From Stramenopiles sp. TOSAG23-3 (lineage: Eukaryota): a stretch of DNA of 46,289 nt. Positions 1 to 46,289 of the stretch are shown one piece after another; position 1 is the stretch's first letter, and each line of letters begins with the position of its first letter. Position numbers and translations under genes: made by a program. Location of the stretch: the NCBI GenBank assembly GCA_900128585.1, contig LT642169.1:1-46289 (forward strand), read 5' to 3'. Under the pieces are notes generated by a model. That model saw only the letters and a program-made list of their open reading frames with translations. It was not told the DNA's origin and did not search any database.

Positions 1-180
1 ATAATAATAAAATAATAATAACGACTACTATATTACATACACCATACTTGACTTCTTCTGAATAATATTACCAAAGGGAAAAACTATTTGCGTGTAGGTT
101 TTTGATGAGGGTAGGAACGAAACGTTTTGTTTTTGTGAAAATGACATGCAACGGTAGGAATGAAGACAGGCCGAACCGTT

Positions 181-954
181 TTAATCTTTCTCTTTAAAGG
201 GCGCCATGAGTTCTTCCTCCCCTGGCTCTTTTTTCGCTGCGGACTTTTTTTCAGGAGTAGGTTTTACTGTTTCGCCCACCGCCATGTCATCTGGAAGTTT
301 CAGCATGTGGCAAAGGTTCAGCCTGTCATGGTAATCCTCAAACAAATGCAAAATCATGGAAAACGCTTCCTTGTTCATGAGCGCTTCGTACGATGCTGCC
401 GCAACAGCAATTTTGTCAAAAGAGGTAGGAAAATTCATAATTTCCAAGAGGTCGAGGGCCTGGTTGATGGTCACATTATGGGACGAGAAAAATTTCTTCA
501 CTAAATCAACGCATGTCTCGCCGTCTTCTTCACTTTTTACAACGCCCATCATCTGCTCAAACTCCTCCTTTGAAGTCCCATCTTTCTTCATCTTTTTCAT
601 CAATTTCTTCACCACATCTAAAATAACAACTTCAATCTCTACCCCCCTCCTTGTCCCCACCGAGACCGCTTCGACTTTGGTCCCGGGCTGGTAAAGACGA
701 AACTGGAACGTATTGCTCGTGTGCCCCCAGCACATAATGGTGTAGTAGGGGTAGTGCCGCATTTGTTCCCTCGTTTCTAAGTCTGCAAACACCACCGACT
801 CCGGCTCCAACCGCATGTAAAACCTAGACGGGAGGGCGGATTTATCCTTATCGGCCGGGGTGACAATATACTCCGGCGTCGTCGCATCTTTACTATTTTT
901 ACCTTTCGGGCTGCCTGGCCCGGCTGCCCCCGCCGCCGACGCCCCTGCACCCAT
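181..954 (-). CDS. Hypothetical protein: N-myristoylation-type start, PH/PTB(FERM-C)-like domain and DUF4476-like helical C-terminal domain
   Basis: 257-aa ATG ORF in a GC-richer island; starts MGAGAS (G2,S6). VVFAD..RHYPYYTIMCWGHTSNTFQF..TRRGVEI resembles FERM C-lobe/PTB folds; VTINQALDLL..FDKIAVA..YEALMNKEAF..ILHLF resembles DUF4476. Domain calls by eye. Confidence 0.6.
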   Translation of the reverse strand: MGAGASAAGAAGPGSPKGKNSKDATTPEYIVTPADKDKSALPSRFYMRLEPESVVFADLETREQMRHYPYYTIMCWGHTSNTFQFRLYQPGTKVEAVSVGTRRGVEIEVVILDVVKKLMKKMKKDGTSKEEFEQMMGVVKSEEDGETCVDLVKKFFSSHNVTINQALDLLEIMNFPTSFDKIAVAAASYEALMNKEAFSMILHLFEDYHDRLNLCHMLKLPDDMAVGETVKPTPEKKSAAKKEPGEEELMAPFKEKD

Positions 955-1441
955 CTAGTAGCTACTTGCTCGGTTCCCGACAAAGACTAACCACAACAAA
1001 CGCGAAGGAAAGAGAGAAAAAAAGGCAGTAAAAAACGCGAACAACGCGTTTTCTACTTCTTATCAATTCCGTAACACTGAACTTTAAAATCTCATATAAC
1101 TTACTTTTACATGTAATTCTTTTTGTTTTTTACTCTTGTCCCATATCTTAATCTTTGTGGTGTATTATTATTTATTTTTATTATTATTATTATTAATAAA
1201 TAATAATAATAATAAATGATAATAATAATCCTATAATAAGAGGCTATTATAATGTAATGATGTAATAGTTTAATAATAATATAATAATACAACACAGCAG
1301 AGAAGAAGAACAGAGAAGAGAGAGAAAAAAACAACAACAGCGCCGCCTTCCCTTGTGCCTTGCCTCCTTGCCTCCTTGCCTCCTCCTACTTAATATTATT
1401 CTCTTTTTTTGGTCTTCTTCTTCTCTTTTATTTTTAATGTA

Positions 1442-1506
1442 NNNNNNNNNNNNNNNNNNNNNNNNNNNNNNNNNNNNNNNNNNNNNNNNNNNNNNNNNNN
1501 NNNNNN
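1442..1506. other. Assembly gap (N run)
   Basis: Run of N bases. Confidence 0.99.
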
Positions 1507-2124
1507 TAACACAACTAACACAATGCACAAGAATGAATGAAATAATTAAAGATGTAATTCTTCATTGTAATTTTATATAATGTATTCCAACATTGTAACA
1601 TTGTAACACTTGCTTCCTTATTTAATTATAAATATCGTTGAAATACTTAATTCCAGCGCCGTTTAGTGCTGGACAAGAGAACCAACACATATTTAAGGAT
1701 ATGTATATAAAGGGATAAAGGTATAAGACCCTTCAGAATGATTAAGTCATTGTAGATGTAGGGATTTAGATGAAATCATTTCTTAATATTAATTATAATT
1801 AAAAAGTGATAAAATATACATTATACATATACACAGCATAAATATCATATATAATATATATTTACATATATATCCTTACTATTGATTTATTTGGTCCAGC
1901 TCTAGTGCCGTTTCATTCTCAATGCTATTTCTATATATTCATTCGATGAAAATTGATAAAAAACGGTAAAAAGAGTAAAACTAAATTCTTCAACTCCTTT
2001 AACCGATGGTATGATCATGTTAAATTATATTTATCTATAAAAATATTATCATCCTCCTCCATATCATCATATTCCTCCTTCTCTCTCTCATCATCATCAT
2101 CGTCGGGTCTCCTCGTCTCCTCCG

Positions 2125-2210
2125 CTTCTTCTTCTTCTTCTTCTTCTTCTTCTTCTTCTTCTCTTCTTTTCTTCTTCTTCTTCTCTTCTTCTTTTGTTCT
2201 TCTTCTTTGT
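2125..2210 (+). repeat. (TTC)n microsatellite
   Basis: Direct reading of cttcttctt... tract upstream of the MORN gene. Confidence 0.9.
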
Positions 2211-2500
2211 TGTCGTCCGTTTCTTCTTTCTTTTTTTGTTCTTGTTTGTTTAAATGTCTTTGTTTGCTTGCATGCAAAGGGAAATAAACGCAGATAGTAT
2301 TTGCATTGATTGTTAACTCTTCACACGTTTTAGAACGGGTTTATTATTATTTAAACTCGAAGACGGCACGCGAGAGAATATTAGAACGAATACAGGGCGG
2401 TACTCAAACTCCTCAGGGCTTACTCGAAGAAAACGAACCCTCCCCGGTCATCCAACCATCCAGCCAGCAACAGCACTTATTCATATACACGTAGCCAACC

Positions 2501-3547
2501 ATGTACACTGAAAAATTATGGAGAAAGAACGAAGCGCGTTCCCATAAGAATGGGCCAAGGCACCAGATCGCATTTATTAGGCACAACCCAGAGTACGAAG
2601 AGAGCAAGAAGTCCGGGAAACCACAAGCCCAATGGAAGACCGGGAAAACATACTCGGGAGACTGGGACCACGACAAACGGCAAGGTTTCGGTACGCAAAC
2701 GTGGCCCAACGGGAACAAGTACGAGGGGGATTGGCAAACGAACAAGCGGCACGGAAAAGGAACGTTTTGGGTGAAAGAAGGCCCCCGTCTCCGCAAACAA
2801 TACACTGGGGACTGGGTGAACAACATGAGAGACGGCGTTGGAATATTTTATTACAAGAAGGGGCACAAGTACGAAGGCGAGTGGCGCCAGAACGTGAGGC
2901 ATGGGCGTGGCAAGATGGTGTACGATTCTGGCGACGTTTACGAAGGCGACTGGGTCGAGGACAAACGATCGGGGCTTGGCGTGTTGACCATGGTCAACGG
3001 CAACCGGTACGAGGGCCACTGGCTGGACGACAAAAAAGAAGGCCCCGGGCGGTTCTTTTATCGCGTCACGTGCAAAATGTACGAAGGCGAGTGGGTAGAC
3101 GACACCGCAAAGTGCGGGGTGTACTCGGACATCCCTGCCAGTTCGTTCGCGGACGCGCAGGCAATGGAGGATTTTCTCCAGCGTAACGAAGGATTCACGT
3201 TTCAGCTGCAGCCGCTTGCGTTGCTTAATACAGAAACCGTCTTGACGGAAGCCGTGGCGTCCGTGCGACGGGCCCGGGCCGCGGAACGAGGGGCCAAGGC
3301 TATCGAGGTCGCCGGTGGGGTGTTTACCCCAGAAGAAATTCGCCAGCTGCAAGACGCGTTTGGCAGTGTGGACAACCAGGGCAAGGGTTTGATTCCGTCG
3401 TCCGGGCTTCTGACGGTACTGGAAAATCTCGGTATGGAACCTACCCGCGAAGATGTAGACGCCTTGATGATGGAGTTAGGAACCACTATGGATGGCACAG
3501 TTAGTTTTGCAGAGTTTACGGGTGTTTTGGCACGCCTGAAGATCTAG
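2501..3547 (+). CDS. MORN3: MORN repeat-containing protein 3-like with C-terminal EF-hand pair
   Basis: Seven MORN repeats (YSGDW..RQGFG, YEGDW..RHGKG, YTGDW..RDGVG, YEGEW..RHGRG, YEGDW..RSGLG, YEGHW..KEGPG, YEGEWVDDTAKCG); MORN3-type N-terminus (SHKNGPRH) and end (WVDD.AKCG); calmodulin-lobe-like tail FTPEEIRQLQDAF...DGTVSFAEF. Confidence 0.85.
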   Translation: MYTEKLWRKNEARSHKNGPRHQIAFIRHNPEYEESKKSGKPQAQWKTGKTYSGDWDHDKRQGFGTQTWPNGNKYEGDWQTNKRHGKGTFWVKEGPRLRKQYTGDWVNNMRDGVGIFYYKKGHKYEGEWRQNVRHGRGKMVYDSGDVYEGDWVEDKRSGLGVLTMVNGNRYEGHWLDDKKEGPGRFFYRVTCKMYEGEWVDDTAKCGVYSDIPASSFADAQAMEDFLQRNEGFTFQLQPLALLNTETVLTEAVASVRRARAAERGAKAIEVAGGVFTPEEIRQLQDAFGSVDNQGKGLIPSSGLLTVLENLGMEPTREDVDALMMELGTTMDGTVSFAEFTGVLARLKI

Positions 3548-4043
3548 AAGAAGCCGTTCGGTGGTTGGTTGGTATGTTTTGCATTACAACCTTGATCAGA
3601 AAAACGTCTGAAGATGTACACACGAAGGCAGGTAGAGTTAAAAAAATAAGAGGCGCTAGTAGTTGTTCCGCTCTCCTATAAATACACATGGGAGGTAGGT
3701 GGCAATGTTAAACTAAATATTTAATAGCTATAATGGTGTCTGCTTTATCTATAAAACCTTATTTCATCGTCTCCCTTTACCAGAACCCGATACAACGGTC
3801 ACCACCACACTTCTGAACCGTGTTGGTTTTCCCGAGAGATCAATTGCTTTTCCAAACCAATCCATTTGTTCCTTTTCCTCGCTAAACAAAATATACAAAT
3901 GCCCCGCCTGGTTCGTTCCTCGCTCCGACCCCGCCCCTGGAGGTTCTCCCAAGTGTCAAAAAAACGAATTTGGCGAAACTGCTACGCGACTTTTGAATTT
4001 CCTCCTCTCATTTCTAAAAAAGGTATTGCCAAACGAAAAGGGC

Positions 4044-5024
4044 CTACTTGCGGCCGCCCCTCGGGGGCGTGGCCGGTCGGGACGCTCCCATCCCGCCGTA
4101 CGCGTACCTTTGCTTGCGCTCCGCAGGTTTCAATATCTGAAACGAGCACATGAGCGTATCGTCAATACTCATCATGGCCCCGGCGTTGTCGAACTCCCCG
4201 CAGTAGTTGGGCGCCGAAAACAGGGTTACGAGCTGCCGTTTGGCGAAGAACTCGTAACCGTCTTCCACCACCTGGTGGGCCCGGCAGATCAAATCGAAAT
4301 CGTTGTCCCGCAAGAACTTGGACACCACGTTCTGCCCAAAGGTGTAGGACACCCCTCGATCGTTCGCGCCCCACCCCATGAGGTCCCCGTCCGGATCGGC
4401 CCAGAGAAGGTCGCACAAAAGTCCCGCGTCTGGGATGTCCGCCGGACGCTGGATTTGGTGCAGCTGGTTAATATCGTTCAGCTCCGGGGACAGGCCGCCG
4501 TGCACGCACAGGATTCGCTCGTCGATGATTGCGCTGAAAGGCAGGCAGTTGAACACGTCGTTGAACCGCTTCCACAACTTTGCGTTGTAGCGACGTTTGC
4601 ACTCGTCGAAGAACCCGTAGATCCTGTTGATGCCGGCGACCTCGTGGTTCCCACGAAGCATGAAAAAGTTTTCTGGGTATTTGATTTTGTAAGAAAGCAA
4701 GAGACAAATGGTTTCCAGGCTTTGCTTCCCACGGTCCACGTAGTCGCCCAGAAACAAATAGTTCGCGTCGGGGGGGAACTGCCCGTATTCAAATAGTCTT
4801 AACAAGTCGTAGTACTGCCCGTGCACGTCCCCGCACACTTTCAGGGGAGCCTCAAGTTCTAACAACACCGGTTGCTCCATGAAGATCTTTTGCGCATTGT
4901 CGCACAGAAAGTATATCTCCCTTTCTTCCAGATTTACCTGATGCCCCGGACGCTTCCCTCGTACAGACAATAACTTATCAATAATGGAATCCACATTTAT
5001 ACCTGCACCCTTTTTCTTCGACAT
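4044..5024 (-). CDS. PPP1C: Serine/threonine protein phosphatase PP1 catalytic subunit
   Basis: PPP motifs [54 protein letters not shown] (PP1-specific); C-terminal TPPR CDK site. Confidence 0.98.
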
Positions 5025-6780
5025 GATGGATCTTCGTCTTCGTGCGCGTTAATGATTGGTAACCCTTTCCTAATGAATTCGTTGCGGCTGGACGCGTCTT
5101 CGTTAAAGCAAACACACACGCACACACACAAGTAACAGAACAGCAGCAGGCCACAAGAAAACGAGAGATATATCTTGATGGCTGGACCGTTGCGAGACGC
5201 GGATGGTAGGTAGGTAGTAGGTAGCACTGGGACTTTCAACGTAGTGAACGACACAGTAAACGCTAACTGGACACGTGCGTGATGGAAATTATGAAAATGT
5301 TTACACTCATCTCACTTCCACTAAACTCTATAATTCATTCATTCCAGTTCATAAGTTGGAAGAAGTTCTTCTATTTTTTTTTTTAAATATTATTTTATTT
5401 GCTAGCAGCTGCTCCTCACTGCTTGCTTCTTCTTCTTTTCTTCTTTCTTCTTCTTTCTTCTTATTATTATTGTGGAGTATATGATGTAGTTAGTTATTGG
5501 GTGGTTCGATGGGTGGAAAGGTTAATTTAAATTAAATAAATAAATACAAGTATAATGGTTTAGTATGAAATAGAATACGTTGTAATTTAAAATTAATCAA
5601 AGTACAATAGTGATATAGAAATGAACAATGTACAAATCAAGTACTAGTATTCTTCTAGATAAAGTATACCAACTGGGGAGGAAGAATAAATACCCTTCTG
5701 AAACAAAGAAGAACTGAGAATTAAATACTGTGTATTGTATTGTATTATATAGGTAAGTATTGTACTTATAAGTAATTATCAACTATGGAATTTATGCTTA
5801 AGGTATATATTATTCCAATTGTGCTTTTTGTTTGACGCTATAATGATAAATTTATTATATAGTATATGCATGTTTTTAATATAATAATCCTTATTTTATG
5901 AAGTGGATTTGGAATTGATTCGTCGAATTTAAAGTCGAAAAAAAAGAAGAAAATCAATCAAATTGAAATGAAGTGGGTGGTGAGAGTAGTATATGTATAC
6001 TAATAAACAATACAAGTCATAAATTGATAGGTAATATATAATTATTAATTACCCGATATGTATATGTATATATGTATTTATATACGTATTGTTATTTTTA
6101 GAATACAATATATATGTAGTTATAAAAATACTTGAAAATAATATTTAAAAACAGCTTATACAATAAAAAGAAAGGCATTTCTTTCATTCGATCTCTATGC
6201 TGTGTTTATGTAAATCAAGCGATTCTGAATAATTTTAAAATTGAACACCTGCTATTTCAACTTTAAATTACTAATGCTATGTTAAATGAACACTTTCGTC
6301 TCTTCACTTTTCATCATCCATCAGCACAACCACCAAAAATGAAGGAGAGATAATAATGGCAGTGAACGGAGGAGGGATTACAATCATCTGCTGGCTGCTG
6401 GGCTGGGCTTGGCACTGGCTGGGCCCGCCAAAAAAAACGAAGAAAGAAGATGAAGGAGGGAAGAAGGAAAGGAAACAAAACGATGGAAGGAAGAATATAC
6501 AACAACAATATGGAATGTATGATAGGTAAATATACATATTGTATTGAATTACGATAAAGGGAGGGAAAATAATTAAACCTAAGCATAATTTATTTTAATG
6601 ATACTTTAATATTACCTATGGACCTATATAGATATACATTGGAACAGTCTCATAACTATAGAAGTGTTATATAGAACGGGGGTAGGGTGGGTTTGGTTCG
6701 GTTCGGTTTGCTATATAACTAACTATACAGGAGGAGGGGAGGGAAGGAAGGAAGGAAAGAAAGAAGGAAGGAAAGAAATA

Positions 6781-6914
6781 AGAAGAGAGAAGAAGAGAGA
6801 AGAAGAGAGAAGAAGAGAGAANNNNNNNNNNNNNNNNNNNNNNNNNNNNNNNNNNNNNNNNNNNNNNNNNNNNNNNNNNNNNNNNNNNNNNNNNNNNNNN
6901 NNNNNNNNNNNNNN

Positions 6915-6945
<31 letters not shown>

Positions 6946-6991
6946 AACAAACAAACAAACAAACAAACAAACAAACAAACAAACAAACAAA
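6781..6991 (+). repeat. Compound microsatellite (AGAAGAGAGA)n / (AAAG)n / (AAAC)n spanning assembly gap 6822-6914
   Basis: Direct reading; N run 6822-6914. Confidence 0.9.
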
Positions 6992-7269
6992 CAGAGAAAG
7001 AAAAGAAAGAAAGAGTTCAGAAGAAAAATGATTGAATTTGAGGTTCTGTAATATATATAGATGCTATGTTTATGTATGAATAAATAGGTGGTGGGTGGAT
7101 ACAGCTACAATAGTAGTTCTAAATATTAATTCTACAATATAGCTACAGCATAGCTATGATATGGAATACAACTCAAGGAGTCACCTCACAGTGAAGAGTT
7201 TAAATTAAAATATAATACAGTAGCAGCATGGTTTATAAAAAAAACAATTCTCTTTTTTTTTATTTTTAT

Positions 7270-7438
7270 AAGAAAGAAGAAGAAGAAAGAAGAAGAAGAA
7301 AGAAGAAGAAAGAAGAAGAAAGAAGAAGAAGAAAGAAGAAGAAAGAAGAAGAAGAAAGAAGAAGAAAGATGAAAGAAAGAAAGAAGAAAGAAAGAAAGAA
7401 GAAAGAAAGAAAGAAAGAGGAGTCGAAAGAAAGAAAAA
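7270..7438 (+). repeat. GAA-rich polypurine microsatellite
   Basis: Nearly pure A/G tract of gaa/gaaa units. Confidence 0.9.
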
Positions 7439-7764
7439 TGTAATACTATTATAATAAAAAAATATATATAATAATAATAATAACTTTTTTAATAATAATA
7501 ATAATAATAATTAAAAAAAATATATATATAATCATCAATCAATAATAATAATTCTTTTGAAATTATTATATTGGTCTTCTTTGAATGAATTGAAACGTAT
7601 GTTACGTTCAGATAGATTTGTTTTCTTTCTTACGTATGTTTTTGTTATGTTACAAACGCAAAGTTTGTATTTTTACAGTTACCTGAACCCCATCCCATCC
7701 ATTATTTTTACTCAAACCTTTTGTTTATTTTGTTGTCGCAACGACGGACGGACGGACGGACGAA

Positions 7765-10700
7765 ATGAGCTCTTCGGGGAAACGGCGGTCTGGTAGAAGA
7801 CGGACCGGTACGAAAGGGGCCCGGTCTTCGAGACGAAAGTCGTTTTTAAATCAGATAGGGTCTTACATCGGCTTAGGAACTGCGGAGAGTGAGTCGGAGG
7901 GCTACAGCAGCCTCACAGACAACGACTCCATTGGAACGAACGGGGACCAGGACGCGCTGCCCGACGCAAGCCCGGCGAACGGACCCTCGCCGTCACGCAC
8001 CGGCTCGAGCGAGCCGAACGACAGCTTCGCCCTGGAAGAAACTCCGACGGGGGGCGACAACGGGCTTGGGGTAGGCCTTAGGCTGAAGCCCCAGCTATCC
8101 GAGGAGGAGTTGCACAAATTGAAGTACAAAGGCGCGTACGTTCGGTCGATGAAGGTGGCGAAAATCAAGACCCATCTAAAGTCGCTCGGGCTGGAGCAAG
8201 ACGGGAAAAAGGACGTCGTAAAGGCACGCTTAATCGCCGCCATCGTGGAACTCCACCACGCGGCGGAGAACCCCTATTTTTTAAAGAGCCCCAGCCCGAA
8301 GCCTTCCAAAGCATCCAAACGCTCAAAAAACGAGGCCCCAGGAAAGGCGCCTACCCGGAAGAGCCTAGAAAAAGCCGAGACCAAACCAGCGACCGCTACG
8401 CGCGCGTCTCGGCGGACGAGGAAGAAGGCCGACGAGCCCAAGGATGAGAATCCCAGCGTCTCCCCGACCCGACGGTCGACTAGGGCGAGGGCTCCACCGA
8501 AAAAGGAAGATCCGCCCGCCGTAAGACAGTCCTCGCGGAGAAACGCTGCGGTGTCCAAGACGATTTCCCCCCAAGAGGGAAACCCGAAGAAGCCGGAGAA
8601 AGCAAAGAAGGCGGCGGCCGCGAAGAAGAAGAAACCTAGCGCACGGAAGAAAACGACGGGGCGGTGGAGCGAGGAGGACAAGGCAGCCTTGGTGGAGATG
8701 AGGGATTCCGGGAGGGACTGGTCGGACATCTCCAAAGCCCTCGGGCGGTCGAAGGGCGCTGTTGAGGGCAAATATAGACAACTGAAGAAAGTGGTGGACG
8801 GCCAGAAAACAGCAAAGCCTGACGTGGAGACAGGTCGGAGGAGCACTAGAAGAAGTTCCAAACGAAAGATAGCTGACGTGGGGCATGCGGAGACCGAGGA
8901 GCCCCCAAAGCAGCGCGCACCGAGCCGCAAGCGGGCTGCCAAACCGAGCTCGCCCGCGAAGGAGCGGCTGCTAAAAGGGCGCGCTGCTTCCACCGAGGAG
9001 GCAGCAAGCGATGAGATCGAAATGGATGAAACCCCGAAGGAGCCCACGAAAATGACAAGCAAGAAGTTCAAGGATCGCAAACAGCCCCCGTATTTGGCCG
9101 AGGAGTGCCCGGACACAAGCAGAATCGGCAACGACGGCCGCATGTACAAAAGTGAAGCGAACAAGAGAGGGAAGTATCGCTGGTTGTTGGACAAGGCCGC
9201 GAAGGTGGCCAAGGCCCCTGTCGCGAAGGCGGCAAAAGCGAGCAAACGAGTCTCCAACAAGAGTGTAGTGAAGGAAGTAGTCAGGAAGCCGGAACCCGTG
9301 GAGCAAGACGTTCTGGACGACGATGCAGAAGTGGGCGCGCCTGAAGAATTCGACGCCGCAGAAGCCTCTGCGTCAGCCGAAGCCAAATCGTTCGAGGAAG
9401 ACATTGTTGAGCTTTTGCAAGACGATGAGGAGGACGAAGTCGCCGTGGAACAACTGAAACCAGCGGTGTCCCAGGCAAGCGAAGAGCTCAACTATAACGA
9501 CCCAGAAGTGTTGAAGCAGTTCATCAACAAGATTGGCAACAAGAAAATACAGAGTGAGCTCCTCTCGGGGTTGGAACGCGGTACTAAAGGGGAAGAGGAA
9601 AATGTCGAAAGGAACCAATCCCCTGAAATTGTTCTCAAACCACCACGCCGTAGCGCCGGTGGTTCTTCCCACGATGGCGCGGGCAACGAAGGCCACTCGT
9701 CCACTAGCGGGCCCGAGGCGCTAACGGTTGTAGAATTGTCCGGGATAGGGGGCAGCCTAGCACAGGACCAGAGCCCGTTTGTTGCACCCGCTCCAATAAA
9801 ACCGATTGCTCAGAAGCCAGATTCCATTACTACGCCAGAGTCTTCTTTGGTCGCAAGTGATCCCCGGAGCAGAACAGAGACCAACCAAGTAATTCGCACG
9901 TTCATTGGCATGCACCGCCGGGAAGACGCCGGGGTCACAGTTTCGAACAATACGGATAGTTGGGGCAGTGTTGCCGACGACGAACCGCGGTCCGGGTTTG
10001 TGGCGCCGTTCCAAGTACGCCCGCAGGGCAATGGGGGCACACCGGTTTACAAACACGCAGACACGCCATACGTTCAACGTGCCCAGGGGTACATGAACGG
10101 CAACGCCAATGCAGGCACCCCGCAGTTTCATGGGCCGCGGCCGGACTATGTACCGGGCGTTTACTCCATGCAGCGACGTAGCCAATACGCCCCTGTGGGC
10201 TACCTTCCAGACCCGAGAAGGTACCCGTATTCAGCGCCGAGGATGAGACCAGGAATGCAGGGGTACAACCCCACTCCCGGCCACCCGGGGTCCGGGAAAA
10301 GGCCGAGGCCTGTCGATCTGCCGTATTTGACTTACTCCACGAGTCGCCCGGTTGCCCAAAATGGGGCACTCATGCGGTCGGATCTCGAAAGTCCAACGCC
10401 GTACGCCCAGCGTCATTCTGCAAAGAAACGGCGGACGTCTGTTGGCGGATACTTGGGAACTCCAGGAAATTTTTCGTACGGGCAACCTCCGTTTTCCTCC
10501 AGAAACGCATATTCATCTTCTTATACCGATGGGTATGCAAGGCCGCGTTCCAAGCCACGAATACGTGGGCCTGTGAACCAAATTTTGCTAGGAAATTCAG
10601 CTACAAAATCGCCAGCATCAACACCAATCAGATCGACTGATGTTGCAAAACGAATCCTTGATACGCTGGAACAAATGTCTACTCCAATGAGTAGAAAGTC

Positions 10701-13209
10701 TACGTCTTCCACGCCATTCAAGGTTGGAGCGATCGCTGCCGCACACGGGCAGGCGATAGCAAACGTAGACAACAAAAACTCGTGGGGAAACGGCAGCCAA
10801 CGCAGCACGCCGGGCAACACGTTCGGAGACTCCAAAAGTTCCCCTGGTGGACTCAATTTGTCCAGGAAAGTCAAAAGCAACCCGTTGAGTTTGCAAGATG
10901 TGCTGTCGTCTGCGAAGGGGAACAATTCGACTGACGGGAGGGCGGCATTGCCCGAGCTTTCTGTTTTTTCCGGGTACAAAGAGAAGCCCAACTTAAACAC
11001 GTTATTCAACAATTCAAGTGATCATACGGCACAGAAACCGCTGGCAACGGCAAAGCCGGCAAAAACGAAAGAGTCGCCGGCAGCGCCAGCGCCAAGTACC
11101 AAACCAGTAGCAAAGTTTCGCATGCCGATAAGAGTTCAGAGCTTTGTGTTTTCGCCGCCCCCGTCGAACAATACTGGTGGGGCAAGTCAGGTCGTGAGTG
11201 AAGTTAAACGTGCAGGTAAATCGTCGGCATTTTCTTTCCGCGAGATTGACGCAAATGCCGATAATTTGAACATGGCATACCCTACTCAGCTCGTTGCGGA
11301 CGTCGATGATTCGCCAACTGAAAGTACTCCGACGAAGCCGACGGGTGGCACCATCAAGGATGTTGTGCCATCGAAGAAAGCGGTCACGGCGGCTCCCGGG
11401 GCAAACCCGTGGGCAGCACACCTTCCAAAACCGGGAGAGTGGGTATGCCCGGCGTGTTCCGTCCGAAATAAAAAAGGGGCTGCAAAATGCGTCTCTTGCG
11501 AATCAGAAAACCCCAATGGAGGAGGGGCTGCCTCATCTGCTGCTCCAAGTAAGCCACATGCATCAAGCGGCCCCAAATTCACGTTTGGCGCAGCGCCCAA
11601 GTCGGGGCTGGTCGATAGCAAAAGCGATGCTCCGAAATTTTCGTTTGGGGCAGCACCGAAATCAGGGCTAGCTGACAAAAAAACAAAGAGCGATGCTCCG
11701 AAATTCTCATTTGGTGCCCCTGCGAAGTCCAGTGGCCCCAAATTTTCTTTTGGGGCTATGAAGCCACCCGGAGAAGGAGACGATGATAGTGACGACGATT
11801 CCTCTAGTGCACCAAAAAAGAAAAAAAGGTCGAATCCTGGAAGTACTTTTAAGATGACAATTCCAGAGGCAAAGAGTAAGACACCAACGAAATCCAGCAG
11901 TGGGATGTTCTCATTCGGAGGGTCATCTGCAACATCTACCGACGCTCCAAAAGCGGCAAGTGCTGCAAGTACATTTAAATTCGGTGGTTCTTCAGCTGTC
12001 AGTAAGCCCGCAGACAGTTCCGCGCCAACGTTTGGTAGCGGGGGGGCCCTGCCCATCCCTGCAGCGAAAACTGACGATTCGTCCAGTAGCTCTGGGGGGG
12101 CTGGTGGGTTAACCTTTGGGGCTACTGGCGACGCGCCAAAAGCGGCAAGTGCTGCAAGCACGTTTAAATTTGGTGGATCTTCGGCTGTCATGCCAGCATT
12201 TGGCAGTACACCTGCTCCTGCTCCATCTGCTTCACCTGCCGCTTCGTTTGTATTTGGTGGGGCACCGACTGCCAGCAAACCAGAGAGTTCAGTGCCAGCA
12301 TTTGGTAGCGCACCTGCACCTGCGCCATCTGCTTCGCCTGCCAGTTCGTTTGTGTTTGGGGGTGCGAGCAATACAAATAGCACCACCGCTGCCGCGCCAG
12401 CAACGACTGGGGCAGCATCATCGTTTCAGTTTGGAGCAGGTGGTGCAAATAGTTCAACCACAAACAACACTAGTTCTGCTCCTGCTGCCGGGGCCTTTCA
12501 GTTCGGGGCCACCGGTTCGAACAACGCAATGGGCGGCAATGCCATTGGCGGGGGGAATGCTATGGGCGGTATGAATACACAAGCACCCTCAAGTGGATTT
12601 GGAGGCGGCAGTACGTTTGGAGGTGGCAACGGTAGCAACACTACTGGATTTGGGACCTCGAACGCTGCGGCAGGATTCGGAAGCGGCGCAGTCACTGGGT
12701 TTGGAGGCCAGGCTGCTGCACCCTCGAACACAATGGGTACCAGTGCCGCAGGTGCTGCGGGCTTCGGCAACCCACCGATGAGTTCTGGCGGTGCAATGTT
12801 TGGCAATGGAAACAGCAATGGGAATACTTTCGGGGGCGGCAATACCAACACCTTCGGTGGAAATGCTGCCCCAGCGGCCCAAGGAAGTTTCGGTGCTGTT
12901 CCACAGGGTAATGCCTTTGGTGGTAGCGCAGCGGGGTTTGGAAACCAGGCCGGGCAAGCAGCGCAAGCCTTCGGCGGCAGTGCAGCGTCTACAGGCTTCG
13001 GAGCCCCAGCTGCAACATCAGGTTTTGGAAACAGCATGGGCGGTGGCGGTTTTGGTGGCGCAGTAGCTAGCAGTGCGGGAGGCTTTGGCGGTGGTATGGG
13101 CGGAGGTTTCGGAGCCGCGCCCGGCGGTGGCGGGGGCGGAGGGACCTTCAGTATGGGAACCAAAGCGAAGCCCGGAAGAAAGAGGGTGAAGGCGAAACGA
13201 AGAAGATGA
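7765..13209 (+). CDS. Nup153/Nup1-like nuclear basket FG nucleoporin with SAP, Myb-like and RanBP2 zinc-finger domains
   Basis: 1814 aa. SAP-like MKVAKIKTHLKSLGLEQDGKKDVVKARL; Myb-like RWSEEDKAAL..RDWSDISKALGRSKGAVEGKY; AKRILDTLEQMSTP (Nup153-like); RanBP2 ZnF GEWVCPACSVRN..KCVSC; many FxFG/FG repeats; basic C-terminus RKRVKAKRRR like the Nup153/Nup1 importin-binding tail. Confidence 0.85.
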   Translation: MSSSGKRRSGRRRTGTKGARSSRRKSFLNQIGSYIGLGTAESESEGYSSLTDNDSIGTNGDQDALPDASPANGPSPSRTGSSEPNDSFALEETPTGGDNGLGVGLRLKPQLSEEELHKLKYKGAYVRSMKVAKIKTHLKSLGLEQDGKKDVVKARLIAAIVELHHAAENPYFLKSPSPKPSKASKRSKNEAPGKAPTRKSLEKAETKPATATRASRRTRKKADEPKDENPSVSPTRRSTRARAPPKKEDPPAVRQSSRRNAAVSKTISPQEGNPKKPEKAKKAAAAKKKKPSARKKTTGRWSEEDKAALVEMRDSGRDWSDISKALGRSKGAVEGKYRQLKKVVDGQKTAKPDVETGRRSTRRSSKRKIADVGHAETEEPPKQRAPSRKRAAKPSSPAKERLLKGRAASTEEAASDEIEMDETPKEPTKMTSKKFKDRKQPPYLAEECPDTSRIGNDGRMYKSEANKRGKYRWLLDKAAKVAKAPVAKAAKASKRVSNKSVVKEVVRKPEPVEQDVLDDDAEVGAPEEFDAAEASASAEAKSFEEDIVELLQDDEEDEVAVEQLKPAVSQASEELNYNDPEVLKQFINKIGNKKIQSELLSGLERGTKGEEENVERNQSPEIVLKPPRRSAGGSSHDGAGNEGHSSTSGPEALTVVELSGIGGSLAQDQSPFVAPAPIKPIAQKPDSITTPESSLVASDPRSRTETNQVIRTFIGMHRREDAGVTVSNNTDSWGSVADDEPRSGFVAPFQVRPQGNGGTPVYKHADTPYVQRAQGYMNGNANAGTPQFHGPRPDYVPGVYSMQRRSQYAPVGYLPDPRRYPYSAPRMRPGMQGYNPTPGHPGSGKRPRPVDLPYLTYSTSRPVAQNGALMRSDLESPTPYAQRHSAKKRRTSVGGYLGTPGNFSYGQPPFSSRNAYSSSYTDGYARPRSKPRIRGPVNQILLGNSATKSPASTPIRSTDVAKRILDTLEQMSTPMSRKSTSSTPFKVGAIAAAHGQAIANVDNKNSWGNGSQRSTPGNTFGDSKSSPGGLNLSRKVKSNPLSLQDVLSSAKGNNSTDGRAALPELSVFSGYKEKPNLNTLFNNSSDHTAQKPLATAKPAKTKESPAAPAPSTKPVAKFRMPIRVQSFVFSPPPSNNTGGASQVVSEVKRAGKSSAFSFREIDANADNLNMAYPTQLVADVDDSPTESTPTKPTGGTIKDVVPSKKAVTAAPGANPWAAHLPKPGEWVCPACSVRNKKGAAKCVSCESENPNGGGAASSAAPSKPHASSGPKFTFGAAPKSGLVDSKSDAPKFSFGAAPKSGLADKKTKSDAPKFSFGAPAKSSGPKFSFGAMKPPGEGDDDSDDDSSSAPKKKKRSNPGSTFKMTIPEAKSKTPTKSSSGMFSFGGSSATSTDAPKAASAASTFKFGGSSAVSKPADSSAPTFGSGGALPIPAAKTDDSSSSSGGAGGLTFGATGDAPKAASAASTFKFGGSSAVMPAFGSTPAPAPSASPAASFVFGGAPTASKPESSVPAFGSAPAPAPSASPASSFVFGGASNTNSTTAAAPATTGAASSFQFGAGGANSSTTNNTSSAPAAGAFQFGATGSNNAMGGNAIGGGNAMGGMNTQAPSSGFGGGSTFGGGNGSNTTGFGTSNAAAGFGSGAVTGFGGQAAAPSNTMGTSAAGAAGFGNPPMSSGGAMFGNGNSNGNTFGGGNTNTFGGNAAPAAQGSFGAVPQGNAFGGSAAGFGNQAGQAAQAFGGSAASTGFGAPAATSGFGNSMGGGGFGGAVASSAGGFGGGMGGGFGAAPGGGGGGGTFSMGTKAKPGRKRVKAKRRR

Positions 13210-13256
13210 GAGTGGCCAAAGCACTGTAACAAAACCAATTAATTTGTTATCATGCT

Positions 13257-13279
13257 AAATAACAGCCAATTTTCTTGTT
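13257..13279 (-). repeat. Dispersed 3'-flank element (AACAAGAAAATTGGCTGTTATTT), copy A, flanked by 14-bp direct repeat
   Basis: aaataacagccaattttcttgtt lies between two copies of tttgttatcatgct (13243-13256 and 13280-13293); same motif at 27586, 29943, 30370, 35784. Confidence 0.85.
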
Positions 13280-13489
13280 TTTGTTATCATGCTTCTTCCA
13301 CAATCCGTGGGGGGAAAACATTGTTTTGTTTTTCTTCCTCCACTCCCGCAAAGAAGCGAATTTTAAAATATTAAGAAATTTTTTTAATTCACATAGGTTA
13401 TTAAGAAAATATACTAACCTCGTGTATATACATATGGATCAGTTGAGCCTGCAGGCGTAAGTTCTTACTTTAAACTACGAAGTAAGTTC

Positions 13490-14215
13490 TTAGTAATTTT
13501 CGTTCCCAAACGTAGGCCGGAGTCGCTGTGCCAAAGACCGGTGGTTTCTGTTCCTTCGACGCAGCTGCGAGGAACCACCCTGTTGCCTCGGCATATCGCT
13601 ATTTACATTTCGAAGGTCCGTATTTCTATTTGCCCTTTCATTTTCTATACGCGCGTCTTCATTTGAACCGCTGCGATGTGGTACATTTGCTTGCGCTTGA
13701 CGGTTGCCGAGTCCCATGTTTTGGAACGGGCCTCGCTGATTCGGGTTTGGTCTACGCCTCCAGGGGGAAGTTTGGGTTGGTTGTTGTTGCTGTTGTTGTT
13801 CCCTTCTCCTGTGGCGCCGCTGCGGGGACGGGGATCCTTGGGTCTCCGGCATAATATTTTCGCCGTTGTTTGGGGCCAAATGCTGTGGAGATTTTTGAAG
13901 TGGCTCTCGGGATGGTGACCATTGTCCTTGCATATTGTAGGAAAGCTCGCCCATAACGTGGTCGGGAATACGGAAACCTGTCATCGCACCCGCCGCTTGG
14001 TTTTCAGTGTCTCTTGGAGCTGCATTGCTATCGATTTTCTGATCGGAATCTTCCCAAGCCGATGTCGAATTTCTAGCTCTCGTTCGATCACGCCTCAATA
14101 CCCTGCGATCGGGGCTACATATTGGGAACATGCTATGGAGTCGCTCTTGTTGCGAAACGCCAGTGGCCGCTTTCGAGTCCAGCAAGTGCGTGACCTGGTT
14201 ACTATTCAAGTTCAT
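13490..14215 (-). CDS. Hypothetical, probably disordered Q/N/R-rich protein
   Basis: 241-aa ATG ORF filling a GC-richer island between AT-rich spacers; no recognisable domain. Confidence 0.65.
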   Translation of the reverse strand: MNLNSNQVTHLLDSKAATGVSQQERLHSMFPICSPDRRVLRRDRTRARNSTSAWEDSDQKIDSNAAPRDTENQAAGAMTGFRIPDHVMGELSYNMQGQWSPSREPLQKSPQHLAPNNGENIMPETQGSPSPQRRHRRREQQQQQQPTQTSPWRRRPNPNQRGPFQNMGLGNRQAQANVPHRSGSNEDARIENERANRNTDLRNVNSDMPRQQGGSSQLRRRNRNHRSLAQRLRPTFGNENY

Positions 14216-15190
14216 AGCGTTCCAAAGTCAAATATTAACAGCGTATATTTCACCGGCCTTGCCAAATATATTTGTGAGTATATTTATGCGTACAGACATA
14301 TATTTCTGAAACTACCCGTGATAAATATGTTTTGTTTGTTGTTTTACTTTCCTTTTGAATGCAGGTAGTAGAGTCTTAAGTAACTTTTTTTCTTTCTTTC
14401 AAGCACAATGTACTACAAAGCAATATAAAAATATCAGCAAAAAAATAAAAATAAAATAATAATAAAAAAAATATAATTTTTAATTTTATACCCGCCGCCG
14501 TGTATATATAATACATGGAAATAACAAGGAAGAAGAAGAAATCAAACTTTTGTCTTTTTTCTTTTTTTTTTTCCTTCTTCCTCCTTCTTCTTCTTCTTCT
14601 ATCTTCTTCTCCACAAAAAAAACATCATCATTTTTTTTTCGCATCATACCAACAAATACATGCTATTGCATCCTATTCCTATGTTCATGTATGTGCTTGT
14701 CTTTACTTTCAACAAGAAGTCTAATAAAGTGACAAATAATAATATTTTATATGAACATAGTATAGGATAAAAAATAATTATATAATAAAAGAAAGAAGAA
14801 AGAAGAAGACTTCGTTCGGTCTCTCTCTCTCTCCTTCTTTATTTACTTTTATTTAATGTTATCTCCTCCTTCCTTTTCTTATATAAAATACTTCTTTCTG
14901 TATTTGAGCTGATTAAGATTAAGATTAACGGTTTTTGAAAAAAGAAGTTTCTGAAATAAGACGAATTTTAATAGGTAAATATATTACCATTAATACATAT
15001 TATTAATAATAATAATTATATTTAAATGTTTACTATACAATATAAAAGTACAATTAAATTAATACTATTCTATGGAATTATTGCTCTACCGTTATTTTAA
15101 TTAACATAAAAGCAGAGCAACACAACAGGTCTCCCTATTATACTGTATTAATATTGCGTATAATAATTAATAATAATATAAATAATATCG

Positions 15191-15441
15191 ACGAAGAAAG
15201 AAGCAAGAAGCAAGAAGCAAGAAGCAAGAAGCAAGAAGAAGAAGAAGAAGAAGAAGAAGAAAAAGAAAAAAAAGCTTTACTGCTGTGTTTGTAGTACATT
15301 ATACTACTGTATAATAATAAAAAAAAGAAGAAGAACGAAAAGAAGAAAGAGGAAGAAGAAGAAAGAAAACGAAGAAGAAAAGAAGAAGAAAGAAAGAAGA
15401 AGAAGCAGAAGAAGAAGAATTTTTTATAACAGAAGAAGAAT
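15191..15441 (+). repeat. (GAAGCAA)n and (GAA)n microsatellites
   Basis: About five gaagcaa units followed by gaa tracts. Confidence 0.85.
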
Positions 15442-15628
15442 AATAGAAATTAATAATAAAATAATAAGTTCACCAAGTTCAATCAATTTTCTACATTCAC
15501 TTTGTTCCATTCTTCTTTGTACATATAAGAACAGACCTTTCTTTTTTTATTCATTGACATAATACCTCTTTGTCCATTCTTCTTGCCAACATTGCCAACT
15601 TGCCGTTTTCCCCAACTCAGTGAACAAC

Positions 15629-16453
15629 ATGGGGAACGCACAGCAGGGTTCGCAGCATAGTAGTCGGCGGCAGGCTTCGGAAAGCGCGTTTGATCGTGCG
15701 GAAGCAGGAGAAACGTTTGAACCGTATTCGGATTCCCCATCGAAGGAGGACGATTCGTGGTTTGGTTCGGCAGAAAGTGCCATTCGGAGGCATTTAGGGA
15801 GCGAAAGTGCCAAAGCAAAGCCCTCGCCGGAAAAAAACAAGGAGCCCGAGTCGTTTACTTCGGGGATCTTTTCGGGCGCGTCAAACTTGGTCCGAAAAGT
15901 TAGCGGGGCAGGAACCGAAGCCCCTGCAAAGAGCGCGGGGTCCTCCGAAAGTACTTGGGCTAGGATGCCGTTTGGCGGGGGTGAAATAGCGGATGCGGCA
16001 GCGACAACGACGGAAAACCCGTGTCCATGTATCGAGCTCACGTACAAGCAGCGGGTTTTTGGATTTATATTGTTTTTCGTTTTGGGTGGTATATCCAGTG
16101 GCATAAGCACGATGTACGTACCCATGATTGTGATAAAGCCCTCAAAGTTTGCGATACCGTATACGGTGGGCAACTTGATGTCAATGGGAAGTACTGGATT
16201 TTTGGTCGGTCCGGGACGGCAATGCAAAACCATGTTTGATAGCACAAGAAGGCAAGCATCGTCTGTCTTTTTTGTTTCAATGTTTGCTACATTGTATTTT
16301 GCTTTCGTACGGAAAAGCGGGATTGGTACTATCGTGTTCGTCATAATTCAGCTCATGGCGTACGCGTGGTACATTGCGTCTTACATCCCATTTGGAAGGG
16401 CGTTGTTGAAAAAATGCACCTTTGGTCTGGCTGGCTGCTGCTGCGCCCGTTAG
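15629..16453 (+). CDS. SFT2: Vesicle transport protein SFT2/Got1 family
   Basis: LTYKQRVFGF, PSKFAIPYTVGNL, TGFLVGPGRQCKTMF, WYIASYIPFGR with four hydrophobic segments; first ATG at 15629 (ORF track start 15620 is GTG). Confidence 0.93.
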   Translation: MGNAQQGSQHSSRRQASESAFDRAEAGETFEPYSDSPSKEDDSWFGSAESAIRRHLGSESAKAKPSPEKNKEPESFTSGIFSGASNLVRKVSGAGTEAPAKSAGSSESTWARMPFGGGEIADAAATTTENPCPCIELTYKQRVFGFILFFVLGGISSGISTMYVPMIVIKPSKFAIPYTVGNLMSMGSTGFLVGPGRQCKTMFDSTRRQASSVFFVSMFATLYFAFVRKSGIGTIVFVIIQLMAYAWYIASYIPFGRALLKKCTFGLAGCCCAR

Positions 16454-16794
16454 GAATCCGTTGGCGTTTTTGAACCACGCCGTGCGTAAAAATATACATA
16501 TAAAAAAATGAAAGTTAAACTCTGATAATAATAATAGACACTATATATAGAAGCTAGAAAAGAAGAGAAGTGAGACCCTCCTCCTCTCGATCCTTTCTTC
16601 TTCCTTTATTATAAAATTAAGTGGAAAAATTGTATTCTAAAATATCTTCTTCTCTATAAATTTAGATATCTATTTAACAACAGTACGGTACCCGGTATTA
16701 ACCTGGGTAATACCTACCTATATAATACCTCATTCTAAATTACTTCGTCGTTCTTCTTCTTCTCCTCATCCATCGATCCATCATCATCATTGAT

Positions 16795-16920
16795 GAAGAG
16801 AAAGAGAAGAAGAAGAAGAAGAAGAAGAAGAAGAAGAAGAAGAAGAAGAAGAAGAAGAAGAAGAAAGAAGAAATAAAAGAAGAAGAAGAAGAAGAAGAAG
16901 AAGAAGAAAAAAGGAAGAGT
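16795..16920 (+). repeat. (GAA)n microsatellite
   Basis: Long gaa tract. Confidence 0.9.
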
Positions 16921-17078
16921 AAAAAAAAGATATCTTCTTGAAAAGAAGATAGTAAAGTTTTTTTTAGTGTTGGGAGGAAAGATATTTAAACTGTGCAGCA
17001 AATAGTGTAGCATTCTGTGAGAAAAAAATTATCCGATTGCAAAGAGAAACTTAGAAACTTAGTGGTTGAACTGGAACG

Positions 17079-17786
17079 ATGGAGGCCTCCCATATTTTGC
17101 TCCATGAACATTCACAAGGGGCATTTCACTTGGATAAATTTCAGAACGCTATAGAGAGTTTTGATTCGAACGACCACAAAGTGGCGCTGGCAGAGCTATT
17201 AAAGTCTAAAGTCGATAGTCCTGCATACCGAATAAGCGATGATGTAGATTTGTACTTGCAGAATGGACTGGAACGGGAACATGCCTCGCAAATTTATGCG
17301 GCTACTGGTAGAAACAAGATTACGTCCCCACAGCGCTGTCCGGGCTGGCTCTGTTGCCTTTTGCCCTGTTTGAACGGTACTCCAAAAATGAAAGCCTATT
17401 TTTCCTCGCAGTCTGAAAGTACCTCTGTTGTTCGGAGCGGCAAGCGGTTTTTAATCGATAGCGAGGGGTTAGTCGTTGGGGATGTTATACAGTTGTTTTC
17501 CGGTGATTGCGTCCCCGCCGACTGCCGAATTATAGAGGTAACTACCAAGAGCGAAGACGTGCGGTTCGACGCCTCGGTACTGTGTGGAGTGGTAGACCAT
17601 TCCCAGCGAATGGTGGCCCATGGTTCGGAAAATTGTACGTCGGATGCTATTGTTGAGTCCGAAAATATATGTTGGGCAGGATCTACTGTGGTTTCGGGAG
17701 CGTGCAAGTGTGTAGTCCTTGCAGTGGGAGAAAACCTCTTGTGGAGCCGTTTGATTAAATCTGGAAGATGGATAAGTAAGAGGTAA
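17079..17786 (+). CDS. Stand-alone P-type ATPase actuator (A) domain protein (cation-ATPase N-terminal segment plus E1-E2 A-domain; no TM helices or P/N domains)
   Basis: DHKVALAEL..NGL....A......GRNKIT.P resembles the type II P-ATPase N-terminus; VVRSG...IDSEGLVVGDVIQLFSGDCVPADCRII and NICWAGSTVVSG..KCVV.AVGEN match the A domain; TGES position reads CGVV; no DKTGT; stop before M3. Confidence 0.8.
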   Translation: MEASHILLHEHSQGAFHLDKFQNAIESFDSNDHKVALAELLKSKVDSPAYRISDDVDLYLQNGLEREHASQIYAATGRNKITSPQRCPGWLCCLLPCLNGTPKMKAYFSSQSESTSVVRSGKRFLIDSEGLVVGDVIQLFSGDCVPADCRIIEVTTKSEDVRFDASVLCGVVDHSQRMVAHGSENCTSDAIVESENICWAGSTVVSGACKCVVLAVGENLLWSRLIKSGRWISKR

Positions 17787-17943
17787 ACAGTTGGTTTGTA
17801 ATTTAGTATCATAACTGAAGTTTAAGAATTATCTGGAACACATTGTAATAAAGAATAATACCACGACTACTCTCGTAAAAAAAAATGAACCCTCTTTTAA
17901 TTTTTTAAAATCGACCTCTATACTTTGGCAGGCATAATTATAT

Positions 17944-20900
17944 CTATACAGGGCTTTTTACAAAGCGTGAGAGTATCGCGCTCTCTTGTTGCCTGCGAAC
18001 CCGCAGGACATGCGTCACCGATGAGTGGACGTCAAAGAAAAAGTTCGACTTGCCAATCATATCAACAAACCCGGCATGCTTTAACGTTGTGTACACATTG
18101 CTGGTGCATTTCGCCACGTACACTTGAACGCCTCCTAATCCGTTGATTTGTTCAAAAAGCTGCGATATGCCAATTGCAGCAGTTGCATCAATCCACGGAA
18201 TGCAGCTAAAGTCTAGCACCAAGCTTTCCCACAAAAGGAGACCATCGTCGCCTGTACTGTTGGCTAAGTGCTCGTTTACAGTCTTCTCCAACTCGGAAAA
18301 GTTAGCAAAAAACAGGGGGGCTTCAAACCGCAGTATCAAAATCCCGTCTGGTCTCTTAATTCTGGAATTCGATTTGCCAGATTTTAAAGGTCTGTAATCG
18401 GTCGAGTTGGGTGCTCGACCGAGCGTTGATATGACCGGAACGGACGCGGCCTTCAAAAATATTGCAATAGAAAGCGCGACACTGGCTAATAATCCGTTTG
18501 TAATTCCCAAGGTCATAGTAAATATGGCCCCGAGAACAAGAAGAAAAAAATCGCTTTTGGAAATTTTCCACAACATTTTAATTTCCTTGACATCAACCAG
18601 GCCGCTGACAGCGCCGATGATTACCACTGCAATGACAAACTTTGGAAGAAACGCAATTGCGGGGGCGACGGTAAAAGTAATTACAAGGGCAAACAGCGCC
18701 GACAGCAAAAGACTCATTTGCGAGACGGCGCCAGCTGACACATTGATTGCCGTTCGAGAAAACCCACCCCCCGTAACAAAGCATGAAAACAAACCACCGA
18801 ATATGTTCGATAACCCAAGGGCAAAGAGTTCGTGGTTTTCATCGACGGACACTTTGATCTTTTGCGCGCAAATTTTAGCATTTGCAAGGTGTTCGATGAG
18901 CATCAAAGATGAAAGAAGCAAGCAATTCATTGCCAAAGTAGCGTAAACGGAGAAGGGGACCGGGGGGGCGTTGGGTGCATTTACAATGGGGGCAATCGGG
19001 CCTATGACGGCAACGGCTCCACATTTGTACTTCCCTGTCTCGGCTGAAGTGGCTGCGCAAAACCGGGATTGCTTAGCGAGCAGCTCGTTCTTTGTAAAGT
19101 TTGAGTAATCTATTATGCTACCATACATGGGCTCTCCATTTTTTTCTCCACACGTAAGATTAATTACCTGCTTCAAAATATTAATTCGGTGCTCATATGA
19201 CAAAACAACAAAGTTATGTTTCTCCGATGCTTCCAGCGCGAGCGGGGAAGTGTACAACCACATCAAAAAGTCCACTACAGCTCTTCGTTCCGTACAAGTT
19301 CTGCGGGAATTGGGCCTAGAAAACTTTCTCATTGCAATATAGGTGTAACTTGAGATAGGCCACGCCCCCGTCGACGAATTTACGGACGCACTGGAGATCA
19401 AATCCAACGGCCTCGCAGACCCCCTCGCCGCTGCTATGGCCGCGTGCACAGCTTCACGAGACGGGGTAATTGGAACCTTGGCACCGTTCTCAAAGGCTAT
19501 GCACTGAAGATCTTTGTGGCGCTTTACGTCTCCCACCACAGCGTACCCAATACTGTACGGCGTGGAATAGACCACATCGATCACTCCGGCATTGTACAGC
19601 CCTTTTATCGATGAAGATGGCCAGGCCGCCACCTTGCCCACCCCAGGAGTGAAATTAGAGACAAACGACGCAAGCGCACTGGTAAAAATGGCCGTTGTCC
19701 CGGAACTATCCTGACGCACAACTGGCTGGATCTTTTTATGGGGCAGCAAAAGCATGAAGTTGGGATTTTGTGCCAAAATATCTTCGTGGTCCCAATACTG
19801 TATATCCCCCTTGAATATTTTTGCCAGCGTAGCTTTCTTCAGCACCAAGTGCGCCGATTCCCCAAGGGGGACACCGGGGACATTGGCAGTAGCGCATACA
19901 GCTGATGCTAGAGATGGGACAAGCAGTACAGCCTCTGCGTTAGTATTGTATGTGGCATACGTCGAGTTTTTAATTTCCACGTCTGTTCCAGCAAAGTCAA
20001 CTGTGTTCTCTAAGATAGATTTTATACCATTGCCAGATCCCGTCGGTAAGTATTTTACCCGCTGGGCTTTGTCGCCGTGGCACTCAAACGTAGTCGCCGC
20101 CAACTGATATGCCCATGCTGGAAGGGATGCACCAACACCACTGGCCGCAGCAATAATGTCTTTCCCTACGGTTTCTGACGCACTAGTACGAAACGCTTCG
20201 AAGTCGCAGAGCGATCCTCCAAATAGCATACCGATAACCAAGAGAACCACGACTGGGTGAAATTGTGAAACGCACTTGGAAACCCGCTTTCTTCTGATTT
20301 CATTCTTGTCAAGGTCGTTCTCGGAAGGTAGGTCAGCGCCTTTGGCTTTCTCTTCATCGGACTGGTAACCTTCAATTTCCTTGCGTAAATGGTCTTCCCC
20401 GGGCTTGACCCACAACGGTTTGAATCCCGACTTTGCCGCTCGGTGCACCTGTTTAAGCGCAGCGGCAAAAACGATGGTAAACAGTGCACATACGAATGTA
20501 AATACTTCCAACGAAGAGATTGATTCAAAAATGTTCGGAAGCAACGTTTGAATAGCCGATGACTTATTGTACGATATCCCAAATACATGCTTCAATTGAC
20601 CTAGTATTACTAGAAACGCCGATGCACTCACAAACCCTTTTAGAACTGGTCGCGATACCAACGTGCTTGTCATGGAGCCGACGCGCAACAAAGAAAGTAG
20701 GATTAGTAACGCCCCGCACAAAATGGTACATGCTAGAACTATGTGCACCCTAGTATACGTAGGGTGTAAGTTGTGGAATTCGTCCACGATGGACCCCAGC
20801 AGCAAGCATGGTATGCTCATTGGACCAATTGCGATGTTCTTGGAGCCGCCAAACAGGCTATAGATCAATGCTGGAAAAATCACGGAGTAGCAACCAAGCT

Positions 20901-22446
20901 CAGGGGATACCCCAACAAGAGAGGAATACGCAATGCCTTGAGCGACGCCCACAATTGAGATGGAAATGGCAGCGGTTGTGTCTTTAACAAGCATTTGTTT
21001 GATGTTGTAGCGGGGAAGCCACCCAACGATCGTTTTGTGTCTTGTGGCCGCCAAGCAATTTTCTACTCCAACACGCCAGCTCTTGTGACTGCCATCCTCG
21101 TCCCTCGCTGCATCCAATCGTTCGTGGAACTGCTTGCTTGTTGTATCCTCCTTCTCTTCCAGCGTTTCCCGCAGCACAAAATTGGCAGTCTCTACAGACT
21201 TTTCGGGCTCATCTTCTTCACTGCTATCTTGGTACCGTTTAAGCGACGCGCGATCCCGGCGACCTTTGACGCCAAACAGCAAACAGTATGCATTGCACAA
21301 CTGTTCGACCGATAGGCTGACGTCTGGGTCCACCGTGCCGATGTTTTCAGCAAAGAGACTCATCAGCGACCCAAACATTTCTATCTTTGTTTCCAGAATT
21401 CGAATATTGCTCTCTGCAAATGAAGCATCGTTTATCATAGGGGCTAACATTGGCCCCAAGTTTAGCACAATTTGGTCCGTATGGCGGCTCGAGTCGGTAC
21501 CGGCCATGCCAGGGTTCACCGTTTCCAGCGCCATTTTCGACACCTTTACGGCATCCAGTATCCCCTTAGTTGCCCTTGTCCTCGGGCTGAGCACTCCCAA
21601 ACGTGCGACGTCCGCATCAGTGTACGTTTTGTATTTAATTTTTGCGTCTTTCCACAAGGCTTCGATGGACGATATCGAATTGAGCATCAGCTGCGAGTCG
21701 TCCAACTGCTTCATGAACGAATGCAAGGAGTGTTTGTTCACTTTTTTGTCAAACTTCTTAACAATCTTATAAAACCCTGTGTAATTCAACTCAATAAACG
21801 CCGCCAACCTCGCGATCTCCACCGTTATAACCGCTTGCATTTTCTCCGTGTCCATATTCGATTCGATAGCGACTGGGCGGTCGACTCTCTCCATTTCGCT
21901 TTTGCCCACCTCTCCGTCTTTGCCCCCGTCACTCTCCAAAGAGGCGACTGTTTCTCCCGATTTTGTTTCAACGTACAAATTTATGCGCTCCTTTACCCTT
22001 TCCGCCTCCACCGTGGCAAACTTTATTATCGTCCGAAGCTCCCTATTCAATATAAAAAAGAAGTAGCGGCACAGCAACCTACTGGACGCCTGTTTTGGAA
22101 AGCTTCTGGACATTTCTTCGAGCTTCCTCTGCCGAGATTCTGCTTTTCGCCCCCCGCCCCCGCTGCCCCCCGCCCTGCTTTCCTCGTCGCTACTTTCACT
22201 GCTGACGGCTATGTTCCCTCTGCGAGACTCCAGGTGATTAATCAAGGCCTTCATTTCCTTCCACCTTTCTTTGAATATTTCACCCCGAAGTTTGTGGTTT
22301 ACCTTTTCTGCGTCGGCGCATTTGTTTTCATTCTGTAGTTTTGCGAATGCGGCCAACGATATCAGTTTTTTTAATTCGTTGTAACGGAGGTAGTGTCCTT
22401 TCCACTCTGGGAAAGCCTCCCGAATAATTCGGGAGCCGAACTTCAT
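17944..22446 (-). CDS. SPX - SulP/SLC26 transporter - STAS protein with an inserted PstS-type phosphate-binding domain
   Basis: ATG at 22446 gives canonical SPX start MKFG; YLRYNELKKLI and NYTGFYKIVKKFDKK basic clusters. SulP motifs WLPRY..D..A.ISI....VAQGIAYS, YSLFGGSKNIAIGP, SRPVLKGFVSASA, DENHELFALGLSN, GGFSRTAIN. STAS ILRFEAPLFFAN..LVLDFSCIPWIDATA. PstS motifs GVGASLP, TGSGNG, VDFAGTD, IFKGDIQYWD, VVRQDSSGTT, SIGY, AWPISSYTY at about 19200-20150. Confidence 0.93.
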   Translation of the reverse strand: MKFGSRIIREAFPEWKGHYLRYNELKKLISLAAFAKLQNENKCADAEKVNHKLRGEIFKERWKEMKALINHLESRRGNIAVSSESSDEESRAGGSGGGGRKAESRQRKLEEMSRSFPKQASSRLLCRYFFFILNRELRTIIKFATVEAERVKERINLYVETKSGETVASLESDGGKDGEVGKSEMERVDRPVAIESNMDTEKMQAVITVEIARLAAFIELNYTGFYKIVKKFDKKVNKHSLHSFMKQLDDSQLMLNSISSIEALWKDAKIKYKTYTDADVARLGVLSPRTRATKGILDAVKVSKMALETVNPGMAGTDSSRHTDQIVLNLGPMLAPMINDASFAESNIRILETKIEMFGSLMSLFAENIGTVDPDVSLSVEQLCNAYCLLFGVKGRRDRASLKRYQDSSEEDEPEKSVETANFVLRETLEEKEDTTSKQFHERLDAARDEDGSHKSWRVGVENCLAATRHKTIVGWLPRYNIKQMLVKDTTAAISISIVGVAQGIAYSSLVGVSPELGCYSVIFPALIYSLFGGSKNIAIGPMSIPCLLLGSIVDEFHNLHPTYTRVHIVLACTILCGALLILLSLLRVGSMTSTLVSRPVLKGFVSASAFLVILGQLKHVFGISYNKSSAIQTLLPNIFESISSLEVFTFVCALFTIVFAAALKQVHRAAKSGFKPLWVKPGEDHLRKEIEGYQSDEEKAKGADLPSENDLDKNEIRRKRVSKCVSQFHPVVVLLVIGMLFGGSLCDFEAFRTSASETVGKDIIAAASGVGASLPAWAYQLAATTFECHGDKAQRVKYLPTGSGNGIKSILENTVDFAGTDVEIKNSTYATYNTNAEAVLLVPSLASAVCATANVPGVPLGESAHLVLKKATLAKIFKGDIQYWDHEDILAQNPNFMLLLPHKKIQPVVRQDSSGTTAIFTSALASFVSNFTPGVGKVAAWPSSSIKGLYNAGVIDVVYSTPYSIGYAVVGDVKRHKDLQCIAFENGAKVPITPSREAVHAAIAAARGSARPLDLISSASVNSSTGAWPISSYTYIAMRKFSRPNSRRTCTERRAVVDFLMWLYTSPLALEASEKHNFVVLSYEHRINILKQVINLTCGEKNGEPMYGSIIDYSNFTKNELLAKQSRFCAATSAETGKYKCGAVAVIGPIAPIVNAPNAPPVPFSVYATLAMNCLLLSSLMLIEHLANAKICAQKIKVSVDENHELFALGLSNIFGGLFSCFVTGGGFSRTAINVSAGAVSQMSLLLSALFALVITFTVAPAIAFLPKFVIAVVIIGAVSGLVDVKEIKMLWKISKSDFFLLVLGAIFTMTLGITNGLLASVALSIAIFLKAASVPVISTLGRAPNSTDYRPLKSGKSNSRIKRPDGILILRFEAPLFFANFSELEKTVNEHLANSTGDDGLLLWESLVLDFSCIPWIDATAAIGISQLFEQINGLGGVQVYVAKCTSNVYTTLKHAGFVDMIGKSNFFFDVHSSVTHVLRVRRQQESAILSRFVKSPV

Positions 22447-22749
22447 TTCCAAGGAACTAAGCGTTGAGACGCCGGATAGGAATAAAACGTTTTGTCAACC
22501 GACCGTGAATCGAAACGGTTCCGTGTTTCTTTCTTTTTGATTTTTCTATATGTCAAATCCGAGAACAATTTAAAAGTGTTCGTTTTCTTTAACAAACGTC
22601 CGTTAACTGCGCATCAACAACTTTAATCCATTTAAAATTATTTTCTAGATCATTTTTATATTTTAACTCAGGAGATCACGCACGCACAGCGCGTATTTCA
22701 AATCGTCGTATGGTGGTGGTGGTGATGATTAAAAAAAAATGGCGGCACT

Positions 22750-23012
22750 TTTTTTTCTTCTTCTTTCTTCTTCTTTCTTCTTCTTTCTTCTTCTTCGTCT
22801 TCTTCCCCTTTCTTTCTTTCTTCTTTTCTTCTTTTCTTCTTTTCTTCTTCTTCTTCTTCTTCTTCTTCTTCTTCTTCTTCTTCTTCTTCTTCTTCTTCTT
22901 CTTCTTCTTCTTCTTCTTCTTCTTTCTTTTCTCTTCTTCCTCTTCTTTCTTTCTTCTTCTTCTTCTTCTTCTTCTTCTTCTTCTTCTTCTTCTTCTTCTT
23001 CTTTCTTCTTCT
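22750..23012 (+). repeat. Long (TTC)n microsatellite
   Basis: About 260 bp pyrimidine tract of ttc units upstream of the SPX gene. Confidence 0.95.
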
Positions 23013-23806
23013 AAATATATTTTTTTCATCTCAATCATCATTTCTCTTCACTCATCACCACTTCTTCTTCCTTTATTTGTCTTCTTCTTCTTCAACTATA
23101 ATAACACGTGACAACAAGAACCCAATCTCATAAATCATGATGAATTTATATTTTTAATATTTTAATAAAATATACCTAATTAAGAAGAAAGAAGAAGTCA
23201 CCAATTTATTTTTATTCAAAGAAGAAAGCAAATAACAAACAATAAAATTTCTGATTTACCTATCAATAAAATAAACTATACAGTATTATTTTACTTGTCG
23301 TTCGATAAATGTCGTATAATACAATTTAAATAATAAACAACATATATAATAACAACTGAAAAAAAAAATAAAAAAAGAATTTGAGGAATCATCTTTGCTT
23401 CTCTTCTTCTTTAAAAAAAAGGGGGGATGACGTCGAGGTACGATACCAAGTATTACATTAAATACTATACAGTTCTTGACCGCACTTCTGTGCCTATAAT
23501 TCCCTTTAAATAACATAGAAATTATAAGGGATTATAAATAAGAAAATATAATAAATAAATAAATAAATAAGTGAGTTGAGTTTAGTGTGTATGTAGTGTA
23601 TCCTCTATAGATAAATATTTTAATAGGTGTGTGGGGGGAAGGGAGGCACAGAGTGAAATGAAATGGATGATATGATTGACATTTGAGTTCTATATTTCTT
23701 GTTTCGTGGTTTACATATTGTAAAGATCTGTTTGTTCATCTGACTTTTGAGGGGGAAAAGATTGAGAAGTTGGAACAGGTATCAATTCATATCAAGGTAA
23801 GAAGAA

Positions 23807-26800
23807 ATGGTGAAACTGATATTTGCAGCCTTGTGCTGCTCGCTCGTGCTTCTCACGGCAACTGCGTCTCAATGTGATCGCAATTATAAACGCTCTTATT
23901 CGGTACGGCACACTTTTGGGAACATTTTTGATAGGCACCATGTTGCGTCACTCATTGACTCCGTATCCGCATGGTCTGCTGCAAGACATAAATTTAGCTC
24001 TGCGTGGGTGCAAATCGACTTGGGAAAACCCACTCTTGTGAATGGCGTTGTAACACAGGGGCGAGGAAACTGGGACCAGTGGGTCACCACCTTCAAAGTA
24101 GGGACGAGCACAGATGGCAAAACGTTTGATCTCGTCAACAACGGGGCCCTCTTTTCTGGCAATAGGGACCGCCATACCAAAAAGGAAAACTATTTTGGGA
24201 AAAGAGAGGCACGTTTTGTTCGAATTTATCCTGTAGATTACCACGGATGGGTGAGCCTGCGCGCAGACGTGCTTGTCGAGGCTGGACCAAAAGCAGGTTT
24301 ACCAGGTTTACGAGGGGAGTACTACCATCAAAGCACAAAAGATTTCCAGACTGGAAAGGGGTTGTGGTTCGATCAGAAGAAATTAAAAGTAACAAGGATT
24401 GATCGACAAGTAAACTTCCCGGGCAAGTTCCCAGGGGTATACTTTCATGACTACATGATGGCCAAGTGGACTGGGCGGCTACTGATCAACAATGCCGGGA
24501 CTTACTACTTGTACACAAGATCCGACGATGGTTCCAAAGCTTGGGTCAATGGGAAAGAAATTGTGAACAATCCTGGGATCCACCCCATGGTAACAAGATT
24601 CGGGCAGGTGAACCTGGCCAAAGGGTACCACAACATTGAACTCCAGTTCTATGAACACCGCGGTGGGCAAGGGATGATTTTCTATTACAAAGGCCCAGAC
24701 ACTAGTAACCGTCAAATTGTCGTTCCCTCAACAGCGTTGAGCGTCTGCACAAGCTGTAACAGAGACAACAAAGAATTTAATTTTGCGACTGGGACGTGCA
24801 AATCTTGCCCAAACGATTTCTTTTTTGATACTACCACCAAGGAATGCAAAGCATGCCCTTTTGGAACAAAGAGCAACGGCAAAACTACACAGTGCACCAC
24901 GATAGCGTGCAAGCCGGGCGAAGGACTGACTACCTTATCCAACAGTGGCGCAGTGCACGCTGTACAAGCTGGGAAATGCGACAAGCTAATCTTAACCGGT
25001 TCAGAATGTGAAGCCCGTGCACGCTTGGCCGGGGTAGCGTATGCCAAGGTGGCCGAGGGCAAGATCCCAAGCGGCTGTGTACTGCACACGGATAATAAGG
25101 GAAAGCAAACGGCGTGGTTCAATGAACAGAAAGAGAATATAAACGAATGCAGCTCCAAATATAGCTGCCTGTGCAATTCGTATTGCAACGACTGCGCAAT
25201 TAATCATTTCTCAAAGACAGGAAAGCAGTGCGATCGGTGCCCGTCTGGGCAAGAAGCTCCCAAGCGGAAGGCCAAAGCGTGCAGTGGCGATCCCCGAATC
25301 TTGGAGCTAATGCGCGAGTCGGAAACCACGCGTGTTCAACTTGAAGCTCAGCACAACATGATTGGGAAGATTGTACAGACCATTCCGCAACTTCGTGAAC
25401 ACCCAAAGCTAGTCCGCGACTGGGCAACGAACGACGTCATGATAGCATATGAAAAGCTTCGAAAGGAGCGCCTAAGAGAACCGGCATACAGTATGAAGAC
25501 CCACTGCAAAAACGAAAAGGAAAAAGGCGTCGTGCTATTTCCAGCGCTAAAAATTGGCGTCGAAGAGGAGGTCGACGACAGAACTTGCATTGACAAGAAT
25601 CGAAACATGCTGGTGTCCCAATTCTGCGAATTTCGTACCGATCTGCAAGAAGCGTTGTCAGGCTTCAGAGGTTTGTTCAAACCCCCAAAGTCATACTGGC
25701 CGAACATATGCTGCAAATCCCACAATTTTGCAAAGCAGGAGGCGTGCCAAGACCCCTCAGGAACTGTTCCACGCGAAGCAATCGTGCCGTTTTCTTTGTC
25801 CCAAGGCGCCAACTTTACTCATGAATATTTGTACGGCGAAGTTGTGGATACGTTGCGACATCATGGGTACCTTCACCAAGGGCTGGTAGCGTTGTTAAAC
25901 GATGCTAAAGCCGCGCTTCCGGGGCACAGCGACGCTTTCAACGAGCTTGCGACCAACCTTGGCGCTAATTTTAGGTCAACATCGCTCTGCGGTCCGCGCA
26001 TCCTTCGGTCGCCCGCCAACAACGAAGACTTGGTATGTCAACTATTTCACCCTTACCCGCACTTGTTTCAGTCGTTCATGGAGCAGTTTGAAAGTGCAAT
26101 GTCAAGTGGGCAACTTTCCAAGCGGACTGACACACCCAAGCCCGAGGGATGGGGTGGTTTCACTACACGGGCACCTGGGGTTTCAGAGCAGAGGCAAAAG
26201 TTTGACGAACGCAGGTCAGAGCAGAGGCAAAAGTATGTCGAACGCTTGCGTTCGACATACGTAAAGGCCGCGACCCGAAGCCGCCGTTTACTAGGCGCGG
26301 CGAGCAAACCCAAGTACTCCATGCATGAGGATAGTCTAACATGGGCGGCCACGAAGGAGCCGTTTCCCCTCATGTTTAAGTTTCACGGAGAAGTGTACAG
26401 CTGCAAGACATACCCATCTTACTGCAAAAACCCCATTGACGGGTTTTTCAACGCCAGAAAAGGCACCTGGAAAATTTTCGTCAAGTACAATTCCGTCGAC
26501 GTCACATTGCAAGCGTTTACCGACGCCAAGGCTACGGCCGACTTGTATACCAAAGGCGAGCAAGGTGAGCCGGGAAGGAATGGGAAAGATGGTGCCCCCG
26601 GGGCACAGGGGCCCACTGGTCCGCAGGGCCCTGTTGGTAAAGTTGACACCAAGGACCTTTCTCTGTTAAAGTCACAAGTAAAGTCTTTGGAACGGAGCTC
26701 CGTTTCTCAAATGCATGCAACGTTCGGGCTGCGTTCGACGTTGGCTCGTCAGCTGCACGAAAAAGAAAGTCAGACGTGCCCTGTTGTTACCTTGAGCAAC

Positions 26801-27391
26801 CGGCAAGATCTGGAAATGGCGAAGAAGCAGTTCTGCTCAGGCTACCACCACATCAGCTTGTCCCATAAATACGAGATTATCAATGTGGCCTTTCTCTTTG
26901 CCGGCGAGGATATTGGCCGAGCAGACGAAGGTGCTTTCGTTTCCAGGTTGAAAACAAGGGCGGTGTACGATGTATCCGACGATTGCCCACATGCTTTGTT
27001 CGGGGGAAATGATATCTCCATCCAACGGGATAACTTTACGTCTGATATTGTTTTTGCTGTCCAGCTTGACTCCAAATCCGAGTACTTAGCAAATGAAGTT
27101 AAAGCTTGCGGCAATAAACAAACACGCGACGGAAGGTCCTATATTCCGCAGACAAAGGTTAAGGTTGCTGTGTTTTCTGACGAACGCAAATGCTGCGATG
27201 GTGAAAAGGATTCCAAGAAATGCACCCAGTGTAACTTGGTCCCAATGAACCACGAGTACACGAAACAGTCCCTAGAGTATGAAGTAGACGTGAAAGGAAC
27301 ATCTTTCAGTCTTAGTTATGGCCATAGATGGGGGAAACTCAGCAACAAGCGCCGTAGCTTACTGCAAAATGGAGCTATCGAGGGATGTTAG
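23807..27391 (+). CDS. Secreted multidomain protein: signal peptide, F5/8 type C (discoidin), PA14, Cys-rich repeats, coiled coil, short collagen segment
   Basis: Hydrophobic N-terminus MVKLIFAALCCSLVLLTATASQ; discoidin AWSA..WVQIDLG..VNGVVTQGR..QWVTTFKV..ARFVRIYP..SLRADV; PA14 GLRGEYY..RIDRQVNF..WTG..SDDGS..GYHNIELQFYEHRGG; CxxC repeats; 10 Gly-X-Y triplets (GEQGEPGRNGKDGAPGAQGPTGPQGPVGKV). Confidence 0.85.
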   Translation: MVKLIFAALCCSLVLLTATASQCDRNYKRSYSVRHTFGNIFDRHHVASLIDSVSAWSAARHKFSSAWVQIDLGKPTLVNGVVTQGRGNWDQWVTTFKVGTSTDGKTFDLVNNGALFSGNRDRHTKKENYFGKREARFVRIYPVDYHGWVSLRADVLVEAGPKAGLPGLRGEYYHQSTKDFQTGKGLWFDQKKLKVTRIDRQVNFPGKFPGVYFHDYMMAKWTGRLLINNAGTYYLYTRSDDGSKAWVNGKEIVNNPGIHPMVTRFGQVNLAKGYHNIELQFYEHRGGQGMIFYYKGPDTSNRQIVVPSTALSVCTSCNRDNKEFNFATGTCKSCPNDFFFDTTTKECKACPFGTKSNGKTTQCTTIACKPGEGLTTLSNSGAVHAVQAGKCDKLILTGSECEARARLAGVAYAKVAEGKIPSGCVLHTDNKGKQTAWFNEQKENINECSSKYSCLCNSYCNDCAINHFSKTGKQCDRCPSGQEAPKRKAKACSGDPRILELMRESETTRVQLEAQHNMIGKIVQTIPQLREHPKLVRDWATNDVMIAYEKLRKERLREPAYSMKTHCKNEKEKGVVLFPALKIGVEEEVDDRTCIDKNRNMLVSQFCEFRTDLQEALSGFRGLFKPPKSYWPNICCKSHNFAKQEACQDPSGTVPREAIVPFSLSQGANFTHEYLYGEVVDTLRHHGYLHQGLVALLNDAKAALPGHSDAFNELATNLGANFRSTSLCGPRILRSPANNEDLVCQLFHPYPHLFQSFMEQFESAMSSGQLSKRTDTPKPEGWGGFTTRAPGVSEQRQKFDERRSEQRQKYVERLRSTYVKAATRSRRLLGAASKPKYSMHEDSLTWAATKEPFPLMFKFHGEVYSCKTYPSYCKNPIDGFFNARKGTWKIFVKYNSVDVTLQAFTDAKATADLYTKGEQGEPGRNGKDGAPGAQGPTGPQGPVGKVDTKDLSLLKSQVKSLERSSVSQMHATFGLRSTLARQLHEKESQTCPVVTLSNRQDLEMAKKQFCSGYHHISLSHKYEIINVAFLFAGEDIGRADEGAFVSRLKTRAVYDVSDDCPHALFGGNDISIQRDNFTSDIVFAVQLDSKSEYLANEVKACGNKQTRDGRSYIPQTKVKVAVFSDERKCCDGEKDSKKCTQCNLVPMNHEYTKQSLEYEVDVKGTSFSLSYGHRWGKLSNKRRSLLQNGAIEGC

Positions 27392-27585
27392 CGATAAGAT
27401 ATACGTAAGTGTCTCGTTTTCTGTATGGTACTGCTCAATGAAAAAATAATATAATAAAATTTAAAGTTGATTATTATTCCGTCATCTTAAGGTGTTTTGA
27501 TAATATATGGCTACTATAAATTTAAGGATGACGCCGCGCGCATCTATCTTCTCCCCTCTCTTTTATTATTAATATAATAATATAA

Positions 27586-27604
27586 TACTTAAAATAACAG
27601 CCAA
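27586..27604 (-). repeat. Dispersed 3'-flank element, copy E (partial)
   Basis: tacttaaaataacagccaa is the exact reverse complement of ttggctgttattttaagta at 29952-29970. Confidence 0.8.
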
Positions 27605-27897
27605 CAATTTTTTATTATTATTTTTTATATAATTACATTAATTTTATTGGAAGAAGAAGAAGAAAAGAAGAATAATATAATTATTAATAATAAAATAAAT
27701 AATAATTAAACAAATCCTACTACGAAACAAACTAGCACTTGAAACACATGAATTAAATGTACTCATTTAAATAACCGTCTTTCCTGCGTGGTTGGCACCG
27801 ATCCATATATAATGTTAGCTTCATAAAATTAACCATAGTTAGCGAGGAGAACGGACGTAAGCTTTTCTGCGTGTACAATAGAAATATAGTCGACGCC

Positions 27898-29829
27898 ATG
27901 CAGTTCTGTAAGCCCAGTCGGGCGATTTTCGTTGTTGACGACCTTCGACAATTTGTTCAGTCCGATACGTATGCGGGTATTATGCATTTTCTTGGGTCTA
28001 TAGTGAATGCGGTGAAAGGGAAAAATAACCAGATTAACCTGGGTGAAGGTGCGTCCATGACCGTCAAAAGCATTCTGAACATTGTGAATCTCGCGTCAGA
28101 AATTACTGACAGCGTTCCGCCAGAAAAGCAAGCCGCGAGATTTGGCAACAAGGCGTTTCGGACGTGGCACACTACTATCTTGTCCCGTCTGCCAGAAAAG
28201 GTGGCCAGCATCATCCCGTCAGACCAGCAGCAAGCGTGTGTTGAAGTCATTGCTTACCTGTTCGACAGTTTCGGGAACACGACGAGGATCGACTATGGGA
28301 CGGGCCACGAAGTAAATTTTGTGCTATTCTTATACTGCTTCTGGAAACTTGGGCTGCTGAAAGAGCCTGACCTTGCCGCGGTTGGCTTGTGCGTGCTACC
28401 GCGTTACTTTACTTTGGTCCGAAAGCTTATTTTTACCTACAACTTGGAGCCGGCTGGATCCCACGGCGTTTGGTCACTGGACGACTATAGTTTCTTGCCG
28501 TTTTTGCTTGGGTCTTCTCAACTGATCGGCCACAAATTCGTGAAACCAAAATCGATCCTGTACATGGACACGGTAGAGGCCTACGAGGACAAGTACATGT
28601 ACCTAGGAACGGTCGCCAACATTACCAGGCTTAAATCTGGGCCGTTCAAAGAACACTCGCACATTCTGTATGACATTGCGTCCAACTTGAAAGGCTGGGG
28701 AAACATTTGCCAAGGCCTGCGACGCATGTTCGAAGTAGAGGTGATGGGAAAGTTGCCTGTGATGCAGCACCTGACCTTTGGGTCGATCGTCCGCTCCACC
28801 TGGGAAGTGAAAACGGTGGACGCCGGCAAGCTGAAGAAGAACCCCTTCGCCAAGCCAGAAGAAGTGTTTCAGGTCAGCGGGACATGCACCCTTACAAAAT
28901 ATTTCAACTTCAAACGGTCTGGGGCGCGCTCGGGTATGAAGCCAACGATCCGAGCCCCGCCGGCCGCACCGACTCATGGAACGGGCGATGCACAGTTTGA
29001 ATCGTTGGAGGACGGGAAAGGAATCCTCCTAAAGGGGTGGAAAATTTCATCCAACAAGGGAACCATCAGCGACGAAGACACGTTCAACGCCATCAAAGAC
29101 AACTATGGAATCACGTTCTCTCCCCCAGAAATGTTTTTCGGTTCTAACTATGTGAGGCTGTCCCATGTTGAATCGGGGATTTCGTATAATTTTGGCGCCA
29201 TGGAGGCGCTGGCAGGGTGCAAAGTCACCTTTGATGCGAATGGGAACCCAGATCGTCGCATTTTCAAACATTCCCTCGCCGACACGTGGTCGAAACGGGC
29301 AGACCACAACGTGGCCATTGCAAAAAATACCGTCACCGACTTTGATTGGACGTATACCACCTACTATTCGGGCCACTTCTCGTGCACGGAGTCTGGCACA
29401 CCGGCCAATGTTGCCGTGTCGAACAGCACCGAAGATTCAATCGATTACGCCCGGCTACGTCAGAGAGACCCCATTTTGTGGCACGATGCCGTAAATCTTT
29501 TCGAAGCAGAATTAGACGATAATGGGAACGGCCAGCTGAACGTAAAAATTCGCGTGATGCCCTCTTGTTTTTTCTGTTTGTCTAGATTTTGGCTTCGTGT
29601 GGACGGGATGCTTCTGCGCGTGTTGGACACTCGCCTGTATCATGTATTTGGCACCGACAAACTGGTGTTCGAGAAATCGGTAAGAGAGATTACGTACGAT
29701 CAGTTAAAAAGCCAAGGGATGTCTACCAACGACAGAGATTACACCGACCCAGACAAGTTTGTGAACCTGGTCCCGGTCGTGAAACAATGGAACGAAGTAG
29801 CTTACTTGAGGTCGCAGAAGCAGAACTGA
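27898..29829 (+). CDS. PTPA: PTPA (PP2A phosphatase activator) - TIP41/TIPRL fusion protein
   Basis: PTPA motifs RFGNKAFRTW, SFGNTTRIDYGTGHE, YNLEPAGSHGVWSLDDY.FLPFL.GSSQL, EVMGKLPVMQH.TFGS. TIP41 motifs PEMFFGSN, FDWTYTT.Y.G, ID..RL..RDPIL, LFEAELDDNG, KIRVMP..FF.LSRFWLRVDG..R..DTR. One open frame; first ATG at 27898. Confidence 0.92.
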   Translation: MQFCKPSRAIFVVDDLRQFVQSDTYAGIMHFLGSIVNAVKGKNNQINLGEGASMTVKSILNIVNLASEITDSVPPEKQAARFGNKAFRTWHTTILSRLPEKVASIIPSDQQQACVEVIAYLFDSFGNTTRIDYGTGHEVNFVLFLYCFWKLGLLKEPDLAAVGLCVLPRYFTLVRKLIFTYNLEPAGSHGVWSLDDYSFLPFLLGSSQLIGHKFVKPKSILYMDTVEAYEDKYMYLGTVANITRLKSGPFKEHSHILYDIASNLKGWGNICQGLRRMFEVEVMGKLPVMQHLTFGSIVRSTWEVKTVDAGKLKKNPFAKPEEVFQVSGTCTLTKYFNFKRSGARSGMKPTIRAPPAAPTHGTGDAQFESLEDGKGILLKGWKISSNKGTISDEDTFNAIKDNYGITFSPPEMFFGSNYVRLSHVESGISYNFGAMEALAGCKVTFDANGNPDRRIFKHSLADTWSKRADHNVAIAKNTVTDFDWTYTTYYSGHFSCTESGTPANVAVSNSTEDSIDYARLRQRDPILWHDAVNLFEAELDDNGNGQLNVKIRVMPSCFFCLSRFWLRVDGMLLRVLDTRLYHVFGTDKLVFEKSVREITYDQLKSQGMSTNDRDYTDPDKFVNLVPVVKQWNEVAYLRSQKQN

Positions 29830-29942
29830 AACCAGGGAACGATGGAACGAAAGTTGCCCGGGCAAGGACGAAAGTTTTCTTTATTAATTCGCGGTGGGAA
29901 AGGGGGCGGATTTTAATTCTGGAGATATCGTAATTAAAAAAT

Positions 29943-29970
29943 ACAAGAAAATTGGCTGTTATTTTAAGTA
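29943..29970 (+). repeat. Dispersed 3'-flank element, copy B
   Basis: acaagaaaattggctgttattttaagta, about 110 bp after the PTPA-TIP41 stop. Confidence 0.85.
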
Positions 29971-30304
29971 TGTTAATTAAAATTAATGTACTGCGAACTG
30001 AAATCTGGATTTAGACATTTCTAAAATTACAACAATTTCAGTTCCAGCCTTATAATTTGATTTTTTAATTTGATTTTTTAAATTTTCGTTTCGTTGGTTG
30101 TCAATCACTGAGGAATTATTTATATGATATTCCGATGAGAAGAATTATGTTATGCCATACTACCAAATGATAAAATATTTCGTTTCTGGTGAAAGGCGAT
30201 ATGTACTTAATAAACCGACTCGATTCCCAGTCAAAGTCCCTGATAATTTCTCATGTGAGTAGATCACTTAAATTAATGTACTCTGCGAACTGAACTCACT
30301 ACGG

Positions 30305-30358
30305 TACTTAAATTTATATGATAACAGACATTACTTAAATTTATATGATAACAGACAT
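30305..30358 (+). repeat. Perfect 27-bp tandem duplication
   Basis: tacttaaatttatatgataacagacat at 30305-30331 and 30332-30358. Confidence 0.95.
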
Positions 30359-30369
30359 TTTTTGTTTTT

Positions 30370-30396
30370 AAAACAAGAAAAATTGGCTGTTATTTT
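30370..30396 (+). repeat. Dispersed 3'-flank element, copy C
   Basis: aaaacaagaaaaattggctgttatttt; forms an imperfect palindrome with 30348-30368. Confidence 0.85.
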
Positions 30397-30621
30397 TTAT
30401 AGTAATTAAAATTAAATGCAGATCCTCCCCAAGTTCTGGTCAAGATTCCAATTGATTGGTCTTAAAAGTACACAGCGGCATAAATGTTTTAATTCGTATC
30501 ATACTCAGTAATGATATCTTGTAATTCATCCACCAATCATCATCATAAAAGTCTAATTACTTGTAAACGGTGTGGTAAAACAAATGCTGCTTTTAGACGA
30601 GATATACAAAAAATATATTTT

Positions 30622-31488
30622 CTAATCTTTGTACTTGCTATAATCCGTGTCTTTGGGGAATTCCGTCTCCATCCCTTCCTGCTGTTTGCTATCGGGCACT
30701 TTCCAATGCTTCCCGTAAACGGCTTCAATAAAGACCTCGGGTCTTCTGGGTGTGGTGTACCATTTCCCCTCTATCATAGCCCCTTTCTCATTCAACGGGT
30801 AAATTATGTAAGACGGTATCTCATTCTTTCCGCTCATCCCAACCACTCTGACCTCTTTTCCATCGTCGCTTAGCGGCATACTATACACATCAACGTATAC
30901 CGTATGGGACTGTATACCCATGAAACCGTAATTGACAAATTGCATGTTTGGGGCCTTCGACCAAAAATGAAAGACGCCCGGGCCAACGTCCCCATAAAAA
31001 CACTCCAGAGAAGAGAAAACACTCTGTACTTTGCTCGACTTTAGGTCTGGTATTGCAAGATCAACATCGGCAGTCCAGGGAATGATGGATTTTTCGCGTA
31101 GTGCCCCTAACAGGGTCCCGTATGTAATGGCGTATGAAATATTTTCCTCCCGGAGTTTTTCGATTAAATAGTCGAGCATGCCGATTCGGGTGGACGGACA
31201 TCTTTCGTATTTTGCGTCGCCGCCCAACAGTACATTTCGCCGAAGGTACTTGTCAAAGTTAAAGACGCGCCGTAGTATGAAGTACCGCAAAATGCCGCAT
31301 ACAATTAGAAGAAAAATGCAAACAAGGAAGCAAACTAAACGAAGCCTGCAACGATCGTAAGAGGACTTCAACACTCTGGCTTTCTCGTCCTTTACCGAAC
31401 TTGGGAGTGTCGCACTGTTCCGGTCCAGCGCGGCACTCGCGTCACTAGCAAGACCCCTGCAACAACGTGTAAGACTACTTCGGGCCAT
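30622..31488 (-). CDS. LicD/fukutin-family nucleotidyltransferase-fold transferase, type II membrane protein
   Basis: YAITYGTLLGALRE..IIPWTADVD, VYVDVY, P..PE.FI...YG..W.VPD; single TM LVCFLVCIFLLIVCGIL near the N-terminus. Confidence 0.85.
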   Translation of the reverse strand: MARSSLTRCCRGLASDASAALDRNSATLPSSVKDEKARVLKSSYDRCRLRLVCFLVCIFLLIVCGILRYFILRRVFNFDKYLRRNVLLGGDAKYERCPSTRIGMLDYLIEKLREENISYAITYGTLLGALREKSIIPWTADVDLAIPDLKSSKVQSVFSSLECFYGDVGPGVFHFWSKAPNMQFVNYGFMGIQSHTVYVDVYSMPLSDDGKEVRVVGMSGKNEIPSYIIYPLNEKGAMIEGKWYTTPRRPEVFIEAVYGKHWKVPDSKQQEGMETEFPKDTDYSKYKD

Positions 31489-32244
31489 TGCGCAAATTAG
31501 GACGACAAATTCGGTGGAAGAAAAAGGCCGACATACAAACTGGTGCCTGTTCCTTCAAAGTAGTTCGATCTGTTGATAATATAATTTTATTGTCATGTTT
31601 ACAGAAGTCTATATATTTGAAGACGACTCTCACAATTTTATTATTCTTATTTATTATTAATTTTTTTTTATTCATCAACTACTAACTTACTTTTACAGTA
31701 CGTACTGTAATTAAATGTATAATAATTGTAGACTAGTATTAAATAGGACTAGTAGTAGGAGGAGGTCTAATTAAAATAAAAAATATTACATTGTTGTTGT
31801 AGTTAGTGGATGGTGTGGTGCTGTACGAGTATATAATAAGAGAATAGTATTTTACTAGTCTATTATTATATCGAAGACCGAAGAAGAAAGACCGAAGATG
31901 AAAATAATAATAATAGTAAAAATAATAATAAAATAATATCTTTTTTTCGATCATAATAATCTTCTTCTTCTATCTTCTTGTTGGTGGTGTGGTGGTGTGG
32001 TGGATGATGATATAATAAATAAGGGTCTTCCTTCTTCTACTAATAATACCACCCCACCGAACAAACAACAACTGAAACAACCGGAAGAACGGAACCGGCT
32101 CTTTTTCTTCTTCTTCTTGTTAATAATAAAGTATGTATATATTTATCGTGGACATTTGAAAGTTGAAATGTGATTGGACATTTTGAATTATAGGGGGAAA
32201 GTGTCGACAGCATATGCACGTATATATGCAAAACAATATATAGA

Positions 32245-33936
32245 ATGTCAACACCCGCAAAGAAATTGTTGAACAAGACAGAAAATGTCGTCTCCGAAAT
32301 GATCGAAGGCGCATTGCTGGCCCACAGTGGGTTGGTAAGCCTCGTGCCCCACAATGTTTTGATGCGGCGAGATTATAACTTAGTCAAAAGTGACAATGTT
32401 GCATTGATATCAGGTGGTGGTTCTGGCCACGAACCTTCCCACGCAGGATTTGTAGGGAAAGGCATGCTTACTGCTGCGGTACTAGGTGGGGTGTTTGCCT
32501 CGCCAACTGCAAACGCGGTTTACGCTGCTATTTGCGAAGTGACCGGCCCCAAAGGGTGCCTGCTTATTGTCAAGAATTACACCGGCGACAGGTTGAACTT
32601 TGGAATTGCCGCAGAAAAAGCAAAAGCAAAGGGTTTGAAAGTAAATATGGTCATTGTGGGGGATGATGTAGCTGTGAACGCAGGGGAGGAATCCAATGGA
32701 ACGATCACCGGGCGGCGGGGTCTGTCGGGGACGTTATTCGTTCACAAAGTGGCTGGCGCTGCAGCGGAAGCTGGGGAAACATTGGACGACGTCACGGCCG
32801 CCGCTAGAACGGTTGCCGGGGCTGTGGGTTCCATGGGGGTTGCACTTACTACCTGCACTGTTCCTGGGTCGGCTGTCTCGTCGCGAATCCCAGAAAATCA
32901 TATGGAGTTGGGCCTGGGAATTCATGGCGAACCCGGAAGAGAGCTTGTCCCAGTCCGTAGCGTCGACAGCGTTGTAAACACAATTGTTGACCAAATCAAC
33001 AAGGTTGTACCCTTGCGTTCGAAACGCTTGGCCTTGATGATAAACAATTTAGGCGGTACACCATTGATGGAACTGTACGTAGCAGCACGAGCGGCATACA
33101 ATTACTTGACAACAGGATTTAACGCAAAGGTAGAAAGAATGTACGTTGGATCGTTCATGACAAGCCTGGAAATGCAAGGGCTGATGGTCACGTGCTTCGT
33201 TGTTGAAAACCCATTGCAGATGGCACGCATCGATGCGTTCACTAGTGCACCGGCGTGGCCGAAGAACGCACGGGTGGCAGAGAATACCGAAGCGGGAAGT
33301 GTAGTGCACGCCGTTAACATGGACGTGAAAGAAGATGTTTTTGGTGCCCCAGACCCAGAAATAGTGGGGCGCTTAAAAATGGCCTGCCAGGTCATTATTG
33401 AAAATGAACAGCGTCTAAATGCGCTCGATGCAATTGTTGGGGATGGTGACTGCGGGCTAACAATGAAACGTGGAGCAGTCGCGATATTGGACCAACTGGG
33501 GCGGCTTCCGAGCTCCGTCCCAGCGTCATTGTGCACTGCACTTGCCAAAATAATTCAAACCAGCATGGGCGGAACTTCCGGTGCAATCCTTGACATTATG
33601 CTTTCCGCCGCCGCAGCACATTTTATGGAGCAAGGTGCAACGTGGCCAGAAGCATTCCAGAAAGCAGTCGATGCTGCATCTTTTTACGGTGGGGCAAAAG
33701 AAGGGTACCGAACGATGCTAGACGCACTAATCCCGGCGGCAAGGAAAGCCATGGAAGGCGGTTCAACGGCAGACATTGTTGCTGCAGCAAATGAAGGTGC
33801 CAATAAAACGGCAACCATGACACCCCTTGCAGGACGGTCATCCTATCTATCAATCGACCAGGTGAATGGAACTGAAGATCCTGGCGCAGTAGCAGCCGCA
33901 CTTGTCCTTGACAGCTTGTTGCAGAGTAAACTATGA
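32245..33936 (+). CDS. DAK1: ATP-dependent dihydroxyacetone kinase/triokinase (Dak1+Dak2 domains)
   Basis: ISGGGSGHEP.HAGFVG.GML, KNYTGDRLNFG, GIHGEPG, GDGDCG, MGGTSG, RTMLDAL, AGRSSY, DPGA. Confidence 0.97.
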   Translation: MSTPAKKLLNKTENVVSEMIEGALLAHSGLVSLVPHNVLMRRDYNLVKSDNVALISGGGSGHEPSHAGFVGKGMLTAAVLGGVFASPTANAVYAAICEVTGPKGCLLIVKNYTGDRLNFGIAAEKAKAKGLKVNMVIVGDDVAVNAGEESNGTITGRRGLSGTLFVHKVAGAAAEAGETLDDVTAAARTVAGAVGSMGVALTTCTVPGSAVSSRIPENHMELGLGIHGEPGRELVPVRSVDSVVNTIVDQINKVVPLRSKRLALMINNLGGTPLMELYVAARAAYNYLTTGFNAKVERMYVGSFMTSLEMQGLMVTCFVVENPLQMARIDAFTSAPAWPKNARVAENTEAGSVVHAVNMDVKEDVFGAPDPEIVGRLKMACQVIIENEQRLNALDAIVGDGDCGLTMKRGAVAILDQLGRLPSSVPASLCTALAKIIQTSMGGTSGAILDIMLSAAAAHFMEQGATWPEAFQKAVDAASFYGGAKEGYRTMLDALIPAARKAMEGGSTADIVAAANEGANKTATMTPLAGRSSYLSIDQVNGTEDPGAVAAALVLDSLLQSKL

Positions 33937-34442
33937 AACCAGAGCAAAGAACTTGAAGAATTACCATCGGTCCTGATGCTGTGTATACAGTAGAGACCGA
34001 CTACGGTGTACGTATATTTTTTATTGTTTAAAAAAAGAATAATAATTTAAGCTTTCAAACCAAAATCACAGCGCCAGCGATATCTATTATTTATATGATA
34101 TTAAAAAAAAAACTAATTTCTATTATATTAGCCTATATATTAGTCGGTCTAGTAATGTTTTAAGACTCTCATTTTAAATCAATTACTATTTCAAATCCAA
34201 CCCTAATCCTAGACTATTTAGAATATCTTTATATTTTAATTTGATTTTTTAATTTTATTAATCGATATAATAATACCTCCTGTGTACCACCTGTGTATTA
34301 ATACTACGGTATACGTTGTATATCTATAAATATAACATTATTCTATATGAATGTATTATTAATAGATGATAAAATATGAGAGATAGTGTCTATAGTGTGT
34401 GTATTAATAATAGATATTATTCTAATAATGAATGTATAACAG

Positions 34443-34496
34443 TTCTTGAACGCACTTCCTAGACTACGCCTCTAGAGGAAGTGCGGTCGTCAAGAA
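34443..34496. repeat. Imperfect inverted repeat (hairpin); arm sequence repeated at 23469-23488
   Basis: ttcttga+cgcacttcct pairs with aggaagtgcg+tcaagaa; acagttcttga[a/c]cgcacttc occurs at 34439 and 23469. Confidence 0.75.
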
Positions 34497-34737
34497 GAAG
34501 AAAAGAACTGCTGTGTATAAAAAATAATAATAATAAATAATATTATTATTTTTATTATAAAATATAAAAAAATGATGTTCATATATAATAATTAAAGAGC
34601 AGATAAAATCAGGAGACACACAATTTAAAAAAAGGAGTTCCAACGGTCTGCCGATCAGAACTCTGCCGGTAAATTTTTTAACCATTCATGGCACTGTATT
34701 ACACACGGAATAGTTTGATTGCCGTAAAACGCAGAAC

Positions 34738-35670
34738 ATGAAGAAACGATTGAAGGCTAACGATATTGATAAAATGGTGGAAACCAGAACCACCTCCGAT
34801 ATGGAAGCTGACGTGTCTTCTCAACCCTTTCGCTCCCCCTCGCCCACTACGGAAATTCAACAGAGGTTCCATCTATTGTGCTTGAAGATAAAGAAAGAGT
34901 TGTACGAGCAGGATCCTACGCATAACATAAATTTCCAAATGTCTATTTCTGAGTTGTTTGAAATTGCTAATTTTTTAGATGTTAAAGAGGAGGATTGGGA
35001 AACGTTTTGTAGAGTGCAGCTGCTTCACGGCACGCCGATGATGCCTTGGGTGGCCGCACTTGTGGCCTCGATGCAACGAAAAGATGTCGTAATGGAGAGT
35101 ATGAGGGAGCGACTTTCGTGGCTCGAACAGGAGGTAGGATCGCTGAGGGCGCAGGTAAACCAATCGAGCAAACTTGCAAACCGTAGTCCCTCCGGTGCAG
35201 GTTCGCCTGAAAGGCGCCAAGTCCCACGTCCACGGCGAGCGAAACCGTCCGAACCGTCCCCTCCTCCAAAAATCTTATCGTCCAATAATTCTAAACCAAA
35301 CGTACCGGTGGCCCCATCCGTGCTGCTTCAAAAACCAAAAAGAAAGCCCGCGAAAGAAAAGGGGCAGCAGCGCCAAGGCCAGGGAATAGCCACTAGTCCA
35401 AAACAGTTTCGAAGTGCTAAAGACTTCCTAGCGTCCAAGGCGGGGGCGGACCGCGTTGCACCTCCACGAACATTCAATTTGAGCACAAACCCAACGTCTG
35501 GAAATAAAAACACGGGCCAGCCTGCAATCGTAGCATCCCAGCAGTGGCGACAGGAACAATTATTGTCATTACCAAAACGTATAGACGGAGAACCAGATTT
35601 TGACACTCACGTCCCGGCGGCCCGAAATTGGAACGTGGAGTATTCAAAGTCTCTCAGAAAGTACGACTGA
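34738..35670 (+). CDS. Hypothetical protein with small helical domain, coiled coil and Pro/Lys-rich disordered tail
   Basis: 310-aa ATG ORF in a GC-richer island; heptad segment MESMRERLSWLEQEVGSLRAQV. Confidence 0.75.
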   Translation: MKKRLKANDIDKMVETRTTSDMEADVSSQPFRSPSPTTEIQQRFHLLCLKIKKELYEQDPTHNINFQMSISELFEIANFLDVKEEDWETFCRVQLLHGTPMMPWVAALVASMQRKDVVMESMRERLSWLEQEVGSLRAQVNQSSKLANRSPSGAGSPERRQVPRPRRAKPSEPSPPPKILSSNNSKPNVPVAPSVLLQKPKRKPAKEKGQQRQGQGIATSPKQFRSAKDFLASKAGADRVAPPRTFNLSTNPTSGNKNTGQPAIVASQQWRQEQLLSLPKRIDGEPDFDTHVPAARNWNVEYSKSLRKYD

Positions 35671-35783
35671 TACAGTTTTGGAAATAAAATGTTTTTAAAT
35701 AAAGAGCTTTAAAATTAATCTAGTTATGAAAAACAATTATATAGCATGCTTTCAGACTCGTCTGTTCACCGGGTTATTTAATT

Positions 35784-35813
35784 AAAACAAGAAAATTGGC
35801 TGTTATTTAAGTA
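35784..35813 (+). repeat. Dispersed 3'-flank element, copy D
   Basis: aaaacaagaaaattggctgttatttaagta, followed by a degenerate second copy (aaaatacaggctgttgttttaaata). Confidence 0.85.
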
Positions 35814-35932
35814 CATAATTTTAAAAAAACAAAATACAGGCTGTTGTTTTAAATATCTTAGAATTCCTTTTTCAACTTTACACGTTTTTCAGATTTTCAT
35901 AAATAATATGTTCCACATGCACAGACTGATCT

Positions 35933-38017
35933 TCAGTCGCAGTCGCCATCGTCGTATTCGCAAGATTCAGAGAAGCACGAGTTATCGCACATTCCATTCT
36001 TTCGCATCAACGATTCTAAACAGAAATCGGAGCATTGGTTGTGACACCCATTTGGTTCGTTCACAAGCGCGTTCCGAATACGCCCGTCCTTTGCAAGCTC
36101 GTTCAAGTACCCATTCGTGCACATGCGATTGCCGTACGCTGTAAACGTTCCTGAAAGTACACCCATATTTTCAAACCACCCTGGTAATTTTGAGAACGAA
36201 TTATTGCGCATGTCCAGCACGTTCAGTTCCGCGAGAGCGTCGAAGCCATCGGGAAAAGAAGAAACATTGTTTTGACCCATGTATAGTTGAACAAGGGTGC
36301 GGCTGAAGCTTCCAATGTGCTTTGGCAGGGTTGTAAAGTTGTTACCCGCTATTCCAAGTACACGCAAAAGTGGACAATACTCAGCCTGAAAGGATGGAGG
36401 CAGGCGACTCAGGCTGTTGTTTGCTAAAAGGAGAAAGTGCAGGCTGGGCAAATTGATAGACACTCCGTCCAGAACGCTATCCCTAAGATTGTTCGAGCTT
36501 AGGCTCAACGCGTACAGCTCTTTCGACGTTTGCCACAACGCCTCTGGCACGGCACTGATGGAATTAAAGTCTAGCAATACTGTGTGCAAAGATTTCATTG
36601 TGCTGACACTTTCGGGCAACTTTTCTAATTTGTTGAATCTTATTTCTATGACGGACAGTCGCATCGCATTTATCCCGAACTCGTCGGACAATTCCTTCAA
36701 TGGCCCGTTTGTTATAGTCACCCGTCTAAGCGCGGACATCCGGTCCATTTGGCTTGGCAAGTGCGTCAAATTATGGTGGTCTATCTCAATTATTGCGCAG
36801 TTGCACTGTGGATCGAAGACGCGCCAGACGCCGCCACACATCGGCGTACGAACGGTGCAACTGTCCCAGATGAATTCCATCTCGTCGCTTCTATCGCACT
36901 TGCCTTGGCCAATACCATCTGCAAAAACACTCATGCACCCAACGACAAGCATGAGAAGACAGTACAACACCCCAAAGGTGAGTAATCCTCGTTTTACATA
37001 CACAGGAACATTCTTTTCCTGTAACCTGGACATTTTCCCCAAGCTACTGTACACGCTCCACTGCCGTTTCGATTTGAAGTTAAATTTCCCCGACCCAGTC
37101 CGCTCTAATTCTTTAGCTCGAATGGAAGGGTTACTCTCAAAGACTAAATCCCTTGTCGTGTGGGAACGTATTATTTCGAAATATATCATACGCAACTTGG
37201 TCAACATGGTCATGCTTGCCCATACAATGACTTGCAACAAGTCCTTGATTGGGATGTTAATTCGGTACACCATCCAAATCAGAAGGATCGGGACGATTGT
37301 GTCGATGGCATCAATGACCGTATCCATTACTATCTGGTTGTCGCGCCGCTTCGAGGACGCATCCGATTGCATTTTGCGCAGCTGCATAAAAGTTTCAACG
37401 ATTTGAAGAAAGCAAAATATGGCAATAATGGCCGACGGCAAAGCGCACAAGTATAAGCTAAATACATTCGTCAACACGGTGAGCTTTTCAATAAACTCCC
37501 ACAAGTAAAACTTTCTCAAAAAGTAAGGCCCCGTAATTTGGTGTTTCTCTCGGTACTGTTGGAGTTTGCTAAGCGCCATTTTCATCGATCGCCGCCCACC
37601 TCGAATCTTATGCTCTATATTTTTTTTCTCGTCTTTTATGTACAACTTGACGTAACTTCTCCAGCGAATTGCTACCCACGTGGTCATGCTAAAATAAATC
37701 AAAGCGAACCCCAAAAATATAAAACATTCCCATCGATGAAATGATTTGAATCGTACTGTATAATGATACGCCAAGTACAATTGCAATGATCCCAGAATGT
37801 AAAGCGCGATCAAGGTCATGAAACCTTTCCATCCAATTGCAATGCAGCACGTAATGTTTTTGATGTCCCTAGAATTAAATGCAGCCATTTCAACAATTCC
37901 TTCATTGGTCTGGCCCACCTCCGTATCTGCCCTTTGCTCGGTGGTGCCGTTCGCCGCACTGTTCAAGGTTGGTACTAATGCTACCTCAGTCGGGGCCACC
38001 GGCTTACTCTCCGACAT
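35933..38017 (-). CDS. Multi-pass membrane protein with C-terminal leucine-rich repeats and LNR (Notch-type) repeat
   Basis: About 7 hydrophobic segments in the N-half; Cys-rich cap; about 9 LRRs (LxxLxLxxNxL..LP); terminal CSDFC.......NGMCDNSCFSESCEYDDGDC matches LNR spacing. Confidence 0.85.
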   Translation of the reverse strand: MSESKPVAPTEVALVPTLNSAANGTTEQRADTEVGQTNEGIVEMAAFNSRDIKNITCCIAIGWKGFMTLIALYILGSLQLYLAYHYTVRFKSFHRWECFIFLGFALIYFSMTTWVAIRWRSYVKLYIKDEKKNIEHKIRGGRRSMKMALSKLQQYREKHQITGPYFLRKFYLWEFIEKLTVLTNVFSLYLCALPSAIIAIFCFLQIVETFMQLRKMQSDASSKRRDNQIVMDTVIDAIDTIVPILLIWMVYRINIPIKDLLQVIVWASMTMLTKLRMIYFEIIRSHTTRDLVFESNPSIRAKELERTGSGKFNFKSKRQWSVYSSLGKMSRLQEKNVPVYVKRGLLTFGVLYCLLMLVVGCMSVFADGIGQGKCDRSDEMEFIWDSCTVRTPMCGGVWRVFDPQCNCAIIEIDHHNLTHLPSQMDRMSALRRVTITNGPLKELSDEFGINAMRLSVIEIRFNKLEKLPESVSTMKSLHTVLLDFNSISAVPEALWQTSKELYALSLSSNNLRDSVLDGVSINLPSLHFLLLANNSLSRLPPSFQAEYCPLLRVLGIAGNNFTTLPKHIGSFSRTLVQLYMGQNNVSSFPDGFDALAELNVLDMRNNSFSKLPGWFENMGVLSGTFTAYGNRMCTNGYLNELAKDGRIRNALVNEPNGCHNQCSDFCLESLMRKNGMCDNSCFSESCEYDDGDCD

Positions 38018-38329
38018 CGTACCTTGATATTAAAACAGCTGTCGGCAATGCCTTTGTACCACATGAATGAAATCCTTTGGTACTTCTTCCACCTTTAAGT
38101 TGTCCAATATAAATATCATCGACAATTAATTTATACAACACTGTTTATTGTATTAATATATTCTAATTATTTAGTTAACTCTCGATAACAATTTTTGCCT
38201 ATTTTTTATACTCTCGTTTATTATATCTCTCTTATTTATTTATATATAATAATAAAATATAAATATATTTTTTATTATATTTTTTATTATTATTATTTAA
38301 TTAAAATAAACCAGCATATAATAGAGAAG

Positions 38330-38467
38330 CATAGAAGAAGAACGAGTAGAAGAAGAAGAAAGAAGAAGAAGAACGAGTAGAGATAGAAGAAAGAAGAAGA
38401 AGAACGAGTAGATAGAAGAAAGAAGAAGAAGAACGAGTAGATAGAAGAAGAAAGAAGAAGAAGAAGA
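38330..38467 (+). repeat. Minisatellite, about 30-bp unit built on GAA with AACGAGTAGA core (4 copies)
   Basis: gaagaagaacgagtaga recurs four times. Confidence 0.85.
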
Positions 38468-38684
38468 CAAAATAATTTAAATTGTTATTATTATTATTAT
38501 AGTAAATCGAATAAATACCTGATTTGTAATATCTGTGTGTGAACTTTTAGTCTTACAAAAAATAACATCGAAGAATAAAATAAATAAAAATGACAAAAAA
38601 AACAAAAAAAGTTCTTCTATTTTTTTTTTTCTCTCTATTTTATTTTCACTCTATACGTAGGCTATAGGTACTACCACCCATTTA

Positions 38685-38760
38685 TATAGGACATTGTTAC
38701 AAGTACAATATTCAATATTTAAAATTCAATGATTTTTTGTACTTGTAACAATTTCCTATA
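38685..38760. repeat. 24-bp inverted repeat with 28-bp spacer (MITE-like or hairpin)
   Basis: tataggacattgttacaagtacaa (38685-38708) versus ttgtacttgtaacaatttcctata (38737-38760): 23/24 complementary. Confidence 0.9.
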
Positions 38761-39146
38761 ACGTCCATTACAGGCTAACACGTGTCCGTTATAACATTTG
38801 AATAGTGTCAATAGACTACGAGGTACAAGTAGTCAAACAATATGAACAACAATTTTAACAGTGCTATATAGAAATTAATGAAACAACAGTATAATGTTAA
38901 TTAACGAGTTATTTCGAATCCATCCAATATTGAAATACCACTGAATAAAAAGGAAAAGAATTTTTATGAAGAAGTTTCAGCACCACCACACATTTAAAAA
39001 AAAAAAAAGGAGGAGGCAACATTTTTTAAGATCCAAAACAATCTTAACCCTATGTCCATATGGAAAAAACTTATTTGTTTTTGTTATTAGAATAATAATA
39101 TTAGTACTTAAATAATATAGGCTCTTGAAGACGATCATTGGGCATC

Positions 39147-39170
39147 TCACGTGATCACGTGATCACGTGG
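39147..39170. promoter_or_regulatory. Tandem triple E-box/G-box array (TCACGTGA TCACGTGA TCACGTGG)
   Basis: Direct reading; about 270 bp upstream of the ATG at 39441; regulatory role inferred. Confidence 0.5.
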
Positions 39171-39440
39171 ATGATTTGTTGTACGAAAAAAATGAACCGT
39201 TAGACTCTATCTTTTTTTTTTCATAATTAATAAGTTGTTTTCTCGGTATTGTAATCTTTTCCAATACTTCGTAAGCATGATGCTTTGCCACTTGCTGAAA
39301 ATCAACTTTAAAGCCAGTATGGCATTGTTACGTAAACACCATCTATCTTTCACCTTTCTCCTCTCAATTCTTCATCTACGATTTATTCATTGTAAATTAC
39401 CTGATATTCTTATTCCCACGTTCAAACAGGGGTTTTCAAA

Positions 39441-41927
39441 ATGGGTGGAGGCTCATCTTTAAACGTAACAAGCGACGAAGTCGACGACTTATCCCCAGAG
39501 GAACTGGCCAATTTAGCAAAAAAACGCGGTGCACATGACGTTGTTGTTTCTACCATCGTTAAAGAAAACATACATGGAAGATTGGCCAAGGAACTTTCGG
39601 AAGGTGATTTAGAAGGCATGGCAACAGGGCTTAATTACAAACGCCTCACGAGTGCCCTTCACACGTTGGAGGAAGCGGAAGAATTGGAGAACGAAGCACG
39701 AGAACTTTTCGCCAAATACGACGTTAACAACGATCATCTTTTGGATCAAAATGAGCTTGGGATCTTAATGTGCAATGAGATAGGCGTCCCACCAAAAGAA
39801 CTTGGTGATATTTATAAAGAGTTTGACCATGACCAAGATGGAAGTATCAGTTTTGAAGAATTTGTGAAAAATTTCAACTTGATCATTGAGCGCCAAAGTG
39901 AGTATGGAACCCGTGGTGGTGGCGGTGGTGGTGTGAAGATAGGATACCGCGAAACAAGTCAGCACCTCAGAACTGGGCGAACGCTTGCTTCACTATTTCC
40001 AAAAGGAAAACGTATCGCTGCGATTTTTGCGTGCGATGATTATTCTGGTTCCGAGCATGATGGGAAACCACTGCCAAACTTACGTTTCGCCGTGAAGGAT
40101 GCCGAACTTTTCCGAGATACAGTAAAGCAAGCGGGGTTTGAAATTTTCAGCTACAAGATAAATGCCGAGTGCAGCCTAGATTCGATGCGAGATGTGATAG
40201 ATGATGTCATTAACCACTTCAATGAAATGTCTTCCATTGCGCAGTTCATATTCTATTTTGCCGGTCACGGGATAAAAGACAAAAATTCTAAAGGGTGGCT
40301 GGCCTTACACAAGTACAATAGTAGAGACCGTGGAACAAAATTTAAAATGTCCGACTTGACACACAAGGCATCCGAAATAGGAGCAATCCAGCAACTTTAC
40401 GTCTTGGACTGCTGCCATGCTGGCGAACTCTTTCACCAGAGTCGAGGTGCAGCGGAGTTTGGAATGGAATTAGCCACCAAACCTTGCATCTATGGAATAA
40501 CCGCGGTAACGGGAGACCAAGAAGCAGAAGAAGAAGATGGTCATGGCCTTTTCACAAAAACCTTGTGCTACGGTATTGGTGAGAAACAAGCCGCAATGCA
40601 GGGTAAACCATATGCCACATCTAACGATTTGCTAGAGTTTGTGCAAGTCCGCGTCCATGACATGAGTAATAACCGAATGCAACCCTTGGGGGAGAAAATG
40701 TTGCACGATCATTTTGAACAACCGTGCAATGGACAGTTCATCATGTTTCACGAAGAAACTATCAATAAGTTGAACGATGCCCACGAAGAAGAGAACAGAT
40801 TAAGTGTCGATTCTGGAGGGCACAACACCCGAGGTGCATTAACGCCAGCAGTGTTGAGCAACGTGACCTCGCTGGATGCTTGGGTTGGCCAGAAAGGTGA
40901 GACCTTCCCCATAGGCCAGCCAAAAAATATCGTCGAAACGTTTCAATTCACGCGCGAAGGTGATATATACGTAGCGACTGGCACCGATTCGGGGCGAAAC
41001 ACATACACGCGGTGCGGCGAGATGCTCGTGCACCAGCAGCACTCTTTTATTACCGCAACATTGCAGCCGAATGGAGAGCTCGCGTGGAGCACAAGGCATA
41101 ACAGCCGCATATGCGTTCGAAGTGTAGGGGGAGGTGAAAAACCGAATGGACTGGGAGACAACTCACTTCGACCTGCTGAGTACACTGCAAAACCAAATTT
41201 CCATTCTGATGGTGGTGCTTCAAATGTCCCTGCCTTTTCGACGCCAATACAAACACTAAAGCTCAAATACCAAGCTAGTGAGCACCCGCCAATCATTCAA
41301 GCGGCGATGGACGGTGTCATGGAAGACGTAAAGTTATTGCTAGGAGACTTAAGTTTGAATTTGAATGGAGAAGGGGTGTATGGGAGAACAGCGTTGCAAG
41401 TGGCATCAGCGAAAGGGCATACTAATATTGTAAATCTATTGCTCCGGCAGAAGGATGTGAATGTCAATCACCAAGATAGTGGTGGTGTAACAGCACTTAT
41501 GAGTGCATCATTTTATGGTCACGTTGATACTGTAAAAGCGTTGCTGGAACAAAGTGATCTGGATCCAAACATTCCATTCTATCAAGCCGAGGGGGTAAGA
41601 GACCCCATGTCTCAAGGATGGTATGGTGCAACGGCATTACACGGTGCATGCAGCAAGGGGCATTCTGGTGTCGTTCAAGTACTGGTACAAGACAATAGGA
41701 CGAACGTGAACGCGACGGCCAATATGGGTTATACACCATTGCATACTGCTGCATGGTACGGGAATGCTCAATGTGTCGAAAACGTTTTGGCCAACCGACA
41801 CGTTGCTGTGAATATTGTGGACAAATTTGGCCACACTCCATTATGGTGTGCATCGTGTATATTTCACGAGAACGTAGCCATTCAAACAATGCTAAGAGAT
41901 AGAGGAGCAACAAAATCGTTCTTTTAA
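39441..41927 (+). CDS. Myristoylated SAM-like / EF-hand / caspase-like (peptidase C14) / ankyrin-repeat protein
   Basis: MGGGSS start; SAM-like ENIHGRLAKELSEGDLEGM; EF loops DVNNDHLLDQNE and DHDQDGSISFEE; C14 motifs RIAAIFACDDY, LPNLRFAVKDA, FYFAGHG, VLDCCHAG, GHGLFTKTL; ankyrin repeats GRTALQVAS, GVTALMSAS, GATALHGAC, GYTPLHTAA, GHTPLWCAS. Confidence 0.9.
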   Translation: MGGGSSLNVTSDEVDDLSPEELANLAKKRGAHDVVVSTIVKENIHGRLAKELSEGDLEGMATGLNYKRLTSALHTLEEAEELENEARELFAKYDVNNDHLLDQNELGILMCNEIGVPPKELGDIYKEFDHDQDGSISFEEFVKNFNLIIERQSEYGTRGGGGGGVKIGYRETSQHLRTGRTLASLFPKGKRIAAIFACDDYSGSEHDGKPLPNLRFAVKDAELFRDTVKQAGFEIFSYKINAECSLDSMRDVIDDVINHFNEMSSIAQFIFYFAGHGIKDKNSKGWLALHKYNSRDRGTKFKMSDLTHKASEIGAIQQLYVLDCCHAGELFHQSRGAAEFGMELATKPCIYGITAVTGDQEAEEEDGHGLFTKTLCYGIGEKQAAMQGKPYATSNDLLEFVQVRVHDMSNNRMQPLGEKMLHDHFEQPCNGQFIMFHEETINKLNDAHEEENRLSVDSGGHNTRGALTPAVLSNVTSLDAWVGQKGETFPIGQPKNIVETFQFTREGDIYVATGTDSGRNTYTRCGEMLVHQQHSFITATLQPNGELAWSTRHNSRICVRSVGGGEKPNGLGDNSLRPAEYTAKPNFHSDGGASNVPAFSTPIQTLKLKYQASEHPPIIQAAMDGVMEDVKLLLGDLSLNLNGEGVYGRTALQVASAKGHTNIVNLLLRQKDVNVNHQDSGGVTALMSASFYGHVDTVKALLEQSDLDPNIPFYQAEGVRDPMSQGWYGATALHGACSKGHSGVVQVLVQDNRTNVNATANMGYTPLHTAAWYGNAQCVENVLANRHVAVNIVDKFGHTPLWCASCIFHENVAIQTMLRDRGATKSFF

Positions 41928-42128
41928 GATTTTATCTTTAACTTAAAAAACACAGTTAATTAATTTAGTGCAGCCTTCATGCCTTCATAAATTGTTTCAA
42001 TAAAGTGTATATGATATGATACTTGTAATAAAACCAATTTCCTAATTGATTTACTTTTTGTGTTCGGGTAAGACAGAATAAATTTGTGTTCGTGTTTGTC
42101 ACACACATTTCTTCAATTCTTTCCCCCT

Positions 42129-45100
42129 TTACTCAAATTCACAAAAGAAAGTTCTCACTTCCATTGGCCGAAGGGTGATCATGAGGCGGGGATCGTTGGG
42201 GTCGAAGGGATACCGTTTTTCGAACGGCGCCCCGTTGGCGTTGATTTCTGCCTTGACCTTTCCGCCCGTTACATCGACAATGTCCCAGTCAAACTTTTTG
42301 GCATCCATGGCCTCGATCGGCTGGTTCCCGGTCAACGACCAGGCAGTTGCACTCTTGATCTTCAGCCCAGAATTGGCAAATACTTCCGACATGTTGATCA
42401 CGGCGGGCTCGGACAGTGTAGAGTGTTCACCAATCGAATAAAGGTGGGCCAGGCGGACCAGGATTTTCCCGTCGTTGATGTCGGCGTAGGTGTTCGTGAT
42501 TGTCATTAACTTGACGTTTTCAGGCATTGCTTTGGAAAGCATAGAAAACGAAGGAGATTTCGTTTCTACCTTGTCTGTGGAGAAGGCAAGCGTCGGGGGG
42601 AAGTTCAGTTGTTCAATCAGCTGGCGACGCACGGCATTGGTGTTTTCAATCGTATCAAACACCAAAAAGTGACGCCCACGCATTGTCAACCCTGCGCACA
42701 CGCAGCCACCGTCCCCTTCGTGCCCGTGGGCACCCATTTTGCCTGGCGCTGCGCCCCGGTCGTTGCACCCGCACATGGTCTCGTTGAGCGGCTCTTGCAC
42801 ACCTCGGTTATCGTCCCCTTGGATGCGACGGTGGACCATCAATTCGAGCTCACCGTCGGCCAGGGACGCGCCCCCAACGCTGACGTCGGTGATCACAGCA
42901 AGCTGCACTTTTTCGGTGTCGTCTTGAAGGGATATCATGGAGTTGACAGGGTAGTAGTTTCCTGCAACGGGTTCGTGAACGACTAGCGGCGGGTACGAGG
43001 GGCCGCGCTGGTTGTACTGACGCTTTACCATCTCCCTCCCATTTGCATCGGTGTAGAATGCCCCTTTGCTGTCGACACTGGTCTTGTACTTGACGATTAC
43101 TTCTTTCCCCCAATTGTCAAAGCGCGTGTCCCCGATGGAGGATGCTGGCAGCCACGGGGTATCGATTGGGATGGGCCCAGCGGTCCATTCGACTTCGATG
43201 TACTCCGAGCCTTCATACAGGCGAACGACATGGGTCGCCCAGTCGGAGAACGTCTGGTAAATTTCAGTGAAGAGCGGTCCTTTCACAATATCGACCGTGG
43301 GGGTCCGCTTTGGCCCTGGAAAAAAGACCGTGGACGAATTTGGGCGGAAAATGTACGCGCCGGATTTCTGCGTCGAGCACGCGTCGGTCTTGATGCCGGT
43401 CGTGCACCCACCATCACTACTGTTGTACCACCCCCACGTGATCTCAAAATCTGTCTCCAAGTTGCTCTTTAAGTTCTTCAACTTCGTTAGCAAGCCAGTG
43501 CTAGGGTCAACGGTAACTTCGTAGACACCATTGGACACTGTGGTGGGTGAGTCTCTCGCCGACAGACGGCGGGACGTAGTCTTTGCCGCCTTGATGGGCG
43601 CAAGGAGCTTTGCCGCTACGGCCGACGTAGACGCGGTGGCGGAGAACAATTTGTACCCCATTGGCGGCATTTCTGCAGCAAACGTCAGCACGTGCGTCGC
43701 TTTGTTGGAGTAGGCATCGATAATTTTTGGCAGATCTTCCTTCTTTACGCCGAAGTGGTTAATGTACAGCAAGGGCAATTCGAGCGTGCGCTTGTCGATG
43801 GCGCTGACTTGTGCCTGTACGGTCTTTCCGGTCGCTTCGTCCTTGACGATCCAGCTCTCTCCCGTGACAGGGATTCGCAAGATCTGGTTGCCAGACTCCG
43901 CCTGGCCGAGCGGGTTCCAGGCGGCAACGGAGAACTGGTCAACCCCAGTAGTAGTGGAGCAGACGGTTATGTTGAGGCAGTTTTGCCCCCCCTCGGAGTT
44001 GCAGTTGCAGTGGTCAAATCTCGCGTCGGTGCCCATAAGCTTTTGGAGGGACATGGCCACCCCGACTTCTACTTCTCCGTGGGATTCCGAAATCCGCTGC
44101 GCGTAGTCGTCGGCAACGTCCTGTCGTTCGGTGCCACTCATCCCGTCGTGGTGCGTGGCTACCCCGATGGTGCCCTCCAAGGAGTCGGTCCAGCTCGTTC
44201 CCACTTGGGGCGAGGGGCGGACGGTCGGTGTGTCGACGTCTTTGGCAGTGACACCGCTGACGACTTCCAGCTGGCGGGCGGCGTTCAGAAAGTTCGACGC
44301 GGTCCTGACTTGGCGCTTCAGCGCCGGGCGGCTGGTGAAGTAGCCGCTCCAGTAGTTGTGCGCGTCGTCGGCAAGGGGGAAGATATCGTCGTATCGCTGC
44401 TCCCACTTCATGTTGGACTTCTTCTTCTGGTCGACGTAGAGGGTTGGGGTGCTGTAAAACGCGTTCACCGTCCCATTCTGGTTGACGTAGTGGATCAACT
44501 TGTCCAGGTTGTGGTACCAGTGGTCGGCGTTTTGGTACTGAAAGTCGGAGCCGCACGCCCACATTTGGTGGTCCGATTGGGTGTGCGCGGCCTGGCTAAG
44601 GGCGTCTTGGACAAACTGGTCGACCAGCTGGTCGACGTTGTAGTCGTGGCGGCGAGGGTCGTCCTGCACTTGGTTCGAGGGGTCGTCGTAGCCGATCCAG
44701 GTGCCGTACCCGCCGCCGCCTCCCCCGTACAGCTCGCCGGCAAAGAGGGCCGCGGATTGGCCCAAGGATTGGCTCCCTTCCCATATCCATTCCAGGCGAC
44801 TCTTGTTCTTCCGGGCTGCAAAATCTTGGTAGTCGGTCCTTCCCCAAAACAAACTTTCGAAGCCAGACTCGGCCCCCAAGAGCCACGCTTCCGTGTTGGA
44901 GTGCCCGAACGGGTCGATTTGCCAAGTCCCACGAGGGATCGCTGTGTCCCCAAAGTTCTTTTTCAGGAATTGGTGCCCACGGGTTGTCTGGTCGATCATT
45001 TCAACGTAGTACGGCGAGGCCTCGTCGTGCATGCACCACCCCCCGTTGATGAACTCTAGCTGCCCCCGGTCGACCAGTCCCCTCGTGATGTTCTTCTTGT

Positions 45101-45527
45101 ACTCTGGCTGCTGGTCCCACCACCGTGCGAAGAACCCCACCTCCACGTACATAAATTTACGGTTCGGGTCTTTCTGCAGCTGCGAAACGACAGTATCGAT
45201 AACGTAGTACACCCCTTGGAAGAAGTACTGGTCTACGGTCACCTGCCAGCCGGTGTCGTCGTGGGTGTGGGGGACCAGGTGGACGTTCACTTTTCCTTCC
45301 ACCGGCCCGCCTTTCGTGTTGTAAATCCAGTCCGACGGCGGGACGTAAGGCGGGGTACCGCGCTCTTTAATCGGTTTGTCGGTCCAGTACGGACACGTTT
45401 GTTCGTGCGGGTACCCCCCTGTCTTCCCCATCGGATCGTTCTGCGGGTCAAACGCGAGGGAGGAGGGTGCCATCCCCGCGACCAAGACCACCAACAGGAG
45501 CACTACGGCACTCTTCCCGACGGTCAT
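42129..45527 (-). CDS. MAN2B1: Lysosomal-type alpha-mannosidase, glycoside hydrolase family 38
   Basis: Signal peptide MTVGKSAVVLLLVVLVAG (ATG 45527; ORF track start 45638 is non-ATG); VHLVPHTHDDTGW, LEFINGGWCMHDEA, WQIDPFGHS, YWSGYFTSRPALK, HHDGMSGT, FYTDANGRE, AGNYYPVN, LELMVHRR, LRPMEVRTF. Confidence 0.96.
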   Translation of the reverse strand: MTVGKSAVVLLLVVLVAGMAPSSLAFDPQNDPMGKTGGYPHEQTCPYWTDKPIKERGTPPYVPPSDWIYNTKGGPVEGKVNVHLVPHTHDDTGWQVTVDQYFFQGVYYVIDTVVSQLQKDPNRKFMYVEVGFFARWWDQQPEYKKNITRGLVDRGQLEFINGGWCMHDEASPYYVEMIDQTTRGHQFLKKNFGDTAIPRGTWQIDPFGHSNTEAWLLGAESGFESLFWGRTDYQDFAARKNKSRLEWIWEGSQSLGQSAALFAGELYGGGGGGYGTWIGYDDPSNQVQDDPRRHDYNVDQLVDQFVQDALSQAAHTQSDHQMWACGSDFQYQNADHWYHNLDKLIHYVNQNGTVNAFYSTPTLYVDQKKKSNMKWEQRYDDIFPLADDAHNYWSGYFTSRPALKRQVRTASNFLNAARQLEVVSGVTAKDVDTPTVRPSPQVGTSWTDSLEGTIGVATHHDGMSGTERQDVADDYAQRISESHGEVEVGVAMSLQKLMGTDARFDHCNCNSEGGQNCLNITVCSTTTGVDQFSVAAWNPLGQAESGNQILRIPVTGESWIVKDEATGKTVQAQVSAIDKRTLELPLLYINHFGVKKEDLPKIIDAYSNKATHVLTFAAEMPPMGYKLFSATASTSAVAAKLLAPIKAAKTTSRRLSARDSPTTVSNGVYEVTVDPSTGLLTKLKNLKSNLETDFEITWGWYNSSDGGCTTGIKTDACSTQKSGAYIFRPNSSTVFFPGPKRTPTVDIVKGPLFTEIYQTFSDWATHVVRLYEGSEYIEVEWTAGPIPIDTPWLPASSIGDTRFDNWGKEVIVKYKTSVDSKGAFYTDANGREMVKRQYNQRGPSYPPLVVHEPVAGNYYPVNSMISLQDDTEKVQLAVITDVSVGGASLADGELELMVHRRIQGDDNRGVQEPLNETMCGCNDRGAAPGKMGAHGHEGDGGCVCAGLTMRGRHFLVFDTIENTNAVRRQLIEQLNFPPTLAFSTDKVETKSPSFSMLSKAMPENVKLMTITNTYADINDGKILVRLAHLYSIGEHSTLSEPAVINMSEVFANSGLKIKSATAWSLTGNQPIEAMDAKKFDWDIVDVTGGKVKAEINANGAPFEKRYPFDPNDPRLMITLRPMEVRTFFCEFE

Positions 45528-46289
45528 TGTGTTTGAGTATTCGAAATGTATCTTCGGACACACTTGTGGGGGTTTTATTTTGTTATCAAACAATGTATGT
45601 GTGAATGAAAACAAGTTGTAAGATATTTTGTGAATCACGGTTGATTCTTACTGCATTTTGCTAAATTCTTTTGTATATTCCAATAAAGATATCGAATGGT
45701 TTGTAATTGTTGAAGAATCTAATTGTATTTCATAACAAAATATATTATACCAAGTAGAAGAAAAAAAAGAAGAGAAGATTATATAAAAGAAGAAGAAGGA
45801 AGAAAAAAAAAATATTTAATAATTTTTTTATTATTATTTCTATATATAATAAATACCTTCCTTCCGTAATACTGTGTCTATGTGTATTATTAGAAGAAGA
45901 AGAAAAATGAAAAAATATTATCTTTTTTTGTATTATTTTTTAAAAATATTATTATTTTATTATCTTTCTTTCTTCAATTCGAATGTTTCAATCGATTTTA
46001 TATATTAAGGTAATTATATATTTATTATATATATATATTATAATAGCATGATAATTAAGTATATTTATAAGCTAACACTTAATTTATATTGTTTCAGCAT
46101 TTCTTTTCCAGCTAAGCTAATTAAATAATAAAAAAGAAGAAAGAGGTAGGGGAAACCTGAGGCGGCAGGCGGCCAGAGAATGTTTTCTGTGGTGAGATGT
46201 GATAATACTTAGGGTTATATATGTATGTACTTATAATTATAATAGAATACATTATTAATAGAACGACTAATAATTAATAATTATTTTTT

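What the first reader, a model, noticed from the sequence alone, without database searches (positions are those of the whole stretch)
8140..8790. Nuclear-basket nucleoporin carrying SAP and Myb-like DNA-binding domains
Seen: a SAP-like motif (8140-8245) and a Myb/SANT-like repeat (8659-8790) within a Lys/Arg-rich N-terminal third, in frame with a Nup153-type ZnF, FG repeats and basic tail. Established: vertebrate Nup153 and yeast Nup1 lack SAP and Myb domains; SAP domains bind AT-rich DNA. Inference: a direct pore-chromatin tether, notable in a genome with extremely AT-rich spacers.
Basis: partly seen in the sequence, partly recalled or inferred. Interest (0 to 1): 0.5.

Follow-up and report, generated by a model that had tools for sequence, protein, structure and literature searches.

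The report
Pore protein with built-in chromatin-binding modules
An uncultured marine protist makes a nuclear-pore protein of the Nup153 type whose front end carries three small nucleic-acid-binding-type domains, so the pore may hold on to chromatin (or RNA) directly instead of through adaptor proteins.

Summary
Window 7765-13209 (+) is one uninterrupted 1814-codon ORF. Pfam places SAP at residues 128-159, a Myb-like repeat at 299-343 and a RanBP2-type zinc finger at 1222-1250, each with a significant E-value but 0.3-1.6 bits under the curated cut-off. AlphaFold models both N-terminal domains (SAP pLDDT 73-85, Myb 95-97), and they superpose on solved SAP and Myb domains.

A second assembly gives the same full-length protein. 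A 2004-aa orthologue at 31-38% identity has SAP and the zinc finger above cut-off in one chain.

Three points are new:
- A 16-residue amphipathic motif, plus a colinear stretch running to the zinc finger, links the protein to a Pfam-Nup153 protein.
- SAP is conserved in three lineages, but Myb is not. The orthologue has a second SAP there.
- A third basic module (425-475) is unnamed in Pfam, has no PDB fold match and is shared with giant-virus proteins.

DNA binding and pore location are untested. I class this as a new variant of a known kind.

The parts
7765..13209 (+). Whole gene: single intronless ORF, 1814 aa plus stop (P0001)
   Evidence: GC is 0.48-0.64 along the ORF against 0.29-0.34 in the upstream spacer. 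A 99%-identical full-length protein P0156 comes from another assembly.
7765..7872 (+). Arg/Lys-rich N-terminus followed by a short hydrophobic-faced helix (residues 24-35); possible membrane-binding amphipathic helix
   Evidence: Helix 24-35 in the model, but pLDDT is only about 50. Hydrophobic moment ranks 41 of 1800 windows here and 9 of 1990 in orthologue P0154. The function is inference only.
8101..8268 (+). Extended SAP module (residues 113-168; Pfam core 128-159 = nt 8146-8241)
   Evidence: Pfam E 1e-4. pLDDT 73-85. Z 8.8, rmsd 1.4 A over 56 residues to the 3'hExo SAP region. 1zrj SAP: rmsd 0.8 A over 35 columns. The block is conserved in P0153 and P0154 and passes the cut-off there.
8269..8658 (+). 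Lys/Arg/Ala/Pro-rich disordered linker, net charge +29
   Evidence: Composition. pLDDT below 50. Equally basic but poorly aligned in the orthologue.
8659..8811 (+). Single Myb/SANT-like three-helix repeat (residues 299-349; aromatic triad W301, W319, Y337 read from the sequence)
   Evidence: Pfam PF13921 E 1.2e-4 and PF00249 E 8e-3. PDB sequence search: DMTF1 Myb-like 1, E 0.024. pLDDT 95-97. Z 7.5-8.1 to Cdc5/CDC5L Myb, 6.5-6.8 to c-Myb R1 and T. vaginalis Myb2. Net charge +3. No Myb reported in P0154 by Pfam.
9037..9189 (+). Module 3 (residues 425-475): unnamed basic mini-domain, a short helix plus a three-stranded sheet, net charge +7
   Evidence: 88 of the 151 other proteins in hand match it. 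No Pfam family. pLDDT 91-96 with a 36-row alignment. No PDB match. Giant-virus matches in BFVD. Orthologous fragment P0009 is 77% identical over 52 residues.
10636..10698 (+). Nup153-type amphipathic motif (residues 958-978, core AKRILDTLEQMSTPMS)
   Evidence: 13 of 16 residues identical to residues 130-145 of P0048. P0048 matches Pfam Nup153 (PF08604, E 2.5e-18), and that match covers this stretch. The core is identical in orthologue P0154. It is among the most amphipathic 14-residue windows in both proteins: tied top in P0001, top in P0154.
11428..11514 (+). Single RanBP2-type zinc finger (residues 1222-1250; W-x-C-x2-C-x3-N-x6-C-x2-C)
   Evidence: Pfam E 4e-6 and 39 bits in P0154. The top 23 rows of the PDB search are all Nup153 or RanBP2/Nup358 fingers.
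11572..13155 (+). FG-repeat domain: FxFG/FSFG repeats first, then GFG-type in a Gly/Ala/Ser matrix
   Evidence: 33 FG, 11 of them FxFG; composition G 21%, A 19%, S 16%, F 8%. Aligns with the FG domain of P0154 and with ZnF+FG proteins.
13156..13206 (+). Basic C-terminal tail (Lys/Arg-rich), conserved in the orthologue
   Evidence: P0154 ends in a similar Lys/Arg run after the same poly-Gly stretch.

Best explanation
The gene encodes a Nup153-type nuclear-basket FG nucleoporin. Its N-terminal third has been extended with nucleic-acid-binding-type modules: an extended SAP domain, a very basic linker, one Myb-like repeat and a small basic domain shared with giant viruses. Proposed working: the middle of the protein (the Nup153-type amphipathic motif and the colinear stretch up to the zinc finger) docks it on the nuclear face of the pore. 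The zinc finger and the FxFG/GFG domain serve Ran and transport receptors, as in Nup153. The SAP-linker-Myb-module 3 array binds DNA or chromatin directly, plausibly the AT-rich spacers. Genes or spacer DNA would then be held at pores, and/or pores would be seeded on chromatin. Shown here: the architecture, that it is one gene, conservation of the SAP-nucleoporin link, and the folds. Inferred: pore location, the ligand, and any AT preference.
For: One ORF. The same full-length protein occurs in a second assembly. Orthologue P0154 (2004 aa) aligns at residues 87-249 (38% identity, E 5e-27) and 705-1654 (31%, E 3e-63). It has SAP at 31.0 bits and the zinc finger at 39.0 bits, both above cut-off. 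A third lineage (P0153/P0158/P0160, about 74% identical to P0154) has the same N-terminus with SAP at 41.6 bits. For Nup153 kinship: the motif is 13/16 identical to PF08604-positive P0048; P0154 877-1184 is colinear with P0048 124-404 (E 3e-10); and the zinc finger is nearest to Nup153/Nup358 fingers. The best non-self hits over the C-terminal half are ZnF+FG proteins. Module 3 is basic (+7 over 51 residues). In other proteins it is joined to ATP-dependent DNA ligase domains, Rho_N/SAP-type domains and H1-like basic tails, and in BFVD to a histone-2A-domain protein. Spacers in the window are AT-rich, GC 0.25-0.35. Precedent for a nucleoporin that binds chromatin directly: ELYS (abstracts of PMC11217421 and PMC7764596).
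Against: No binding or localisation data exist. All three HMM hits in the window protein are below Pfam's curated cut-offs. Pfam's Nup153 model (PF08604) does not match P0001 or P0154, so kinship rests on a short motif plus a low-identity colinear alignment. Myb and module 3 are not conserved in the 31-38% orthologue, so they are not essential to the protein's core job. A lone Myb/SANT repeat can bind histones, RNA or proteins rather than DNA. The best structural match for the SAP module is an RNA-binding SAP (3'hExo). Foldseek E-values for the 360-residue model are all above 0.001. Transcript continuity could not be checked because read laying was not possible.
Confidence: 0.55

Rival explanations
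1. Same basket nucleoporin, but the N-terminal modules bind RNA or mRNP proteins rather than DNA. The protein would be a built-in docking site for export-competent mRNPs, doing in one chain what SAP-bearing export adaptors do elsewhere.
For: The SAP module's best structural matches are 3'hExo chains in complex with the histone mRNA stem-loop (Z 8.3-8.8). The best Myb matches are Cdc5/CDC5L in spliceosomes, and 6jui is titled 'two distinct nucleic acid-binding surfaces'. [quoted passage not shown]
Against: DEK-nucleosome SAP chains and other DNA-type SAP domains are also among the matches. Partners of module 3 (DNA ligase, a histone-2A-domain protein, H1-like tails) point to DNA or chromatin. 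Fold similarity does not tell the ligand.
Confidence: 0.2
2. A chromatin-bound FG protein that is not a stable pore component. The N-terminus parks it on chromatin, and the FG domain recruits transport receptors or forms condensates inside the nucleus. This would be a natural counterpart of leukaemia fusions such as DEK-NUP214.
For: The layout (SAP-bearing chromatin part at the N-terminus, long FG domain at the C-terminus) parallels DEK-NUP214, which keeps DEK residues 1-349 with its SAP domain and 42 of 44 FG repeats (passages of PMC12468270). There is no beta-propeller or coiled-coil scaffold domain by Pfam.
Against: The Nup153-type motif and the colinear stretch to the finger are conserved. 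Nup153 itself anchors through short motifs, not folded scaffold domains (passages of PMC11392808).
Confidence: 0.12
3. The SAP and Myb calls are chance matches in a low-complexity basic region, or the long ORF is an assembly chimera of two genes.
For: The HMM scores are under the curated cut-offs. One gene call in another assembly (P0002) starts inside the ORF, at residue 264. There is an assembly gap upstream of the gene.
Against: The modules are modelled with confidence and match solved domains. The SAP block is about 59% identical to a relative over 87-101 residues and passes the cut-off there. Full-length P0156 (1820 aa) and the EukProt model P0155 (residues 1-915) start at the same Met. 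P0154 joins SAP and the zinc finger in one chain. The gap lies outside the ORF.
Confidence: 0.03

Closest known systems
Vertebrate/metazoan Nup153 (Pfam PF08604 + Zn_ribbon_RanBP + FxFG); represented here by P0048
   Same: Same order of parts: a disordered N-terminal half with an amphipathic motif (13/16 identical), a colinear stretch, RanBP2-type zinc finger(s) of the same class, then a C-terminal FxFG domain.
   Different: One finger here against 9 matched stretches in P0048. The PF08604 model itself does not match. Pfam reports no SAP, Myb or module 3 in P0048. A long GFG-type tail is present here.
Yeast Nup60/Nup1 (basket 'suspension cable' built from short linear motifs)
   Same: A largely disordered chain that would connect several partners through short helices. 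An N-terminal amphipathic helix is known for Nup60 (passages of PMC11392808). A helix of Nup153 (305-320) is predicted there to bind Tpr in the same way that Nup60 SLiM B binds Mlp1. From memory and from the Pfam profile position, I suspect this is the motif found here, but I did not verify it.
   Different: No sequence match to Nup60 or Nup1 was tested. As I recall (no call here), yeast proteins lack zinc fingers and SAP/Myb domains.
ELYS/MEL-28, the chromatin-binding nucleoporin
   Same: A nucleoporin that binds chromatin directly and links it to pores (abstracts of PMC11217421, PMC7764596 and PMC4920428). Functionally this is the nearest precedent for a pore-chromatin tether.
   Different: ELYS uses an AT-hook and a scaffold-binding beta-propeller/helical part (search listing and abstracts only) and is not an FG nucleoporin. 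No AT-hook core was found here: 0 matches to [RK]GR[PG].
DEK-NUP214 leukaemia fusion protein
   Same: SAP-bearing chromatin protein at the N-terminus, long FG domain at the C-terminus, similar size (1626 aa) (passages of PMC12468270).
   Different: It is a somatic chromosomal translocation product, not an evolved gene, and has no Nup153 motif or zinc finger.
Giant-virus proteins carrying module 3 (BFVD: Iridovirus LCIVAC01 A0A481YQU5, Feldmannia irregularis virus FirrV-1-A7, Marseillevirus histone-2A-domain protein A0A481YSA7, and others)
   Same: The same roughly 50-residue fold and sequence pattern, 35-46% identity, rmsd 0.7-3.5 A. Conserved columns are R, P, A, G-N, W (invariant) and Y, P, C, D-G, S (at least 90%).
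   Different: The viral and metagenomic copies mostly sit at the extreme N-terminus, often as 2-4 tandem copies, and keep a first Cys. That Cys is missing here and in P0009. None of the 88 copies examined lies in a ZnF/FG protein.

Membership tests
Nup153-type basket FG nucleoporin | RanBP2-type zinc finger of the Ran-binding nucleoporin class | tested here: met
   The C4 pattern is complete in the sequence. Pfam E 4e-6, 26.4 bits, 0.6 under the cut-off; 39.0 bits in orthologue P0154. The top 23 PDB rows are all Nup153 or RanBP2/Nup358. Ran binding itself was not tested.
Nup153-type basket FG nucleoporin | C-terminal FxFG/FG repeat domain | tested here: met
   33 FG in residues 1256-1800, 11 of them FxFG. 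Conserved in P0154: 46 FG, 18 FxFG.
Nup153-type basket FG nucleoporin | Match to the Nup153 N-terminal family (Pfam PF08604) | tested here: inconclusive
   No PF08604 hit for P0001, for its residues 901-1212, or for P0154. However, the motif is 13/16 identical to the PF08604-matched part of P0048, and a colinear HSP links P0154 877-1184 to P0048 124-404 at E 3e-10.
Nup153-type basket FG nucleoporin | Location on the nuclear face of the pore; binding to Tpr/Mlp and the outer ring | not testable with these tools
   No genome is held for this organism, so its Tpr homologue could not be fetched. No localisation data exist.
Nup153-type basket FG nucleoporin | N-terminal membrane-binding amphipathic helix | tested here: inconclusive
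   Helix 24-35 is modelled at pLDDT of about 50. Hydrophobic moment is moderate: rank 41 of 1800, and rank 9 of 1990 in P0154.
SAP domain (PF02037) | Profile match | tested here: inconclusive
   Window protein: E 1e-4 but 22.3 bits against a cut-off of 23.9. The orthologous position passes in P0154 (31.0) and P0153 (41.6).
SAP domain (PF02037) | Helix-extended loop-helix fold | tested here: met
   Helices 131-140 and 149-168 with a leading helix 113-128, pLDDT 73-85. Z 8.8, rmsd 1.4 A, 56 residues to the 3'hExo SAP region. 1zrj SAP: rmsd 0.8 A over 35 columns, 37% identity.
SAP domain (PF02037) | Binds (AT-rich) DNA | not testable with these tools
   Needs a binding assay. The AT preference of SAP domains is recalled knowledge, not tested here.
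Myb/SANT repeat (PF13921 / PF00249) | Profile match | tested here: inconclusive
   PF13921 E 1.2e-4, 22.6 bits against 22.9; PF00249 E 8e-3, 16.6 bits against 24.4. PDB sequence search: DMTF1 Myb-like 1, E 0.024.
Myb/SANT repeat (PF13921 / PF00249) | Three-helix bundle with three evenly spaced aromatic residues | tested here: met
   Helices 303-314, 319-326 and 330-349 at pLDDT 95-97. W301, W319 and Y337 are 18 residues apart (read). Z 7.5-8.1 to Cdc5-type Myb repeats, 6.5 to c-Myb R1. That tool's own note warns that Z under 8 is common for small helical units.
Myb/SANT repeat (PF13921 / PF00249) | Sequence-specific DNA binding (usually needs two or more repeats or a telobox-type repeat) | not testable with these tools
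   There is only one repeat. Net charge +3 leans towards the Myb type rather than the acidic SANT type, but this is weak inference.

The most novel reading that the evidence does not exclude
In this protist lineage the nuclear basket is wired straight to DNA. A Nup153 homologue reads the AT-rich spacers between genes through SAP plus interchangeable accessory modules (a Myb repeat and a giant-virus-type basic domain in one lineage, a second SAP in another). Gene-to-pore attachment would then be encoded by one polypeptide. The accessory module shared with giant viruses would mark either a viral gift to the host pore or a host chromatin-binding handle that viruses copy.
Probability: 0.25. Interest if true: 0.7.

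Novelty: new variant of a known kind. Interest (0 to 1): 0.5.

Why it matters
Contacts between the pore basket and the genome (gene gating, pore seeding on chromatin) are usually traced to indirect or weak interactions. Animal ELYS is the one clear nucleoporin with its own DNA-binding element. A Nup153-type protein with a conserved SAP domain and swappable extra modules would be a simple, testable case of a direct pore-chromatin (or pore-RNA) link in a distant eukaryote. The conserved 16-residue motif also gives a handle for recognising Nup153 homologues far outside animals, where a 2005 survey still listed Nup153 as metazoan-specific (passage of PMC1257468). Module 3 is a widespread domain that is unnamed in Pfam, has no solved-structure match, is shared by protists and giant viruses, and deserves a family description. 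Three full-text searches combining SAP domain with nucleoporin, Nup153 or nuclear basket returned no paper whose title or abstract start describes a natural SAP-bearing nucleoporin (passages were read for only two of them). Subscription journals were not searched.

Tried and rejected
The word shares show presence in RNA-derived contigs only, not continuity.
- Whole-genome search for paralogues and for a Tpr homologue: no genome is held.
- Orthologous loci in JGI metagenome contigs: two scans. The first used a poor low-complexity pattern and the second used SAP-block patterns. Both found no relative.
- ESM Atlas on module 3: no usable hit.
- Pfam on module 3 and eight of its relatives: only scattered hits at E of 0.01 or worse. 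I considered from memory the virus-specific '2-cysteine adaptor' and 'PBCV basic adaptor' domains, but no Pfam hit supports either.
- PDB fold searches for module 3: 0 of 48,161 chains at Z of 2 or more, and best Foldseek E 1.3. For so small a domain this does not prove a new fold.
- AT-hook and SPKK-type motifs in the linker: 0 AT-hook cores, 0 [ST]P[KR][KR], 7 [ST]Px[KR].
- P0153 (540 aa) first looked like a SAP-only protein. P0158 (756 aa) and P0154 (2004 aa) show it is a truncated gene call.
- Source names for P0048 and the module 3 proteins: none informative.
- Earlier scan notes by word and by sequence: nothing on this protein.
- Complex prediction was not used, because no partner sequence from this organism was available.
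Full report
**What is there.** Window 7765-13209 (+) is a single open reading frame of 1814 codons. It starts at the first ATG/GTG/TTG after an upstream stop. It lies in a gene-dense eukaryotic stretch where genes are GC-rich (0.5-0.6), mostly intronless-looking ORFs, separated by AT-rich spacers (GC 0.25-0.35). Earlier notes of this scan call the organism an uncultured marine protist; no whole genome is held. GC stays at 0.48-0.64 along the ORF. GC3 falls from about 0.71 in the first 500 codons to 0.4-0.5 in the FG part. I did not test whether amino-acid composition explains that fall.

**Checking the observation.**
- Pfam places SAP at residues 128-159 (E 1e-4, 22.3 bits, cut-off 23.9).
- It places Myb_DNA-bind_6 at 301-343 (E 1.2e-4, 22.6 bits against 22.9) and Myb_DNA-binding at 299-340 (E 8e-3).
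- It places Zn_ribbon_RanBP at 1222-1250 (E 4e-6, 26.4 bits against 27).
- The segment between SAP and Myb is 30% Lys+Arg with net charge +27. The C-terminal 545 residues hold 33 FG dipeptides (11 FxFG) in a Gly/Ala/Ser matrix. The last 14 residues hold 9 Lys/Arg.

Because every HMM hit is a little under its curated cut-off, I sought independent support. An AlphaFold model of residues 1-360 (5-row alignment) is disordered overall (mean pLDDT 57). It has two confident islands: helices 113-128, 131-140 and 149-168 (pLDDT 73-85) and helices 303-314, 319-326 and 330-349 (pLDDT 95-97).

Foldseek against the PDB found nothing at E of 0.001 or better for this mostly disordered 360-residue query. Its top rows are nevertheless SAP domains (3'hExo, DEK on the nucleosome, E1B-AP5 1zrj at rmsd 0.8 A over 35 columns, Hcc-1) and Myb/SANT domains (DMTF1, KIAA1915). 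Re-alignment with VIA-align gives Z 8.8, rmsd 1.4 A over 56 residues for 111-166 against the SAP region of 3'hExo. It gives Z 7.5-8.1 for 299-353 against Cdc5/CDC5L Myb repeats, and 6.5-6.8 against c-Myb R1 and Trichomonas Myb2. That tool warns that Z under 8 is common for small helical units. I therefore treat the Myb fold as supported mainly by the pLDDT, the HMM hit and the W301-W319-Y337 spacing.

**One gene or two.** The word-based search first found only P0002, a 99%-identical 1558-aa call that starts at residue 264 with a Val read as Met. Its cluster also holds two other members:
- P0156, a 1820-aa protein from another contig, identical at 1802 of 1820 aligned positions from Met1 to the end, with one 6-residue indel in the FG region.
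- P0155, a EukProt model that covers residues 1-915 from the same Met.

The internal start of P0002 is therefore a gene-caller choice, not a gene boundary. RNA-derived contigs of three metatranscriptome runs hold 0.84, 0.75 and 0.67 of the sampled words of 7400-13400. I could not lay reads, so transcript continuity is not shown directly.

**Relatives.** An exhaustive HMMER search with residues 100-1290 found 314 proteins at E of 0.001 or better. I re-scored the 151 proteins then in hand locally; 150 had a stretch at E below 0.01:

| Class matched | Proteins |
|---|---|
| Residues ~425-475 only (module 3) | 87 |
| Zinc finger only | 32 |
| Finger plus FG | 15 |
| Myb only | 5 |
| FG only | 5 |
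| Middle-region classes | 6 |
| SAP | 0 |

A search restricted to a 56-residue piece of the middle region then found P0154 (2004 aa). It aligns with the window protein at 87-249 (38% identity, E 5e-27) and 705-1654 (31%, E 3e-63). Conserved blocks are:
- the pre-SAP Gly-rich block;
- the SAP module;
- an F-V-x-P-F-Q-V block;
- a Tyr/Ser/Arg block;
- the motif AKRILDTLEQMSTP;
- an F-V-F-S-P-P block;
- the zinc finger;
- the FG repeats;
- the poly-Gly plus basic tail.

In P0154 both SAP (31.0 bits, two stretches) and the finger (39.0 bits) pass Pfam's cut-offs. A third lineage (P0153, P0158, P0160; about 74% identical to P0154) has the same N-terminus, with SAP at 41.6 bits. The SAP-nucleoporin link is thus conserved across at least three lineages.

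The region between about 250 and 700 does not align. Pfam reports no Myb in P0154, and where the window protein has Myb, P0154 and P0153 have a second SAP-like segment. Module 3 is confirmed only in the window lineage and in P0009, a 119-aa fragment from a closer relative (77% identical over 52 residues).

**Why Nup153-type.** The zinc finger has the complete W-x-C-x2-C-x3-N-x6-C-x2-C pattern. In a PDB sequence search its top 23 rows are all Nup153 or RanBP2/Nup358 fingers, ahead of RNA-binding and ubiquitin-binding fingers. A pattern search of all proteins in hand showed that the middle-region motif recurs in P0048 (ARRILDTLEQYSTPVS, 13 of 16 identical). P0048 is a 1031-aa protein with nine matched finger stretches and a significant match to Pfam Nup153 (PF08604, E 2.5e-18) that covers this motif. 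P0154 and P0048 align colinearly from the motif to the first finger (877-1184 against 124-404, E 3e-10).

The motif is among the most amphipathic 14-residue windows in both orthologues: tied top in P0001, top in P0154. This fits a docking helix. A published AlphaFold-Multimer analysis predicts that Nup153(305-320) forms a helix that binds Tpr the way Nup60 SLiM B binds Mlp1 (passages of PMC11392808). By memory of the vertebrate sequence and by the Pfam profile position, I suspect this is the same motif, but I could not verify it. PF08604 itself does not match P0001 or P0154, so family membership at the HMM level remains inconclusive.

**Module 3.** Residues 425-475 form a basic unit (+7) with invariant R, P, A, G-N and W columns and nearly invariant Y, P, C, D-G and S columns.
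- Occurrence: 88 of the 151 proteins in hand carry it, mostly at the extreme N-terminus and often in 2-4 tandem copies.
- Pfam: no family matches it.
- Model: with a 36-row alignment it models at pLDDT 91-96 as a short helix plus a three-stranded sheet.
- Solved structures: none matches, with 0 of 48,161 chains at Z of 2 or more and best Foldseek E 1.3.
- Viral models: in BFVD the first 24 rows are all giant-virus proteins. Four are at E of 0.001 or better: Iridovirus LCIVAC01, Feldmannia irregularis virus, Sylvanvirus, and a Marseillevirus histone-2A-domain protein.
- Partners elsewhere: ATP-dependent DNA ligase domains (P0007, P0038), Rho_N/SAP-type domains (P0098, P0141), H1-like basic tails, DUF5771, RING, ubiquitin, DUF922 and pentapeptide repeats.

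The partners lean towards DNA or chromatin, but the function is inferred.

**How it most likely works.** Shown: one polypeptide joins a conserved SAP module (plus lineage-specific Myb and module 3 in a strongly basic linker) to a Nup153-like middle part, a Nup153-class zinc finger and an FxFG/GFG domain. Inferred: the middle motifs dock the chain at the nuclear face of the pore. The finger and FG repeats work in transport as in Nup153. The N-terminal array holds DNA or chromatin, giving a direct pore-chromatin tether or a chromatin seed for pore assembly, as ELYS does in animals (abstracts). I put this at about 0.55.

The main rival (0.2) keeps the nucleoporin but makes RNA or mRNPs the ligand, since the closest solved SAP and Myb matches act on RNA. 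A nucleoplasmic chromatin-FG protein, a natural analogue of DEK-NUP214, gets 0.12. An artefact or a two-gene reading gets 0.03.

**Novelty.** The parts are known, but the combination is not one I could find. Three full-text searches joining SAP domain with nucleoporin, Nup153 or nuclear basket returned 3, 5 and 6 papers. None has a title or abstract start describing a natural SAP-bearing nucleoporin, and passages were read for only two of them. The library lacks most subscription journals, and I read no supplements. I rate it a new variant of a known kind with moderate interest. Interest would rise if DNA binding and pore location were shown.

Noticed in passing
window 27898-29829 (+): One 643-aa ORF joins PTPA (E 2e-102) and TIP41 (E 3e-51), two regulators of PP2A-type phosphatases, in a single chain.
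   Followed up: no
window 17944-22446 (-): A 1500-aa ORF combines SPX, a periplasmic-binding-protein-like domain (PBP_like_2), a SulP-type sulfate permease and STAS. This is an unusual sensor-plus-transporter fusion.
   Followed up: no
window 39441-41927 (+): An 828-aa ORF has EF-hands, a caspase-like (Peptidase_C14) domain and ankyrin repeats. It is possibly a calcium-regulated metacaspase-type protein.
   Followed up: no
window 9037-9189 (+) and proteins P0005, P0007, P0038, P0098, P0141: The roughly 50-residue basic module (module 3) is a widespread domain that is unnamed in Pfam and has no solved-structure match. It occurs in metagenomic and giant-virus proteins, often in tandem at N-termini, and is fused to DNA ligase or Rho_N/SAP-type domains. 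It merits its own family description.
   Followed up: partly
window 6660-7450: The spacer upstream of the gene is a purine-rich simple repeat that reads as Lys/Glu/Arg runs in several frames. It contains an assembly gap; the window holds 158 N in all.
   Followed up: no
P0001 residue 300 and FG region around 1474-1476: Strain variants (P0002, P0156) differ by Arg300Pro, directly before the first Trp of the Myb repeat, and by a 6-residue indel in an FG spacer.
   Followed up: no
P0154 / P0153 residues about 350-390: In the orthologues a second SAP-like segment stands roughly where the window protein has its Myb repeat (Pfam: two SAP stretches; SAP_new25 at E 0.023 in P0153). This suggests module swapping within a conserved basic linker.
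   Followed up: partly
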